Shown here piece by piece: positions 1-54,108 of a DNA stretch of 54,108 nt. Source of the stretch: an uncultured Bacilli bacterium. Lineage in GTDB: Bacteria > Bacillota_I > Bacilli_A > RF39 > UBA660. How positions within the stretch are numbered: the first letter of the stretch is position 1; every line of letters starts with the position of its first letter. The stretch is from assembly GCA_947632685.1 (NCBI GenBank), contig CANRQD010000001.1, forward strand, positions 1-54,108. Direction: 5' to 3'. Below the pieces are notes generated by a model that saw nothing but the letters and a program-made list of their open reading frames with translations, was not told the DNA's origin and searched no databases. Made by a program: the position numbers and the translations under genes.

Positions 1-1577
<1,577 letters not shown>

Positions 1578-1589
1578 GAGGTAAGGAAT

Positions 1590-4031
1590 ATGGATAAATT
1601 AGAACAAAATAATATTGTAAATGAAGTAAAAGATTCTTTTTTGGAATATTCAATGAGTGTAATTGTAGCACGTGCTTTACCTGATTTAAGAGATGGTCTA
1701 AAACCTGTACATAGACGTATTTTATATTCTATGTATGAGTCAGGATATACTCCAGATAAACCACATAAAAAAAGTGCTAGAATTGTGGGAGATGTTATGG
1801 GTAAATATCATCCTCATGGTGATTCTAGTATATATGAAGCAATGGTAAGAATGGCTCAAGACTTTTCATATCGTAATATGTTAGTAGATGGTCATGGTAA
1901 CTTTGGTAATATAGAAGGATATGGTGCAGCAGCAATGCGTTATACAGAATCACGTCTTTCTAAAATATCATTGCAATTATTAAGAGATATTAATAAAGAT
2001 ACAGTAGATTTTACACCAAATTTTGATGAAAGTGAAAAAGAACCAGTCATATTACCATCAAGATTTCCTAATATTTTAGTAAATGGTACTATGGGAATAG
2101 CTGTTGGAATGGCTACAAATATTCCTCCACATAATCTTGGTGAAGTAATAGATGGTTGTATTGCATATATAGATAATCCAGAAATTGATTTAGATGGATT
2201 AATGAAATATATAAAAGGTCCTGATTTTCCAACAGGTGCAACTATATTGGGTAATAGTGGTATCAGAAAGGCATATGAAACAGGTAAGGGAACTATTACC
2301 ATTAGAAGTAAAGCTAGAATAGAAGAAGAAAAAGGAAAGCATTATATTATTGTAGATGAAGTTCCATATGGAGTTAATACCTTAGAATTAAAAAATAAAG
2401 TAGCAGATTTAGTACATAATAAAGTAATTGATGGTATATCTGATTATCATACGGATTTAAAAGATGGAGTAAAAATTACTATTACGTTAAAAAAAGATGC
2501 TAATCCACAAGTTGTACTTAATAATTTATATAAACATACTGCTTTTCAAACAAGCTATGGAATAACTTTTTTAATGTTAGATCAAGGTGTTCCAAAGACA
2601 TTGGGATTAAAAGATATAATATCTAAATATATTGATTATCAAAAAGAAATAATAATAAGAAGAACTAAGTTTGATTTAAATAAAGATGAAGCTAGAGCAC
2701 ATATATTAGAAGGTTTAAAGATTGCATTAGATCATATTGATGAAATTATAAAATTGATAAGAGGATCAAAAAGTGATGAAATTGCAATGAATGGTTTAAT
2801 GTCTAATTATTCTTTAACTGAAAAACAAGCTCAGGCAATTCTTGAAATGAAATTAAGACGATTAACTGGCTTAGAAAGAGATAAAATAGAAAATGAATTA
2901 AAAGAATTATTAGAAGAAATTGAAAAATTAAAGGGTATATTAGCAAGTGATGAAAAAATATTGAATCTAATAAAAGAAGAAATGCTTGAAATAAAAGCAA
3001 AATTTGCAGATGAAAGACGTACTAATATTGATATGACAGCTATTGAATATATTGAAGATGAATCTTTAATACCAGTTGAAGATATTATAATTACACTTAC
3101 AAATAAAGGATATGTTAAACGTTTAAAATCTGATACATATAGAGCACAAAATAGAGGTGGAGTTGGTGTGAAAGGAATGTCTACTAATGAAGAAGATGTT
3201 GTAGAACATTTGTTATCAACCAAGACACATGATTATATATTATTTTTCTCTAATAAGGGAAGAGTTTATCGTTTAAAAGGTTATGAAATTCCAGAATTTG
3301 GAAGACAATCAAAAGGTTTGCCTATTATAAATTTATTATCATTAGATAAAGATGAGAACATACGTTCTATTATTTCAGTAAGTAATAATGATGAAATCTC
3401 TAAATATTTATTATTTACAACAAAAAAAGGTCTTGTTAAAAGAACTGAAATAAAAGAATTTGATAATATAAGAAAAGGTGGAAAAATAGCAATTTTATTG
3501 AAAGATAATGATGAATTAATCTCTGTTAAGAAAACAAGTGGTGAAGATGAAATTGTAATAGGTGCTAATAATGGAAGAATGGTAAGATTTGTGGAAACTG
3601 AAATAAGATCCATGGGAAGAAATACATCAGGAGTAAAAGGAATAGAATTAGGAGATTCAATCGTAGTAGGAAGTGCAGTATTAAAACCAGAACATTTAAT
3701 ATTAATTGTAACTGAAAATGGTTATGGTAAACAGTCATCAATTGAAGAATATAGATTAACTCATAGAGGAAGTAAAGGAGTTAAGGCATTAAATATAACA
3801 GAAAAAAATGGAATGATGGTTTCATTGAAATGTATAGATAAAAATGATATTGAACTAAAAGATATTATGATTATTACAAATAGTGGTATGATAATGAGAA
3901 TGCCTCTTTCTCAAATTTCAATTTTAAAACGTGCAACACAAGGTGTAAGATTAATTAATTTAAAAGAAAATCAAAAAGTTTCTACAATAGCAATAGTTGA
4001 TAAAGAAAATGAAAGTGAAAGTGAAACGTAA
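1590..4031 (+). CDS. gyrA: DNA gyrase subunit A
   Basis: 813 aa. Contains [13 protein letters not shown] and the AAMRYTE active-site Tyr motif, plus C-terminal repeated beta-pinwheel blades. A GGAGG RBS precedes the ATG. Confidence 0.97.
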
Positions 4032-4062
4032 AAATCATAAAAAATATTAAAATATACAGATA

Positions 4063-4084
4063 AAATATTTCCCGGGAAATATTT
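4063..4084. terminator. Perfect 22-bp palindrome after gyrA stop; possible hairpin terminator
   Basis: The sequence AAATATTTCCCGGGAAATATTT is self-complementary. No strong T tract follows, so terminator function is uncertain. Confidence 0.3.
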
Positions 4085-4092
4085 GTAACTAA

Positions 4093-4143
4093 GTTTCACG
4101 TGAAACATATAAATAAATTTAAAATACTTGTTTCACGTGAAAC
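4093..4143. promoter_or_regulatory. Two identical 14-bp palindromes GTTTCACGTGAAAC; candidate dimeric regulator operators
   Basis: Copies lie at 4093-4106 and 4130-4143, with centres 37 bp apart. They sit just upstream of the SRP RNA promoter. Neither is followed by a T tract. Confidence 0.4.
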
Positions 4144-4154
4144 ATTAAAAAAAC

Positions 4155-4183
4155 TTGTAATTTTATATAAAATATAATAGAAT
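4155..4183 (+). promoter_or_regulatory. Sigma-A-like promoter for the SRP RNA
   Basis: TTGTAA (4155-4160), a 17-nt spacer, then TAGAAT (4178-4183). This places the transcription start near 4189-4191, at the start of the SRP RNA closing stem. Confidence 0.4.
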
Positions 4184-4187
4184 TAAA

Positions 4188-4264
4188 ACGTGCAATAAGT
4201 GCATTGGAACCAAGTCAGAATCGGAAGATAGCAGCTTTAACAATTAACACTTATGTGCACTTTT
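4188..4264 (+). ncRNA. ffs: Small (4.5S-type) signal recognition particle RNA
   Basis: GUCAGAAUCGGAAGAUAGCAGC matches the conserved SRP domain IV (GUCAGGUCCGGAAGGAAGCAGC, GGAA tetraloop). A long closing stem pairs GUGCAAUAAGUG with CACUUAUGUGCAC, and a T-rich tail follows. The position next to tadA/dnaX matches Firmicute synteny. Confidence 0.7.
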
Positions 4265-4280
4265 ATTTTTGGAGATAAAT

Positions 4281-4724
4281 ATGAAAAAAATATATATGGA
4301 AATAGCTATAAAAGAAGCAATGAAATCATTTAATAAAAATGAAGTTCCTGTGGGATGTGTTATAGTAAAAAATAATAAAATAATTGCTAAAGCTCATAAT
4401 TTAAAAGAAAAAAAACGTAGTGTAATATACCACGCTGAATTAATTGCAATAGAAAAAGCTTCTAAAAAATTGAAAAATTGGAGGCTGAACGATTGTGAAA
4501 TCTATGTAACTCTTCAACCATGCCCAATGTGCTCAAGTGCTATAAAACAAGCTAGAATATCTAAAGTATATTATGGAGTTGAAAATAAAAATAATAATAT
4601 AAGCAATGAAATTTTTGAAAAAAAAGATAATAATGCATCAATAACAACTATTAAAAAAATTTGTGAAAATGATTGTAAAAAAATTATCATGAAATTCTTT
4701 GAAAATAAACGAAAAATGCAATAG
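4281..4724 (+). CDS. tadA: tRNA-specific adenosine deaminase
   Basis: CMP/dCMP deaminase zinc motifs HAELIAIEKA and PCPMCSSAI are present. I place the start at ATG 4281 behind a GGAG RBS. The track ORF starts at an upstream TTG (4269). Confidence 0.9.
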   Translation: MKKIYMEIAIKEAMKSFNKNEVPVGCVIVKNNKIIAKAHNLKEKKRSVIYHAELIAIEKASKKLKNWRLNDCEIYVTLQPCPMCSSAIKQARISKVYYGVENKNNNISNEIFEKKDNNASITTIKKICENDCKKIIMKFFENKRKMQ

Positions 4725-4760
4725 TTGTGGTATAATATATATAGAAAAGTGGTGGATTAT

Positions 4761-6464
4761 ATGTATCAAGCTTTATATAGAAAATATCGACCAAAAAGTT
4801 TTGATGATGTTATAGGACAAGATTTTGTTATTAAAACTTTAAAAAATTCAATAATAAACAATAAAATTAGTCATGCATATATGTTTTTTGGACCTAGAGG
4901 AATAGGAAAAACAACAATAGCAAAAATATTATCAAGAACTGTTAATTGTGAAAATCCTCAAAATGGTAATATGTGTGGAAAATGTGAAAGTTGTTTAAAA
5001 TCTTTAAATAGTGTTGATATTGTTGAAATAGATGCTGCTTCAAATAATGGTGTTGATGAAATACGAGAAATAAGAAATAAAGTTAATATTGTTCCGAGTG
5101 AGCTTAAATATAAAGTATATATAATAGACGAAGTGCATATGTTAACGACTGGAGCATTTAATGCTTTATTAAAAACTTTAGAAGAACCGCCAAATTATGT
5201 TATTTTTATACTAGCAACAACTGATCCACAAAAAGTTTCTGATACTATTATTTCACGATGTCAATGTTATTCATTTAAAAGAATAAGTGTAAAGAATATA
5301 GTATTAAAATTATCAGAAATATGTGAAAAAGAAAAAATAACTGTAGATGAAAAAGTATTAAATATGATAGCTGAAAACTCAGATGGTGGTTTAAGAGATT
5401 CATTAGGAATATTAGACAAATTATCTTCATATAAAACAGATAAAATTACAGTAGAAGATTATTATGATATCAATGATATGATTACGGAAAATGAATTAAA
5501 TTCATTTAAGAATAGTATTTTATCATTTGATAATAATGAAATAATACAAAAAATTAAAAAATATAGCGATGATGGAAAAAATTTAATTGAAATCATTAAA
5601 CAATTATTGATATTATTGCGTAATGATTTAGTTGATTATTATATAAATAATAATGTTGATAAAAAGTTAATAGTTAATTCACAAGATTTAGCAAATTTAA
5701 TTAACGAAAAAATGTTCGATATTAAGAAGAGTGGTAATCCAAAAATTTTCATTGAAATTATGCTATTAAATTATGTAAATATACATAAAAATATTTCCCA
5801 GGAAATAAATTATTTCCCAAATAATGAAAATATTGAAACTGAAAAAGTAAAAGTGGATAAAAATTTATCTGATACCACAAAACAACAGGAAAAAAATAAT
5901 ATTATTAAACATGAAACTATAAAAGATAGTAATAAAGAAGAAATATATAGTGTTAATACTGAAAAAAACAAAGAAGTAGAATTGATAAACACATCTAATA
6001 TATTAGAAATAAATGAAATTAGAATTAATAATGTATTAGCAACAGCAAATAAACAAGAAAAAAATAATGATTTAAAATTAATTGAATCATTAAATGATTA
6101 CGTATTTGATCAAAAAATTGGATATATTATTTCTGAAATATTAAATGCAAACTTAGAAGCATCTAGTTCTGAATCAATTATTCTAAGTTATGAATATGAC
6201 TCAGTCGTTAATACAAATCTAAATAATATAGAAAACATAACTAAAATATATAATGATAAAACAAAATCAAATAAAAAAATAGCTATTATTAGTAAAGATA
6301 ATTGGAATAAAATAAAAAAAGAATATATTAATAATACTAAAAATGGTAAAAAATATGATATTATAGAAGAACCTGAGTTAATTATAAATAAAACTCAGAA
6401 TAATGAATCTAATGAACAGGATAATCCATTGGATTTATTTAAAGAAATAATAGAAATAGAATAG
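4761..6464 (+). CDS. dnaX: DNA polymerase III subunit gamma/tau
   Basis: Begins MYQALYRKYRPKSF, with Walker A GPRGIGKTT and a Zn module CGKCESC. I place the start at ATG 4761, downstream of an extended -10 (TGGTATAAT, 4728-4736). The C-terminal half is N/K/E-rich and low complexity. Confidence 0.9.
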   Translation: MYQALYRKYRPKSFDDVIGQDFVIKTLKNSIINNKISHAYMFFGPRGIGKTTIAKILSRTVNCENPQNGNMCGKCESCLKSLNSVDIVEIDAASNNGVDEIREIRNKVNIVPSELKYKVYIIDEVHMLTTGAFNALLKTLEEPPNYVIFILATTDPQKVSDTIISRCQCYSFKRISVKNIVLKLSEICEKEKITVDEKVLNMIAENSDGGLRDSLGILDKLSSYKTDKITVEDYYDINDMITENELNSFKNSILSFDNNEIIQKIKKYSDDGKNLIEIIKQLLILLRNDLVDYYINNNVDKKLIVNSQDLANLINEKMFDIKKSGNPKIFIEIMLLNYVNIHKNISQEINYFPNNENIETEKVKVDKNLSDTTKQQEKNNIIKHETIKDSNKEEIYSVNTEKNKEVELINTSNILEINEIRINNVLATANKQEKNNDLKLIESLNDYVFDQKIGYIISEILNANLEASSSESIILSYEYDSVVNTNLNNIENITKIYNDKTKSNKKIAIISKDNWNKIKKEYINNTKNGKKYDIIEEPELIINKTQNNESNEQDNPLDLFKEIIEIE

Positions 6465-6477
6465 AGGAGGAATATAT

Positions 6478-6777
6478 ATGAATATGCAAGCTTTAATGAA
6501 ACAAGCTCAAAAATTACAAAAAGATATGTTAGCAGCAAAGGATGAAATTGATAATACGTTGTTTATAGGTGAAAATTCTTTAGTTAAGGTAACTATGAAA
6601 GGAACACGTGAAATTACAAAAGTAGAAATTAATGCAGAAGATTCTTTAGATAAAGAAGATATTGAAATGTTACAAGATATGATATTAGTTGCTGTTAATG
6701 AAGCATTAAGTAAAATTGATAAAATTACAGAAGAAAAAATGGGAAAATATGGTAATGCAATGCCAGGATTATTTTAA
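6478..6777 (+). CDS. ybaB: YbaB/EbfC nucleoid-associated protein
   Basis: 99 aa, MQALMKQAQKLQKDM..., ending in the typical MPGLF tail. It lies between dnaX and recR. Confidence 0.9.
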   Translation: MNMQALMKQAQKLQKDMLAAKDEIDNTLFIGENSLVKVTMKGTREITKVEINAEDSLDKEDIEMLQDMILVAVNEALSKIDKITEEKMGKYGNAMPGLF

Positions 6778-6779
6778 TT

Positions 6780-7376
6780 ATGATACCAGAAAGTTTAAAT
6801 AATTTAATAGAATCGTTTAAGCTATTACCAGGAATAGGTAGTAAAACTGCCGAAAGATTGGCTTTCTTTGTGATTGATATGGAACAAGAAAATGCAAATT
6901 TTTTTGCAGATAGTATAATTAATGTAAAAAATAATATTAAACATTGTAGTATTTGTAATAGTTTAACAGATGATGATGTTTGTTCTATATGTAATGATAA
7001 TCTTAGAAATAATGATATTTTATGTGTACTTGATGATCCTAAAAATGTATTTTTATTTGAAAAAATGAAAATATTTAATGGAAAATATCATGTACTTAAT
7101 GGACTTATCTCACCATTAGATGGGATAAATCCAGAAGATATTGGAATTAATAAATTACTTGATAGAATAAAAAACGAAAAATATAAAGAAATCTTATTTG
7201 CTTTAAGACCTAGTATTGAAGGAGAAACAACATCACTATATATAAAAAAAATATTGGATGGAAGTAATATAAAAATAACTAGATTAGCAAGTGGAGTACC
7301 TATGGGTGCAGATATGGAATATATTGATGAATTAACTTTGGAAAGAGCTTTAGTAGATAGAAAAGAAATAGAATAA
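6780..7376 (+). CDS. recR: Recombination protein RecR
   Basis: Contains the LPGIGSKTAERLAF helix-hairpin-helix, a C4 zinc finger CSICNSLTDDDVCSIC, and a Toprim region. Confidence 0.95.
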   Translation: MIPESLNNLIESFKLLPGIGSKTAERLAFFVIDMEQENANFFADSIINVKNNIKHCSICNSLTDDDVCSICNDNLRNNDILCVLDDPKNVFLFEKMKIFNGKYHVLNGLISPLDGINPEDIGINKLLDRIKNEKYKEILFALRPSIEGETTSLYIKKILDGSNIKITRLASGVPMGADMEYIDELTLERALVDRKEIE

Positions 7377-7419
7377 AAAATATATTTTTTCATATTTTAT
7401 ATTAAGGAGATGGACAAAT

Positions 7420-7605
7420 ATGAAAAAAATATTATATTTTCTAAAAAGAGTGATATTAAGTTTTATAATTTTATATAGTTATAATTTGATAGCTGCAAAT
7501 TTTAATATGATAATTCCAATTAATGTGATTACAGTAGGTTTAATAACAGTTTTAGGTGTACCATCTTTAATTGCTTTATTGATTATTAAAATAGTAGTTT
7601 TGTAA
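7420..7605 (+). CDS. bofA: BofA-like inhibitor of pro-sigma-K processing (small membrane protein)
   Basis: 61 aa with 2 TM helices. The C-terminal IPINVITVGLITVLGVPSLIALLIIKIVV resembles B. subtilis BofA (VPINLVTTAISGFLGIPGIAALVVIK, recalled from memory). Its position after recR is syntenic. Confidence 0.6.
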   Translation: MKKILYFLKRVILSFIILYSYNLIAANFNMIIPINVITVGLITVLGVPSLIALLIIKIVVL

Positions 7606-7622
7606 GATTGTGAGGTGATGTT

Positions 7623-8453
7623 TTGAATATTTTTTCAACTCAAGAAAAAGTATGTAATTTTCTTGAAAAAACAATTAAAGAAAATAAAAAAATATCACAC
7701 GCATATTTAATTGAAACGAATGGATATAATAATTATTTAGATTTTATAAAATATATGATTAAATTAATATTATGTTCTGATATAAGTGATGAAAATCAAA
7801 AAACAAGAATTTGTAATGCAATTGATAATGATAATTATCCAGATATAAAATATATTTATCCAGATGGAAATTATATAAAAAAAGAACAACTTCTAAACTT
7901 AGAAAAAGAATTTTCAAAAAAATCAATGTTAAATAATAAATTAATATATGTTATAAATGAAGCTGAAAAGTTAAATGATTCATCTGCTAATACTATTTTA
8001 AAATTTTTAGAAGAGCCAGAAGAAAATATTATAGGAATAATAGTTACTACTAATAGATATAAAGTAATTGATACGGTAGTATCAAGATGTCAGGTAATAT
8101 CTTTAACCAATTATAATATACAAATTAATTTAGATGAATATGTAGAAAAATTTTTAAATGATTTAATAGTAACTAAAAAATTAATTATAAATTATGATTT
8201 ATATTTAGAAAATTTATTTATAGATAGGAAAAATGCATTAAATAATTTAGAAAAAATAGAATTAGTCTTTTTTCAATATTTAAATGGTGTTTCTTTACCT
8301 GAAACAATAGAAAAGTTGCTTTTTAATGAAAAAATGGATAAAATAATTAATTATATTTTAGTAATTAATAATTCCAAAAATAAATTAGAATATAATTTAA
8401 ATATTAAACTATGGTTTATGGATTTAATTGTTAATTTATTAGAGGTGAAGTAG
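7623..8453 (+). CDS. holB: DNA polymerase III delta' subunit
   Basis: TTG start behind a GAGGTG RBS. Contains SHAYLI, ANTILKFLEEP and SRCQ motifs typical of HolB. Confidence 0.8.
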   Translation: MNIFSTQEKVCNFLEKTIKENKKISHAYLIETNGYNNYLDFIKYMIKLILCSDISDENQKTRICNAIDNDNYPDIKYIYPDGNYIKKEQLLNLEKEFSKKSMLNNKLIYVINEAEKLNDSSANTILKFLEEPEENIIGIIVTTNRYKVIDTVVSRCQVISLTNYNIQINLDEYVEKFLNDLIVTKKLIINYDLYLENLFIDRKNALNNLEKIELVFFQYLNGVSLPETIEKLLFNEKMDKIINYILVINNSKNKLEYNLNIKLWFMDLIVNLLEVK

Positions 8454-8455
8454 AA

Positions 8456-9238
8456 ATGTATGATGTAATAGGTGTTAAATTTGATTTATCAAATAATATA
8501 TATTTTTTTGAAGTAAATAATTTATCTTTAAATAAAGGTGACAAAGTTATAGTTGAGTCAGAAAATATATTAGATTTAGGTATTTGTGTAACAAATATAA
8601 AAAATGAATCAAAAGATAATTTAATTTTTCCTCTAAAAAAGGTTATTAGAAAAGTTACTAAAAAGGATATAGATATACATAATAAAAATAAAGAAGAAGC
8701 GTCTGAAGCGTTAAAATATGCAAAAAAATGTGCAAAAAATATAAAATTACCAATGAATTTTGTATCAGCATATTATACATATGATAAAAATCAATTATAT
8801 TTTAACTTTACATCTGATGAAAGAGTTGATTTCAGGGAATTAGCAAAAAAATTAGCTCAAAGATTTAAAACTCGTATAGAATTAAGACAAATTGGTGTAA
8901 GAGATAAAGCCAAATTAATCGGTGGAATTGGACCTTGTGGTTTATTTTTATGTTGTAATACTTTTTTAACTGATTTTAATAGTGTATCTATAAATATGGC
9001 AAAAAATCAATTTTTGGCATTAAATCCTTCAAAAATAAATGGTGTATGTGGTAGATTATTATGCTGTTTAAATTATGAAGATGATATTTATACTCAAATA
9101 AAGAAAGATTTACCTAAAGTAGGATCTACAATAACAACAGAAAATGGTACTGGTAAAGTAATTTCAGTAAATATATTTAATAAAAGTTATAAGCTAGAAT
9201 TAGATAAATTTAATATTGTGGAAGAGTTTATAAAATAA
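8456..9238 (+). CDS. yaaT: PSP1-domain protein (YaaT/RicT, stage 0 sporulation / RNase Y regulator complex)
   Basis: Has the PSP1 C-terminal cysteine cluster GPCGLFLCC...CGRLLCCLNYE. It is syntenic after holB. Confidence 0.8.
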   Translation: MYDVIGVKFDLSNNIYFFEVNNLSLNKGDKVIVESENILDLGICVTNIKNESKDNLIFPLKKVIRKVTKKDIDIHNKNKEEASEALKYAKKCAKNIKLPMNFVSAYYTYDKNQLYFNFTSDERVDFRELAKKLAQRFKTRIELRQIGVRDKAKLIGGIGPCGLFLCCNTFLTDFNSVSINMAKNQFLALNPSKINGVCGRLLCCLNYEDDIYTQIKKDLPKVGSTITTENGTGKVISVNIFNKSYKLELDKFNIVEEFIK

Positions 9239-9239
9239 T

Positions 9240-9974
9240 ATGGAAGTACTAAATGATTTGTTAGGATATAAAAATAGAAAAATATATCAAAATACCGATT
9301 GGTTTTCTTTTACCTTAGATAGTGTTTTATTAGCGAATTTTGTAGTTATATCAAAAAGAACAAAACAAATATTGGATATTGGTACTGGAACTGGTGCTAT
9401 ACCTCTTATATTATCAACAAAAACTAATTTAGTAATAGATGCAATAGAAATCCAAAAATCAGTAGCTGAATTATTTAAAAAATCAATTAAATATAATAAA
9501 TTAGATAATCAAATAAATTTAATTGTTAATGATATATTAAATTATTCAAAAAATAAAAATAATTATTATGATATAGTAATATCTAATCCACCTTATTATA
9601 GTGAAACTACTATAAATAATGTAAATGAAAAAACAATTGCGCGACATGAAATAAATTTAAATTTAGAAAAATTAATAAAAGTCAGTAAAAAGATTTTAAA
9701 GGACAATGGAAAATTATATTTAGTTTATAATAGTGATAGATTTATTGAATTAATTAGTCAATTATCTAAAAATAATTTTGTTATTAAAAGAATTAGATTT
9801 GTACATAAAAGTTTAGAAAAAGAAGGAAGTATGGTATTAGTTGAGTGTACAAAAAATGGTAAACCTGGATTAAAAATAGAAAAGCCTTTTATTTTAAATA
9901 TTGATAATAAAAAAACATTGGAATATGAAAATATTTTAAATGGTGGTGATTGTAATGAGTCAAAAGAGCTATGA
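9240..9974 (+). CDS. SAM-dependent methyltransferase, YabB/TrmN6-like (tRNA m6A37)
   Basis: Contains the SAM-binding DIGTGTGAIPL and the NPPYY catalytic motif. It is syntenic with B. subtilis yabB. Confidence 0.7.
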   Translation: MEVLNDLLGYKNRKIYQNTDWFSFTLDSVLLANFVVISKRTKQILDIGTGTGAIPLILSTKTNLVIDAIEIQKSVAELFKKSIKYNKLDNQINLIVNDILNYSKNKNNYYDIVISNPPYYSETTINNVNEKTIARHEINLNLEKLIKVSKKILKDNGKLYLVYNSDRFIELISQLSKNNFVIKRIRFVHKSLEKEGSMVLVECTKNGKPGLKIEKPFILNIDNKKTLEYENILNGGDCNESKEL

Positions 9975-10797
9975 TAATAATAAATCTAATTTATATTTAA
10001 TACCAACACCTATAGGTAATCTAGAAGATATTACGATTAGGTCTTTAAAATTATTAGCAGATGTTGATTTAATTCTATGTGAAGATACAAGGGTTACAGG
10101 AAATTTATTAAAAAAATATAAAATTAAAAAAAAATTAATAAGTTGTTATGAATATAATGAAGATAAAGTAAAAAATGATGTTATAAAATTTTTAAATGAA
10201 GGTAAAAATATTGGTCTTGTTACTGATCAAGGTACACCTATAATAAGTGATCCTGGATTTAAAGTTGTTTTGGAAACTATAAATAATGGCTTTAATGTAA
10301 TAGGCTTACCTGGAGCGACTGCCTTTGTTCCTGCACTAATATCATCAGGTATTTTTCCATCAAAATTTTTATTTTATGGTTTTTTAAATGCTAAAAATAA
10401 TAAACAACTTGATGAACTTAATTTATTAAAGAATATTCCATATACAATTATTTTTTATGAAGCACCACATCGTATAATTAATACATTAAACAATATAAAG
10501 AAAGTAATGGGTAATAGAAATGTATGTATTGCACGAGAAATATCTAAGTTGTATGAAGAAATATATCGTGGTAGTATTGAAGATGTTATATTAGAACTTG
10601 AAAATGTAAAAGGAGAAATAGTTTTAATAGTAGAAGGTAATACTATAAAGGAGGATTATTCTAATATATCAATTTTGGAGCATATAAATTTATATTTAGA
10701 AGATGGTATGTCTGAAAAAGAAGCTATAAAATTAGTTGCAAAAGAACGTAATGTAGCTAAATCAATTATATATAAAGAATATCATCAAAAAAAATAA
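9955..10797 (+). CDS. rsmI: 16S rRNA (cytidine1402-2'-O)-methyltransferase
   Basis: LYLIPTPIGNLEDIT, CEDTR and the tetrapyrrole-methylase fold are present. I place the start at ATG 9955. The track ORF starts earlier at 9940. Confidence 0.9.
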   Translation: MSQKSYDNNKSNLYLIPTPIGNLEDITIRSLKLLADVDLILCEDTRVTGNLLKKYKIKKKLISCYEYNEDKVKNDVIKFLNEGKNIGLVTDQGTPIISDPGFKVVLETINNGFNVIGLPGATAFVPALISSGIFPSKFLFYGFLNAKNNKQLDELNLLKNIPYTIIFYEAPHRIINTLNNIKKVMGNRNVCIAREISKLYEEIYRGSIEDVILELENVKGEIVLIVEGNTIKEDYSNISILEHINLYLEDGMSEKEAIKLVAKERNVAKSIIYKEYHQKK

Positions 10798-10890
10798 AAA
10801 TGTAAGACTGACATAACTAATAAAAATAGTAAAGGAAGGAGTTTCTAATATATGTGAAAATTTACAGATATTAGATTATCGTGATATAAA

Positions 10891-11457
10891 ATGAAATTAA
10901 TAGTAGGTTTAGGAAATCCAGGTAAAGAATATGAAAATACTAGACATAATATAGGTTTTAATTTTCTAGATAACTATGTTAATGAAAAAAATTTAGGTGA
11001 TTATAAATCAAAATATAATGGATTATATATAAAAACAAAATTATTTGAAACTGATGTTATATTTTTAAAACCTCAATCATTTATAAATTTATCAGGAGAA
11101 ATTGTAAGAAAATACATAGATTTTTATAAAATATGTATTGATGATATCTTAGTTATTAGTGATGATTTAGATTTATCAATAGGTAATTTAAAGCTAAAAT
11201 CAACAGGTAGTAGTGGGGGACATAATGGTTTAAAGAATATTGAAAAATGTCTAGGTACTAATAATTATAAAAGATTGAAAATAGGTATATCAAATAATAA
11301 AAATATAGATACAAAAGATTATGTGTTAGGAAAAATAAAAGATGAAGATAAAAGTAAATTTGATTCTATTAAAAAAACTGTTAATAATATAATAGATGAT
11401 TTTTTTAATTTACCTTTTTCAGAGTTAATGAATAAATACAATCGAAAAAATAGGTGA
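10891..11457 (+). CDS. pth: Peptidyl-tRNA hydrolase
   Basis: MKLIVGLGNPGKEYENTRHNIGF and GGHNGLKNI motifs. Confidence 0.95.
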   Translation: MKLIVGLGNPGKEYENTRHNIGFNFLDNYVNEKNLGDYKSKYNGLYIKTKLFETDVIFLKPQSFINLSGEIVRKYIDFYKICIDDILVISDDLDLSIGNLKLKSTGSSGGHNGLKNIEKCLGTNNYKRLKIGISNNKNIDTKDYVLGKIKDEDKSKFDSIKKTVNNIIDDFFNLPFSELMNKYNRKNR

Positions 11458-11461
11458 TTAT

Positions 11462-14400
11462 ATGAGTATTTTTGATAATTTTATAGATATTAATTATAAA
11501 AATGATATGGGTGTATGTGCAAATACATCTGAATTTTTTTCTATATATCTATATAATTTATTTAAACAGCAAAATAAAAATATTTTGGTTGTAGTAAATT
11601 CATTATATGAGGCTAATAAAATTTATTCTTCATTACAAAATTATTTAAGCTCTTGTTTTTTATTTCCAATGGATGACTTTTTAACAAGTGAAGCAATAGC
11701 TATTAGTCCAGATTTAAAAATAACAAGATTAGAAACATTAAATTCATTAAATAATGCTGAAAAATGTATTGTTGTTACAAATTTAATGGGTTATTTAAGA
11801 TTTTTACCTAACAAGAAAAATTATTATAATGCCTGTATAAACTTATCAAGGGGAATGGAAATAAATCCTAAAGAAATAATAAAAAAACTAATTAAATATG
11901 GCTATACTAGGGAATCGTTTGTTACTAAAACAGGTGAGGTAGGTATTAGAGGCTTTGTAATAGATATTTATCCAGTAGGAGAGGATAATCCAATTAGAAT
12001 TGAATTTTTTGGTGATGAGATAGAATCTATAAGATATTTTTCACCTGAAAGTCAAAAATCCATAAAAAGTTTAGAAAGTATTGATATTTATCCTTTTACA
12101 GAATTTATTAGTAACCTAGATGTTTTAGAAGAACATTATAATAAACAAAAATATTTACCCTTCTATGAAAAAGAGATAAATAATATTTCAAAGTATTTAA
12201 CTGACTTAATAGTAGTATATAAAGATTATGAACAATTAGAAATTAGTTTTGAAAATATAATGAAAGAAGTATCAACTTATAAAACAACTAAAGATATTAA
12301 ATTTAATGGTAGATATATGTTTGATTTGTCAGAGATAATAAATAATAATAATTGTTATTATATGAGTTTAAATAATATGTCATCAACCAAAAAAATTTCA
12401 AATATTACAACATATAATGTTTCAACAATTAATAATTTTTCTGAAAAAGAAGAGTTAATAAATGATTTTTTATTTCAACAAAAGAAAAATAAAAAGACTG
12501 TAATTATTTGTTTAGAAAAAAATAGAATTAAAAATCTTGTAAAAAGATTAAAGTATAAAATATATGAAACTGATGAAAATAATATAAAATTACATGAAAT
12601 AAATATTATTGATAAACCATTATCAGAAGGCTTTATTTATAATGATTTTGTAATTTTAACAGAAAATGAATTATTTATACAAAAAAGTTCTTCTAAAAAA
12701 TATAAAACTAAATTTAAATATTCAACTAAAATAAAGGATATAAATTCTTTAAAAATAGGTGATTATGTTGTTCATAATGCACATGGTATTGGTATATATA
12801 ATGGTATTAAAGTACTTTCAAATAATAATATAAAAAGGGATTATATAGAAGTATTATATAAGGATACTGATAAGTTATATATTCCTGTTGAAAAAATAGA
12901 TTTGTTATATAAATATGTAGGTAAAGATGGTATTATTCCTAAAATAAATAAGTTAGATAGTGTTGATTGGAAAAAGACAAAATCTCGTATTAGAGGTAAA
13001 GTAGCAGATATGGCTGATAAATTACTTAACTTATATGCAGAAAGAGAAAGTAGAAAAGGTTTTGCATATAGTAAGGATAGTATTTTACAAAAACAGTTTG
13101 AAGATGAATGTAGCTTTGAACTAACTTTGGATCAACAAATTGCAGTTAATCAAATTAAAGAGGATATGGAAAAAGCTATACCTATGGATAGATTATTATG
13201 TGGTGATGTAGGCTTTGGAAAAACTGAAGTTGCTTTTAGAGCAATAGCAAAAGCTGTAGCAGATTCCAAACAAGTCTTATTCTTATGTCCAACTACTATT
13301 TTATCTAATCAACATTATGAAAATGCACTTAAACGTTTTGAAAATTTTCCAGTAAATATTGCTTTGCTTAATAGGTTTACTAGTCAAAATAAAACAAAAA
13401 AAATATTAGAAGGTTTATCAAATGGTACTATTGATATAGTATTTGGTACGCATAGACTATTAAGTGATGATGTAAAACCAAAAGATTTAGGATTGTTAAT
13501 AATAGATGAAGAACAAAGATTTGGTGTTGCCCATAAAGAAAAAATAAAAACTTATAAAACTAATATAGATGTTTTAACTTTAACAGCGACACCAATTCCT
13601 AGAACTTTACAAATGTCTATGGTTGGAATAAGAAGTTTATCATTAATTGAAACACCACCAGTTAATCGTTATCCAATTCAAACTTATGTAGTTGAAGAAA
13701 ATAAGCAATTAATGAAAGATGCAATTTATAAAGAATTATCTAGAAATGGTCAAATTTTTATATTATATAATCGAGTTGAAAGTATTGAAAAAAAGACATA
13801 TGAGATAAGTAATTTAGTTCCAGATGCTAGAATATCATATGCACATGGACAGATGTCAAAGAATGAATTAGAAAATAAAATGATAAATTTTATAAATAAA
13901 GAGTTTGATATTTTAGTTTGTACTACTATTATAGAAACAGGAATAGATATACCAAATGCAAATACATTAATAATATTAGATGCTGATAGATTTGGATTAA
14001 GTCAGCTTTATCAGATTAGAGGTAGAGTTGGTAGAAGTAATAGATTTGCCTATGCGTATTTAATGTATAACCCAGCTAAAGTTTTAACAGAAACAGCTGT
14101 AAAGCGATTAAATGTAATAAAAGAATTTACTGAATTAGGTAGTGGTTTTTCTATTGCAACGAGAGATTTATCTATAAGGGGTGCCGGAGATATATTAGGA
14201 AGTGAACAAGCCGGTTTTATAGATACTGTAGGAATTGATTTATATTTAAAAATGCTTAATCAAGAAATTTCTATTAGGAAAGGAATAAATCCAGAAGAGG
14301 AAGAAAATGAAAATTCACAACCAATTTTAAATATAGCTACACATATAGAAGATAGTTATGTTGAGGATGAAACACTTAAAATAGAAATTCATAGAAAGAT

Positions 14401-14779
14401 AAATGAAATAAATAGTAAAAAAAGTTTAGAAAATATAAAATTTGAATTAGAGGATAGATTTGGTAAATTAAGTGATGATTTAATAATTTATATGTATGAA
14501 GAATGGTTTGAAAAACAAATCGATAAAATTGGTATTCAAAAAGTTAATCAAACTAAAAATTATATTGAATTAGTTTTTACAAGTGATATGGCTTTAAAAT
14601 TTGATATGGAGGATTTATTTATTGAATCATATAAAATTTCTCCAATGTTTAGATTTAAGACAAGGGGTAATAATATCTTGATAATTTTAGATACTATTCA
14701 TTTAGATAAGCATCCATTATTTTATTTAACTGAATTACTTAATTATATAGAAAATAAATTTATAAAAAAAGTTGACTAA
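11462..14779 (+). CDS. mfd: Transcription-repair coupling factor
   Basis: 1105 aa. Has the UvrB-homology N-terminus, a CarD-like domain, superfamily-2 helicase motifs GDVGFGKTEVA, DEEQRFG and QLRGRVGRS, and a TRCF C-terminus. Confidence 0.95.
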   Translation: MSIFDNFIDINYKNDMGVCANTSEFFSIYLYNLFKQQNKNILVVVNSLYEANKIYSSLQNYLSSCFLFPMDDFLTSEAIAISPDLKITRLETLNSLNNAEKCIVVTNLMGYLRFLPNKKNYYNACINLSRGMEINPKEIIKKLIKYGYTRESFVTKTGEVGIRGFVIDIYPVGEDNPIRIEFFGDEIESIRYFSPESQKSIKSLESIDIYPFTEFISNLDVLEEHYNKQKYLPFYEKEINNISKYLTDLIVVYKDYEQLEISFENIMKEVSTYKTTKDIKFNGRYMFDLSEIINNNNCYYMSLNNMSSTKKISNITTYNVSTINNFSEKEELINDFLFQQKKNKKTVIICLEKNRIKNLVKRLKYKIYETDENNIKLHEINIIDKPLSEGFIYNDFVILTENELFIQKSSSKKYKTKFKYSTKIKDINSLKIGDYVVHNAHGIGIYNGIKVLSNNNIKRDYIEVLYKDTDKLYIPVEKIDLLYKYVGKDGIIPKINKLDSVDWKKTKSRIRGKVADMADKLLNLYAERESRKGFAYSKDSILQKQFEDECSFELTLDQQIAVNQIKEDMEKAIPMDRLLCGDVGFGKTEVAFRAIAKAVADSKQVLFLCPTTILSNQHYENALKRFENFPVNIALLNRFTSQNKTKKILEGLSNGTIDIVFGTHRLLSDDVKPKDLGLLIIDEEQRFGVAHKEKIKTYKTNIDVLTLTATPIPRTLQMSMVGIRSLSLIETPPVNRYPIQTYVVEENKQLMKDAIYKELSRNGQIFILYNRVESIEKKTYEISNLVPDARISYAHGQMSKNELENKMINFINKEFDILVCTTIIETGIDIPNANTLIILDADRFGLSQLYQIRGRVGRSNRFAYAYLMYNPAKVLTETAVKRLNVIKEFTELGSGFSIATRDLSIRGAGDILGSEQAGFIDTVGIDLYLKMLNQEISIRKGINPEEEENENSQPILNIATHIEDSYVEDETLKIEIHRKINEINSKKSLENIKFELEDRFGKLSDDLIIYMYEEWFEKQIDKIGIQKVNQTKNYIELVFTSDMALKFDMEDLFIESYKISPMFRFKTRGNNILIILDTIHLDKHPLFYLTELLNYIENKFIKKVD

Positions 14780-14826
14780 AAAATAAAGGATTGATATTCT
14801 TTATATAGTTATTATAGGAGGATATT

Positions 14827-15516
14827 ATGAATAGTAGTTTAGAAAATGATGATATGTTAAATGAATTAATTGAACAACATTTAACTAATTATAAAAATGC
14901 AGTAATAGAAATAATAAAAAATAATACAAATTCATTAATAGATGAAGATATAATTGTAATTGTTAAAGATCCTCCACTTGCATCTATGGATGTAATTAAG
15001 CAAAAACTTTTGTATTTAGTGAAAAGGGAAGGTATTATTTTGAATGATGAAAAGTTAACTACATTATTATCAAAATATAGAAAACAAATAATAGATGATA
15101 TTAGTAATTTAAAATCTTTAAGAAATGATACTATAATTCAAAAAATAAATGATTTTAATCCTAAAAGAGATACTGATATTATTTGTGTAGAATCTACTGT
15201 TCTTGAATCAATTGATAAAAAGCTAAAACAAGCTATAAAAAAATCTATAATGCAATCTAATAAAGATATTTTATTTAAAAATATTGACAGTATATATATA
15301 AATGTTGAAAATGAAGAAATAAAAACAAATATTACAAATGATTTTGAAAAATATATCAAAACTACTTATCAAAAACAATTACTTGATAATATATCAATAA
15401 AAATAATGATAAAGGATAGAACTTTAATTAGTAGAATAAATGAACAAGGAGAAAGATATTTATTTACAAAATCAAATTCATATATTTTTAAAGATGAAGA
15501 TAAAAGCACTACTTAA
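14827..15516 (+). CDS. Hypothetical protein (charged, helical)
   Basis: 229-aa ORF with a GGAGG RBS and a terminator overlapping its stop. I recognise no motif. Confidence 0.5.
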   Translation: MNSSLENDDMLNELIEQHLTNYKNAVIEIIKNNTNSLIDEDIIVIVKDPPLASMDVIKQKLLYLVKREGIILNDEKLTTLLSKYRKQIIDDISNLKSLRNDTIIQKINDFNPKRDTDIICVESTVLESIDKKLKQAIKKSIMQSNKDILFKNIDSIYINVENEEIKTNITNDFEKYIKTTYQKQLLDNISIKIMIKDRTLISRINEQGERYLFTKSNSYIFKDEDKSTT

Positions 15517-15528
15517 TGGTGCTTTTTT
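15503..15528 (+). terminator. Rho-independent terminator
   Basis: Stem AAAGCAC / GTGCTTT followed by a T run. It overlaps the stop codon of the 14827 ORF. Confidence 0.5.
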
Positions 15529-15658
15529 AGTTGATATTGGAAATAATTACCAAGGTAAATTTTCTATATAAATATTATAATATAAATATATGAAGATATT
15601 TAAGTATAAAATTGAGAATATTAGAAATAATATTTGTAGAAGAAAGTGAGGAATAAAC

Positions 15659-16189
15659 ATGAAAACAACCGGTGTTGTTAGAAGAATAGATGATTTAGGA
15701 AGAATTGTTATTCCAAAAGAATTGAGGAGAACTTTAAGAATTCGTGATGGTGAATCATTAGAAATATTTGTTGAAAATGAAATGATAACATTAAAAAAGT
15801 TTTCTTCTATGTCTGATATGAAAGATATTTCTAATAATCTTGCTAATACAATTAATCAAATAACTTTTAAAAATGTTATAATTACAGATAGGGATAAGGT
15901 AATTGCAGTATCAAATAATATAAAATCTAAATATTTAGAAAAAAATATTTCAAAATACTTAGAACAAAAACTAAATAATAGAGAAACTATTGTAGAAAAA
16001 AGTATGCATGAAATTGAACTTATCGATAACTTAAAGGAAAATTATTCTTTTGTAATAAGTTCTATAATTATGAATGGGGATGCTATTGGTAATGTTGTTA
16101 TATTTTCTGAAAAAGATAGTATAACAGAAAGTGAAGTAAAACTTGCTTCTATAATATCAAATTTTTTAGGAAAATATATTGAAGAATAA
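15659..16189 (+). CDS. spoVT: Stage V sporulation protein T (AbrB-type N-terminus plus GAF-like C-terminus)
   Basis: The SpoVT/AbrB swapped-hairpin motif MKTTGVVRRIDDLGRIVIPKELRR is present. Length is 176 aa. The position after mfd matches B. subtilis. Confidence 0.8.
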   Translation: MKTTGVVRRIDDLGRIVIPKELRRTLRIRDGESLEIFVENEMITLKKFSSMSDMKDISNNLANTINQITFKNVIITDRDKVIAVSNNIKSKYLEKNISKYLEQKLNNRETIVEKSMHEIELIDNLKENYSFVISSIIMNGDAIGNVVIFSEKDSITESEVKLASIISNFLGKYIEE

Positions 16190-16199
16190 AAAAATATGT

Positions 16200-16450
16200 G
16201 ATAATATATCCTCAGTTAAAGGTTATGAGAAAGAGTTTTATGAATTAATTCTATAATAGAGAGTCTAGATTTGGTGGAACTAGATATAGATTTTTATAAA
16301 ATATGGCTTTTGAACCATTATATCGATATGTAGATATAATCGTATATAGGCGTTAACTATTAGAGTGTATAATTAATATTATAAATTAAGGTGGTACCGC
16401 GAATTATTCGTCCTTATGTTTATAATGTTTTTTTGTTTTATGAATATAAT
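16200..16450 (+). promoter_or_regulatory. T-box leader (Met specifier) controlling metG
   Basis: Conserved T-box sequence AAGGTGGTACCGCGAATTATTCGTCCTT at about 16388-16415, and an AGAGA box near 16258. AUG in AAAAUAUGGC (about 16300) is the candidate specifier. A T run follows before metG. Confidence 0.75.
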
Positions 16451-16482
16451 TATTATAAATTTGTAATGAAGGAGCAAGAAAT

Positions 16483-17997
16483 ATGAAAGAGAAATTTTAT
16501 ATATCTACTGCAATTGCCTATACATCTGGTAAACCACATATAGGAAATACATATGAAATAGTGTTAGCAGATGCTATTGCAAGATATAAAAGATTAAAAA
16601 ATTATGATGTATATTTTCAAACCGGCACAGACGAACATGGAGAAAAAATAGAAATAAAGGCAAGAGAAGCAGGAATTAGTCCAAAGGAATATGTAGATAA
16701 AATATCAAATGAAATAAAAAAAATATGGGATTTAATGAATACTAGCTATGATAGATTTGTAAGAACAACTGATTCTAAACATGAAAAAGTAGTTCAACAT
16801 ATATTTAAGAAAATGTATGATAAAGGTGATATCTATAAAGGTGAATATAAAGGCTTATATTGTACACCATGTGAATCTTTTTGGACAGAATCACAATTAA
16901 TTGATGGTAAATGTCCCGATTGTGGAAGAGAAGTAGCTGAAGCTAGTGAAGAAGCCTATTTTTTTAGATTATCAAAATATCAAAAACAATTAGAAGAATA
17001 TATAGAAAATCATCCAGAATTTATTCAGCCAGTAGCACGTAAAAATGAAATGTTAAATAATTTTATAAAACCAGGATTACAGGATTTATGTGTTTCACGT
17101 ACTTCATTTAATTGGGGAATACCTGTTGATTTTGATGATAAGCATGTTGTATATGTATGGCTTGATGCTTTAACTAATTATATTACAAACATTGGTTATG
17201 ATATAGATAATGAAACAGAAGAATTTAAAAAATATTGGCCTGCTGATTTACATTTAATAGGAAAAGATATAATTAGATTTCATACTATATATTGGCCTTG
17301 TTTCTTATTTTCTCTAGGTTTAGAATTACCTAAACAAGTATTTGGTCATCCTTGGCTTTTAATGAATAATGATAAAATGAGTAAAAGTAAAGGTAATGTT
17401 ATATATGCAGATGAATTAGTAGAAGAATTTGGTGTTGATGCTGTTAGATATTATCTTTTACATGAAATACCATTTTCAAGTGATGGAAATATAACTCGTG
17501 ATTTATTAATAGAACGAATTAATAGTGATTTAGCTAATGTTCTTGGTAATTTAGTGCAAAGAACAATTTCAATGGGAAATAAATATTTTAATGGAAATAT
17601 TACTAATAAAGAAATAAAAGAAGAAGTAGATGTCAATTTTATTAATATGATAAATAATCTTGATAAAGAAGTATTAGACAAAATGGATAAATTAGAAATA
17701 AATGCATCTATCGATAAAATATTTGATGTATTAAGAAATAGTAATAAATATATTGATGAAACTACACCATGGATTTTAGCTAAAGATGAAACAAAGCAAG
17801 ATAGATTAGAAACAGTTTTATATAATTTACTTGAAGCAATAAGAGTATGTGCTATTTTATTGGAACCATATTTACCAGATACAAGCAATGAAATTTTAAA
17901 ACAACTAAATAATGATAATGATTTATTGTCATATGATAATTCAAATATATATAAATTAAATAATCCAGAACCATTATTTAAAAGAATTCAATTATAG
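16483..17997 (+). CDS. metG: Methionine--tRNA ligase (short form, no C-terminal tRNA-binding domain)
   Basis: HIGN (PHIGNTY) and KMSKS class I motifs, and a CPxC...CPDC zinc knuckle. Confidence 0.95.
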   Translation: MKEKFYISTAIAYTSGKPHIGNTYEIVLADAIARYKRLKNYDVYFQTGTDEHGEKIEIKAREAGISPKEYVDKISNEIKKIWDLMNTSYDRFVRTTDSKHEKVVQHIFKKMYDKGDIYKGEYKGLYCTPCESFWTESQLIDGKCPDCGREVAEASEEAYFFRLSKYQKQLEEYIENHPEFIQPVARKNEMLNNFIKPGLQDLCVSRTSFNWGIPVDFDDKHVVYVWLDALTNYITNIGYDIDNETEEFKKYWPADLHLIGKDIIRFHTIYWPCFLFSLGLELPKQVFGHPWLLMNNDKMSKSKGNVIYADELVEEFGVDAVRYYLLHEIPFSSDGNITRDLLIERINSDLANVLGNLVQRTISMGNKYFNGNITNKEIKEEVDVNFINMINNLDKEVLDKMDKLEINASIDKIFDVLRNSNKYIDETTPWILAKDETKQDRLETVLYNLLEAIRVCAILLEPYLPDTSNEILKQLNNDNDLLSYDNSNIYKLNNPEPLFKRIQL

Positions 17998-18123
17998 ATA
18001 ATAATGTAAATAAGTGTATACTTTTTTGTAAATTTAACATTTGTTTACATTTTTTAATTATTAATGTGATATATTATAATGGTTGTAAAGGTAGTAAAAA
18101 TATCTGAAAGGAGATTAACCTTT

Positions 18124-18294
18124 ATGCCAGAAAAAATGAAGAAGTGGTTTAATCTTGATAAATTTTATTTTTTAATGTTAATTATTTTTACCATATTTAT
18201 CATTAATAAATTTAATTATCTAGATATAGCATATTTTTTACTGATAACATTTTATTATATTAGAATAAAACTACATCAGAAAAAAAATAGTTAA
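18124..18294 (+). CDS. Small hypothetical membrane protein
   Basis: ATG 18124 behind a GAAAGGAG RBS. It has two hydrophobic helices. A hairpin (AATACC...GGTATT plus T run, about 18293-18322) follows. Confidence 0.35.
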   Translation: MPEKMKKWFNLDKFYFLMLIIFTIFIINKFNYLDIAYFLLITFYYIRIKLHQKKNS

Positions 18295-18348
18295 ATACCG
18301 TTGACAAAATGGTATTTTTTTATTTATTTTATTTGTAGGAGTGATTTT

Positions 18349-19113
18349 ATGTATATCGATACACATTGTCATTTATCTAAAGAATATTATGATGATATTG
18401 ATCAAATTATTGAAGAAGATAAAAATGCCTTAGTAGATAAAATTATTATTTCTGGTTGTGAAAAAAATAATATTTATGAAGTAATAGATTTTATACATAA
18501 ATATGATATAGCGTATGCTACTATAGGTTATCATCCTGATCAAATAGATTTGATAAAACCTGGTGATTTAGAAATACTTGAAAATTTAATAAAAACAAAT
18601 AAAAAGATAGTAGGTATTGGAGAAATTGGCTTAGATTATCACTATTGTAATGATAACAATACAAAAATTAAACAAAAAATGTTATTTGAGCAACAACTTA
18701 CCTTGGCAGAAAAATTATCTTTGCCAGTAGTAATACATAGTAGAGATGCAACTAAAGATACAATAGAAATTTTAAAAAAATATCATCTTTCTGGTATTAT
18801 TCATTGTTTTTCTGGTAGTTTAGAAACTGCTAATGTATATATAAATATGGGTTATAAATTAGGTATTGGAGGAGTTCTTACTTTTAAAAATAGTAAATTA
18901 TATGAGGTTGTTGAAAAAATACCATTGACTAGTATCGTGCTAGAAACTGATAGTCCATATCTTACACCTGAACCTTATAGAGGTAAGCAAAATTCTTCAA
19001 AATATATTCCTTTAATAGCTAAAAAAATATCTGATATTAAAAATATTTCATTAGATCAAGTATCAGAAATAACTATAAAAAGCTGTTATGATTTATTTGA
19101 CTTAAATAAATAA
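18349..19113 (+). CDS. tatD: TatD-family metal-dependent DNase/hydrolase
   Basis: MYIDTHCHL, GEIGLDY, and the HSRDA and HCFSG motifs are present. I place the start at ATG 18349 behind a GGAG RBS. The track ORF starts at TTG 18301. Confidence 0.9.
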   Translation: MYIDTHCHLSKEYYDDIDQIIEEDKNALVDKIIISGCEKNNIYEVIDFIHKYDIAYATIGYHPDQIDLIKPGDLEILENLIKTNKKIVGIGEIGLDYHYCNDNNTKIKQKMLFEQQLTLAEKLSLPVVIHSRDATKDTIEILKKYHLSGIIHCFSGSLETANVYINMGYKLGIGGVLTFKNSKLYEVVEKIPLTSIVLETDSPYLTPEPYRGKQNSSKYIPLIAKKISDIKNISLDQVSEITIKSCYDLFDLNK

Positions 19114-19173
19114 AAATGATACTATTTAACTAGAATAGGATTTAGTTATTACCTACTAATAGGAGTTGGTTAT

Positions 19174-19809
19174 ATGAAAGAGTCTGAAAATACTGGTGTT
19201 GAATATTCAAGAAAAATATTTATTTTGTTATTATTAATTACTTTATTAGTATTAATAGTTATTGGTTTTTCTTTTGCAGTATATATAAATAATGAAAATA
19301 GTATTGAAAATACATTAAAATCAGATCAAATATCTATGGAATATTTAGAATCTGATAATAAAATTTCTATAGTTAATGCAATGCCTACAAGTGATGAAAA
19401 GGGTATGAAACAATTAGGTAAAAATGAATATTTTGATTTTACAGTTAATTCAAAAATAGTTGGTGATGTAAAAATTGAATATGAAATAGCTGCAAGAAAA
19501 GATAAAAATTCAACAATCCCTGATGATCAAATAAAATTGTATTTGGAACAAGAAAAAAGTGGAACATACGTTAAAGTTCATGAACCAAAAAATTATATAG
19601 CTTTAACAAAAGATTCTGAAATAGGAACTCCTGCTGGTTCAATGATATTACACAGAGTTGTAAAAGAAAAAGATAAATCAGAAGGTAATATTGAGAAACA
19701 TTCTGATAACTATAGATTAAGAATATGGCTAGATGAAAATGCCTCTATTTCTGAAATTAGAAACTTTAGTGTTACTGTTGATGTTTATGGAAAAACTAAA
19801 AATAAATAA
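19174..19809 (+). CDS. Secreted/anchored protein, SipW-operon paralog A
   Basis: N-terminal hydrophobic signal/anchor. It shares a clear paralogous core with the next ORF (ISMEYLESDNKISIVNAMPT vs ISMLYTESDNTISITNAIPT; YRLRIWLDEN vs FRLRMWVNEN). Confidence 0.7.
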   Translation: MKESENTGVEYSRKIFILLLLITLLVLIVIGFSFAVYINNENSIENTLKSDQISMEYLESDNKISIVNAMPTSDEKGMKQLGKNEYFDFTVNSKIVGDVKIEYEIAARKDKNSTIPDDQIKLYLEQEKSGTYVKVHEPKNYIALTKDSEIGTPAGSMILHRVVKEKDKSEGNIEKHSDNYRLRIWLDENASISEIRNFSVTVDVYGKTKNK

Positions 19810-19825
19810 TTAAGGGGAGAAATAT

Positions 19826-20440
19826 ATGAATAATACTGATTCAAAAAATATATTGCTATCAGTTATTGGTGTTGCTATATTGTTTGTAGCAATTGTTGGA
19901 ATATCATATGCAATATTTGTATATGTAAAAAATGGAAATACTGCTAACACTATTTCTACAGGAAAAATATCAATGTTATATACAGAAAGTGATAATACAA
20001 TATCAATAACTAATGCAATACCTACACCAGATAGTACTGGAAAAATTCAGAAAGATTACTTTGAATTTACCGCAGCTGCTAATATAAAAGGTAAGGCATC
20101 TATTGATTATGAAATTAGAGCAAGAAGAACAGATGGAGAAGATGCTAATAGATTAGCAGATAATGTTGTTAACTTATATATAGAAAAAAAAGAAGGATCT
20201 GAATATAAAGCAGTTATGGAACCTACCACATATTCTATAACATCAAGTTCAACTTTAAATAATATATATGTTAATAAAGATAGTATGCTATTATATAAAG
20301 GAACTATAGTTAGTAATGATGAAGTATATAAAGAAGAAAAATTCAGATTAAGAATGTGGGTTAATGAAAACTATAAAATGGATGATAAAGAAAAAATATT
20401 TAAGTTAAAAGTGGATATTTATTCTAATTTAAATAAATAA
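19826..20440 (+). CDS. Secreted/anchored protein, SipW-operon paralog B
   Basis: Paralog of 19174..19809. It has a signal/anchor helix and a GGGGAG RBS. Confidence 0.7.
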   Translation: MNNTDSKNILLSVIGVAILFVAIVGISYAIFVYVKNGNTANTISTGKISMLYTESDNTISITNAIPTPDSTGKIQKDYFEFTAAANIKGKASIDYEIRARRTDGEDANRLADNVVNLYIEKKEGSEYKAVMEPTTYSITSSSTLNNIYVNKDSMLLYKGTIVSNDEVYKEEKFRLRMWVNENYKMDDKEKIFKLKVDIYSNLNK

Positions 20441-20515
20441 AGGAGCTTGTTTCCTTTTTTTTAATGCAAATTTATAAATTTCATGATATTATATATTTAA
20501 GATAGAATAATAGAG

Positions 20516-21334
20516 GTGAATATAGTGGATACAGTGTTGCAACAAATAAATGATCAAGAAAAGAAAACAAAATCAAAAACCAGAAAACTAAAAACTATCT
20601 ATGATGTATATCATATTATTACAAAAATATTTTTATATTCTATATTAATGATTTTAATTCTTGTATCTATATGTTTCGTTATATATTTCGTTGATTTACA
20701 AAAAAATATAAAAAATGGTACTAATAAACAACCTCTTTTTGGAGCTTATATTATAATAAGTCCTAGTATGGTTCCAACAATTAATGTATATGATGCAATA
20801 ATTATTAAGCGAACAGAAATGGAAGATTTAAAAGAAGGAGATATAGTTACCTTTATATCTAATGATCCACGATATAATGGTCTTACTATTACACATAGAA
20901 TAACTGGAATTGAAAAATCTCAAAATGGTGAATATTTATTTAGAACAAAAGGTGATAATAATAATACAGAAGATTCATCTTTGGTAAGAGCTGATGATAT
21001 ATATGGAAAAGTTATTTTAAAAATTCCAAAATTAGGTTACTTGCAACATATATTAACAAATGCTTTTGGTTGGGTATTATTAATTGTAATACCATGTATT
21101 GGTGTAGTTATTTACGATATAATTAAAATCTTAAAATCAATTACTCGTCCTAGACTAAATTCAATAAAAAACAGAAATTTATATGATAATGATAATGATT
21201 ATGATGAGAATATAGAAACAATTGGTGAGCAAACAACTGAAGAAAAAGATATTTTCATTAATAATTATCAACAGGAAATAATTGATAATGGTATAACTGA
21301 AAATAAGAATGATGATGACATTGATTATTTATAA
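20516..21334 (+). CDS. sipW: Signal peptidase I, SipW (archaeal/ER) type
   Basis: SPSMVPTI (catalytic Ser), ITHRI (His) and KGDNN motifs match SipW. The likely start is GTG 20525, 6 nt after the AGAGGTG RBS. The protein has an acidic C-terminal tail. Confidence 0.8.
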   Translation: MNIVDTVLQQINDQEKKTKSKTRKLKTIYDVYHIITKIFLYSILMILILVSICFVIYFVDLQKNIKNGTNKQPLFGAYIIISPSMVPTINVYDAIIIKRTEMEDLKEGDIVTFISNDPRYNGLTITHRITGIEKSQNGEYLFRTKGDNNNTEDSSLVRADDIYGKVILKIPKLGYLQHILTNAFGWVLLIVIPCIGVVIYDIIKILKSITRPRLNSIKNRNLYDNDNDYDENIETIGEQTTEEKDIFINNYQQEIIDNGITENKNDDDIDYL

Positions 21335-21354
21335 AATTTTTATGGAGGCTAACT

Positions 21355-21867
21355 ATGAATAAAAAAATGCTTTTATTTATTGTTTTAATTATATTATTTA
21401 TTATTGTATTAATATTTTTAGTAAAAATAATTGGTAAAAATACAACTCCTATGGAAAATAAATTCAAAATTATAAAAGATAGTACAATAAATAAAGAGAA
21501 TTTTTTTAATTTTGGTCCTATAAATGATGATGATATTGATAAGATACCAGAATTTACATTTTCAGTAGTTAGTGAAGAAAAAAATAAATCTAAATATAAT
21601 GTTTTGATTGAAGATGTAGTTGATAATGATAAAGAATCACTTTTATTAAATAGAAAATACTTACATTATGAATTGAAATTAAACAATAAACTTATAAAAA
21701 AAGGAAAGCTTATCGATATAAAAAATAATATATTAGATACTAGGGTTATTAGTAATAATGAAGAAAATAAATATTCATTAAAAATATGGTTAAGTATTAA
21801 TGCAACAGAAATAGATTGGGAAAATAAATATTATACTTATAATATTATTGTAGTGCCAGCTGTATAA
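21355..21867 (+). CDS. Secreted/anchored protein, distant paralog C of the SipW-operon proteins
   Basis: Has an N-terminal anchor. YSLKIWLSINA echoes the YRLRIWLDEN motif of paralogs A and B. Confidence 0.55.
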   Translation: MNKKMLLFIVLIILFIIVLIFLVKIIGKNTTPMENKFKIIKDSTINKENFFNFGPINDDDIDKIPEFTFSVVSEEKNKSKYNVLIEDVVDNDKESLLLNRKYLHYELKLNNKLIKKGKLIDIKNNILDTRVISNNEENKYSLKIWLSINATEIDWENKYYTYNIIVVPAV

Positions 21868-21885
21868 TATGAAAGTGGTGATTAT

Positions 21886-22566
21886 ATGAAAAATATAGTA
21901 ATAGAATATTTTAATATATTATCTTATACAATAACAGGCTTAGTTTTTGGATTGGCAAGCTTTATATTATTAATAAATGTATTTCATTATAATAGTGTTA
22001 ATGAAATATATGTAAAACAAGATAGTGATTATGAAATAAATGATAAATTAAAAGAAAAATTAACTGTAATAAATTCTAATATACAAAAAATACCATCCAG
22101 AGCTAATCCTAATTTTATAGATTACTCAAATATTCAAACAAAACTTAATATATGTGTTCAAAAAATAAATACAAAAGAATTAAATAATATTTTTAATAAA
22201 GACAAAATAACTATGAGTGATGTATATGATATACAACAATTTTATAAAATAAATATTTCAAATGAATGCTTAATTAAAGAATTAAATACGTTAATAACAG
22301 ATGATAATTCTTCCCTTAATAACATTGCATCTTTTAAGACAATAAAACCATTTATTGAGGATAATATAAATAGTTTAAAAGATTCTTCGGATTATATTGA
22401 AAAGGTAATTAAAAGTAATAGTGATTATAGTTTTAGTAGCAATGTTGTTAAAGTCAGTATATTTAATGGGGTTCAAGATAGTTATTATGAATTAATAAAA
22501 GAATATAATAATGCTATTAATTTTATATATGATTTATCTAAATGGTATAATAGTGAAGTAATATAG
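21886..22566 (+). CDS. Hypothetical membrane-anchored protein
   Basis: 226 aa with one N-terminal TM helix and a GTGGTGA RBS. No motif recognised. Confidence 0.5.
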   Translation: MKNIVIEYFNILSYTITGLVFGLASFILLINVFHYNSVNEIYVKQDSDYEINDKLKEKLTVINSNIQKIPSRANPNFIDYSNIQTKLNICVQKINTKELNNIFNKDKITMSDVYDIQQFYKINISNECLIKELNTLITDDNSSLNNIASFKTIKPFIEDNINSLKDSSDYIEKVIKSNSDYSFSSNVVKVSIFNGVQDSYYELIKEYNNAINFIYDLSKWYNSEVI

Positions 22567-22616
22567 GTGCAAGTAATTACAATAGTGGATATAATAAGAT
22601 AGTATTATAGAAAGGA

Positions 22617-23090
22617 ATGTATTTGTATATGAAAAAAATAATTAATTTTATATTATTAAGTTTTAGATATATATTATTTTTAGGTTCTTTTGCTATTACT
22701 TTTTTTATATTTGTAACAACTAATAAACAATCAAATAATAATATTAATAGTTCAATAGTTATATTTATTCCATATATGGTATTACTAATTTTATTTTTTA
22801 TAAATATTATAGGTAGACAAAAAAAAGTAAATTCAAATATATTTTATAATTTAACTTGTTGTTTAGTATTTTTTACTAATATGATTGTAGGTTATAGAGC
22901 TATATATGATAAAAATATGATATTAAATAAAATAATGGGTTATGATATAAATATGATATATTTTAATAATTATGTAATATTTATGAAATTATTAATGTAT
23001 GGTTTATGTATAGGAAATATATGTTTTATGGCAACTAAAAGAGAACAAAAAGAAATAATTTCAAATAAAAAAGAAATTGAAGTTTTATAG
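22617..23090 (+). CDS. Hypothetical polytopic membrane protein
   Basis: About 4 TM helices. The start is possibly at the MKKIINF ATG (22629). Confidence 0.45.
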   Translation: MYLYMKKIINFILLSFRYILFLGSFAITFFIFVTTNKQSNNNINSSIVIFIPYMVLLILFFINIIGRQKKVNSNIFYNLTCCLVFFTNMIVGYRAIYDKNMILNKIMGYDINMIYFNNYVIFMKLLMYGLCIGNICFMATKREQKEIISNKKEIEVL

Positions 23091-23132
23091 ATTTCTTTTT
23101 TTGTTTGATATATAATTTAATTAGGTGGTTTT

Positions 23133-23924
23133 ATGAGTACATTTAATTTTAAAAAAAAATATGGTCAAAATTTTTTAAATAATAGTGAAATAATAAAAAA
23201 AATAGTTGATATTTCAAATATTGATGATAATTCACTTATTATTGAAGTTGGTCCTGGTGGTGGTAGTTTAACTAAAGAACTTTCATTAAAATCAAAAAAT
23301 GTACTTTGCTATGAAATAGATTATGAATTGAAAGATTATTTAAATGAAATATTTAAAAATAGTAATGTTGATATTATATATGATGATTTTTTAAATAGAA
23401 ATATCGAAGAGGATATAAAAAATTATCAATATGACGATTTATATTTTGTAAGTAATGTACCATATTATATAACTACTCCTATATTAATAAAATTAATAGA
23501 ATCAAATTTAAATTTTAAAAAAATAGTAATGATGGTTCAAGAAGAGGTAGGAGAAAGATTTTCTGCAACTATTAATACAAGAAATTATGGTTCTATTACG
23601 GTATTTTTAAATTATTATTTTGATATAAAAAAAGAATTTAAAGTTAATAGACGTGAATTTACTCCAATGCCTAATGTGGATAGTATTGTAATATCTTTTA
23701 CAAGAAAAAATAATTTATTAAAATTGAAAAATAAAGAAATGTTTTTTAAATTAGTAAGGGACTCATTTAAATTTAAAAGAAAAAATATAAAAAATAATTT
23801 AAAAAATTATGATTTAGATATTGTTGAACAAATTTTGAAAGAAAATAATTTAGATTTATCATGTCGTGCTGAGCAGATTTCTATGGAAATATTTGTTAAA
23901 ATTAGTAATGCCATATCAAAGTGA
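23133..23924 (+). CDS. rsmA: 16S rRNA (adenine1518/1519-N6)-dimethyltransferase
   Basis: KKYGQNFL, the EVGPGGGSLT SAM motif, and NVPYYITTPI. Confidence 0.95.
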   Translation: MSTFNFKKKYGQNFLNNSEIIKKIVDISNIDDNSLIIEVGPGGGSLTKELSLKSKNVLCYEIDYELKDYLNEIFKNSNVDIIYDDFLNRNIEEDIKNYQYDDLYFVSNVPYYITTPILIKLIESNLNFKKIVMMVQEEVGERFSATINTRNYGSITVFLNYYFDIKKEFKVNRREFTPMPNVDSIVISFTRKNNLLKLKNKEMFFKLVRDSFKFKRKNIKNNLKNYDLDIVEQILKENNLDLSCRAEQISMEIFVKISNAISK

Positions 23925-23983
23925 TTCTAGTTTTAATAGAATAATTCTTTTTTTTTGTCATAAAATTAATAGGAGATGATTTT

Positions 23984-24292
23984 ATGAGTTTTGAAATTGG
24001 CGATTTAGTAACTAGAAAATCATATAATAATGATATTTTATTTAGGATAATTGATATAAATGAAAATATTGCTATTTTAAAAGGTGTAGATTTAAGATTA
24101 TATGCAGATAGTGTAATGGATGATTTAGTAAAGGAAGAAAAAGTATATAATGTAAATAAATCTGATAGGGAAATAATTAATGAAAATATTAGAAGTTTAG
24201 ATCTTAATAGAGATGAGTATTTCTATTTGCCGGGAAAGATTTTACATATTGATACTGACATTCTTAAAGTAACAATTTGCAAACCCTTATAA
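23984..24292 (+). pseudogene. yabG: 5' fragment (about 90 codons) of sporulation-specific protease gene yabG, interrupted by ICE insertion
   Basis: MSFEIGDLVTRKSYNNDILFRIIDI...LPGKILHID matches the B. subtilis YabG N-terminus (IGDMVARKSYQMDVLFRIIGI...MPGKVLHLDGD, recalled from memory). The ksgA-yabG synteny also holds. Similarity stops at about 24253-24262, then 10 unrelated codons and a stop follow. The roughly 200-aa catalytic part is absent from the window. Confidence 0.75.
24252..24273 (+). repeat. Junction repeat copy 1 (ATACTGACATTCTTAAAGTAAC)
   Basis: Its perfect 22-bp reverse complement occurs at 24580-24601. It spans the yabG/ICE junction. Confidence 0.8.
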
Positions 24293-24388
24293 AATAAGGA
24301 AAAACCAACTTTAAAATTTCTAAAAAATCTCAAAAAAAACAAAAAATAGGTAAAAAATTTAAAAAATTCTACACTTAAAAGAAGAGGG

Positions 24389-24406
24389 TGACATTTCTTA
24401 AGTAAC
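24389..24406 (+). repeat. Junction repeat copy 2, degenerate direct copy (TGACATTTCTTAAGTAAC)
   Basis: 15/18 ungapped identity to 24256-24273. A compensating 1-nt shift gives 17/18. Confidence 0.5.
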
Positions 24407-24441
24407 TAAAATTGATATATTTTTAACTAACGAAACATAAC

Positions 24442-24472
24442 AGGAATTGATATAACTTCAATTCCTTTTTTT
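24442..24472 (+). terminator. Rho-independent terminator inside the ICE left end
   Basis: Stem AGGAATTGA / TCAATTCCT with a 7-nt loop, then TTTTTT. It would block read-through from yabG into the ICE. Confidence 0.6.
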
Positions 24473-24579
24473 CTATATTTATAGCTAATTTTAGATAAAT
24501 AAAATTAAACAATTAAAAACCTATTTTTTTTAAAAAATAAAAGAAAGTAACACTAATTAAATTATAGAAATGCAAAATA

Positions 24580-24601
24580 GTTACTTTAAGAATGTCAGTA
24601 T
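24580..24601 (-). repeat. Junction repeat copy 3, inverted (GTTACTTTAAGAATGTCAGTAT)
   Basis: Perfect reverse complement of 24252-24273. The flanks are also partly symmetric (AATTTGCAAA vs TATTTTGCATTT). Confidence 0.8.
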
Positions 24602-24680
24602 GGCTGATTTCTTATTGAACTATTTTAATATAAGGAAAATTTGAATAATTTTAATTCTATTATTTAGAGAGGAGGATATT

Positions 24681-25457
24681 ATGGGAGAATTTAAGGTATT
24701 TAGAAATGGTGATTTTACTGTTATGAGTAATTATCATTTAAAAGATAAAAACTTATCATTAAAAGCAATAGGATTATTAAGTAAAATGCTAAGTTTACCA
24801 GATAATTGGGATTATTCTTTAGTTGGTCTTGTAGCAATATGTAAAGAAAGTAAAGATACAATTAGAACTACATTAAATGAATTAAAACATTATAATTATA
24901 TAGAAATAGAAAAGCTAAGAACCAAAAAAGGAACATATAGATATAATTATCTTATTTTCGAAAATCCTCGTGATAAGGCATTAAAAATAGGAAATAAACC
25001 AGATACGGAAAATCCATACCTGGTTGAGCCAGATATGGAAAATTATACCCAATATAATATTAAAGAATATAATATTAATAATAAAAAGTATAAAATAGAT
25101 AATATAGATAAAACCAAAGGTCCACATCATAAAGCATTAATCGATGAATTAATTAGATTAAATTATATAAAAGAAGATGATGAACAAATTATTTTTTATG
25201 ATAGTTTGTTTGATAAGTATATAAATAATGGTAATTCATATACAGATATTTATTCTGCAATTCATTATATCGTTCCACGAGTAATAGATAGAAATTTTAT
25301 TGATGATGATGGAAAAAATATTATGAACAAATTTGGATATTTTAAAGCAGCTATGGAATCTAATTTTAAAAAGCTTAATAGATACAAGGAAGAACTATCA
25401 GATGACGATAGTTCTTTTTGGGATAATTATGAAATTTCAGATATAGAAGGAAGGTGA
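24681..25457 (+). CDS. ICE replication-initiator/DnaD-like winged-HTH protein
   Basis: The N-terminus FTVMSNYHLKDKNLSLKAIGLLSKMLSLPDNWDYSLVGL is typical of HTH_36/RepA_N-like proteins that precede parAB in Firmicute ICEs and plasmids. A GAGGAGG RBS is present. Confidence 0.6.
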   Translation: MGEFKVFRNGDFTVMSNYHLKDKNLSLKAIGLLSKMLSLPDNWDYSLVGLVAICKESKDTIRTTLNELKHYNYIEIEKLRTKKGTYRYNYLIFENPRDKALKIGNKPDTENPYLVEPDMENYTQYNIKEYNINNKKYKIDNIDKTKGPHHKALIDELIRLNYIKEDDEQIIFYDSLFDKYINNGNSYTDIYSAIHYIVPRVIDRNFIDDDGKNIMNKFGYFKAAMESNFKKLNRYKEELSDDDSSFWDNYEISDIEGR

Positions 25458-25461
25458 GAAG

Positions 25462-26292
25462 ATGCCAAAATGTGAAGTTATTGCTGTTGCTAATCAAAAA
25501 GGTGGTGTTGGTAAAACTACAACTACATTCAATTTAGGTGTTGCTTTAGCAAAAGAAGGTAAAAGAGTTCTACTTATTGATGCTGATCCACAAGCTGATT
25601 TAACAACTTATATGGGTTGGCATAATGCTGATAGTATTCCTAATACATTATCAACAATAATGAATAAAACAATAAATGATGAGGATTTTGATATACAAAA
25701 AGCAATTCTTAAACACGATGAAGGAGTTGATTTACTTCCGTCAAATTTGGAACTTGCTTCTACAGAAGTTAGTTTAGCAAATGCAATGTGTAGAGAGTAT
25801 ACATTAAAAAATTCTATTTCACAGATAAAGAAAAATTATGACTATATATTAATTGATTGTATGCCAAGTCTTGCAATGCTTACAGTAAATGCATTAGCTA
25901 GTAGTGATAAAGTTATTATACCTGTACAATCTGAGTTTTTAGCAGCAAAAGGTATGAGTCATTTAATGAGTACTATCTTAAAAGTTAGAAAAGTTATTAA
26001 TCCAAATCTTAAAGTTGGAGGAATACTTTTAACAATGGTAGATGGTAGAACTAATTTATCAAAAGATATAAGTAAAGAATTAAAGGAAACCTATGGAACT
26101 GTTTTTAAATTATTCGATACTAAAATACCAAGAGCAGTAAAAGCTGCAGAATCATCTAGATTAGGTGAAAGTATTTTATCTTATGATAAAAGCAGTAAGG
26201 TTGCTCAAAGATATATTGACTTTGCAAAAGAGGTGATTAAATATGAACGAGAAGAAAAAACAAGAAATACCAATACCATTCAAATTAGATGA
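25462..26292 (+). CDS. parA: ParA/Soj-family partition ATPase
   Basis: Deviant Walker A NQKGGVGKTTT, plus LLIDADPQ and IIPVQSEF motifs. Confidence 0.9.
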   Translation: MPKCEVIAVANQKGGVGKTTTTFNLGVALAKEGKRVLLIDADPQADLTTYMGWHNADSIPNTLSTIMNKTINDEDFDIQKAILKHDEGVDLLPSNLELASTEVSLANAMCREYTLKNSISQIKKNYDYILIDCMPSLAMLTVNALASSDKVIIPVQSEFLAAKGMSHLMSTILKVRKVINPNLKVGGILLTMVDGRTNLSKDISKELKETYGTVFKLFDTKIPRAVKAAESSRLGESILSYDKSSKVAQRYIDFAKEVIKYEREEKTRNTNTIQIR

Positions 26293-27211
26293 TTTTTATA
26301 CAACTCAAGAGCAAAGAGATGAAGAAGGTAAGGAAAAAGTTGAAGAAATAGACATTTCATTAATTGATAATTTTAAAGAACATCCATTTAAAGTAATAGA
26401 AGATAGTGATATGGAATCATTAAAGGAAAGTATTAAAACAAACGGATTATTATCTCCTGTAATTATAAGAAAAAAAGCTAATGGTAGATATGAAATGTTA
26501 TCAGGACATAGAAGAAAGTTTGCTTGTGAAAATCTTGGAATGAGTAATATAAAGTGTATTATTAAGGATTTATCAGATGATGAAGCAACAATTTTTATGG
26601 TAGATAGCAATCTTCAAAGAGAAAAACTTTTACCATCAGAAAAAGCATTTGCTTATAAAATGAAATATGATGCCTTAATTCACAAAAGATCTAAATGCCA
26701 ACTTAACACAAAGGTGTGCCAAGTTGGCACAGTAATTAGAAGTGATGAATTGTTATCTGAAGAACTTGGAGAAAGTGCAAGACAAATTCAAAGATATATG
26801 AGACTAACTCATTTAATTCCAGAATTATTGAAGTTAGTTGATAATTCAGAAATAAAAGATAAATCTATCCCTTCAATTGCTTTATCTCCAGCAGTAGAAT
26901 TATCCTATTTAAAAGAATCTGAACAAACAATATTAAATAATTATATTAGTTGTAATTTAGTTACTCCTAGTCATTCACAAGCAATTGCTTTAAAAAATTT
27001 AAGTCAAAAAGGACTTTTATCAGATATAACATTAAATAATATTATGGATAAAGAAAAACCTAATCAGATACCTCAATTCAAAATAAAAGAGGAAAAATTA
27101 TATAAAGTTATTCCTAAAAATTTAGCAAGAGATAAAATAGAAGATTTTGTCTTAAAAGCCTGTGAATATTATTCTAAAAAATTAAGACAGAAAGATAGAG
27201 AAGGGAGGTGA
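26243..27211 (+). CDS. parB: ParB/Spo0J-like N-terminal domain protein
   Basis: The ParB box GLLSPVIIRKKANGRYEMLSGHRRKFA is present, as is an HTH region. It overlaps the parA 3' end and has an AGAGGTGA RBS. Confidence 0.85.
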   Translation: MNEKKKQEIPIPFKLDDFYTTQEQRDEEGKEKVEEIDISLIDNFKEHPFKVIEDSDMESLKESIKTNGLLSPVIIRKKANGRYEMLSGHRRKFACENLGMSNIKCIIKDLSDDEATIFMVDSNLQREKLLPSEKAFAYKMKYDALIHKRSKCQLNTKVCQVGTVIRSDELLSEELGESARQIQRYMRLTHLIPELLKLVDNSEIKDKSIPSIALSPAVELSYLKESEQTILNNYISCNLVTPSHSQAIALKNLSQKGLLSDITLNNIMDKEKPNQIPQFKIKEEKLYKVIPKNLARDKIEDFVLKACEYYSKKLRQKDREGR

Positions 27212-27298
27212 TGCCTATGATATAGTTGTTAACCACTAATTTGCACATTTGCACTAGTTGAAAATGCTTATATAATGCAAATTAGAAAGGGTGATTAT

Positions 27299-27961
27299 AT
27301 GAAAAAAATTGTAATAATAGTAATATCTCTTATTTTAGTTATTGTTTCTACTATATCTGTAGTGATAATTAATAGCAATAAAGATTCAAAAAGTAACTTT
27401 AAGCAAACTGCAATGAAAGTTAAATCTAAAAAGAAAAATAGTAGTATTTCAAAAACCAAACCAGATGAAAAACCTGCTTCAAATGAAGAAAAAAATGATA
27501 CTACAAATATAAAAAAATCAGATGATAATAACAAAAATATAGATAATAATAAACCAAAAGGATCTAATAGTAATACTAATGAAACTGAAAATAATAGTAT
27601 TCAAAGTAAACAAACAGTTAAATCATCTGATATTCAAGGTACAAAAAATGTAACTTCACCACCAAATACTGCACCTGAAAGAAGTTTAACGGAATGGGAA
27701 AAACTTGGAATATCAGAATATGATTATTATAATACACCAAGTGATAATGAGGGTGAGTTAGTATTTAAGGGAGATATGAGTTTATGCCAAAATGAAATTA
27801 ATAGATTGGTGAATAAGTATTATGACTCAGGACTTGATGGAGGTAATTATTATACTATTAATGGTAAATATACACATTCTTATTTAGGATGTGGAATAAA
27901 AATGTATATGAATGGACAAGCATATACATATAGTCAAATAAAATCAATGGGATTTAATTAA
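27299..27961 (+). CDS. Secreted/anchored hypothetical protein with low-complexity linker
   Basis: Start at ATG 27299 (MKKIVIIVISLIL...) behind a GGGTGA RBS. It has an N/K/S-rich linker and a Cys-containing C-terminal globular part. Confidence 0.55.
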   Translation: MKKIVIIVISLILVIVSTISVVIINSNKDSKSNFKQTAMKVKSKKKNSSISKTKPDEKPASNEEKNDTTNIKKSDDNNKNIDNNKPKGSNSNTNETENNSIQSKQTVKSSDIQGTKNVTSPPNTAPERSLTEWEKLGISEYDYYNTPSDNEGELVFKGDMSLCQNEINRLVNKYYDSGLDGGNYYTINGKYTHSYLGCGIKMYMNGQAYTYSQIKSMGFN

Positions 27962-28018
27962 AAATATATAGAAGCACATATAGTGCTTTTTTTTATAGAA
28001 AAACGAAAGGATGATAAA

Positions 28019-29791
28019 ATGAAGAAAATTAAAAATAAAATATTAAATATAATGTTAATAGTAATTACATTAGTTACATCTATTTCATCAATAGATGTAA
28101 AAGCATATACAACAAATGACACACTTATTTTAGATGAAAATTATAAATTTTGGGTTGCAATATATAATAGAGCAAACACTCATATGGTTGCAACACAGGA
28201 AACAATGATTAGGAGATCCTCTGATAATAGACCAGTTTATTGTATTCAACCTCATATTCAATTTTATGAAGGTCAAGTTACTGGTATAGTTGATAGTAAT
28301 ACAATGGTATCAATATCAGGATTAAGCTCTGAACAATTAGAAAGGATAAAATTAGTATCATATTATGGATATGGATATGGTAATCATACTGCTATAGAGT
28401 GGTATTATGCTACACAATTATTAATATGGCAAACAACAAATCCTGGATATGTTTATGCTATAGCTGATGGAGACCGTAGTTTAACACCATCATCAAGATA
28501 TGATTCATATTATAATGAAATAAATTCATTAGTTAATAGTCATACTACAGCACCAAGTTTTGCTAGGCAAACATTTGAAATGAAGAATAATGAAACTCTA
28601 ACTATTCCAGATACAAATAATGTATTAGGAAAATTCTATGAAGGATCAGAAAATGAATATTATAAAGCAGAAATAAGTGGTAACAATTTAGTTATTACAG
28701 CTAAAAAAGGATATACTGGTACTATTGAATTAAGAGTTAAACGTAATGATAACCCTCCTATGATATATGAGGGAGATAATCAATTATGTATGTCTGCAGG
28801 AGATCCAGTAATGATGATGACAAGATTAAATATTTTTATTACTACAGAATTTAAAGGATATAAAGTTTATGGAGATAAAGAAGATGGATATTATAGACCA
28901 GAAAAAAATGCTGAATTTGAAATTTATGATAATAAAACAAATCAATTAATAACTACTTTAACATCAAATGAGCAAGGATTAATTGAATATAATTTTAGAA
29001 TAGGTGAATATCGAATCCATCAAACTAAAGGTAAAGAAGGATTTAAACTTGTTAAAGATTATATTTTAATTGTAGATGGTAGTAATTTAAAAGAGATAGT
29101 CTATTTTCAAAATAATGCCATAACAGGTAGTTTAGAATTTTCAAAGGAAGATTTATCTACAGGAAAACCACTTCCAAATACATTAGTAGAAATATATAAT
29201 GCTGATACAGATGAATTAGTTTATTCTGGTAGAACAGGAAACGATGGAAAAATTGTAGTTAATAATTTAAAATATGGAAAATACTATATTTTAGAAAAAG
29301 AGGCACCAGAGGGATATACTTTAAATGAAGAAAAAATGTATTTTGAAATATTGGAAGATGGAAAAGTAGTAAAAGCTACAATGAAAGATGAAAAAATAAA
29401 AGGAACATTGGAATTTACAAAAGAGGATTTATCTACAGGTGAGCCACTTCCAAATACATTAGTAGAAATATATAATGCTGATACAGATGAATTAGTATAT
29501 TCTGGTAGAACAGGAAATGATGGAAAAATAGTAATCAAAGATTTGGAATATGGAAAATACTATATTTTAGAGAAAGAAGCACCAGAAGGATATACTTTAA
29601 ATGAAGAAAAAATGTATTTTGAAATATTAGAAGATGGAAAAGTAGTAAAAGCTACAATGAAAGATGAAAAAATAATTGAAGTTCCAGATACAGATAAGTC
29701 AGAAATTAAAACAACTATTATTGGTGGTTTTATATTAATATTAATTGGTGCAGATATAATTTTATATGCAAGAAAAAAAAGAAAAAAGTAA
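28019..29791 (+). CDS. Surface adhesin with thioester domain and tandem Cna-B/SpaA-type repeats
   Basis: A signal peptide is present (start ATG 28019). The thioester-domain signature is Cys in PVYCIQP plus Gln in ATQLLIWQ (TQxxIW). Two 92-aa near-identical repeats follow. The C-terminus is VPDTD, a hydrophobic helix, then a KKRKK tail, which is sorting-signal-like. Confidence 0.8.
   Translation: MKKIKNKILNIMLIVITLVTSISSIDVKAYTTNDTLILDENYKFWVAIYNRANTHMVATQETMIRRSSDNRPVYCIQPHIQFYEGQVTGIVDSNTMVSISGLSSEQLERIKLVSYYGYGYGNHTAIEWYYATQLLIWQTTNPGYVYAIADGDRSLTPSSRYDSYYNEINSLVNSHTTAPSFARQTFEMKNNETLTIPDTNNVLGKFYEGSENEYYKAEISGNNLVITAKKGYTGTIELRVKRNDNPPMIYEGDNQLCMSAGDPVMMMTRLNIFITTEFKGYKVYGDKEDGYYRPEKNAEFEIYDNKTNQLITTLTSNEQGLIEYNFRIGEYRIHQTKGKEGFKLVKDYILIVDGSNLKEIVYFQNNAITGSLEFSKEDLSTGKPLPNTLVEIYNADTDELVYSGRTGNDGKIVVNNLKYGKYYILEKEAPEGYTLNEEKMYFEILEDGKVVKATMKDEKIKGTLEFTKEDLSTGEPLPNTLVEIYNADTDELVYSGRTGNDGKIVIKDLEYGKYYILEKEAPEGYTLNEEKMYFEILEDGKVVKATMKDEKIIEVPDTDKSEIKTTIIGGFILILIGADIILYARKKRKK
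29125..29676 (+). repeat. Two tandem, near-identical 276-bp coding repeats inside the adhesin gene
   Basis: The marker ATTTATCTAC occurs at 29151 and 29427, giving a 276-nt period. Long identical runs include CCACTTCCAAATACATTAGTAGAAATATATAATGCTGATACAGATGAATTAGT. Confidence 0.85.
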
Positions 29792-30392
29792 ACCAAATAT
29801 ATTAATAATAGTTGGTTTTTTATTTCTATTTTCTGGGTTAAGTGTAATAGTATATAATTATATTTCAAATAAATTAATTATTAATAAAGAAAAAGATGCT
29901 ATAGAAAGATACTATATTGATGACAAAGAAGCTGTTATTGATAATGGTTCTACTAATGACTTTAAAGATAATAATGAAGTTAAAAGCAATTCAAAATTAG
30001 AATATATTGCAATACTTAAAATACCTAAAATTGATTTAGTAAGAGGTCTCGTAGATCTAAAAAGTCATCTAAATAGTATAAATTATAATGTTGAGATTAT
30101 AGATGGTTCTGATATGCCTGACAAAGAAAAAGGTAATATGATATTGGTAGCACATTCAGGAAATTCACGTATTTCATATTTTAGAAATTTAGATAAATTG
30201 AAAAGAAATGACAAAGTAACTCTTGATTATAATGGTATAACTTATAATTATAAAGTTGTTAATATATATGACATTGAAAAAACAGGTTCTGTTAATATTG
30301 TTAAAAATAATGATACTACAACATTAACACTTGTAACTTGCAGACATAACACTAATAAACAAATAATAATAATATGTGAATTAGAAAAATAG
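29766..30392 (+). CDS. Sortase (dedicated to the adjacent adhesin)
   Basis: N-terminal TM helix, LVAHSG (His), the TLVTCRH active-site Cys motif, and a downstream Arg. It overlaps the adhesin's 3' end. Confidence 0.85.
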   Translation: MQEKKEKSKPNILIIVGFLFLFSGLSVIVYNYISNKLIINKEKDAIERYYIDDKEAVIDNGSTNDFKDNNEVKSNSKLEYIAILKIPKIDLVRGLVDLKSHLNSINYNVEIIDGSDMPDKEKGNMILVAHSGNSRISYFRNLDKLKRNDKVTLDYNGITYNYKVVNIYDIEKTGSVNIVKNNDTTTLTLVTCRHNTNKQIIIICELEK

Positions 30393-30454
30393 TTTAATTT
30401 GCACATTTTTAATTAATTATTTAAAAGTATAAAATGTAATTATGGAGGTGCAAA

Positions 30455-30772
30455 ATGATAAGAAAGGATTTAGATGATATATCTGATTATGACTATGAAA
30501 ATGTAATTACACCTTGTGAAGAAAAAATAAAAAAAGAGTTGCAAGATAAATTTTTAAATGAATATGTAGCTTTTAATATTTTTGTTTTCTATAATGGTGA
30601 TGCTTTATGGGATGAACCATTTGAATTGCAAGTAAAAGATGCTATTGAAAGCTTATATCAATTTACAACTAATGATTGTAATTTTAAAAAGATAAAAGAA
30701 ATATTAAAAAGCAAATATAAATTAAAAGTAGTATGTGAGTCACCATTTAATATTGAAGAAATGAAGAGCTAA
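30455..30772 (+). CDS. Small acidic hypothetical protein
   Basis: 105 aa with a GGAGGTG RBS. No motif recognised. Confidence 0.45.
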   Translation: MIRKDLDDISDYDYENVITPCEEKIKKELQDKFLNEYVAFNIFVFYNGDALWDEPFELQVKDAIESLYQFTTNDCNFKKIKEILKSKYKLKVVCESPFNIEEMKS

Positions 30773-30805
30773 TCAGTTCTTTTTTTTATGAAAGGAGACA
30801 ATTAG

Positions 30806-31039
30806 ATGGATATTGAAAAGATAATTAAAGAAAGATTTAAAGTCTTTGAAAAAATAATTAAAGTTGGATATAACACAGATAAAAAAATAATTGAAATGAA
30901 AATAGAAGATTTAATTCAATTACCTAATTTTAGTAGAAGTGAATTAACTATTGCTATAGGAATTAGAGATTCACTTTCTAATAGAAAATTAGTTACATTT
31001 TTATGTGGTATTAATGACGAAAAACAATTGAAAAATTGA
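30806..31039 (+). CDS. Small hypothetical protein
   Basis: 77 aa with an AAGGAGA RBS. Confidence 0.45.
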   Translation: MDIEKIIKERFKVFEKIIKVGYNTDKKIIEMKIEDLIQLPNFSRSELTIAIGIRDSLSNRKLVTFLCGINDEKQLKN

Positions 31040-31074
31040 TTCATAAAAATAAAAAAGAAAAGGAGAGTGATAGT

Positions 31075-31422
31075 ATGTTGAATCAAGTTGTGTTAGTAGG
31101 AAGATTAACTGATGATCCAAAAGTTAAAAATACTGAAGATGGAAAGGAAGTAAGTAACATAACACTTGCTATTCCCAGAAGTTTTAAAAATTCAGAAGGA
31201 GAATATGATACAGACTTTATTGATATAACTTTATGGTCTGGAATTGCATCAAATACTGCTGAATATTGTAAGAAGGGTGATATTATTGGAGTAAAAGGAA
31301 GAATTCAATCTAGTTCTTTTGAGAACAAAGATGGTAATAAAGAATTTAGAGTAAATGTAATTGCAGAAAGGGTTACATTTCTATCATCTAAAAACAAAGA
31401 TGAACCAGAAAGTGCTAGGTAA
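31075..31422 (+). CDS. ssb: Single-stranded DNA-binding protein
   Basis: MLNQVVLVGRLTDDPK is an OB-fold N-terminus. Start at ATG 31075 behind an AAGGAGAG RBS. The track ORF starts at TTG 31036. Confidence 0.9.
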   Translation: MLNQVVLVGRLTDDPKVKNTEDGKEVSNITLAIPRSFKNSEGEYDTDFIDITLWSGIASNTAEYCKKGDIIGVKGRIQSSSFENKDGNKEFRVNVIAERVTFLSSKNKDEPESAR

Positions 31423-31426
31423 TATT

Positions 31427-31786
31427 ATGAATGAAGAAGGATATAGAAAAAAATTATGGGAAAAAGTTAATAAGGATTATGAAAAATTTAAGAAAGAACA
31501 GTTAAAAGACACTAAAGAAAATATATTTAATAATGCATATAAAATTGCAATGTTAAATGATTTTACAGAAATGTGTAATCCTTATTATAAATGTTTATCT
31601 TTGGATGAAGTAAAAACTTTATTAAAAGAAAAATCTCCTGCACAAACATTATATAAATTCTATTTAAAGACAGAATCTGGGAGTATTAATGATTTATACG
31701 AATCTATATGGTATAGATTAAGTGATTTAGTAGATAAAAATAAGCAATTAAATGATAAAAAAGCTAAACAGAAACTAGCAAGATAA
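31427..31786 (+). CDS. Hypothetical ICE protein
   Basis: ATG 31427 (MNEEGYRKK...). The track ORF starts inside ssb at 31361. It is helical and charged. Confidence 0.5.
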   Translation: MNEEGYRKKLWEKVNKDYEKFKKEQLKDTKENIFNNAYKIAMLNDFTEMCNPYYKCLSLDEVKTLLKEKSPAQTLYKFYLKTESGSINDLYESIWYRLSDLVDKNKQLNDKKAKQKLAR

Positions 31787-31797
31787 ATGAAATAAGG

Positions 31798-31819
31798 CTG
31801 AATAGATTTATCTATTCAG
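31798..31819 (+). terminator. Hairpin (CTGAATAGA-TTTA-TCTATTCAG) after the ssb-distal operon
   Basis: Perfect 9-bp stem with a 4-nt loop, followed by TTATTT. Confidence 0.5.
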
Positions 31820-31905
31820 TTATTTAGCAAGCATTGGAAAGTTCCTCCCACGAGGCACTTCCCACGTAATATGGGGAAATTCCCCAATCCCCTAAATTTA
31901 TAGAA
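31820..31905 (+). promoter_or_regulatory. Candidate origin of transfer (oriT)
   Basis: A locally GC-rich non-coding patch in very AT-rich DNA, directly upstream of mobC and the relaxase. It holds the direct repeats CCTCCCACG / CTTCCCACG and the palindrome GGGGAAATTCCCC (31873-31885). Confidence 0.5.
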
Positions 31906-31918
31906 TGGAGGTAAAAAG

Positions 31919-32065
31919 ATGACTAATCTATTATTCTTTTTACTAGGATTAATTATAGGCTTATTATCTGGAATAACTTTTATATGTTTACATTTTGTAA
32001 AATATGTTTCTAATAATGAGTTTATAAAATTACCTAGATTAAAAAATGAGAAGAAAAACAATTAA
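31919..32065 (+). CDS. Small 48-aa membrane protein (not in ORF track)
   Basis: ATG 31919 behind a GGAGGT RBS, encoding MTNLLFFLLGLIIGLLSGITFICLHFVKYV... It overlaps the mobC start by 20 nt. Confidence 0.4.
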   Translation: MTNLLFFLLGLIIGLLSGITFICLHFVKYVSNNEFIKLPRLKNEKKNN

Positions 32066-32357
32066 AAAAAATTTTTGGTTTAGTTATGAAGAAGACAAGC
32101 AATTAAAATACTTGTCTTCTATTTTAAATCTTAGTGAATCAAATACAATAAGAAAACTATTATATGAAACACAAATAAAAGAAAGTCCACCAAAGGAATT
32201 TTATGAAGCAATTGATAAGATAAATAAAATAGGTATAAATATCAATCAATTAACTAGAATTGCAAATGCAACTGGAAGTATTTACGAAGATAAGCTTAAC
32301 CATCAATTCAATGAATTAGAAAAATTAAAAAATATTATATATGAAAGATACATATAA
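32046..32357 (+). CDS. mobC: MobC-like relaxosome accessory protein (ribbon-helix-helix)
   Basis: KNFWFSYEEDKQLKYLSSILNLSESNTIRKLL and INQLTRIAN are typical of MobC/plasmid mobilization relaxosome proteins. Confidence 0.75.
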   Translation: MRRKTIKKNFWFSYEEDKQLKYLSSILNLSESNTIRKLLYETQIKESPPKEFYEAIDKINKIGININQLTRIANATGSIYEDKLNHQFNELEKLKNIIYERYI

Positions 32358-32380
32358 AGAAGAAAGATAGGTGATAGATA

Positions 32381-33691
32381 ATAGCAGTAGTTAAAATATG
32401 GAAAGTAAAATCAAATTTAAAACAAGTTCTTGATTATGCCAAAGATGATGAAAAAACTAAAGTAACAGAATATACAGAATTAAGTAATTTAATGAATTAT
32501 GTAAAAAATGGAGATAAGACAGAAAAATTATTATATATTTCTGGAATTAATTGTGATCCAAATAATGCTACAAAAGAAATGGTTGCTATCAAAAAGAAAT
32601 TTATGAAAACTGATGGTATTTTAGCTTGGCATTCCTATCAATCTTTTTGTGAGGGTGAAGTTACCGCAGATGAAGCACATAAAATAGGTTTGCAGCTTGC
32701 TAACGAAATGTGGGGAGATAAGTTTCAAGTTGTAGTAACTACACACTTAAATACTAAACATATTCATAATCACTTTGTATTAAACTCTGTATCTTTTGTT
32801 GATGGCAAAAAGTACAATGCCGATAGAAATTCATATGCCGAGTTTAGAAGATTAAATGACCTTATTTGTATGGAACATAATAAGAGTTATTTACAAGAGA
32901 AAAAAAATAAATCTGGAATAAATTATGTTAATTATCAAAATAGAAATATTAAGTATTCAAATTATTATAAAAAAGCAAAAGAAGATTTGGATTTAGCTAT
33001 TGCAGTATCAAACAGTTATAATGATTTTAAAAATACATTAAATAATTTAGGATATGAAATTACACTACGAGCTGGGAAACTTAGTATAAGAGGTAAGGAT
33101 TATAAAAGAAATATACGAATAGAAAGATATTTTGGAGAAGACTATTCTATTGATAATATAAAAAAACAAATCAAAGGATTATATTTACCTGAAAAGAAAT
33201 TATATTATAAAAATAGAAAGCCTATAAGTGTTCTATCTGTTATATCTAAACCTAAATATAATAGCTTTTATTCGATGTATATAAGATACTGTAATATATT
33301 AAATAACTATCCTAGCTTTATAAAAAAATATAACGTATCTTCTGTTATGAAAGAAGATATAAAAAAATTGGATAAGTTTAGCAAGCAAGCTATTATGTTA
33401 GTTAATAATAATATAGAAACAGAAGATAAATTTTTTGAATTTTTAAATAGTAAGGTTTATGAATTAAGTGATTTAAAACAGAAAAGAGAAGAATTATGGA
33501 GAAAATATAAAATGTGTAATGAAGATGAAAAATTAGAAATAAAAAAAGAAATTAATAATATTTCTAATAATATTAGTAAAGTAAATGAAGAAGTAAAAAT
33601 GTGTGAAGATATAAGGTTAAGAAAAGAGGATATAAAAAAAGATCTTAAAATTATGAAAGAAAGGGAGATGATAATAGATGAACACATCTAG
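32381..33691 (+). CDS. Relaxase/mobilization nuclease (MobA/VirD2-type) with apparent non-canonical ATA start
   Basis: The histidine triad is HLNTKHIHNHFVLNSV. The conserved N-terminus (I)AVVKIWKVKSNLKQVLDYAKDDEKT is in frame upstream of the first ATG (32492). An AGGTGA RBS (32369-32374) lies 6 nt before ATA 32381, and an in-frame stop sits at 32375. Confidence 0.8.
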   Translation: MAVVKIWKVKSNLKQVLDYAKDDEKTKVTEYTELSNLMNYVKNGDKTEKLLYISGINCDPNNATKEMVAIKKKFMKTDGILAWHSYQSFCEGEVTADEAHKIGLQLANEMWGDKFQVVVTTHLNTKHIHNHFVLNSVSFVDGKKYNADRNSYAEFRRLNDLICMEHNKSYLQEKKNKSGINYVNYQNRNIKYSNYYKKAKEDLDLAIAVSNSYNDFKNTLNNLGYEITLRAGKLSIRGKDYKRNIRIERYFGEDYSIDNIKKQIKGLYLPEKKLYYKNRKPISVLSVISKPKYNSFYSMYIRYCNILNNYPSFIKKYNVSSVMKEDIKKLDKFSKQAIMLVNNNIETEDKFFEFLNSKVYELSDLKQKREELWRKYKMCNEDEKLEIKKEINNISNNISKVNEEVKMCEDIRLRKEDIKKDLKIMKEREMIIDEHI

Positions 33692-34424
33692 TGATGCAGC
33701 AGAACAAATTGTAAGAATGTCTTTAGAAGGATTCCAAGTAACAGCAAAAGTTGTAGGTAGTGGAGCAAAAGATGTAGCAGCTCTTTTAATTGCTATTATG
33801 AAAGATAAAAGAAAAACAGCTGGTAAAACAAATCTTACAAATATGTTAAAGTCTGGCAAAGAGTTGAAAGTATTTTCTGTAAGAAAAGATGAATTAAAAA
33901 AGTTTACTGAAGAAGCTAAAAGATATGGAGTATTATATAGTTTATTATTAAATAAGAAAGATAAATCCTCAGATAGTATAGTGGATATTATGGTTAGGTC
34001 AGAAGATGCTGCAAAAATTAATCGTATTGTAGAGAAATTTAAGTTATCCAGTTATGACGAAACTACTATTAGAAGTGAAATTGAAAAATCTATAAATGAC
34101 CGAACTAGTAAAGATAGGGGAGTTAAAACTAAACCTATAGAAGAAAAACAAAAAGAAGAACAACAAACTGCACCTATTAGGAAAGAAGAACAATCATTAA
34201 ACCCCCATTTGGCAAAGACCGAAAAAAACCCTCAGTCAAAGCCTTCCTCAAAAATGCTAAAGACTTCGGATCAGGGTACTAAATTGAAAGATAAACCTTC
34301 TGTAAAAGAAAAGCTAAATAAAGCTAAAGAAGAAGTTAAATATCGTGAATCAATTAAGGATAAATCAGAAGTATCTAAAATAGTTAACAAAAAGAAAAAA
34401 GAGAACAAGAGGACAAATAGATAA
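33678..34424 (+). CDS. PcfB/DUF3801-family conjugation protein
   Basis: AAEQIVRMSLEGFQVTAKVVGSGAKDVAALLIAIMK...ELKVFSVRKDELKKFTEEAKRYGVLYS matches the PcfB pattern. Confidence 0.7.
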   Translation: MNTSSDAAEQIVRMSLEGFQVTAKVVGSGAKDVAALLIAIMKDKRKTAGKTNLTNMLKSGKELKVFSVRKDELKKFTEEAKRYGVLYSLLLNKKDKSSDSIVDIMVRSEDAAKINRIVEKFKLSSYDETTIRSEIEKSINDRTSKDRGVKTKPIEEKQKEEQQTAPIRKEEQSLNPHLAKTEKNPQSKPSSKMLKTSDQGTKLKDKPSVKEKLNKAKEEVKYRESIKDKSEVSKIVNKKKKENKRTNR

Positions 34425-34621
34425 TGAAGGATATTATAAAAATTCTAGAGCTAGATAAATATGAATTAGGAATAATAATTAATGCTTTAAATGAATTCAG
34501 AAATAAACTTATACAGGAGCAAAGAGAAACAGATGTAGTAGATGAAGTATTATTGAAAACTTTAGATGCCCCAGAAAAAAAAAGATATTTTCACAAAGAC
34601 CGTTTCATAGATGATAGATGA
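34424..34621 (+). CDS. Small hypothetical ICE protein
   Basis: 65 aa. It is translationally coupled on both sides through ATGA overlaps. Confidence 0.45.
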   Translation: MKDIIKILELDKYELGIIINALNEFRNKLIQEQRETDVVDEVLLKTLDAPEKKRYFHKDRFIDDR

Positions 34622-36432
34622 AAAATAATTCTAATGTTCCTATATATTATTATGTTATTGGAATTATACCAGTAATATGGATTTCATTATTAATAGCACC
34701 ATCAGTAAGTGGAGGATTACCTTCAGTAATTAAGGATTTTTCAAAGTATATGAATAATCCTTTTTCTATTGTTTGGTGTAATGATTCCATAAAGACTATT
34801 ATTATTCTACTTATTATTTATATATTAGGAATTGGTATTTATATATCTACAAGAAAAAATTATAGAAAAGGAGAAGAACACGGTAGTGCAAAATGGGGTA
34901 ATGCAAATAAAATTAATAAAAAGTATGAACAACAACCATTTTCAAATAATAAAATATTGACTCAAAATGTATGTATTGGATTTGATGGAAGAAAACATAG
35001 GAGAAATTTAAATACACTTGTAATAGGTGGAAGTGGTGCAGGAAAAACAAGATTTTTTGCAAAGCCAAATGTAATGCAAGCAAACACATCACTAATTGTT
35101 TTAGATCCTAAAGGAGAAATAGCAAGAGATGAAGGTCATTTACTTGAAAAAAAAGGATATGTAGTAAAAGTTTTAGATTTAATAAATATGGATAGGTCTC
35201 ATTGCTATAACCCTTTTGTGTATCTTCAATCAGATAATGATGTACAGAAACTTGTAACAAATTTGTTTAAAGCAACAACTCCTAAAGGAAGTCAATCTAA
35301 TGATCCATTTTGGGATACAGCAGCATCGATGCTTTTATTAGCATTGATTTTTTATTTATGGTATGAAGCACCTAAAGAAGAACAAAATTTTCCTATGGTT
35401 ATGGAGATGTTAAGAGCTGGTGAAGTAAAAGAAGATGATGATGGTTATGTCAGCCCACTTGATATATTGTTTAATCAATTAGAAATAGAAAATCCTAACC
35501 ATATAGCTCTCAAGTATTATAGAGATTATCATTCTGGTTCAGCTAAAACATTAAAATCGATTCAAATAACACTTGCTTCTAGATTAGAAAAATTTAATCT
35601 TGAAAGTTTAGCAAGTTTAACACAAACTGATGAATTGCAATTAGAAACAATAGGAGAGAGAAAGACAGCTTTATTTGCAATAATACCAGATAATGATACT
35701 TCATTTAATTTTTTAGTTAGTATGCTATATACTCAATTATTTCAGCAACTATTTTTTTTAGCAGACCATAAATACGGAGGTAGACTACCTGTACACGTAC
35801 ATTTCTTAATGGACGAATTTGCCAATGTTTCATTGCCAGATGATTTTGACAAAATATTATCTGTAATGAGGTCTCGAGAAGTATCAGTATCTATAATTTT
35901 ACAAAATTTAGCTCAATTAAAAGCATTATTTGAAAAACAATGGGAGTCTATTGTTGGAAATTGTGATGAATTCTTATATTTAGGTGGAAATGAACAATCG
36001 ACACATAAATATGTGAGTGAATTAATGGGTAAATCGACAATAGATATGAATACATATGGTAAAAGTACAGGCCATTCTGGGAATTATTCAACTAACTATC
36101 AATTAAATGGTAGAGAATTGATGACTCCAGATGAAGTAAGACTTTTGGATAATCAATACTCAATTTTGTTTATAAGAGGTGAGAGACCAGTAATAGATTT
36201 TAAATATGATGTATTAAAACATCCTAATGTTCTATTATCAGCAGATGGAAATGCTAAACCATATATACACGGAGATATTACTCATTCAATAGCTTCAGTA
36301 AATATAGATTTTTCTAATGTAACTAGATTACAAAATAATGATAATGAACAAGAAACAAATATACTTGATGAATATGATATTGTTTCATCTGAAGAAATTG
36401 ATAAATATTTAAAGAAAGAAGGAATTATATGA
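34618..36432 (+). CDS. Type IV coupling protein (VirD4/TraG-like)
   Basis: Two N-terminal TM helices, Walker A GGSGAGKT, and Walker B LMDEFAN. It sits in the relaxase-proximal position. Confidence 0.9.
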   Translation: MKNNSNVPIYYYVIGIIPVIWISLLIAPSVSGGLPSVIKDFSKYMNNPFSIVWCNDSIKTIIILLIIYILGIGIYISTRKNYRKGEEHGSAKWGNANKINKKYEQQPFSNNKILTQNVCIGFDGRKHRRNLNTLVIGGSGAGKTRFFAKPNVMQANTSLIVLDPKGEIARDEGHLLEKKGYVVKVLDLINMDRSHCYNPFVYLQSDNDVQKLVTNLFKATTPKGSQSNDPFWDTAASMLLLALIFYLWYEAPKEEQNFPMVMEMLRAGEVKEDDDGYVSPLDILFNQLEIENPNHIALKYYRDYHSGSAKTLKSIQITLASRLEKFNLESLASLTQTDELQLETIGERKTALFAIIPDNDTSFNFLVSMLYTQLFQQLFFLADHKYGGRLPVHVHFLMDEFANVSLPDDFDKILSVMRSREVSVSIILQNLAQLKALFEKQWESIVGNCDEFLYLGGNEQSTHKYVSELMGKSTIDMNTYGKSTGHSGNYSTNYQLNGRELMTPDEVRLLDNQYSILFIRGERPVIDFKYDVLKHPNVLLSADGNAKPYIHGDITHSIASVNIDFSNVTRLQNNDNEQETNILDEYDIVSSEEIDKYLKKEGII

Positions 36433-36770
36433 AAGATAATTTAAAGAAATTTAAAAATGGATTAGGTAAAAAAGGAATTAAAAAATTTAAAATATTTGCT
36501 TTTGCAATTATATTATGTGTAATATTTGGAGGATCTACTGTAGTATTTGCAGCAGATGATCCATTATCAGTAGTAAATAATTTATCCAACTTTATTTTTG
36601 GATTAATTAGAGCTATAGGTATGATTATTTTAGGATTTTCAATTGTTCAAATTGGATTATCTATTAAAAGTCACGATCCATCTCAAAGAGCTAATGGATT
36701 TTTAACTTTAGCTGGTGGTGTTGTAATTACATTTGCAAAAGAAATATTAAATATAATTACAGGAGGATAA
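36429..36770 (+). CDS. Maff2-family small membrane protein (VirB2-like candidate)
   Basis: 113 aa with a signal/TM helix. AADDPLSVVNNLSNFIFGLIRAIGMIILGFSIVQIG resembles the Maff2 family. Confidence 0.65.
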   Translation: MKDNLKKFKNGLGKKGIKKFKIFAFAIILCVIFGGSTVVFAADDPLSVVNNLSNFIFGLIRAIGMIILGFSIVQIGLSIKSHDPSQRANGFLTLAGGVVITFAKEILNIITGG

Positions 36771-36804
36771 GACAATCCTCTTTTTATAATGGAGGTGATA
36801 ATTA

Positions 36805-37641
36805 GTGAGTGATAATTGGGTTGTACAGAATCTGCAAAATGCACTTGAAACTTGGAATTCCAAACTTGCTGATATATGGAACTTAGTTACACAAACACCA
36901 GAGACATTTAAAGGTGGAGCAATATGGAAAGTTATTAATAATATTTATGGTGGAATGCAGTCAATAGGATTAGCATTACTTGTATTATTTTTTGTTGTTG
37001 GAGTTATAAAAACCTGTGGTTCTTTTGCAGAAACAAAAAAACCTGAACACGCATTCAAATTATTTATAAGATTTGCAATAGCAAAAATAGTTGTAACATA
37101 TGGGATGGATTTGATGTTAGCACTATTTAAAATATCACAAGGAATGGTTTCTAAAGTGATGACGATTTCTAAAATTACTGGTTCTACTACTACCACATTA
37201 CCAACAGAAATGATTAAGGCTATAGAAGATTGTGGTTTTTTTGAATCAATTCCCTTATGGGCAGTTACGTTAATTGGTGGTTTAGTTGTAACAGTTCTAT
37301 CGTTTATTATGATAATGACTGTATATGGAAGATTTTTTAAATTATATTTATATACAGCTTTAGCACCAATACCACTTTCAACTTTTGCAGGAGAACCTAC
37401 ACAAAATATTGGAAAAAGCTTTTTAAAAAGTTATTCTGCAGTTTGTTTGGAAGGTGTAATTATAATTCTCTCGTGCATTATATTTTCATTATTTGCATCA
37501 ACTCCACCTGTAGTAGATACAAGTGCAGCAGCAGTTACACAAGTATGGAAATATATAGGAGAATTAGTATTTAATATGTTGGTTCTTGTGGGAACAATAA
37601 AAATGTCTGATAGAGTTGTTAGAGAAATGATGGGTTTATGA
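36805..37641 (+). CDS. VirB6/TrbL-like polytopic conjugation membrane protein
   Basis: GTG start behind a GGAGGTGA RBS. It has 5-6 TM helices and sits between the Maff2 and PrgI/VirB4 genes. Confidence 0.65.
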   Translation: MSDNWVVQNLQNALETWNSKLADIWNLVTQTPETFKGGAIWKVINNIYGGMQSIGLALLVLFFVVGVIKTCGSFAETKKPEHAFKLFIRFAIAKIVVTYGMDLMLALFKISQGMVSKVMTISKITGSTTTTLPTEMIKAIEDCGFFESIPLWAVTLIGGLVVTVLSFIMIMTVYGRFFKLYLYTALAPIPLSTFAGEPTQNIGKSFLKSYSAVCLEGVIIILSCIIFSLFASTPPVVDTSAAAVTQVWKYIGELVFNMLVLVGTIKMSDRVVREMMGL

Positions 37642-37679
37642 TTTTAATAAAAAAATTTAAATAGAAGGAAAGTGATAAT

Positions 37680-37910
37680 ATGAATCAAATTGATTATATA
37701 AAAAAAGAATATCCCATAGGCACAAGGATTAAATTAGTTTCTATGGAAGATAATTATCCAATCTCATCAAATACAAAGGGAACTGTAGACTTTATTGATG
37801 ATGAAGGTCAAATACATATGAAATGGGATAATGGTAGTACATTAGCACTGATATATGGTGTTGATAAATTCGAAAAAATAAATGAAAAAAATAAAGATAG
37901 GGAGAGATGA
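37680..37910 (+). CDS. DUF4314-like small protein
   Basis: The pattern YPIGTRIKLVSMEDNYPISSNTKGTVDFIDDEGQIHMKWDNGSTLALIYGVD is common in Firmicute ICEs. Confidence 0.55.
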   Translation: MNQIDYIKKEYPIGTRIKLVSMEDNYPISSNTKGTVDFIDDEGQIHMKWDNGSTLALIYGVDKFEKINEKNKDRER

Positions 37911-37913
37911 AAA

Positions 37914-38441
37914 ATGAGAAAACAATATGATGATTTTACACAATTAAAATTAAAAGATATGAGTAAAAGTATGAGTGATATGACTTATAAATATATAAAT
38001 CCAGAAACACAAATGCCAACGAAAGTTCCACCAGGTCATTATGAAAAAATATTAGACCAAGTAACTGAAAAATATATGGCTGATATTACGTCAAGGCAAT
38101 TTTTAACTATTATGTTTACCCAATTAAATAATTTAAAAAAGGAAGATGAAAAATATTTTAATCAAGCATTATTATGTATGGATTTAGGTTTGAATCCAAA
38201 AGATTTAAGAATTGATGAACAAATAGCTATTGAGTATACAAATGATTTTATCAGTGAGAAAAAAAACTTTGAAAAGAAAAAATTTCATTTTCTTAATGAT
38301 GATATAGTAGAAACTTTTAAAGAAGCTAAAAATGATCCATCACTACAAGCACAGATAGTAAGAGAGTCAAATAAGTTTGAAGATATGGAAAATAGTATGT
38401 TTAGAAACAACGATACTCGTGATGAAAGGGATGAGAGATAA
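37914..38441 (+). CDS. Hypothetical ICE protein
   Basis: 175 aa, no motif recognised. Confidence 0.45.
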   Translation: MRKQYDDFTQLKLKDMSKSMSDMTYKYINPETQMPTKVPPGHYEKILDQVTEKYMADITSRQFLTIMFTQLNNLKKEDEKYFNQALLCMDLGLNPKDLRIDEQIAIEYTNDFISEKKNFEKKKFHFLNDDIVETFKEAKNDPSLQAQIVRESNKFEDMENSMFRNNDTRDERDER

Positions 38442-38445
38442 GTAT

Positions 38446-39456
38446 ATGTTAGAAATAGAAAAGTTCTTATTAGATAATAATTTAAATGATGAAAATTTTT
38501 ATACAGTATATGAATTGCTAAAATTACATAAAGAAGTATATGATGATAGATTTATTATTATATATTTTCAAAAATGTAGAGATGGACTACTGCATAATGC
38601 TTATGAAGTTGGTGGTTATTTTGATATAAAAGATAAATGTTTGTATGAAACAGGGTATTTGTTATGTTTACTACTAGAAGAAAGTAAATTAATTAAACAA
38701 TCTTCTTTTTCTAATCTTTATAGTAATTTAACAAAGGATATAGATAATTATATAAACAATTATGCACTTATAAATAAGGAAGTTTTAAAACCATTAGGCA
38801 GAGAAAATTATTATAAAAATGATTTGCCTTATATAAATAGTAATGAACGTAAAGTAAGAGAAAGTTTTATAAAAGGTGATGATAATATAATAAATTATTA
38901 TCATTCTTGCTCACATTCTCTAATTGAATATTCAGATGAATATGAAACAAAGGATTTATTTATAGATTATTTAAATAATCCAGACAAAATAATCAATAAG
39001 TATGCAGAAATGATAATTAATAAAAATAAGGATTCATTAGGAGAAAGCTTATTAGTTTATGAGTATGAAATTAATTATTATAAAAAACTTATAAAAAATA
39101 AAAATAATGAATTTAGAGATATTTATTTAAATAAAAAAATATATAATTCTATAAAAGATATAGATGCCAAAACTATTAATATTACTATTAAATATGGAAA
39201 TAGTGATTTAACATTTAATTATGATTATATCATCTTAAAAAGAGATTTATTAAATGATTGTAGAGGTAGCAGTGCTTGGGGTGTTTCTTATGATAAAGTA
39301 TCAAATTTTATAAAAGAAAAAACAAATTCTCTTGATAGTAGAAAAACTGAAGAATTTCTTTTTTCACATATATCATCCATAACTTATGGAAGAAAATCAC
39401 TGTATAAAAACGATAATATAAAAGAAAACCAAAGTAAAGAAAAAGGTGATAAGTAA
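38446..39456 (+). CDS. Hypothetical ICE protein
   Basis: ATG 38446 (MLEIEKFLLDNNL...), 336 aa, N/K/Y-rich, no motif recognised. Confidence 0.45.
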   Translation: MLEIEKFLLDNNLNDENFYTVYELLKLHKEVYDDRFIIIYFQKCRDGLLHNAYEVGGYFDIKDKCLYETGYLLCLLLEESKLIKQSSFSNLYSNLTKDIDNYINNYALINKEVLKPLGRENYYKNDLPYINSNERKVRESFIKGDDNIINYYHSCSHSLIEYSDEYETKDLFIDYLNNPDKIINKYAEMIINKNKDSLGESLLVYEYEINYYKKLIKNKNNEFRDIYLNKKIYNSIKDIDAKTINITIKYGNSDLTFNYDYIILKRDLLNDCRGSSAWGVSYDKVSNFIKEKTNSLDSRKTEEFLFSHISSITYGRKSLYKNDNIKENQSKEKGDK

Positions 39457-39824
39457 TGGAAGTGAAAATTAACAAGGAAATTAGAGATTATACCGAAAGT
39501 ATTTATTTTGGATTATCCTTAAGACAGTTCATTTTTTCTTTATTAGCTTGTATTATGGCTATAATATTATATTTTATATTTAGACCATACTTTAATATAG
39601 AAACATTATCTTGGTTATGTATTCTTGGTGCTGCTCCTTTTGCAGTAATTGGATTTATAACATATAACGGTATGAATGCAGAGGAATTTATTTTGGCATA
39701 TATTAAATCAGAGATTTTAACACCTAAGTATTTAGCATTTAAACCTACTAATTTTTATTATGAGTTACTAAAGAATAGAATAGGAGATGATAAGAAAGAT
39801 GAGGACAATAAGGAATCTATTTAA
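39456..39824 (+). CDS. PrgI/TcpE-like (VirB3-like) membrane protein
   Basis: REIRDYTESIYFGLSLRQFIFSLLACIMAIILYF plus a second TM helix. It lies directly upstream of VirB4. Confidence 0.7.
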   Translation: MEVKINKEIRDYTESIYFGLSLRQFIFSLLACIMAIILYFIFRPYFNIETLSWLCILGAAPFAVIGFITYNGMNAEEFILAYIKSEILTPKYLAFKPTNFYYELLKNRIGDDKKDEDNKESI

Positions 39825-42132
39825 ACAAGATAAAGAAAAATTTATAAGACCAAATGGAGTACAAGATTGTATTCCAATTAAATCAATATATAAAGATGGA
39901 ATATTTGAAGTAAGTAAAAATAAATATAGTAAGTGTTTTAGATTTACTGATATTAATTATGCTGTTGCTTCTAGACCAGATAAAGAATCTATGTTTTTAA
40001 AATATTCTGAATTATTAAATTCATTAGATCCAGGTGCAACTTCGAAAATTACTGTACTAAATAGAAGATTAAATAAAGTAGATTATGAACATAATATTAT
40101 GATACCTAAAGCTAACGATTCATTAGATGAATATAGAGAGGAATATAATAAAATATTACTTGATAAAGCTTTAGGTTCTAACTCAATAATACAAGAAAAA
40201 TTTTTAACTATATCAGTAAATAAAAAAAGTTATGAAGAAGCTAAGACTTATTTTTCTAGAATAAGTGCTGATATATCTAATCATTTTAATGCTCTAGGTT
40301 CAAGATGTATAGAATTAGATGCTACAGATAGATTAAGATTGGTACATAACTTTTATCGTACTGGAGAAGAAAATATATTCACTTGGGATATGATTGATAA
40401 TATGAGAAAAGGTCATTCATTTAAAGATTATATTTCTCCAGATACATTTAGATTTGAAAAAGACTATTTTGAAATGGGAGATAAATTTGGTAGAGTCTTC
40501 TTTTTAAAAGATTATGCTTCATATATTAAAGATGATATGGTTGCAGAACTTACAGATTTAAATAGAAATTTAATGTTATCAATTGATATAATACCTATAC
40601 CTATGGATGAAGCAATAAGAGAAGTTGAAAATAGAAGACTTGGGGTTGAAACTAATATTACAAACTGGCAAAGAAGACAAAATAATAACAATAACTTTAG
40701 TGCTGTTATACCTTATGATATGGAACAACAAAGAAAAGAATCTAAGGAGTTTTTAGATGATTTAACAACTAGAGATCAAAGAATGTTTGTATGTGTATTA
40801 ACTATGGTATTAATAGCAGATTCTAAAGAACAATTAGAATTAGATACAGAAAGTTTATTAGCAACAGGTAGAAAACATTTATGTCAGTTAGCAATACTAA
40901 AGTATCAACAAAAAGATGGACTAAATACTTCAATGCCTTATGGTATACGAAAAATCAATGCATTAAGAACATTAACAACAGAATCACTTGCTGTATTTAT
41001 GCCATTTAGAGTACAAGAAATTAATCACGAAAATGGTATTTACTATGGTGATAATGTAATTTCAAAAAATATGATATTAGCAGATAGAAGAGAATTATTA
41101 AATGGTAATTCTTTTATTTTGGGTGTATCAGGTTCAGGAAAATCCTTTTCAGCCAAAAATGAAATAGTTTCAATAGCTTTAAGAGATCCGAATGCTGATA
41201 TTATAATAATAGATCCAGAAAGAGAATATCCTAAATTAGTAGAAGCACTAGGAGGAGAAGATATTCATATTTCTGCAACAAGTAATAATCATATAAATGC
41301 AATGGATATGAATGCCGATTATGGAGATGGAGCAAATCCAGTTATTTTAAAATCTGAATTTATTCTTTCTTTATGTGAACATTTAATGGGAAGCATTAAC
41401 TTAGGTCCAAAAGAAAAATCAATTATAGATAGATGTACCTCCAAAGTTTATCGTGTATATCAACAAGGCAATTATCAGGGTGTACCGCCAACTTTACAAG
41501 ATTTTAGAGAAGAATTATTAAAACAACCAGAAAGAGAAGCTAAACAAATAGCTTTAGCAATAGAGTTATTTACTAATGGTTCATTAAATACCTTTGCAAA
41601 AAATACAAATGTTGATACGAATAGTAGAATTATTTGTTATGATATTTTAGATTTAGGTAAGCAACTACTACCTATTGGAATGTTAGTTGTTTTAGATAGT
41701 ATATTAAATAGAATTACTGCCAATAGAGCAAAAGGAAGAAATACCTATATTTTTATAGATGAAATATACTTATTGTTTCAACACGAATATTCAGCAAACT
41801 TTTTATTTACTTTATGGAAAAGAGTAAGAAAGTATGGTGCATATTGTACTGGAATAACACAAAATGTAGATGATTTATTACAATCACATACAGCTAGAAC
41901 AATGTTAGCTAATTCAGAGTTTATAGTTATGTTAAATCAAGGTACAACTGATAGAACAGAATTAGCAAAGTTACTATCTATATCAGATACTCAAATGAGT
42001 TATATAACAGATGTAGGTGCTGGTAAGGGATTATTAAAAGTCGGTAGTTCACTTATTCCGTTTATTAATAAATTCCCATCAGATACTAAGCTTTATAAAT
42101 TAATGACAACGAAACCAGGAGAAGATAAATAA
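39787..42132 (+). CDS. VirB4-like conjugative transfer ATPase
   Basis: 781 aa, Walker A GVSGSGKS, Walker B IFIDEIY. The alternative start ATG 39799 is better spaced from the AGGAG RBS. Confidence 0.9.
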   Translation: MIRKMRTIRNLFKQDKEKFIRPNGVQDCIPIKSIYKDGIFEVSKNKYSKCFRFTDINYAVASRPDKESMFLKYSELLNSLDPGATSKITVLNRRLNKVDYEHNIMIPKANDSLDEYREEYNKILLDKALGSNSIIQEKFLTISVNKKSYEEAKTYFSRISADISNHFNALGSRCIELDATDRLRLVHNFYRTGEENIFTWDMIDNMRKGHSFKDYISPDTFRFEKDYFEMGDKFGRVFFLKDYASYIKDDMVAELTDLNRNLMLSIDIIPIPMDEAIREVENRRLGVETNITNWQRRQNNNNNFSAVIPYDMEQQRKESKEFLDDLTTRDQRMFVCVLTMVLIADSKEQLELDTESLLATGRKHLCQLAILKYQQKDGLNTSMPYGIRKINALRTLTTESLAVFMPFRVQEINHENGIYYGDNVISKNMILADRRELLNGNSFILGVSGSGKSFSAKNEIVSIALRDPNADIIIIDPEREYPKLVEALGGEDIHISATSNNHINAMDMNADYGDGANPVILKSEFILSLCEHLMGSINLGPKEKSIIDRCTSKVYRVYQQGNYQGVPPTLQDFREELLKQPEREAKQIALAIELFTNGSLNTFAKNTNVDTNSRIICYDILDLGKQLLPIGMLVVLDSILNRITANRAKGRNTYIFIDEIYLLFQHEYSANFLFTLWKRVRKYGAYCTGITQNVDDLLQSHTARTMLANSEFIVMLNQGTTDRTELAKLLSISDTQMSYITDVGAGKGLLKVGSSLIPFINKFPSDTKLYKLMTTKPGEDK

Positions 42133-42188
42133 TAAAATCGTTTAATGAATGCATTTTTGCATTCATTTTTTTTGAAAGAAGGTGAAAA

Positions 42189-43772
42189 ATGTCTGATATT
42201 AAAACTAAAGATAGAAAACCAAAAAGTATTAAAACAATAAATAGAGCAGGAGAGCTTACTAAAAAAATAAAAGATCCTGTTTCTTATTTAAATAGTAAAG
42301 TAGATGAAACATCGAATAGTAATTCAAACATATCAGATTATGGTAGTGATAAAATTAAAAATTATTCAAATAAAACAAAAGATGTAGCATTATATACAAC
42401 TAATAAGGTAAATAACTATATAAGACAGAAAGTTAAAAATCATATTAAGAAAAAACATATAAATTCAAAAACAATAAAAAATGCCAATAAAACAATTAAA
42501 ACTTCTGAAAAAGTAGTAAAAGAAACTGCTAAAGTAAGTAAACGAATTGTAGAGCAAGGTAGAAAACTAGCTATAGAAGGAGCAAAGAAAACAATACAAG
42601 GTATTAAAGTCATAACTAAAGTTACAGTTTCTGCTATAAAAACAATTATAGCAGGAATGAAATCATTAATAGGTATGTTAGCAGCAGGTGGTACTGCAGC
42701 TGTTATTGCAATTATAATAATTTGTTTTATAGGATTAATTGCCACTTCTATATATGGCATTTTTCTTTCAAGTGAGAAAACATCGAAAGATGGAATTACT
42801 ATGAAAGATGTAGTTGCAGAATGCAATCAAGAGTTTAGTGATAAATTAGAATTAATTCAAAATCAAACACCTCACGAAGCTTATGTTTTAGAAGGTAATA
42901 TGGCATCTTGGAAAGATATATTAACTATATATGCTATAAAACAATCTAATGGAGTTAATGAACAGGAAGTTATTACAATAGATGATAATAAAAAGGCAAT
43001 TATTAAGAAAATATTCTGGGATATGAATGAAATAACATATGAAGTAAAAACAGAAAATGTTGAAAATTCTAGAACCAATACATTAGAACCACCTACTATA
43101 GAAGAAAAAGAAGTTTTACACATATATATTAATAGTAAAACTGCTGATGATATGAAAGTATTATATAATTTTAATCAGGCTCAATTACTACAATATAATG
43201 AATTATCTAATAGTAAATTTGCTAATTTATGGAATGGAGTAATATATGGTTCAATTGATTCTGGAAAATATGCAACTTGGAGACAACGAGATCCAAAATG
43301 GGCTAGTATAAGAATGGGTAATTCTTCTGGAACTATAGGTAGTATTGGTTGTTTAGTAACATCAATTGCAATATTAATAGAAAAATCAGGTGTTAATAAT
43401 AAGATTAATCCATTTAATCCAGGTACTTTTGTTGAAGCTTTAAATAAAAATGGTGGCTTTGATTCAAATGGTAATCTTCAGTATGGAGCAATTACTAAAG
43501 TTGTACCAAGATTTAAATATATTGATAAAGTATACTTAAATAATAAATCAAGAGATGAAAAATTAGCATTAATAAAACAATATTTAGATTCAGGCTATTA
43601 TATTACAGCAGAAGTTCTTGGAGATACTCCAGGAAGTCAACATTGGGTTGCAGTTACTAAAGTTGAAAGTAATAGTATATTTATGATAGACCCTTCATCA
43701 GAACAGACGAATATGTGGAATGCATATAACTATGTTAATACATCACAATTTAATTATTTTATGGCAAGTTAG
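42189..43772 (+). CDS. Membrane-anchored conjugation cell-wall hydrolase (papain-like Cys peptidase C-terminal domain)
   Basis: It has a K-rich N-terminus, a central TM helix (LAAGGTAAVIAIIIICFIGLIATSIYGIF), and a C-terminal GSIGCLVTS...SQHWVAV Cys/His pair reminiscent of CHAP/C39/NlpC-P60. It sits in the usual position after VirB4. Confidence 0.6.
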   Translation: MSDIKTKDRKPKSIKTINRAGELTKKIKDPVSYLNSKVDETSNSNSNISDYGSDKIKNYSNKTKDVALYTTNKVNNYIRQKVKNHIKKKHINSKTIKNANKTIKTSEKVVKETAKVSKRIVEQGRKLAIEGAKKTIQGIKVITKVTVSAIKTIIAGMKSLIGMLAAGGTAAVIAIIIICFIGLIATSIYGIFLSSEKTSKDGITMKDVVAECNQEFSDKLELIQNQTPHEAYVLEGNMASWKDILTIYAIKQSNGVNEQEVITIDDNKKAIIKKIFWDMNEITYEVKTENVENSRTNTLEPPTIEEKEVLHIYINSKTADDMKVLYNFNQAQLLQYNELSNSKFANLWNGVIYGSIDSGKYATWRQRDPKWASIRMGNSSGTIGSIGCLVTSIAILIEKSGVNNKINPFNPGTFVEALNKNGGFDSNGNLQYGAITKVVPRFKYIDKVYLNNKSRDEKLALIKQYLDSGYYITAEVLGDTPGSQHWVAVTKVESNSIFMIDPSSEQTNMWNAYNYVNTSQFNYFMAS

Positions 43773-43855
43773 TCCTATTGTACTAACTTATATTTTTATG
43801 TATAGTAATAGGAAATTATCAAAAATAAACAAATCTTATATTATTTAATTTAATA

Positions 43856-43884
43856 TTGACTTTATTCGACATATTTGTTATATT
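43856..43884 (+). promoter_or_regulatory. Strong sigma-A-type promoter
   Basis: TTGACT (43856-43861), a 17-nt spacer, then an extended -10 TGT-TATATT (43876-43884). Confidence 0.6.
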
Positions 43885-43891
43885 CAAAGTG

Positions 43892-44096
43892 TCAGTTGAG
43901 TAGTATAGAAGTACAACTGATGCAGTAGACATTCGCTGGTATAGGGATGTCTTTTATACTGTTGTAAAAAATAATGTAATATGGTATTATTGAGTTGGTA
44001 ATTGGAAGAGTATTGCATATATAAATTATAATCAAATAGATTATTTCTATTTGATTATAATTTATATATAGAGATATATTTTTCTCTTTTTTTTTG
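43892..44096 (+). ncRNA. Candidate ~200-nt structured non-coding transcript or attenuator leader
   Basis: It lies downstream of the promoter above and contains no ORF with an RBS. Structures are hairpins TCAGTTG...CAACTGA and AGACAT...ATGTCT, a perfect 24-bp stem with a 5-nt loop (44017-44069), and a weak stem followed by a 9-T run (44070-44095). Confidence 0.4.
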
Positions 44097-44158
44097 CTAT
44101 TATATAGCATATTAAAAAAGGGGGACGTAAAGTATGATTTTATCATACTTAAAATTAT

Positions 44159-44620
44159 ATGAATAAAATGAATAATATTAGTAATTTGGAAACAATTGAT
44201 AATATAAAATTAAAACCTGAAACATTTGATAAATACTATAATAAAATTGTGATTATATGCAATGATTTACCTTATAATTTTAGAAAAAAATTAAGATATT
44301 TAAGAGAATGTTCTGGTAAGACAAGAGAAAAGTTAGAAGAAAATTCTCATATTAGTGTTCAAACAATTAAGGAAATCGAAACGAACAATAGTAGAGGATA
44401 TTCGTTAGAAACAATCATTGCTTTATGTATTGGTATGCACTTGCCGCCAGAATTTAGTTTTGAATTATTAAATAGTGCTGGTTTCACTATAGAGAATAAT
44501 AGCACCGAAAAAAATTGTATTTATTGTTTCATTTTAAGAAATATGTATAATTGTGATATTGATGAAATAAATGCTTTTTTATTAGCAAACAATATTCAAC
44601 CAGTATCAATAGATAAGTAA
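44159..44620 (+). CDS. XRE-family helix-turn-helix transcriptional regulator
   Basis: LRYLRECSGKTREKLEENSHISVQTIKEIETN is an HTH_3-type motif. A 10-codon uORF (ATG 44134, strong GGGGGA RBS) overlaps its start. Confidence 0.7.
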   Translation: MNKMNNISNLETIDNIKLKPETFDKYYNKIVIICNDLPYNFRKKLRYLRECSGKTREKLEENSHISVQTIKEIETNNSRGYSLETIIALCIGMHLPPEFSFELLNSAGFTIENNSTEKNCIYCFILRNMYNCDIDEINAFLLANNIQPVSIDK

Positions 44621-44693
44621 ATGGTACATTGGACATACTGTCATTACCTTTTTTTTTATGAGAAATTATTCATAGAAATGGAGGTGTTATATG
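44621..44693 (+). promoter_or_regulatory. 73-bp conserved element, copy A (upstream of lysis cassette)
   Basis: Ungapped 53/73 identity to 46391-46463. Conserved blocks are ATGGTAC, ATGAGAAATT and GAGGTGTTATATG. It ends 72 nt before ATG 44765. Confidence 0.6.
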
Positions 44694-44764
44694 ATATGAA
44701 TATTTCACATTTACTATTATAAATTCAATAATTTTCGCATTTTAGTTTGAGAGAGGGAATTTTT

Positions 44765-45070
44765 ATGAGTGTTAATTATTCATTAATTATATCTATTATT
44801 TGTACATTAATCACTTGTATTATAGCAGTTTTAACATATAAAAATGGTATAAGTAATAAAAATAATGAAGAAATAAAGGATAGAGTAAAAAGAGATACAA
44901 CAATATCAACAAAATTAGATATGGTCATTACTGGAAATACAGAGTTAAAAAATGATATTAAAAATATTGATGATAAGTTTGATTCTATGAGTGAGCGTGT
45001 CGCAAGATGTGAAGAAAATACTAATTATGCACACGAAAGAATTGATAAAATTGAAAACAAATTTAAGTAG
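44765..45070 (+). CDS. Holin-like/lysis accessory protein (N-terminal TM helix plus coiled coil; BhlA/UviB- or XhlA-like architecture)
   Basis: ATG 44765 behind a GAGAGAGGGA RBS (the track ORF starts at TTG 44747). 101 aa with TM helix LIISIICTLITCIIAVL, then a charged coiled coil ending ERIDKIENKFK. The family call rests on architecture and memory only. Confidence 0.5.
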   Translation: MSVNYSLIISIICTLITCIIAVLTYKNGISNKNNEEIKDRVKRDTTISTKLDMVITGNTELKNDIKNIDDKFDSMSERVARCEENTNYAHERIDKIENKFK

Positions 45071-45080
45071 AGGTGATTTT

Positions 45081-45311
45081 ATGAGTTATAAACTATATAA
45101 AAAGAAGTCTTTTTTAAAAAATGATATTGTTCAAAGAATGATAATAACGTTTATTGAAGGATTTTTAACAAGTATAATAGTTAGATTAAATTCTACTGCT
45201 AGTTATGATGTTACATTAATAAAGAGTATATTTTTTGGTGCTATTGCAAGTGGAATTAGTGCAGTATTAAATTTAATTTTAAAGCTTATTAATGGATGGA
45301 AAAATAAATGA
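45081..45311 (+). CDS. Phage-type holin, two TM helices
   Basis: ATG 45081 behind an AGAGGTGA RBS (the track ORF starts at 44991). 76 aa with the pattern VQRMIITFIEGFLTSIIV...LIKSIFFGAIASGISAVLNLILKLI, as in LL-H/Dp-1-type holins. Its stop overlaps the endolysin start (ATGA). Confidence 0.6.
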   Translation: MSYKLYKKKSFLKNDIVQRMIITFIEGFLTSIIVRLNSTASYDVTLIKSIFFGAIASGISAVLNLILKLINGWKNK

Positions 45312-46234
45312 TTAAAGGTCAAAAATCTGTCAGAAATGGTATAGAAGATTTTTTATGCCCTTTTACTGATATGTATATTTCTCAAGGTAGTAATGGAAGT
45401 CTTTCACATAAAGGAACAATGGCAAATGATGTTAGAGGAAGAGTAGCTGGAATCAGGTATGCATATTATGCACCTTGTACTTGTAAATGTTTAAAAACAT
45501 ATGCTTCAACAGGACAGGTTATGTGGCAAAGTATAAATAAAGTTAGATTTGCTAATGGTAGAATTGATTATGCTACTTTTATGACTTGTCACGATGATAC
45601 AATGAATGCTCGTGTTGGACAAATTGTTGCACAAGGTGAACAATTAGGAAATATGGGTACAAAAGGAAATGCAACAGGTGTGCATTGTCATATTGAAATT
45701 TCTCAAAGTTCGGATCCTAGTTGGAAGAAAAATATATATGGAATATACTGCTTTAATAATGAATATGATACCGATAGTTGCTATTTTGTTGATAATACAA
45801 ATATTATTAAAGGAAATGGTGGAAATTGGCGCACTACTACACAAATAAAAATAGAAGAGCAATCAGCACAAAATATAGCTGATCAAATATTATACGTAGG
45901 AAGTAAGGTAAAATTTGATGGAATTTTTAAAGTTGATATCATAAAGCGCAATACTAATTATTTTGGTTGTATACAATTAACAGGTGTTCCATATGATATC
46001 TATTATAAAGAACAAGCAAAAGATTATCATTGGTTACCAGCTGATGATTTTACAGAAGTTGATAAAAATGGAAGTACACTTGGACAAGATGATATTTTTC
46101 AGGGAGGAATATCTTATGTATTAAATAAAAACATATATGAGGTACAGCAAATAGATATAAAAACAAATTCTGCAAAATTAATAATGAATGGTCACGAAGT
46201 ATGGGTATTTAGTTCATTTTTATATGAAATATAA
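45308..46234 (+). CDS. M23-family metallo-endopeptidase endolysin with C-terminal SH3-like wall-binding region, no signal peptide
   Basis: GNMGTKGNATGVHCHIEIS matches the M23 GxxGxSTGPHLHFE (HxH) motif, with an upstream SHKGTMANDV His/Asp. It has no N-terminal hydrophobic segment and is coupled to the holin gene. Confidence 0.65.
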   Translation: MIKGQKSVRNGIEDFLCPFTDMYISQGSNGSLSHKGTMANDVRGRVAGIRYAYYAPCTCKCLKTYASTGQVMWQSINKVRFANGRIDYATFMTCHDDTMNARVGQIVAQGEQLGNMGTKGNATGVHCHIEISQSSDPSWKKNIYGIYCFNNEYDTDSCYFVDNTNIIKGNGGNWRTTTQIKIEEQSAQNIADQILYVGSKVKFDGIFKVDIIKRNTNYFGCIQLTGVPYDIYYKEQAKDYHWLPADDFTEVDKNGSTLGQDDIFQGGISYVLNKNIYEVQQIDIKTNSAKLIMNGHEVWVFSSFLYEI

Positions 46235-46269
46235 TATTATGTAAATTTATAATGAGTAATATGTGAAGA

Positions 46270-46295
46270 AAGACTAAAATTTTAGTCTTTTTTTA
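46270..46295 (+). terminator. Rho-independent terminator after the endolysin gene
   Basis: AGACTAAAA/TTTTAGTCT palindrome followed by a T run. Confidence 0.7.
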
Positions 46296-46301
46296 TTATC
46301 A

Positions 46302-46330
46302 ATGGTACTTCTAATGTACTTTTCCTAATA
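46302..46330 (+). promoter_or_regulatory. Extra partial copy of the ATGGTAC box
   Basis: ATGGTACTTCTAATGTACTTTTCC compared with ATGGTACGTTCTGAATACTTTTAATCC at 46391. It is a direct repeat 89-90 bp upstream of copy B. Confidence 0.45.
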
Positions 46331-46390
46331 AATATATATAACTTTTTTATAATTTTTTGTAATTTTATTATTGAAAATAATACTACATCA

Positions 46391-46463
46391 ATGGTACGTT
46401 CTGAATACTTTTAATCCTTTTTCAAATATGAGAAATTGTATTTAGAAAGTGAGGTGTTATATG
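46391..46463 (+). promoter_or_regulatory. 73-bp conserved element, copy B (upstream of tail-collar/RHS operon)
   Basis: See copy A. It ends 75 nt before ATG 46538. Confidence 0.6.
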
Positions 46464-46537
46464 TGGGCTAATAAATAATAATTTCGAGTAAATAGAATAT
46501 TAAAAAAATAAAAACTATATAGAAAGAAGGGAAAAAT

Positions 46538-47167
46538 ATGAAGGAATATGATTATATAATTGATGCTTTTACAAAAGAAGGCGAAAATACAAATTTAGAA
46601 GTAAATAATTTAACAGCAGGATGTATTACATCTAAAAATAATACATTTGAATTGGATAGTAATGGAAATCTTGTAGTTCAAAGTATAAGTGCTAAGAACC
46701 AAAAAATTGAATCTCAAATTTTGAGAGATTTTGTTTATCCAGTTGGTTCTATCTATATATCAGTTAATGAGACAAATCCAAGTTCATTATTTGGAGGAGA
46801 ATGGGAACAAATCAAAGATAAATTTTTATTATCTTGTAGTGATAATTTCAAGAATGGAGAAATAGGAGGAGAAGCAACTCATACATTAACACAAGAGGAA
46901 ATGCCTGCACATAGTCATAGTGCCAGTACAAATACTACAGGTAATCATAGACACACCTATACAGGTTGGTGGACTACTAATGGTGCAGGTTCTGAAAAAT
47001 ATGCTTGTGTAGCAAGAGGAGATTCTGGAGATTCACCTGAATATGGTACGTTTGCTGCTGCTGGTGATCATAGTCATACAGTAACTGTTAATAATACTGG
47101 TGGAAATAAAGCTCATAATAATATGCCACCATATCTTGCAGTTTATATGTGGAAACGTGTAAGTTAA
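46538..47167 (+). CDS. Phage tail-collar (MdpB-like) domain protein
   Basis: YPVGSIYISVNETNPSSLFGGEWEQI, GGEATHTLTQEEMPAHSH, NMPPYLAVYMWKR, and three HxH motifs (HSH, HRH, HSH). The RHS gene starts 11 nt after its stop. Confidence 0.75.
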   Translation: MKEYDYIIDAFTKEGENTNLEVNNLTAGCITSKNNTFELDSNGNLVVQSISAKNQKIESQILRDFVYPVGSIYISVNETNPSSLFGGEWEQIKDKFLLSCSDNFKNGEIGGEATHTLTQEEMPAHSHSASTNTTGNHRHTYTGWWTTNGAGSEKYACVARGDSGDSPEYGTFAAAGDHSHTVTVNNTGGNKAHNNMPPYLAVYMWKRVS

Positions 47168-47177
47168 GGAGGTTTTT

Positions 47178-50100
47178 ATGAAAGAAATAGAATTAATAGA
47201 AAAAAGAAAACCACGTGAAAAACACTTTTTACAAGAAGACGGAACAATAGTTGCTAAAGTATATAGTGATGATGTTCATTATTTAAAAGATGGAAAATAT
47301 GAAGAGATTGATAATTCATTAATTAATGATAATGGCCTAATATATAATAAATGTAATGATTATAAAGCTGAATTTAAAGATGATTTTAGAGATTCACTAA
47401 TGAAAATTTCTAAGGATAATTATTATATTGATTTCAAAATTAAGCAGCTTAATACTGATAATTTTATAGAAGGAAAAAGAAAATTATCAAAGATGAATAA
47501 TAATATTACATATAATGATATTACAGATAATATATCTATAGAATACCAAACACTATCAAATAAAGTAAAAGAAACTATTATTTTAAGAAATAAACCTTGT
47601 TCTGTATTAACATTTGAATTGAATACTAATTTAAATATAATAAAAAGAAATGAAGAAATAATTGCACAGTCTTCTACTGGTCAAACACTATTTACAATTG
47701 AAAAACCTTATATGATTGACTTTAATAATGTAAGGTGTGATAATGCTTATTATTTGATTGATAGTTTTGAAGGTGGTTATTTATTAAAATTGATTCTTGA
47801 TGATGAATGGATGAATTCTAGTGAAAGAGTATTCCCTATATATATAGATCCGACAATTACAAATGAGAATCAAAATGCAAATTTATATGATACCTATATT
47901 TATCCAGGTGATACAGGTTCAAATAATGGTACTAAAGATATTTTAAAAGTTGGAGCAGAAAAGGTTAATGGTAATTCTAGAATTAATAGAGCATTAATAA
48001 AATTTGATTTACCAGAAATTGGTACAGGAAGTGAAATAATTTATGCTGATTTAACTTTGATTCCTTACATTTCTACAAGTAATAATAAAAATCCAAAAAC
48101 TTACTATATTACAGTTCATCGTATTACACAAGATTGGGATGAATCAACTGCAGATTGGAATCAAATGAACGATAAATATGATAAAAGAGTTGAAGCAATC
48201 ACAGATTTTGAAAGAAGTTATGTTGAAGGTTCATCTATTGTATATAGAATACTTGGTTTTGGTATTACTGAGTTAGTAAAAAGATGGTATAAAGATACTA
48301 AAAATTATGGTATAATGCTTAAATCTACAAAAGAAAATTATATTGATGACGATTTTCCTGCATTTTATTCAAAAAATAATACTGTTGCAGGTAATAGCAA
48401 TCCTAAACCAATTTTTTCAGTAACATATAGAAACCAAAATGGTTTGGAAGATTATTTAAATTATAACTCACAGAATTTTGAAATAGGTTCAACATATGTT
48501 AATACATATAATGGTAATTTAGTAGGAGTATTTAATATAGGTAATACAGTATGTAGTCAATTACCTGCAGAAGTGTCTTTAATATATAATACAAATGATG
48601 TTATACTAAAAAAGTCAACTTTTTTTGGTGAAGGTTTTAAATTAAATTTAGAACAAACTATTAAACAAACTAATATTAATAATATAGATTATTTAGAATA
48701 TGAAGATGAGGATGGTACTATACATTATTTTTATAAAAAAAGTTATCAATATCCATGGCAAGATATACCTGATAATTTATATTGTGATGAAGATGGATTA
48801 GGTCTAGAAATTGAAATACAAGATAACCAATATATAATGACTGATAAATCACATAATCAAAAAATATTTTCAAAAATTGGAAATGAATATCATTTAACTA
48901 AAATTTGTGACAATATTAATAATGAAATTAATATACAATTAGATTCTAATAATAGAATAATTAAAGTAATAGATTCTAATAATAAAGAAATATCATTAGT
49001 GTATAATGATTCTACTATAATTATAGAAAGTCCTAGTGAAAGTATAGTATTGGATATTTTTGAAAATTCAATAAATCAAATACAAACTTTTAAAGGCAAT
49101 ATGATGTTTAAATACAATAATAAATTAATTTCTTCTATCGTTGATATTAATGGATTAAAAATGGAATATGAGTATTACGAAAATAGTCCATATAAAATAA
49201 AGAAAGTAATTCAATACGGTCTAAATAATACTTTAGGAAGATATAATATATTTGAATATGGTAATGGAGCAACAACAATTGTTGATAATAATGATAGAAA
49301 GCAAACTCTACTATTTAACGAAAGTGGAAATTTACTTTCTATAAATACATTAGGTGATGATAATGATATTAGTAAAGCTTACTCATTAACTAATGAGTAT
49401 GGTATGGGATATAATGGAATGGACCAAAATAAAATTATTTCAAACACTATTCCTATGAAATATGTAAAAAATTACTTAAAAAATACAAGTTTTGAAAATG
49501 ATGAAGATTATTTTGAATATGATGGAAATGACCCAAATAATTTAGTAAAATCTTTTTCTGAAGAATCAACAAATTTAGGAAATCGTTCATTAAAAGTTTC
49601 TACAACAGATATTAATCAATCAGTATATCAGTTAATATCAGTTCCAAAAGGAAATTACTATACTTTTAGTTGTTATTTAAAAAATGATATTCCTGTTATA
49701 ATTTCATTAGGTTATACAAAAGATGATGGAACAAATGTATATGAAAGTCAAATAGCAGATGTTTCTGAAGAGTTTGGAAGAAATGATGTTACAATTTATT
49801 ATGATGAAAATGCTACAACAGATTTAAAAATAAAATTAGAACTTTCATTAGCAGGTGTTGCTTATATTGATGACATTCAATTGGAGGAAGGTAAAGTAGC
49901 TAACTCTTATAATATAATAGAAAATTCTGACTTTTCTGATGGCTTTAAGGATTGGGAATTTAAAGTAGTTAATATTGATGATTCTACTGAAGTATCAGAT
50001 ATATCTAAATTTTTTGAAATTATAAAATTAAATAATAGTCAAAATACTGCATTAAAAATAAATATGGATCCTAATTATACTACAAGATTTGGTAAAGAAT

Positions 50101-53100
50101 ATCCAATTAAAGGTAAAGAAAATGAACTTTTTACATTATCATTCTGGTATAAAAATGAAGGAGTGGAACCTTGCTTACCTCATGCAGGCAACACTATGAG
50201 TTTATATTTTTATCCAACTGACGGATGTATTCCAGAACTTCAATTAAATGCTGATTCTGATAAGTGGCAGTTTTTCTCATATAGAGGTAGAGCGCTTGCA
50301 GATTTCACATCTATTTACCTAGATTTTTTTCAATACATTAATGCTAATACTTTTTATATAACTAATATATCATTCTATAAAAATGTAACAAGTGGTGAGT
50401 ATGAATATGATAAAGATGGAAATCTTGTATCTATAAAAAGTGAGTCTGATATTGAAAGTGTATTTAAATTTGATGATAAAAATCAATTACTTTCTGCAAC
50501 TACTCCGATTGGAAGAAAATTTAGATTTGAATATGATAACGAAATTTCTACTCGATTATTAAATGCTTTATCTTATGATGGAATATCTAATACAATAGAC
50601 TATGATGAAAAAGGAAATCCAATAAGGACAAATATTTATCGTAGTAAGTATAAGGAAATAGAAAATGGAAAGTATAGAATAAGGTGCAAGGGTACAAAAA
50701 AATTTATAAAAGCAAAATATAGGGAAATAGTAGTCGAAGAAAATGCTTGTAGTAATACTGTTTGGAATATAAAAAAAATAGATGAAGGTTTCAAATTCAT
50801 TCATTCTATAATACCAGATTTTTCATTAGCATATAAAAATAATGTTATTGTTATAACAGATGATGATTCTTCTAACGTATTTACACTTGAACAAAATGAA
50901 AATGGAAGTTATCATATAAAAACATCTACAGAATATTTAAAAGCTGATAATGATGGTATTAGTATATGTCCACTTGAAAAAGATAATCCAGCATTTGAAT
51001 TTTATTTTGAAACTATAATAGATGAGTTTTTTGAAAATGATGCAGAATATGATATAAATAATAATTTTGTTAACAAACTTACTAAATCAGGATTAGATAC
51101 AGTTTCATATGATATTGATCCTTTAACTGGCTTGATAAAATCCATTACTGATAATAATGGAAATACAGTAGTATATAATTATAATGATAAAAAACAATTA
51201 TTATCTATTACAAGAGGTAATAGAACAATTGAATATAGCTACAATGATAATAATCTTTTATCTAAAGTATCACAAAATAATCTTGATTATAAATATACAT
51301 ATGATGATTTTTTTAATGTATTATCAGTTAAAATTGGTAATAATAGTAATAATTATATTAGTAATAATTATGATTATAATACTGGTAATTTAATTAAAAC
51401 AATATTTGGTAATAATCAAGAAATCACATATGAATATGATATATTTGACCGTTTAGTGTCAGTCGATTTTGGTGATGATTTATTTCAATATAATTATGAT
51501 AATAATGGTAATATAGCAAAAATAATTTCTAATGACCATATGCTAAAAAATGAATTTGATATTGCAAATAGATTAACTAACTATATATATGATGATTTTA
51601 AGATAAATTATACTTATGATAATGATAATAATCTTATATATCAAAAATATAAGTTAAATAAAAACAATAATTATATACAAAATACTATTGGTGATAATGA
51701 CTGCATTAGTAAAATATCATTTGATAATAATGAGATAAATTATGAGTATGATAGTTTAAATAGAGTATCTTCAATTTTATTACCTAATAATTGCGTTACA
51801 AAATTTACATATGCTTCAAATGGAAAAAGGACTACTGATTTAATAAAGAGCATAGAAAATAATGGTAATATATTTAACTATAAATATGATGAATTAGAAA
51901 ATTTATCAGAAATACATAATAATAATAGTATAACTAATAAATACTATTATGATGATTTAAATCAGTTAATAAAAGAAGAAAATTATAATTTAAATCAAAG
52001 CATAGAATATCTATATGATGATTCAGGAAATATTTTGTCTAAAACAACTAGAAGTTTAATTGACAATTCTATAATTAAAACAGATTCATATCAATATAAT
52101 GATTTAAGTTGGAGAGATTTGTTAACTCAATATAATGACATTAATATAGCATATGATGAAATTGGTAATCCTATTGCTATTGGTAATGATATTAATCTTA
52201 CTTGGACTTCAGGAAGAAATTTAAAAACTTATTCAAATATTTCAAAGAATTTACATATTGATTATAAATATAATTACGAAGGAATAAGAACTACTAAAAT
52301 TGTTAATGATACTAAAATAGATTATTTTCTTGAAGATAATCAAATTATATATGAAAATAGAGGTAATGATTTGATATATTATTTATATGATTCATCAGAG
52401 TTGCTTGGTTTAAAATATAATAATTGTTATTATTATTATGTCAAAAATATGCAAGATGATATAATTGGAATATTAAATAGTGCAGGTGAGCAGATTGTTT
52501 CATATGAATATGATAGTTGGGGAAAATTGTTGAGTATAAAAGATGAAAATGGTAAAGATATTACTGATAATAATAATATTGGATATATAAATCCTTTTAG
52601 ATATAGAAGCTATTATTATGATACAGAAACGGGATTATATTATCTTAACTCTAGGTATTATAATCCAGAATGGGCAAGATTTATTAGTCCAGATATGCTA
52701 ATATGTTCAAATCAAGATGTATTATCTTTCAATCTATTTACTTATGTTAGTAATAATCCAATAATGTATTCAGATCCAACAGGACAAGGATTTTTATCTA
52801 ATTTTATAAAAAAAGTAAAACAAAAAGTGAAGAAGGCTAAGAAAGCAATAACAAAGTTTGTTAATGACGTAGTAAAGTTTGTTCAAGATACAGTATCTTC
52901 AATATTTAGCTATAATGCTAATTATAAAAAAGTGAATAAAAAGTCAAATTATGGTTTGAGTTCGGTAGGAGTCGAACATGAAAATGCAACTGAATATAAT
53001 GTCCCGGTAATAGGAAAAAGTGACAGTTTTATTAAATATTCATCCACTGCAGTGGAGAAAAAATTAGAATTTAATGCTCCATATACTAATTCAAAGTTTG

Positions 53101-53366
53101 AGTATGGTAGATTTGGATTTAGTGGTTCTGCTGGATTTAAGATCCAAAAAACTACATATAGTGCTATAGGTGGTTTTGATGGAAAAAATTTATATGTAGG
53201 TTTTGAATCTAGTGTTTCAGTCGATGATATCAGTTCCATTAATAATGATTATAAATTTACTGTTAATGCATTACCAGTAGTGGCTATTATTATTATGGCT
53301 GTATTTCACATACCATTTCCAGCTAAAAGTACAGGTGTTGCACGTGCACTTGCCTTTTCACAATAA
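47178..53366 (+). CDS. RHS/YD-repeat polymorphic toxin, 2062 aa, no recognisable signal peptide
   Basis: AAGGAGG RBS. The N-terminus MKEIELIEKRKPREKHF is hydrophilic. Domains in order are a DNRLRE-like domain (about aa 225-400, RALIKFDLPEIGTGSEIIYADLTL), two CBM-like jelly-roll modules (about aa 765-1075), many YD repeats, and a beta-trefoil/ricin-like insert (about aa 1160-1290). The RHS core then ends YYNPEWARFISPD...NNPIMYSDPTGQG (D1866 at nt 52773), followed by a roughly 190-aa C-terminal domain. Confidence 0.9.
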   Translation: MKEIELIEKRKPREKHFLQEDGTIVAKVYSDDVHYLKDGKYEEIDNSLINDNGLIYNKCNDYKAEFKDDFRDSLMKISKDNYYIDFKIKQLNTDNFIEGKRKLSKMNNNITYNDITDNISIEYQTLSNKVKETIILRNKPCSVLTFELNTNLNIIKRNEEIIAQSSTGQTLFTIEKPYMIDFNNVRCDNAYYLIDSFEGGYLLKLILDDEWMNSSERVFPIYIDPTITNENQNANLYDTYIYPGDTGSNNGTKDILKVGAEKVNGNSRINRALIKFDLPEIGTGSEIIYADLTLIPYISTSNNKNPKTYYITVHRITQDWDESTADWNQMNDKYDKRVEAITDFERSYVEGSSIVYRILGFGITELVKRWYKDTKNYGIMLKSTKENYIDDDFPAFYSKNNTVAGNSNPKPIFSVTYRNQNGLEDYLNYNSQNFEIGSTYVNTYNGNLVGVFNIGNTVCSQLPAEVSLIYNTNDVILKKSTFFGEGFKLNLEQTIKQTNINNIDYLEYEDEDGTIHYFYKKSYQYPWQDIPDNLYCDEDGLGLEIEIQDNQYIMTDKSHNQKIFSKIGNEYHLTKICDNINNEINIQLDSNNRIIKVIDSNNKEISLVYNDSTIIIESPSESIVLDIFENSINQIQTFKGNMMFKYNNKLISSIVDINGLKMEYEYYENSPYKIKKVIQYGLNNTLGRYNIFEYGNGATTIVDNNDRKQTLLFNESGNLLSINTLGDDNDISKAYSLTNEYGMGYNGMDQNKIISNTIPMKYVKNYLKNTSFENDEDYFEYDGNDPNNLVKSFSEESTNLGNRSLKVSTTDINQSVYQLISVPKGNYYTFSCYLKNDIPVIISLGYTKDDGTNVYESQIADVSEEFGRNDVTIYYDENATTDLKIKLELSLAGVAYIDDIQLEEGKVANSYNIIENSDFSDGFKDWEFKVVNIDDSTEVSDISKFFEIIKLNNSQNTALKINMDPNYTTRFGKEYPIKGKENELFTLSFWYKNEGVEPCLPHAGNTMSLYFYPTDGCIPELQLNADSDKWQFFSYRGRALADFTSIYLDFFQYINANTFYITNISFYKNVTSGEYEYDKDGNLVSIKSESDIESVFKFDDKNQLLSATTPIGRKFRFEYDNEISTRLLNALSYDGISNTIDYDEKGNPIRTNIYRSKYKEIENGKYRIRCKGTKKFIKAKYREIVVEENACSNTVWNIKKIDEGFKFIHSIIPDFSLAYKNNVIVITDDDSSNVFTLEQNENGSYHIKTSTEYLKADNDGISICPLEKDNPAFEFYFETIIDEFFENDAEYDINNNFVNKLTKSGLDTVSYDIDPLTGLIKSITDNNGNTVVYNYNDKKQLLSITRGNRTIEYSYNDNNLLSKVSQNNLDYKYTYDDFFNVLSVKIGNNSNNYISNNYDYNTGNLIKTIFGNNQEITYEYDIFDRLVSVDFGDDLFQYNYDNNGNIAKIISNDHMLKNEFDIANRLTNYIYDDFKINYTYDNDNNLIYQKYKLNKNNNYIQNTIGDNDCISKISFDNNEINYEYDSLNRVSSILLPNNCVTKFTYASNGKRTTDLIKSIENNGNIFNYKYDELENLSEIHNNNSITNKYYYDDLNQLIKEENYNLNQSIEYLYDDSGNILSKTTRSLIDNSIIKTDSYQYNDLSWRDLLTQYNDINIAYDEIGNPIAIGNDINLTWTSGRNLKTYSNISKNLHIDYKYNYEGIRTTKIVNDTKIDYFLEDNQIIYENRGNDLIYYLYDSSELLGLKYNNCYYYYVKNMQDDIIGILNSAGEQIVSYEYDSWGKLLSIKDENGKDITDNNNIGYINPFRYRSYYYDTETGLYYLNSRYYNPEWARFISPDMLICSNQDVLSFNLFTYVSNNPIMYSDPTGQGFLSNFIKKVKQKVKKAKKAITKFVNDVVKFVQDTVSSIFSYNANYKKVNKKSNYGLSSVGVEHENATEYNVPVIGKSDSFIKYSSTAVEKKLEFNAPYTNSKFEYGRFGFSGSAGFKIQKTTYSAIGGFDGKNLYVGFESSVSVDDISSINNDYKFTVNALPVVAIIIMAVFHIPFPAKSTGVARALAFSQ

Positions 53367-53382
53367 CTTTATTTGTCAAAAA

Positions 53383-53414
53383 AGAGAGAAAAGATTATTA
53401 TTTTTCTCTTTTTT
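53383..53414 (+). terminator. Rho-independent terminator after the RHS gene
   Basis: Stem AGAGAAAA / TTTTCTCT with a 9-nt loop and a T run. Confidence 0.6.
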
Positions 53415-53449
53415 ATATTATAATATTTTTATAAAGGAAGGTGGTAATA

Positions 53450-54108
53450 ATGGTAAAGGAGAAAAAAATATTTTCAAAAACCGTAGAATTAAATATGTCG
53501 GAATATGTAAAAATGTTTAAAGCTATTCCTGATTTTTATTGGTCAGTACTTAAAAAAAGTTGTATAAATTTAATGGTGGTACTTTCTTTAATAGAATTAT
53601 ATTATAAAATGGATTTATTAAATTCTATTATATTTGATAGTGTAACTATATTACTAATTTCTATAATATATAAAATAAAAATAGATTGGTTGGCAAAAAA
53701 AATATATACACAACTACAAAATAAAAATAAAACAAAATATTCTATTATAAATGATTTTTATAAAACTTATTTGATAGTTAAAGATGGTGTTAATCAATCA
53801 AAATATATGTATTCTGATATGGATAAAATAATTGAAACTAATACAAATATATATTTATGTTTTGGTAAATATATATATTTTGTATGTAAAGAAAAATGCA
53901 CTAAAGATAATATTAATTTTATAAGGAATATTAATCCAAATATTTATTACAATAAAGAAGGTAAAAATAATTCTAAAATGTTATCTATAAAACAGCAAAA
54001 TTTTATTAGTAAATTATTATTAGTAATATTTATTGCTACTATTTTTAGTATATATGGTGCACTTATTACAATAGGTCTTTCAGCGCAAAATATTCCAAAT
54101 CATTTAGT
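53450..54108 (+). CDS. Membrane protein with YcxB-like central domain; candidate RHS immunity protein (3' end beyond window; not in ORF track)
   Basis: ATG 53450 behind an AGGAAGGTGG RBS, open to the window end. Sequence begins MVKEKKIFSKTVELNMSEYVKMFKAIPDFYW..., with TM helices LMVVLSLIELYY / VTILLISIIY and LLLVIFIATIFSIYGALITIGL. A TATAAT box lies at about 53418-53423, after the RHS terminator. Confidence 0.6.
   Translation, partial: MVKEKKIFSKTVELNMSEYVKMFKAIPDFYWSVLKKSCINLMVVLSLIELYYKMDLLNSIIFDSVTILLISIIYKIKIDWLAKKIYTQLQNKNKTKYSIINDFYKTYLIVKDGVNQSKYMYSDMDKIIETNTNIYLCFGKYIYFVCKEKCTKDNINFIRNINPNIYYNKEGKNNSKMLSIKQQNFISKLLLVIFIATIFSIYGALITIGLSAQNIPNHL

What the first reader, a model, noticed from the sequence alone, without database searches (positions are those of the whole stretch)
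23984..24601. Conjugative element inserted inside the sporulation protease gene yabG; possible sporulation-gene intervening element
The ORF after ksgA has a YabG-like N-terminus up to ...LPGKILHID. It then diverges (TDILKVTICKPL*) exactly where ICE sequence begins, at about 24253-24262. The roughly 200-aa catalytic part is not in the remaining 29.8 kb.

Established knowledge:
- yabG is a mother-cell, late-sporulation gene.
- Several mother-cell genes (sigK with skin, spsM with SPbeta, and gerE, spoVFB, spoVR in other Bacilli) are split by mobile elements that excise in the terminally differentiating mother cell and so restore the gene.

Inference: this ICE may behave the same way, being silent in the germline and excised during sporulation. 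A T4SS-bearing ICE rather than a prophage remnant would make this a less common variant. The genome otherwise keeps sporulation genes (bofA, spoVT, yaaT), so yabG function is probably still needed.
Basis: partly seen in the sequence, partly recalled or inferred. Interest (0 to 1): 0.65.

Follow-up and report, generated by a model that had tools for sequence, protein, structure and literature searches.

The report
Conjugative element splitting sporulation gene yabG
A self-transmissible DNA element sits at one exact codon inside the spore-coat protease gene yabG of an uncultured gut bacterium; the same site is hit in many related species, and cutting the element out would rebuild the gene, but whether that happens during spore formation is untested.

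Summary
The ORF after ksgA encodes YabG residues 1-90. At base 24254 it switches to foreign DNA, the left end of a type-IV-secretion conjugative element that fills the remaining 29.9 kb of the contig.

- **Rest of the gene.** The window is a whole contig of a 75%-complete MAG. The last 19 yabG codons lie at the edge of contig C38, followed by veg-spoVG-yabP-yabQ. No second yabG was found.
- **Same site elsewhere.**
  - About 70 of the 120 best short YabG fragments in public data break at ...LPGKILHID.
  - One related genome holds a complete 51,854-bp syntenic element with two tandem large serine recombinases next to the yabG 3' half.
  - Four genomes carry the same recombinase cassette on 9.6-15.4 kb non-conjugative islands.
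- **Rejoining.** In a sister species both junctions are known, and joining the flanks gives that species' intact YabG exactly.
- **Promoter.** The cassette carries a motif like the host's spoIVA, yabP and yabG promoters.
- **Precedent.** One prophage-like yabG interruption (yin, Clostridium botulinum, 2023) is published.

In the same genome, spoVD is cut into three pieces by two recombinase elements.

The parts
23133..23924 (+). ksgA/rsmA (16S rRNA dimethyladenosine transferase), the conserved upstream neighbour of yabG
   Evidence: Pfam RrnaAD, E 6.5e-55. Same synteny in relatives.
23926..23983 (+). yabG promoter region with a mother-cell-type motif (GAATAAT - N13 - CATAAAATTA) just upstream of the ribosome-binding site
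   Evidence: Strongly conserved upstream of yabG in relatives. Same pattern upstream of the host's spoIVA and yabP. The sigma factor assignment is an inference.
23984..24253 (+). yabG 5' fragment, codons 1-90, ending ...LPGKILHID
   Evidence: Pfam U57 E 4.4e-20. TIGR02855. 72-75% identical to residues 1-92 of intact YabG.
24225..24278 (+). attL: host half-site, then the crossover within GA(T) at 24251-24253, then the element half-site P' (ACTGACATTCTTAAAGTAAC)
   Evidence: Comparison with the empty site of the same species (L031) and with 11 intact and 12 occupied alleles. The symmetry centre was inferred from the attR set.
24254..24292 (+). 12 foreign codons (TDILKVTICKPL) and a stop, encoded by the element's P' arm
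   Evidence: Related tails (xDxxLSN...) occur in at least 51 protein clusters.
24389..24408 (+). second, direct P'-like copy (GACATTTCTTAAGTAACTA); function unknown
   Evidence: A copy lies 124-160 nt inside the left end in 8 of the 11 elements scanned.
24442..24473 (+). intrinsic-terminator-like hairpin plus T run; it would stop read-through from yabG into the element
   Evidence: 0 expected in shuffles. Conserved in G232.
24575..24601 (-). inverted copy of the P' arm (26 of 27 bases complementary to 24252-24278); unexplained
   Evidence: Seen only in this element type. The two arms co-vary between this element and the sister-species copy.
24681..25457 (+). HTH_36 protein, first gene of the element
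   Evidence: Pfam HTH_36, E 2.8e-07.
25462..27211 (+). ParA and ParB partition-like genes
   Evidence: 53% and 49% identical to the G232 element's proteins.
27983..30392 (+). SpaA/TED surface adhesin and sortase
   Evidence: Syntenic in G232.
32492..34424 (+). MobA/VirD2-type relaxase and DUF3801 protein
   Evidence: 43% and 46% identical to G232.
34618..36432 (+). VirD4/TraG-type coupling protein
   Evidence: Pfam T4SS-DNA_transf, E 3.7e-63. 74% identical to G232.
36805..43772 (+). mating-channel genes: VirB6/TrbL-like protein, VirB4-like ATPase (39787-42132) and a 527-aa protein
   Evidence: 78%, 65% and 53% identical to G232.
44159..54108 (+). cargo: M23 peptidase cassette, Gp10_C-like protein, 2062-aa RHS-repeat protein and a membrane protein cut by the contig end
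   Evidence: No counterpart in the G232 element.
24254..54108 (+). the integrative conjugative element as far as it is assembled (at least 29,855 bp; right end with the recombinases not in this assembly)
   Evidence: G+C is about 25-26% in the element against 19-24% in the ten kilobases before it.

Best explanation
The finding is attL, the left junction of an integrative conjugative element. A large-serine-recombinase (LSR) system inserted this element into yabG between codons 90 and 91 (HID|GD).

**The element family.** It uses a fixed recombination cassette at its far end: a roughly 40-codon ORF, then two tandem LSR genes (about 37-39% identical to each other), then attR. These lie directly before, and in the same orientation as, the yabG 3' half. 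The attachment site is an imperfect inverted repeat, GTTACTTAA-N6-GTCAG CA GA TA CTGAC-N6-TTAAGTAAC. Its symmetry centre is the GA of the Asp-90 codon.

**What is shown.** Integration is at one exact position. Rejoining attL and attR rebuilds an intact yabG.

**What is inferred.** The cassette is transcribed from a mother-cell-type (sigma-E/K-like) promoter, so the element is cut out in the sporulating mother cell. That restores YabG for spore-coat maturation, while the forespore chromosome keeps the element. Excision also gives the circular form needed for conjugative transfer.

**My odds.**
- Site-specific LSR integration with reversible, gene-restoring excision: about 0.95.
- Excision specifically induced during sporulation: about 0.5.
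For: **Junction**
- It is at 24253/24254 and is precise to the base against the same-species empty site.

**Complete relative (G232)**
- A 51,854-bp element lies between yabG 1-90 and yabG 91-end on one contig. Tandem LSRs of 529 and 519 aa sit at its right end.
- Its conjugation backbone is syntenic with the window: ParA 53%, relaxase 43%, VirD4 74%, VirB6-like 78%, VirB4 65%.

**Spread within the host family**
- 10 of 301 family genomes have an orthologue of the terminal LSR (48-73% identity). All 10 have a split yabG.
- The attL and attR sets give one conserved site architecture.
- About 70 of the 120 best short YabG N-fragments in public data break after HID.

**Sister species**
- Its element's left end is about 95% identical to the window's. 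Both junction contigs come from one sample (L181, L179).
- The yabG part of the 3' junction ORF (P0123) is 100% identical to that species' intact YabG over the 162 residues compared.

**For sporulation timing**
- The same cassette sits in yabG on 9.6-15.4 kb islands without conjugation genes, with both LSRs intact.
- Both gene halves are open in all 12 carriers examined.
- A TTTTTTTCATTAA-N14-CATAAAnTT motif lies in front of the cassette's small ORF. It resembles the host's spoIVA (GCATATA-N14-CATAAGCT), yabP and yabG promoters.
- The AF2 model puts the break right after the first strand of the catalytic alpha/beta domain, so the 3' half alone should not fold (pLDDT is only 64).
- In the same genome spoVD, required for spore cortex synthesis in model spore-formers, is cut twice by LSR elements.
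Against: - No excision product, empty site or circle was observed in the same sample as an occupied site. The occupied and empty alleles found are in different samples, which plain strain polymorphism of a mobile element also explains.
- This genome's own right end, with the recombinases and attR, is not assembled.
- LSR elements in this lineage also split a non-sporulation gene, an ABC ATPase on C16. Landing in a coding sequence does not by itself imply developmental control.
- From established knowledge, yabG is dispensable for spore formation in B. subtilis and C. difficile. Here 25 of 158 good-quality genomes of this family lack it, so a null allele may be tolerated.
- The promoter call rests on motif resemblance in AT-rich DNA. 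The loose pattern occurs 0.31 times per kb in the genome. It comes from homologous, not independent, sequences.
- The recombinases lie 30-50 kb from the yabG promoter, behind a terminator.
Confidence: 0.55

Rival explanations
1. Plain landing pad. The element uses a conserved stretch of yabG only as a reliable attachment site that costs nothing in vegetative cells. Carriers are yabG nulls. Excision happens only at the low, conjugation-linked rate of any ICE, with no link to sporulation.
For: - LSR elements are very common in this family (171 of 301 genomes). They also split a non-sporulation ABC ATPase gene in this genome.
- Occupied and empty alleles segregate between samples, as for an ordinary mobile element.
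- Some family members lack yabG altogether.
- yabG is non-essential for spore formation in model species (established knowledge).
Against: - Non-conjugative 9.6-15.4 kb islands keep both recombinases and both att sites intact inside yabG.
- No carrier shows decay of either gene half.
- The cassette has a promoter motif like the host's mother-cell genes.
- The yin precedent shows growth-phase-dependent excision from yabG.
- spoVD is split in the same genome, which is hard to reconcile with permanent inactivation in a lineage that keeps spoIVA, spoVT and yabPQ.
Confidence: 0.35
2. Function without excision. The catalytic 3' half of YabG is expressed on its own from the element, so the gene need not be rejoined.
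For: In the sister species' element, a 73-codon ORF with its own ribosome-binding site reads in frame across attR into yabG 3'. It gives a 245-aa chimera (P0123).
Against: - In G232 and most other elements, stop codons in the P arm (GTTACTTAA) close that frame.
- The AF2 model places the break after strand 1 (residues 86-89) of the catalytic alpha/beta domain, so the 3' half lacks a core strand (moderate confidence).
Confidence: 0.05
3. Artefact. The junction is a chimeric contig of a metagenome bin, or the gene was simply truncated by a deletion.
For: The bin is fragmented (112 contigs, 75% complete) and the 3' half is mostly missing from it.
Against: - The identical junction is present in three other assemblies.
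- A 95%-identical junction is present in six samples of a sister species.
- The same break point occurs in dozens of protein clusters.
- The yabG tail is present on C38 in the normal synteny.
Confidence: 0.02

Closest known systems
yin element of Clostridium botulinum V73 (Douillard et al. 2023, Viruses 15:2431, PMC10747680)
   Same: It interrupts yabG and carries a large serine recombinase. Excision restores an intact yabG and gives a circle, and excision rises as cultures sporulate. A SigK-type promoter was proposed for its directionality factor.
   Different: - yin is prophage-like, found in a single strain, and its one recombinase is the first gene after the yabG 5' end.
- Here the element is conjugative (T4SS, relaxase), with two tandem recombinases at the 3'-proximal end.
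- The site (HID|GD) is occupied in many species, and the same cassette is found on unrelated cargo.
- The paper states that no other yabG insertion was found in public genomes. That does not hold for metagenome-derived genomes.
- Whether the insertion positions coincide was not tested.
Classical sporulation-gene intervening elements: skin (sigK), SPbeta (spsM), gin (gerE), and the spoVFB and spoVR elements of B. weihenstephanensis (PMC6957869, PMC5595907, PMC4191935)
   Same: A mother-cell gene is split by an element with an attL-int-(rdf)-attR unit. Precise excision rebuilds the gene. The recombination unit is portable between element types.
   Different: Those elements are prophages, prophage remnants or small non-phage elements, and excision in the mother cell is experimentally shown. 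Here the carrier is an apparently complete conjugative element, with two recombinases instead of one, and excision is not shown.
Clostridial conjugative transposons with large serine recombinases (Tn5397/TndX type), and the CcrA/CcrB pair of SCCmec
   Same: These are conjugative or mobile elements integrated by LSRs at a site with a central dinucleotide. SCCmec uses two different LSRs. The NCBIfam CcrB model gives the best match to both recombinases.
   Different: The CcrB scores (86 and 124 bits) are far below that family's cut-off of 900, so these recombinases are not Ccr proteins. The target is a sporulation gene, not rlmH or an intergenic GA. The comparison with Tn5397 is from memory and was not tested here.
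XisF, the fdxN-element recombinase of Anabaena
   Same: An LSR that excises an element from a gene in a terminally differentiating cell. The NCBIfam XisF model matches both recombinases weakly (82 and 71 bits).
   Different: The scores are below the cut-off of 375. The host, target and element type all differ.

Membership tests
Integrative conjugative element (Firmicutes T4SS type) | Relaxase, coupling protein and VirB4-type ATPase with channel components | tested here: met
   Relaxase E 6e-37, T4SS-DNA_transf E 3.7e-63, TraG P-loop/AAA_10, weak VirB6/TrbL-like, M23 peptidase. Syntenic with a complete 51.9-kb element.
Integrative conjugative element (Firmicutes T4SS type) | Integration/excision module belonging to the same element | tested here: inconclusive
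   It is not on this contig or elsewhere in the bin. It is present as tandem LSRs at the right end of the syntenic G232 element. The last codons of an LSR2 orthologue are on the sister species' right-junction contig.
Large-serine-recombinase attachment site | Two imperfect inverted half-sites around a central dinucleotide; attL and attR are hybrids of host and element halves | tested here: met
   P arm GTTACTTAA-N6-GTCAGCAGAT in 11 attR sites. P' arm nnnGACnnTCnnTTAAGTAAC in 12 attL sites. The symmetry centre is the GA of the Asp codon. The cleavage dinucleotide itself is inferred.
Large serine recombinase | N-terminal catalytic YxRxS motif and a long C-terminal recombinase/zinc-ribbon region (about 500 aa) | tested here: met
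   For the relatives' enzymes only. Y9, R11 and S13 are invariant in 9 orthologues of 503-524 aa. The only NCBIfam matches are serine-recombinase families: CcrB, XisF, YneB resolvase and the IS607 transposase.
Sporulation-gene intervening element (skin / SPbeta / gin / yin kind) | Interrupts the coding sequence of a sporulation gene expressed in the mother cell | tested here: met
   yabG identified by Pfam and NCBIfam. Expression in the mother cell is taken from B. subtilis and C. difficile literature as cited in PMC10747680.
Sporulation-gene intervening element (skin / SPbeta / gin / yin kind) | Precise excision rebuilds an intact open reading frame | tested here: met
   Shown in silico for G232 and for the sister species, whose joined product matches the intact allele. 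For this genome only attL, the last 19 codons and a same-species empty site are available.
Sporulation-gene intervening element (skin / SPbeta / gin / yin kind) | Recombinase or directionality factor under a sporulation sigma factor | tested here: inconclusive
   A conserved sigma-E/K-like motif lies before the cassette's small ORF in 5-6 of 7 relatives. It is similar to the host's spoIVA, yabP and yabG promoters. This is motif evidence only, and not from this genome's own element.
Sporulation-gene intervening element (skin / SPbeta / gin / yin kind) | Excision occurs in the mother cell during sporulation while the spore keeps the element | not testable with these tools
The organism is uncultured.

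The most novel reading that the evidence does not exclude
In a whole family of uncultured small-genome gut Bacilli, a portable two-recombinase cassette has turned yabG (and, with other recombinases, spoVD and other spore genes) into developmentally rearranged genes. Conjugative elements carrying the cassette use the doomed mother cell as their launch pad: they excise there under a mother-cell sigma factor, restore the host gene, and are free to transfer. The spore meanwhile inherits the integrated copy at no cost.
Probability: 0.25. Interest if true: 0.85.

Novelty: new variant of a known kind. Interest (0 to 1): 0.55.

Why it matters
**Against the literature.** Published sporulation-gene intervening elements are prophages, prophage remnants or small non-phage islands. 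The one published yabG case is described as unique, with no other yabG insertion found in public genomes. Here the interrupting element is a complete-looking conjugative element. The insertion point is shared by dozens of sequence clusters and at least 12 genomes, and the recombination cassette travels between conjugative and non-conjugative cargo.

**If excision is sporulation-timed.** Horizontal transfer would be coupled to a terminal cell fate. The element could leave a cell that is about to die while staying in the germ line. This would add a large natural set of LSR/att pairs with a likely built-in directionality control.

**If it is not.** The family still shows that a conserved sporulation gene serves as a safe harbour for mobile DNA across a poorly known gut lineage.

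**This window's value.** It is a partial instance, since the right end is missing. It adds confirmation and context rather than the best specimen.

Tried and rejected
**Searches for the missing right end that failed**
- No contig of the bin overlaps the end of C1 or of C38.
- The bin's five resolvase-domain genes belong to other elements or lie beside other genes: C59 in spoVD, C16 in an ABC ATPase, C10 next to pepC, and C90, which has no yabG nearby. None is an orthologue of the yabG-type recombinase; the best is 36% identical.
- An exact look-up of the 2062-aa RHS protein found no other contig.
- Look-ups of Veg and of YabG fragments gave only short, low-coverage contigs.

**Tools and scans that gave little**
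This removed the one computational test of excision.
- The genome-contig scan with the recombinase alignment was swamped by distant LSRs. It added only two close relatives, both labelled 'uncultured Bacilli bacterium'.
- The family-wide Pfam scan for yabG could not pick out split genes by itself, because many intact genes give two matches around a divergent linker.

**Readings rejected**
- MITE or IS reading of the 27-nt inverted repeat: the sequence after the right arm is not yabG, and there is no target duplication.
- Invertible-segment reading: all five copies compared (the window and L014-L016 from its species, and the sister-species element) have the same orientation. It is not excluded.
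- Rfam found no known RNA in 23900-24720.
- A weak tblastn hit to YabG 91-178 on C76 (31% identity, E 0.14) was taken as chance.
- My recollection that a natural ICE in spsM had been published was wrong. PMC6957869 shows engineered exchange of recombination units, not a natural conjugative intervening element.
- The strict promoter pattern was not found before the spoVD, ABC and C10 recombinases.
Full report
**1. What is in the window**

The window is the whole of contig C1 of a 1.18-Mb, 112-contig metagenome bin that is 75% complete. After ksgA (23133-23924; Pfam RrnaAD E 6.5e-55) lies an ORF at 23984-24292 encoding 102 aa. It matches Pfam Peptidase_U57 positions 2-118 (E 4.4e-20) and NCBIfam spore_yabG.

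Fifteen of 16 same-genus genomes have an intact yabG. The four I read out encode 262 aa, in the order membrane protein - ksgA - yabG - (veg) - spoVG - yabP - yabQ. The window's protein follows them for 90 residues, to ...EYFYLPGKILHID.

The last common base is 24253. From 24254 the window reads ACTGACATTCTTAAAGTAAC, giving TDILKVTICKPL and a stop. Intact alleles continue GGnGAyGAAGAyTAT (GDEDYL). An uninterrupted allele of the same species exists on a contig from another sample (N-terminal part 99% identical). It reads CATATTGAT|GGGGACGAAGATTAT (L031).

**2. The foreign DNA is a conjugative element**

Downstream genes, all on the + strand, are:
- an HTH_36 protein, ParA and ParB
- a SpaA/TED adhesin and a sortase
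- a MobA/VirD2 relaxase and a DUF3801 protein
- a VirD4-type coupling protein, a VirB6/TrbL-like protein and a VirB4-like ATPase
- an M23 peptidase
- a cargo block with a 2062-aa RHS protein

. G+C rises slightly, from 19-24% in the ten kilobases before the junction to 25-26% after it. No recombinase gene occurs before the contig ends at 54108.

**3. Where the rest of yabG is**

A profile search of the whole bin finds only the 5' fragment. tblastn with relatives' YabG finds residues 244-262 at the extreme end of contig C38, followed by veg, spoVG, yabP and yabQ.

- The 3' half is therefore at its normal chromosomal place.
- Codons 91-243 and the right part of the element fell into an assembly gap. 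The smallest contig kept is 2771 nt. No contig overlaps either end.
- There is no second yabG.
- The junction is not an artefact. Three other assemblies contain it at 99.95-100% identity.

**4. The same site is used widely**

A search with the 102-aa fragment returned 326 short YabG N-fragments. Of the best 120 clusters, about 70 run to ...LPGK(I/V)LHID and then into a foreign tail:
- at least 51 have xDxxLSN-type tails, like the window's
- six have xVCSLSKSKEK
- three have GDEVQEIKVA

. Two of these were followed to long contigs. Both show ParA/ParB - adhesin - sortase - relaxase - DUF3801 - VirD4 directly after the broken gene, in the same orientation.

One of them lies in genome G232 (GCA_017625395.1, labelled 'Bacilli bacterium'). 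It carries both halves of yabG on one contig, separated by 51,854 bp. Its right end holds two tandem large serine recombinases (LSRs) of 529 and 519 aa, co-oriented with yabG, about 260 bp before the 3' half. Its conjugation backbone is syntenic with the window's: ParA 53%, ParB 49%, relaxase 43%, VirD4 74%, VirB6-like 78%, VirB4 65%.

**5. The recombination unit**

Searching 301 genomes of the host family with the terminal recombinase gave ten orthologues at 48-73% identity. Each is preceded by the second recombinase, which is 36-39% identical to the query. All ten genomes have a split yabG. In seven of them the 3' half lies within 1.5 kb downstream of the recombinase.

Where both halves are on one contig, the inserts are only 9.6, 11.3, 13.7 and 15.4 kb. 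They carry surface proteins, an ABC/bacteriocin-like cluster or an IS, with no conjugation genes, but both recombinases are intact.

Aligned junctions give:
- a conserved element arm at attR, GTTACTTAA-N6-GTCAGCAGAT|GG
- a conserved arm at attL, GAT|nnnGACnnTCnnTTAAGTAAC

. Together these form an imperfect palindrome, GTCAG-CA-GA-TA-CTGAC. Its centre is the GA of the Asp-90 codon, which is the usual LSR site design. The exact cleavage dinucleotide is inferred.

A second, direct copy of the left arm lies 124-160 nt inside 8 of the 11 elements scanned (window 24389-24408). It is followed by a terminator-like hairpin (24442-24466).

**6. A near-copy of this very element with both ends**

In a sister species (YabG N-terminus 93% identical, reference genome G008 with intact yabG), six samples carry an element whose left end is about 95% identical to the window's.

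- Sample ERZ27249283 holds both the left junction (L181) and the right junction (L179).
- L179 shows the last codons of an LSR2 orthologue, then attR (GTTACTTATCAAAGGTCAGCAGAC|GGTGACGAAGAT), then the yabG 3' half - veg - spoVG - yabP.
- The yabG part of the 3' junction ORF is 100% identical to that species' intact protein over the 162 residues compared.
- Five other records, four of them metagenome samples, carry the intact allele.

The element is therefore polymorphic within species, and its removal would be scarless.

**7. Is excision tied to sporulation?**

The indirect evidence is as follows.

- **(a) Cassette retained.** The cassette persists, intact, on small islands that cannot conjugate.
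- **(b) Gene halves intact.** Both halves are open in all twelve carriers examined.
- **(c) Promoter motif.** In front of the first recombinase lies a conserved ORF of roughly 40 codons (for example MKEENRELVVCVYDDNAASINDKILEAFERYL...). It is preceded by TTTTTTTCATTAA-N14-(T)CATAAAnTT. The host's own mother-cell genes have the same design:
  - spoIVA: GCATATA-N14-CATAAGCT
  - yabP: TCATAAA-N13-CATATAAT
  - yabG: GAATAAT-N13-CATAAAAT in this genome, GAATATT in relatives

  This fits the Bacillus sigma-E consensus as I recall it (kmATAww, 13-14 nt, CATAcanT). It is only a motif, in 23% G+C DNA, and the loose pattern occurs 0.31 times per kb.
- **(d) Structure model.** An AlphaFold model of intact YabG (pLDDT 64, pTM 0.62) has a small N-terminal beta domain and an alpha/beta catalytic domain whose first strand is residues 86-89. 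The break at 90/91 separates that strand from the rest.
- **(e) Sporulation genes present.** The genome keeps spoIVA (E 8.7e-110), spoVT and yaaT, and yabP and yabQ.
- **(f) Precedent.** The published yin element shows that an LSR element in yabG can excise increasingly as cultures sporulate.

Against this:
- LSR elements are very abundant in the family (171 of 301 genomes).
- One of them splits an ABC ATPase gene in this same genome.
- yabG is dispensable for spore formation in model species.
- 25 of 158 good-quality family genomes lack it.
- The occupied and empty alleles found so far are in different samples.

I put sporulation-timed excision at about even odds.

**8. Unexplained detail in the finding's coordinates**

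The left arm (24252-24278) has an inverted copy at 24575-24601, complementary at 26 of 27 bases.

- This copy was seen only in this element type, not in the nine other left ends checked.
- It differs from a normal right-end arm: GTCAGTATGG instead of GTCAGCAGAT|GG.
- In the sister species' copy, both arms carry the complementary change (CTTTAAG / CTTAAAG against CTTAAAG / CTTTAAG here). Each pair therefore stays complementary over its core. That suggests the arms are kept matched by recombination or by a shared binding protein.
- All five copies compared have the 296-nt segment in the same orientation, so inversion is not shown.
- The sequence after the right arm weakly repeats the element's left end (repeat D4). 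A relic of tandem insertion is therefore another possibility.

**9. Comparison with what is known**

The closest published case is yin in C. botulinum V73. It is prophage-like, has one recombinase next to the 5' half, is found in a single strain, and is described as the only yabG insertion in public genomes (PMC10747680).

The general class (skin, SPbeta, gin, and the spoVFB and spoVR elements) is reviewed in PMC6957869. Full-text searches found no report of a conjugative element as a yabG or sporulation-gene intervening element.

Earlier notes of this scan describe the same phenomenon in at least five other genomes. I treated them as leads. Two of their claims were re-derived here independently, from relatives' elements:
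- the cassette occurs on unrelated cargo
- it has a sporulation-type promoter motif

**10. Verdict**

This is a new variant of a known kind, and this window is an incomplete specimen of it.

Noticed in passing
same genome, contig C59 (outside the window), 1-8206: spoVD (NCBIfam TIGR02214, 333 bits on the 3' piece) is cut into three pieces by two separate LSR elements of about 3.2 and 3.4 kb. One sits in the STFK active-site codons and one after the SCN motif, leaving a 175-nt middle piece. An intact 641-aa SpoVD is in same-genus G008 (97% identical). G003 and G004 look split at the second site too.
   Followed up: partly
same genome, contig C16, about 5885-10478: A 548-aa LSR element splits an ABC-transporter ATPase gene between the LSGGMRQRVA signature and the Walker B region. 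This is a non-sporulation target in the same genome.
   Followed up: no
window 24252-24278 and 24575-24601: A 27-nt inverted repeat whose left arm is the element's attL half-site. The arms co-vary between this element and the sister-species copy. No inversion was seen.
   Followed up: partly
L179:138-875 (sister species, sample ERZ27249283): A 73-codon element ORF with its own ribosome-binding site reads in frame across attR into the yabG catalytic half, giving a 245-aa chimera (P0123). Its start (VIMYARLSRE...) resembles a serine-recombinase N-terminus. Homologous short ORFs occur in G232, G116 and G169 but stop before the junction.
   Followed up: partly
L031:1-333 (same species, sample ERZ27249610): In the empty-site allele an IS110-like transposase gene, not ksgA, lies upstream of yabG. 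The yabG reading frame there has a one-base shift after codon 103, on a contig with 1.4x coverage.
   Followed up: no
L088 (G130:C2:42000-59000) and G130:C52: One genome has a yabG 5' fragment with attL directly followed by the two recombinases, an intact yabG 11 kb further on the same contig, and a separate 3' fragment on another contig. This could be a strain mixture, a duplication or an imprecise excision product.
   Followed up: no
host family as a whole (301 genomes sampled): 171 of 301 genomes of about 1 Mb carry at least one LSR related to the query at E<=1e-40, often several. This small-genome lineage is unusually rich in LSR elements.
   Followed up: no
window 44159-54108: The element's cargo differs from the G232 element's. 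It holds an M23 peptidase cassette, a Gp10_C-like protein, a 2062-aa RHS-repeat protein and a membrane protein cut by the contig end. Earlier notes of this scan treat this block.
   Followed up: no

Follow-up and report, generated by a model that had tools for sequence, protein, structure and literature searches.

A candidate lysis-linked release module for a leaderless RHS toxin in uncultured gut Bacilli

By which route RHS toxins of 200-300 kDa get out of a Gram-positive cell and through its thick wall is called an open question in work on S. suis WapA (PMC12704120). For the locus described here, the sequence-only reading had proposed that a giant RHS protein devoid of an export leader, carried as ICE cargo beside a phage-type tail-collar protein, is released by a domesticated phage lysis cassette. 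The window, i.e., the whole stretch of DNA that was analysed, is one entire contig of 54,108 bp. The locus is probably a self-contained bacteriocin-type module assembled from phage parts, with the RHS toxin freed by lysis of the producer, a reading that we hold with moderate confidence.

Composition and setting of the module

The module lies on the + strand and runs from an Xre-type regulator through a one-TM protein, a holin-like protein and an M23 endopeptidase to a terminator, followed by a Gp10_C protein, the RHS toxin and a membrane ORF:

44159-44620, +, Xre-type HTH_3 regulator, 153 aa (PF01381, phrog_4031)
44621-44700, +, upstream element copy 1: GGTAC...N...TACTG palindrome-like site, TATGAGAAATT, TAGAAA, GAGGTGTTATATG
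44765-45070, +, 101-aa protein with one N-terminal TM and a coiled-coil tail (hydropathy, phrog_1863)
45081-45311, +, 76-aa 2-TM holin-like protein (hydropathy; ATGA coupling to the endolysin gene)
45308-46234, +, leaderless M23 endopeptidase (endolysin), 308 aa (PF01551, phrog_9066)
46263-46296, +, intrinsic-terminator-like hairpin and U-run between the units (dG -14.2, z -4.8)
46389-46468, +, upstream element copy 2, matching copy 1
46538-47167, +, Gp10_C protein of phage receptor-binding or tail-fibre head type, 209 aa (PF21939, tail PHROGs)
47178-53366, +, polymorphic RHS toxin, leaderless, 2062 aa (DNRLRE, YD repeats, RHS core)
53378-53414, +, hairpin and U-run 3' of the RHS gene (dG -11.4, z -2.4)
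53450-54108, +, ORF at the contig end, at least 219 aa and at least 2 TM, candidate immunity protein

The ORFs were found where the sequence-only reading had placed them, and the compact lysis cassette that it described at 44765-46234 holds up, with the 1-TM, 2-TM and M23 genes in place and the overlap of the latter two read directly from the sequence at 45308. The 101-aa protein has its TM segment at residues 6-24 by hydropathy, and it matches no holin, BhlA or XhlA model in Pfam or NCBIfam, BhlA and XhlA being among the families that had been suggested for comparison; in architecture and position it resembles XhlA, as a holin accessory might. The 76-aa protein, with TM segments at 16-34 and 44-67 by hydropathy, matches no holin family in Pfam, NCBIfam or PHROG. 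Its homologues stand directly upstream of M23 genes in RHS-free contigs (L104, L119, L201, L202), and some of the RHS-free contigs with this gene pair are IMG/VR viral. The M23 protein matches PF01551 at 30.3 bits, its PHROG is annotated 'endolysin', and its closest solved structure is the M23 domain of phi29 gp13 (3csq, E 8e-25); both catalytic motifs, H-x6-D and HxH, are retained in the comparison. Its catalytic domain spans approximately aa 17-177 and is followed by an extra C-terminal domain at aa 190-308; hydropathy detects no hydrophobic leader, in agreement with the signal-peptide-free M23 endopeptidase of the earlier reading. The terminator claimed between the two units is likewise present as a hairpin with a U-run, which escapes a G+C-based scanner, there being only 2 G-C pairs in the stem.

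The second unit opens with the 209-aa protein, previously called a tail-collar protein. The phage tail or receptor-binding assignment stands, through PF21939 Gp10_C (1.3e-23), many phage tail or receptor-binding PHROGs and matches to L. delbrueckii phage antireceptors; the collar assignment does not, as PF07484 Collar is not among the profile matches. Conservation is seen in its first 50 aa and hypervariability in residues 125-185. Hydropathy gives no sign of a leader, and its AF2 monomer model is poor (pLDDT 58). Only 10 nt separate its gene from that of the RHS protein; as with the ATGA overlap in the lysis cassette, the coupling is tight, and apart from the ORF cut by the contig end every gene is intact. 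Gp10_C may form a complex with RHS and may serve a targeting role.

The 2062-aa protein fits an RHS/YD polymorphic toxin in its YD repeats, its core with a DPxG autocleavage region, its variable C-terminus and its downstream ORF. An all-beta N-domain (aa 1-235) precedes a DNRLRE/CBM96-like domain (aa 237-409) that matches CBM96-type carbohydrate-binding modules, and a YD-repeat shell and core follow (TIGR01643, NF041261, with TIGR03696 at aa 1778-1870), so that both the DNRLRE and RHS core domains expected from the earlier reading are found. The protein matches solved Rhs cocoons, with a weak YenC2 match in the core region, and its homologues align over approximately 90% of the query with a variable C-terminus. 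The variable toxin region itself covers approximately aa 1875-2062, with a hydrophobic segment at 2027-2045; the toxin may act on membranes. That the protein has neither leader nor secretion motif is also borne out, with a maximum hydropathy of -0.14 in the first 60 aa, while Pfam, NCBIfam and a fold search reveal no known secretion domain in the N-terminus. The ORF from 53450 onward is incomplete because the window is one whole contig; homologues of it, detected with the 'down' HMM, follow the RHS gene in other loci. An orphan Ntox44 cassette is present in the close relative L001.

The regulator is a short form of a protein that in relatives has a length of approximately 570-590 aa, with an M78 peptidase domain of ImmA/IrrE type; it groups with these long forms in clustering, and the long form of L003 consists of Peptidase_M78 and HTH_3. 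The same element does precede both units, as had been noted, the two copies aligning locally with a score of 37 that none of 200 shuffles reaches, and its layout is kept before both units in eight related loci (L001, L003, L007, L008, L009, L011, L015, L025), seven of them other than the close relative L001. A palindromic element common to both units in several species is suggestive of an operator, and the lysis and toxin units may be co-induced.

With regard to the surroundings, Pfam matches of the 20 largest other ORFs are to housekeeping genes in the first part of the window (1-24 kb) and to conjugation genes farther on (24.6-43.8 kb). Among these 20 ORFs the search finds no capsid, portal, terminase or tail genes, including tail tube, tape measure and baseplate genes, and an intact prophage is thereby ruled out for the window, as the sequence-only reading had held. 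Its description of the module as ICE cargo is in keeping with the window, where a relaxase, a VirD4 and a VirB4-like gene lie immediately upstream and the far end of the element is beyond the contig, and does not extend to the relatives, which have the module outside ICEs between housekeeping genes, or in a small island ending with a serine recombinase. In L001, 125 bp of the last ICE gene remain, and a serine recombinase lies at the end. The ICE location of the module in the window thus appears real but incidental, and the module is not specifically ICE cargo.

Related loci and the signal-peptide contrast

Co-occurrence of the toxin with its neighbours, which the earlier reading had put forward as a check, is positive across related loci of different species of uncultured gut Bacilli. 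In 78 of 81 loci the gene immediately before RHS encodes Gp10_C, and holin and/or endolysin genes occur within 5 kb on either side in 26 of the 43 fully informative loci (25 recognised by HMMs, and L029). Two arrangements are seen: in one, the regulator, holins and M23 lie upstream of the Gp10_C-RHS pair; in the other, a holin and an endolysin lie downstream of a series made up of a sigma-like gene, Gp10_C, RHS and the immunity gene. The holins include the type of the window, PF05105 (the TcdE family) and a holin_5-like type, and the endolysins include M23, GH25-LysM, Amidase_2 and an SH3_3-bearing protein, such that both components are exchanged for non-orthologous types between loci. The M23 sequences fall into at least three separate groups by locus type, and the nearest neighbour of an RHS-linked M23 is also RHS-linked in 19 of 21 cases. 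At least 13 species-level genomes have loci of the upstream-cassette type in which every gene is intact, housekeeping genes form the flanks and further phage genes are absent. In approximately 40% of the informative loci, the 5 kb on either side are free of lysis genes and the upstream neighbours are ordinary housekeeping genes; the cassette is therefore either not obligatory in cis or located farther away.

A cassette flanked by phage genes in relatives, which had been named as a finding that would speak against a role in toxin release, is encountered in part. Endolysins of real phages share 60-70% identity with the M23 protein of the window, which, judged by its sequence, is a member of a genuine phage endolysin family; a relative in L090 belongs to a real phage with tape-measure and tail genes, and most M23 loci have no RHS gene. 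In a distant branch (L076, L207, L208, L216, L218), tail genes, holins, M23, Gp10_C and RHS follow one another in this order, and the L216/L218/L076 branch retains tail-tube-like, tape-measure-like and tail-fibre genes. The linkage of RHS and lysis genes could thus partly reflect common phage ancestry.

The RHS family itself supplies a natural contrast, with homologues bearing a Sec signal standing alone and leaderless ones tied to receptor-binding and varied lysis genes. Distant RHS homologues have a classical Sec signal peptide and a linker ahead of an 'EKR..KHF' motif, and it is with this motif that the RHS protein of the window begins. As the homologues place the Sec signal before it, the motif belongs to the mature protein and does not itself serve as an export signal. 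None of the six Sec-signal RHS loci examined has Gp10_C, holin or M23, a distribution suggesting that absence of the leader and presence of the phage partners go together.

Relation to known toxin and bacteriocin systems

No prior description of an RHS/Gp10_C/lysis module was found in the literature, and the module shares features with four known systems. Large leaderless cargo with an RHS cocoon beside phage-type holin and peptidoglycan hydrolase genes is a feature of T10SS and Tc loci, to which the module corresponds in its leaderless cargo and its M23 endolysin and, through the holin-like 76-aa protein, probably in its holin, and release through lysis of a subpopulation has been proposed for YenTc of Yersinia entomophaga and ChiWXYZ of Serratia (PMC10847048, PMC10847046). 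The module differs in its Gram-positive host, in which a spanin is not needed, and in its partner, a small phage receptor-binding-type protein with bacteria as the probable targets; assignment as a Tc toxin complex is ruled out, as both the TcA translocator and a TcB-type N-terminal region are absent from the window. The C. difficile PaLoc of the large clostridial toxins likewise combines a leaderless giant toxin with a phage holin, an endolysin-type gene and a dedicated regulator, and the likeness extends further in the sigma-type relatives only, where a sigma70_r4-like gene lies upstream and a PF05105 holin and an endolysin lie downstream of the toxin. The window has neither a TcdR-family sigma factor nor a PF05105 match and is not a PaLoc-type locus: its regulator is of Xre type (HTH_3), its toxin is a polymorphic RHS protein with a candidate immunity gene rather than a glucosyltransferase, and its endolysin is full-length, unlike the TcdL remnant.

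F/R-type pyocins, monocins and diffocins resemble the module as weapons of phage origin that lack head genes and bring with them a receptor-binding protein, a regulator of repressor type and a holin-endolysin cassette, whereas the killing moiety in the window is an RHS-encapsulated toxin and not a membrane-puncturing tail; assignment as a phage tail-like bacteriocin was rejected on the missing tail tube, tape measure and baseplate genes. WapA of B. subtilis and S. suis is also a Gram-positive RHS/YD polymorphic toxin with a variable C-terminus and a downstream immunity gene, and that of S. suis has a DNRLRE domain as well (PMC12704120). WapA, however, is equipped with a Sec signal peptide and with domains that anchor it to the wall, whereas the RHS protein of the window starts at the mature N-domain, gives no LysM or wall-binding domain match in Pfam or NCBIfam, and has Gp10_C and lysis genes as its partners. 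With these differences and the low N-terminal hydropathy, a WapA-type assignment was set aside.

Proposed release and alternatives

Tailocins, colicins and the Tc toxins of Yersinia (T10SS) are freed by lysis of the producer. Release of Tc toxins by T10SS (PMC10847048, PMC10847046) and the dependence of C. difficile toxin release on TcdE/TcdL (PMC12485765, PMC11344133) provide precedents, and lysis-dependent release of a T10SS-like or tailocin-like kind appears to be the best-supported mechanism for the module. The Xre-type regulator would control two promoters bearing the same palindromic operator-like element, one driving the XhlA-like protein, the holin and the M23 endolysin, the other a trimeric Gp10_C, a 235-kDa RHS cocoon with the polymorphic toxin of its C-terminus inside, and an immunity protein in the membrane. 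Having no export signal, Gp10_C and RHS would build up in the cytoplasm until holin and endolysin breach membrane and wall in a fraction of the producer cells and let them out. Since the linkage of toxin and lysis genes recurs across dozens of related species, deliberate bursting of some producer cells is the probable route. Outside, binding to the target cell surface would fall to the head of Gp10_C and to the carbohydrate-binding modules of the N-terminal RHS half, and the immunity protein would shield kin.

That the cassette and Gp10_C are merely left over from the late region of a decayed prophage or tailocin, with RHS as a moron and the cassette without a role in export, seems unlikely, even though the phage endolysins related to the M23 (as in L090), the RHS-free majority of M23 loci, the tail-gene branch and the 40% of RHS loci devoid of nearby lysis genes would all fit such a history. 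Decay does not predict different lysis families at different positions, and the upstream-cassette loci are intact between housekeeping flanks, with other phage genes absent and the regulatory element kept before both units; the RHS-linked M23 proteins moreover form a coherent group of their own.

Two further explanations assign other roles to the phage parts. It is quite unlikely, if compatible with producer lysis, that the target is where the M23 and the remaining linked endolysins do their work, opening the competitor wall for RHS. Endolysins of Gram-positive phages can lyse cells from outside, phi29 gp13 is a tail-associated wall-degrading enzyme for entry, and the extra C-terminal domain of the M23 could be read in the same light; lacking a signal peptide, however, the M23 protein would still require the holin for its exit, an ATGA-coupled holin-endolysin pair is the standard layout for lysis from within, and its phage relatives at 60-70% identity occupy the endolysin position. 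Export or display of RHS on phage or tailocin particles, with Gp10_C as adaptor or chaperone, e.g., docking to tail-like particles encoded elsewhere, and with the cassette irrelevant, we regard as very unlikely. The strong conservation of the Gp10_C N-terminus and the RHS N-domain is as expected of docking surfaces, a variant with a tail-gene cluster exists, and in its fold the entire N-terminal part of RHS, 400 aa long, matches a siphovirus protein of 1379 aa. Against this, neither the window nor most loci have tail, T7SS or other secretion genes near the pair, the all-beta RHS N-terminus is unlike helical LXG/WXG substrates, and the motif at its start, which homologues have behind a Sec signal, is thus no export signal.

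Beyond the single locus, release by producer lysis may represent a widespread and hitherto undescribed Gram-positive export route for leaderless RHS cocoons in gut bacteria, with a phage receptor-binding guide and interchangeable holin-endolysin release, as a Gram-positive parallel to T10SS and tailocin release. We propose only tentatively that it arose from a phage-tail or tailocin late region in which the tail was swapped for RHS and the Sec signal of WapA-like homologues was lost. If true, interbacterial RHS toxins of Firmicutes would come under the holin/endolysin (T10SS-like) principle, tailocin-like modules could be rebuilt around a different killing head, and Gp10_C with its hypervariable region might be retargeted. 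It would also amount to an abundant and mobile competition system in the Bacilli of human and animal guts. The hosts in which the module occurs are uncultured MAG lineages of gut Bacilli.

Gene layout of the module and its conjugative setting

The window is one complete contig of 54,108 bp with a G+C content of about 25%, and all of its major genes are carried on the plus strand.

Features of the window
1-24 kb: housekeeping genes gyrB, gyrA, dnaX, mfd, metG, tatD and rsmA
24.6-43.8 kb: conjugative element, directly before the module, encoding an HTH_36 protein, ParA, ParB, a thioester/SpaA adhesin, a MobA/VirD2 relaxase, DUF3801, a VirD4 coupling protein, a VirB6-like protein, a VirB4-like ATPase and a 527-aa membrane protein
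44159-44620, plus: HTH_3 regulator
44765-45070, plus: 101-aa coiled-coil protein with one transmembrane (TM) segment
45081-45311, plus: 76-aa 2-TM protein, with an ATGA overlap with the next gene (M23)
45308-46234, plus: leaderless M23 peptidase, 308 aa
46263-46296: strong hairpin and U-run between the M23 and Gp10_C genes
46538-47167, plus: 209-aa Gp10_C protein (PF21939)
47178-53366, plus: RHS protein, 2062 aa, starting ten bases after the Gp10_C gene
from 53450, plus: membrane ORF, incomplete at the contig end

ORFs, family models and hydropathy bore out, with small corrections, the gene layout that the sequence-only reading had drawn for 44-54 kb. The gene that it had named a tail-collar protein is present but matches PF21939 (Gp10_C) and not PF07484 (Collar), and a BhlA/XhlA or other holin family for the two small TM proteins was not upheld, with no curated holin family matched in Pfam or NCBIfam. 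The AF2 monomer model of the Gp10_C protein is poor (pLDDT 58). A terminator scanner reported zero terminators for the module region because it demands G+C-rich stems, and region 44100-54108 has no near-identity DNA match among annotated plasmids and phages. The last ICE gene and the regulator are separated by 386 bp (43773-44158) with no convincing ORFs and no Rfam match, about 85% conserved from 43846 onward in L001, the closest relative.

The module had also been proposed to be ICE cargo, which is plausible for the window but does not extend to the family overall, which is not tied to ICEs. In the window the module adjoins conjugation genes directly, and L001, which is 83% identical, retains a 125-bp remnant of the last ICE gene (window 43551-43675) upstream of its module. 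The L001 module forms an island of about 17 kb (L001:3872-21000) that interrupts an ABC-transporter operon, separating its permease gene from its ATPase gene; at the end of the island are orphan toxin cassettes (Ntox44) and a large 523-aa serine recombinase. Since the window module follows conjugation genes, and given the ICE remnant, end recombinase and operon insertion in L001, it is plausibly the distal cargo arm of this ICE. Direct look-up showed housekeeping flanks in L001 except for the downstream serine recombinase, and in the related locus L003 housekeeping genes on both sides with no ICE or phage genes. The ICE of the window encodes a 602-aa surface adhesin with a thioester domain (TED) and SpaA repeats (27983-29791), and a similar gene lies near the module in L001.

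The RHS protein, its Gp10_C partner and the leaderless N-terminus

Proteins of about 2050 aa with a strongly conserved N-terminus, MKxIELIxKRKxREKHF, form the large family (more than 600 matches) of which the RHS protein is a member. A scan of species-representative genomes yielded 80 loci, all in MAGs of uncultured gut Bacilli or 'Tenericutes' from humans, mice, rabbits, chickens and ruminants. When ORFs were called in related loci and scanned with HMMs built from the window's proteins, 78 of 81 non-redundant loci proved to have Gp10_C as the gene directly upstream of RHS, and these two genes make up the system's core. Small Gp10_C proteins are conserved over their N-terminal 50 residues and hypervariable over the stretch 125-185, as is usual for a receptor-binding protein, which docks by a constant end and binds by a variable face. 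In 20 loci of the sigma type (e.g., L032:9613-9984), a conserved protein of about 123 aa is encoded between Gp10_C and RHS; it has no family match, is absent from the window and could be an adaptor or chaperone.

The RHS protein of the window comprises a DNRLRE domain (aa 237-409), YD repeats and an RHS core (aa 1778-1870), and is matched by solved Rhs cocoons. The AF2 model of residues 1-400 is confident (pLDDT 82) and all-beta, with a DNRLRE part similar to carbohydrate-binding modules of the CBM96 type, and its whole two-domain fold resembles the start of a 1379-aa gut siphovirus protein (BFVD A0A8S5MN12; E 6.5e-24, TM 0.74). The C-terminal residues, about 185 in number, have no match among toxin families. 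A single hydrophobic segment lies within them and a multi-TM ORF comes next, which hints at a membrane-acting toxin with a membrane immunity protein encoded after it.

As the sequence-only reading had stated, the N-terminus carries no known secretion domain (Pfam, NCBIfam) and no hydrophobic leader (hydropathy). Export by a T7SS was rejected because an LXG/WXG domain is absent and the N-terminus is all-beta, and export through the type IV system of the adjacent ICE was rejected since conjugation genes are missing from the surroundings of most relatives. RHS residues 1-235, used as the query of an exhaustive search, retrieved 4300 representative proteins. Close relatives start at the conserved N-terminal motif; more distant homologues bear a textbook Sec signal peptide and a linker of 25-60 aa ahead of the same motif, from which it follows that the motif belongs to the mature protein and is not an export signal. 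By a crude count of the top 150 homologues, 74 are clearly leaderless and 26 have a signal-like segment, with most of the other 50 also visibly leaderless. The leaderless state coincides with phage-derived partners, since the six signal-bearing loci examined have no Gp10_C, M23 or holin in a precomputed Pfam table or with the window-derived HMMs. Distant homologues of the RHS N-domain with a classical Sec signal (L222-L227, P0484-P0511) stand alone without Gp10_C or lysis genes, and a 473-aa SH3_6-NlpC/P60 hydrolase lies ahead of the one in L227. The known Gram-positive RHS toxins of the WapA type have a Sec signal and wall anchors, and WapA of S. suis shares the DNRLRE domain with the window protein (PMC12704120).

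Lysis genes beside RHS loci and the proposed release of the toxin

The proposed association of holin and endolysin genes with RHS holds for a majority of loci but not for all. With informative loci defined by at least 3.5 kb on each side and a full-length RHS (n = 43), lysis genes lie within 5 kb in at least 26 of 43, a minimum because coverage downstream of each RHS extended no further than about 5 kb and few enzyme families were modelled. Thirteen of the 43 repeat the gene order of the window (regulator, 1-TM, 2-TM, M23, Gp10_C, RHS). In loci that lack M23, a pooled Pfam scan found mostly ordinary housekeeping genes upstream, as is the case in the loci outside the 26, and the downstream side was therefore inspected, where a second arrangement was found: a sigma70_r4-like gene lies upstream of Gp10_C and the lysis cassette downstream, right after the immunity gene. 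The holin is often of PF05105 (the TcdE family), and the endolysin is a diverged M23, a GH25-LysM muramidase (L067) or an Amidase_2 (L068). This layout of sigma70_r4-like gene, PF05105 holin and endolysin resembles the C. difficile PaLoc. Its full order (L037, L041, L045, L047, L028, L084, L067, L068) is sigma70_r4-like gene, Gp10_C, in some a protein of about 125 aa, RHS, immunity gene, PF05105 holin and endolysin. A further locus, L029, has a holin_5-like and an SH3_3-bearing protein, both upstream.

The lysis cassette is phage-derived, because the real phage L090 carries tape-measure and tail genes, small proteins and then an M23 66% identical to that of the window, and most members of the M23 family (more than 1100 proteins) do not lie beside RHS. 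The window's M23 domain, nearest to that of phi29 gp13, preserves its metal-binding motifs. Upstream-type RHS-linked M23s cluster (nearest neighbour RHS-linked for 19 of 21), with a median identity of 71% among themselves and 62% to phage copies, and downstream-type copies are only about 40% identical; this grouping by type indicates that M23 was recruited several times independently. In a distant RHS branch (L076, L207, L208, L216, L218), host genes (LysR, radical-SAM, NUDIX) precede a major-tail-like protein (146 aa), a tape-measure-like protein and a 650-aa tail protein that ends in a Gp10_C domain; after these come two TM proteins, M23, a second, small Gp10_C and RHS (L216:7832-19944; L218:7932-18022; L076:3398-15358). 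Head genes were not found in these clusters, which look tail-only and tailocin-like, may be F-type tailocins carrying an RHS toxin, and suggest a source for the RHS module.

The best-supported mechanism, which we propose with somewhat better than even confidence, is the lysis-dependent release of a leaderless RHS bacteriocin guided by a receptor-binding protein. Less probable rivals are a decaying phage remnant, an endolysin that acts on the wall of the target, and export on particles or by some other route; the second of these is compatible with the main model. The literature searches turned up no account of this gene combination; the release principle is already known from tailocins and colicins, which share it, and from the T10SS and the PaLoc. 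Published work describes it for T10SS release of Tc toxins (PMC10847048, PMC10847046) and for the C. difficile PaLoc (PMC12485765, PMC11344133).

The shared upstream element and its putative regulator

The same element was confirmed before both units of the window, with an alignment score reached by none of 200 shuffles. An exact search for the 13-mer GAGGTGTTATATG in its element role finds the window and L001 only, and the two upstream regions were therefore compared within each locus. This comparison worked, placing the element before the lysis genes and before Gp10_C in the window, L001, L003, L007, L008, L009, L011, L015 and L025. Its parts are, in order, a palindrome-like (A/G)GTAC-N5-8-GTAC(T), TATGAGAAA(T/G)T, TAGAAA and GAG(G/A)TG. 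The sole match in an Rfam scan of 43700-47300 was a chance-level miRNA, so the element is not a known RNA family, and a sigma-70 consensus scan performed no better than on shuffles. Its make-up fits an operator and promoter that the two units would share under the neighbouring Xre-type regulator, from which we infer co-regulation of the lysis genes and Gp10_C-RHS. A long form of the regulator (570-590 aa; L003:5793-7505, also L009, L015, L011 and L023) fuses an ImmA/IrrE-type Peptidase_M78 to HTH_3. Regulators of this type are known from the switches that induce ICEs and phages, and the fusion suggests that the module has a switch of the ICE or prophage kind. Each copy of the element (44681-44702; 46451-46480) has, 7 nt after GAGGTG, an ATG that opens a very short ORF, Met-Ile-stop and Met-Trp-Ala-Asn-Lys-stop, respectively; these ORFs could encode leader peptides or have arisen by chance.
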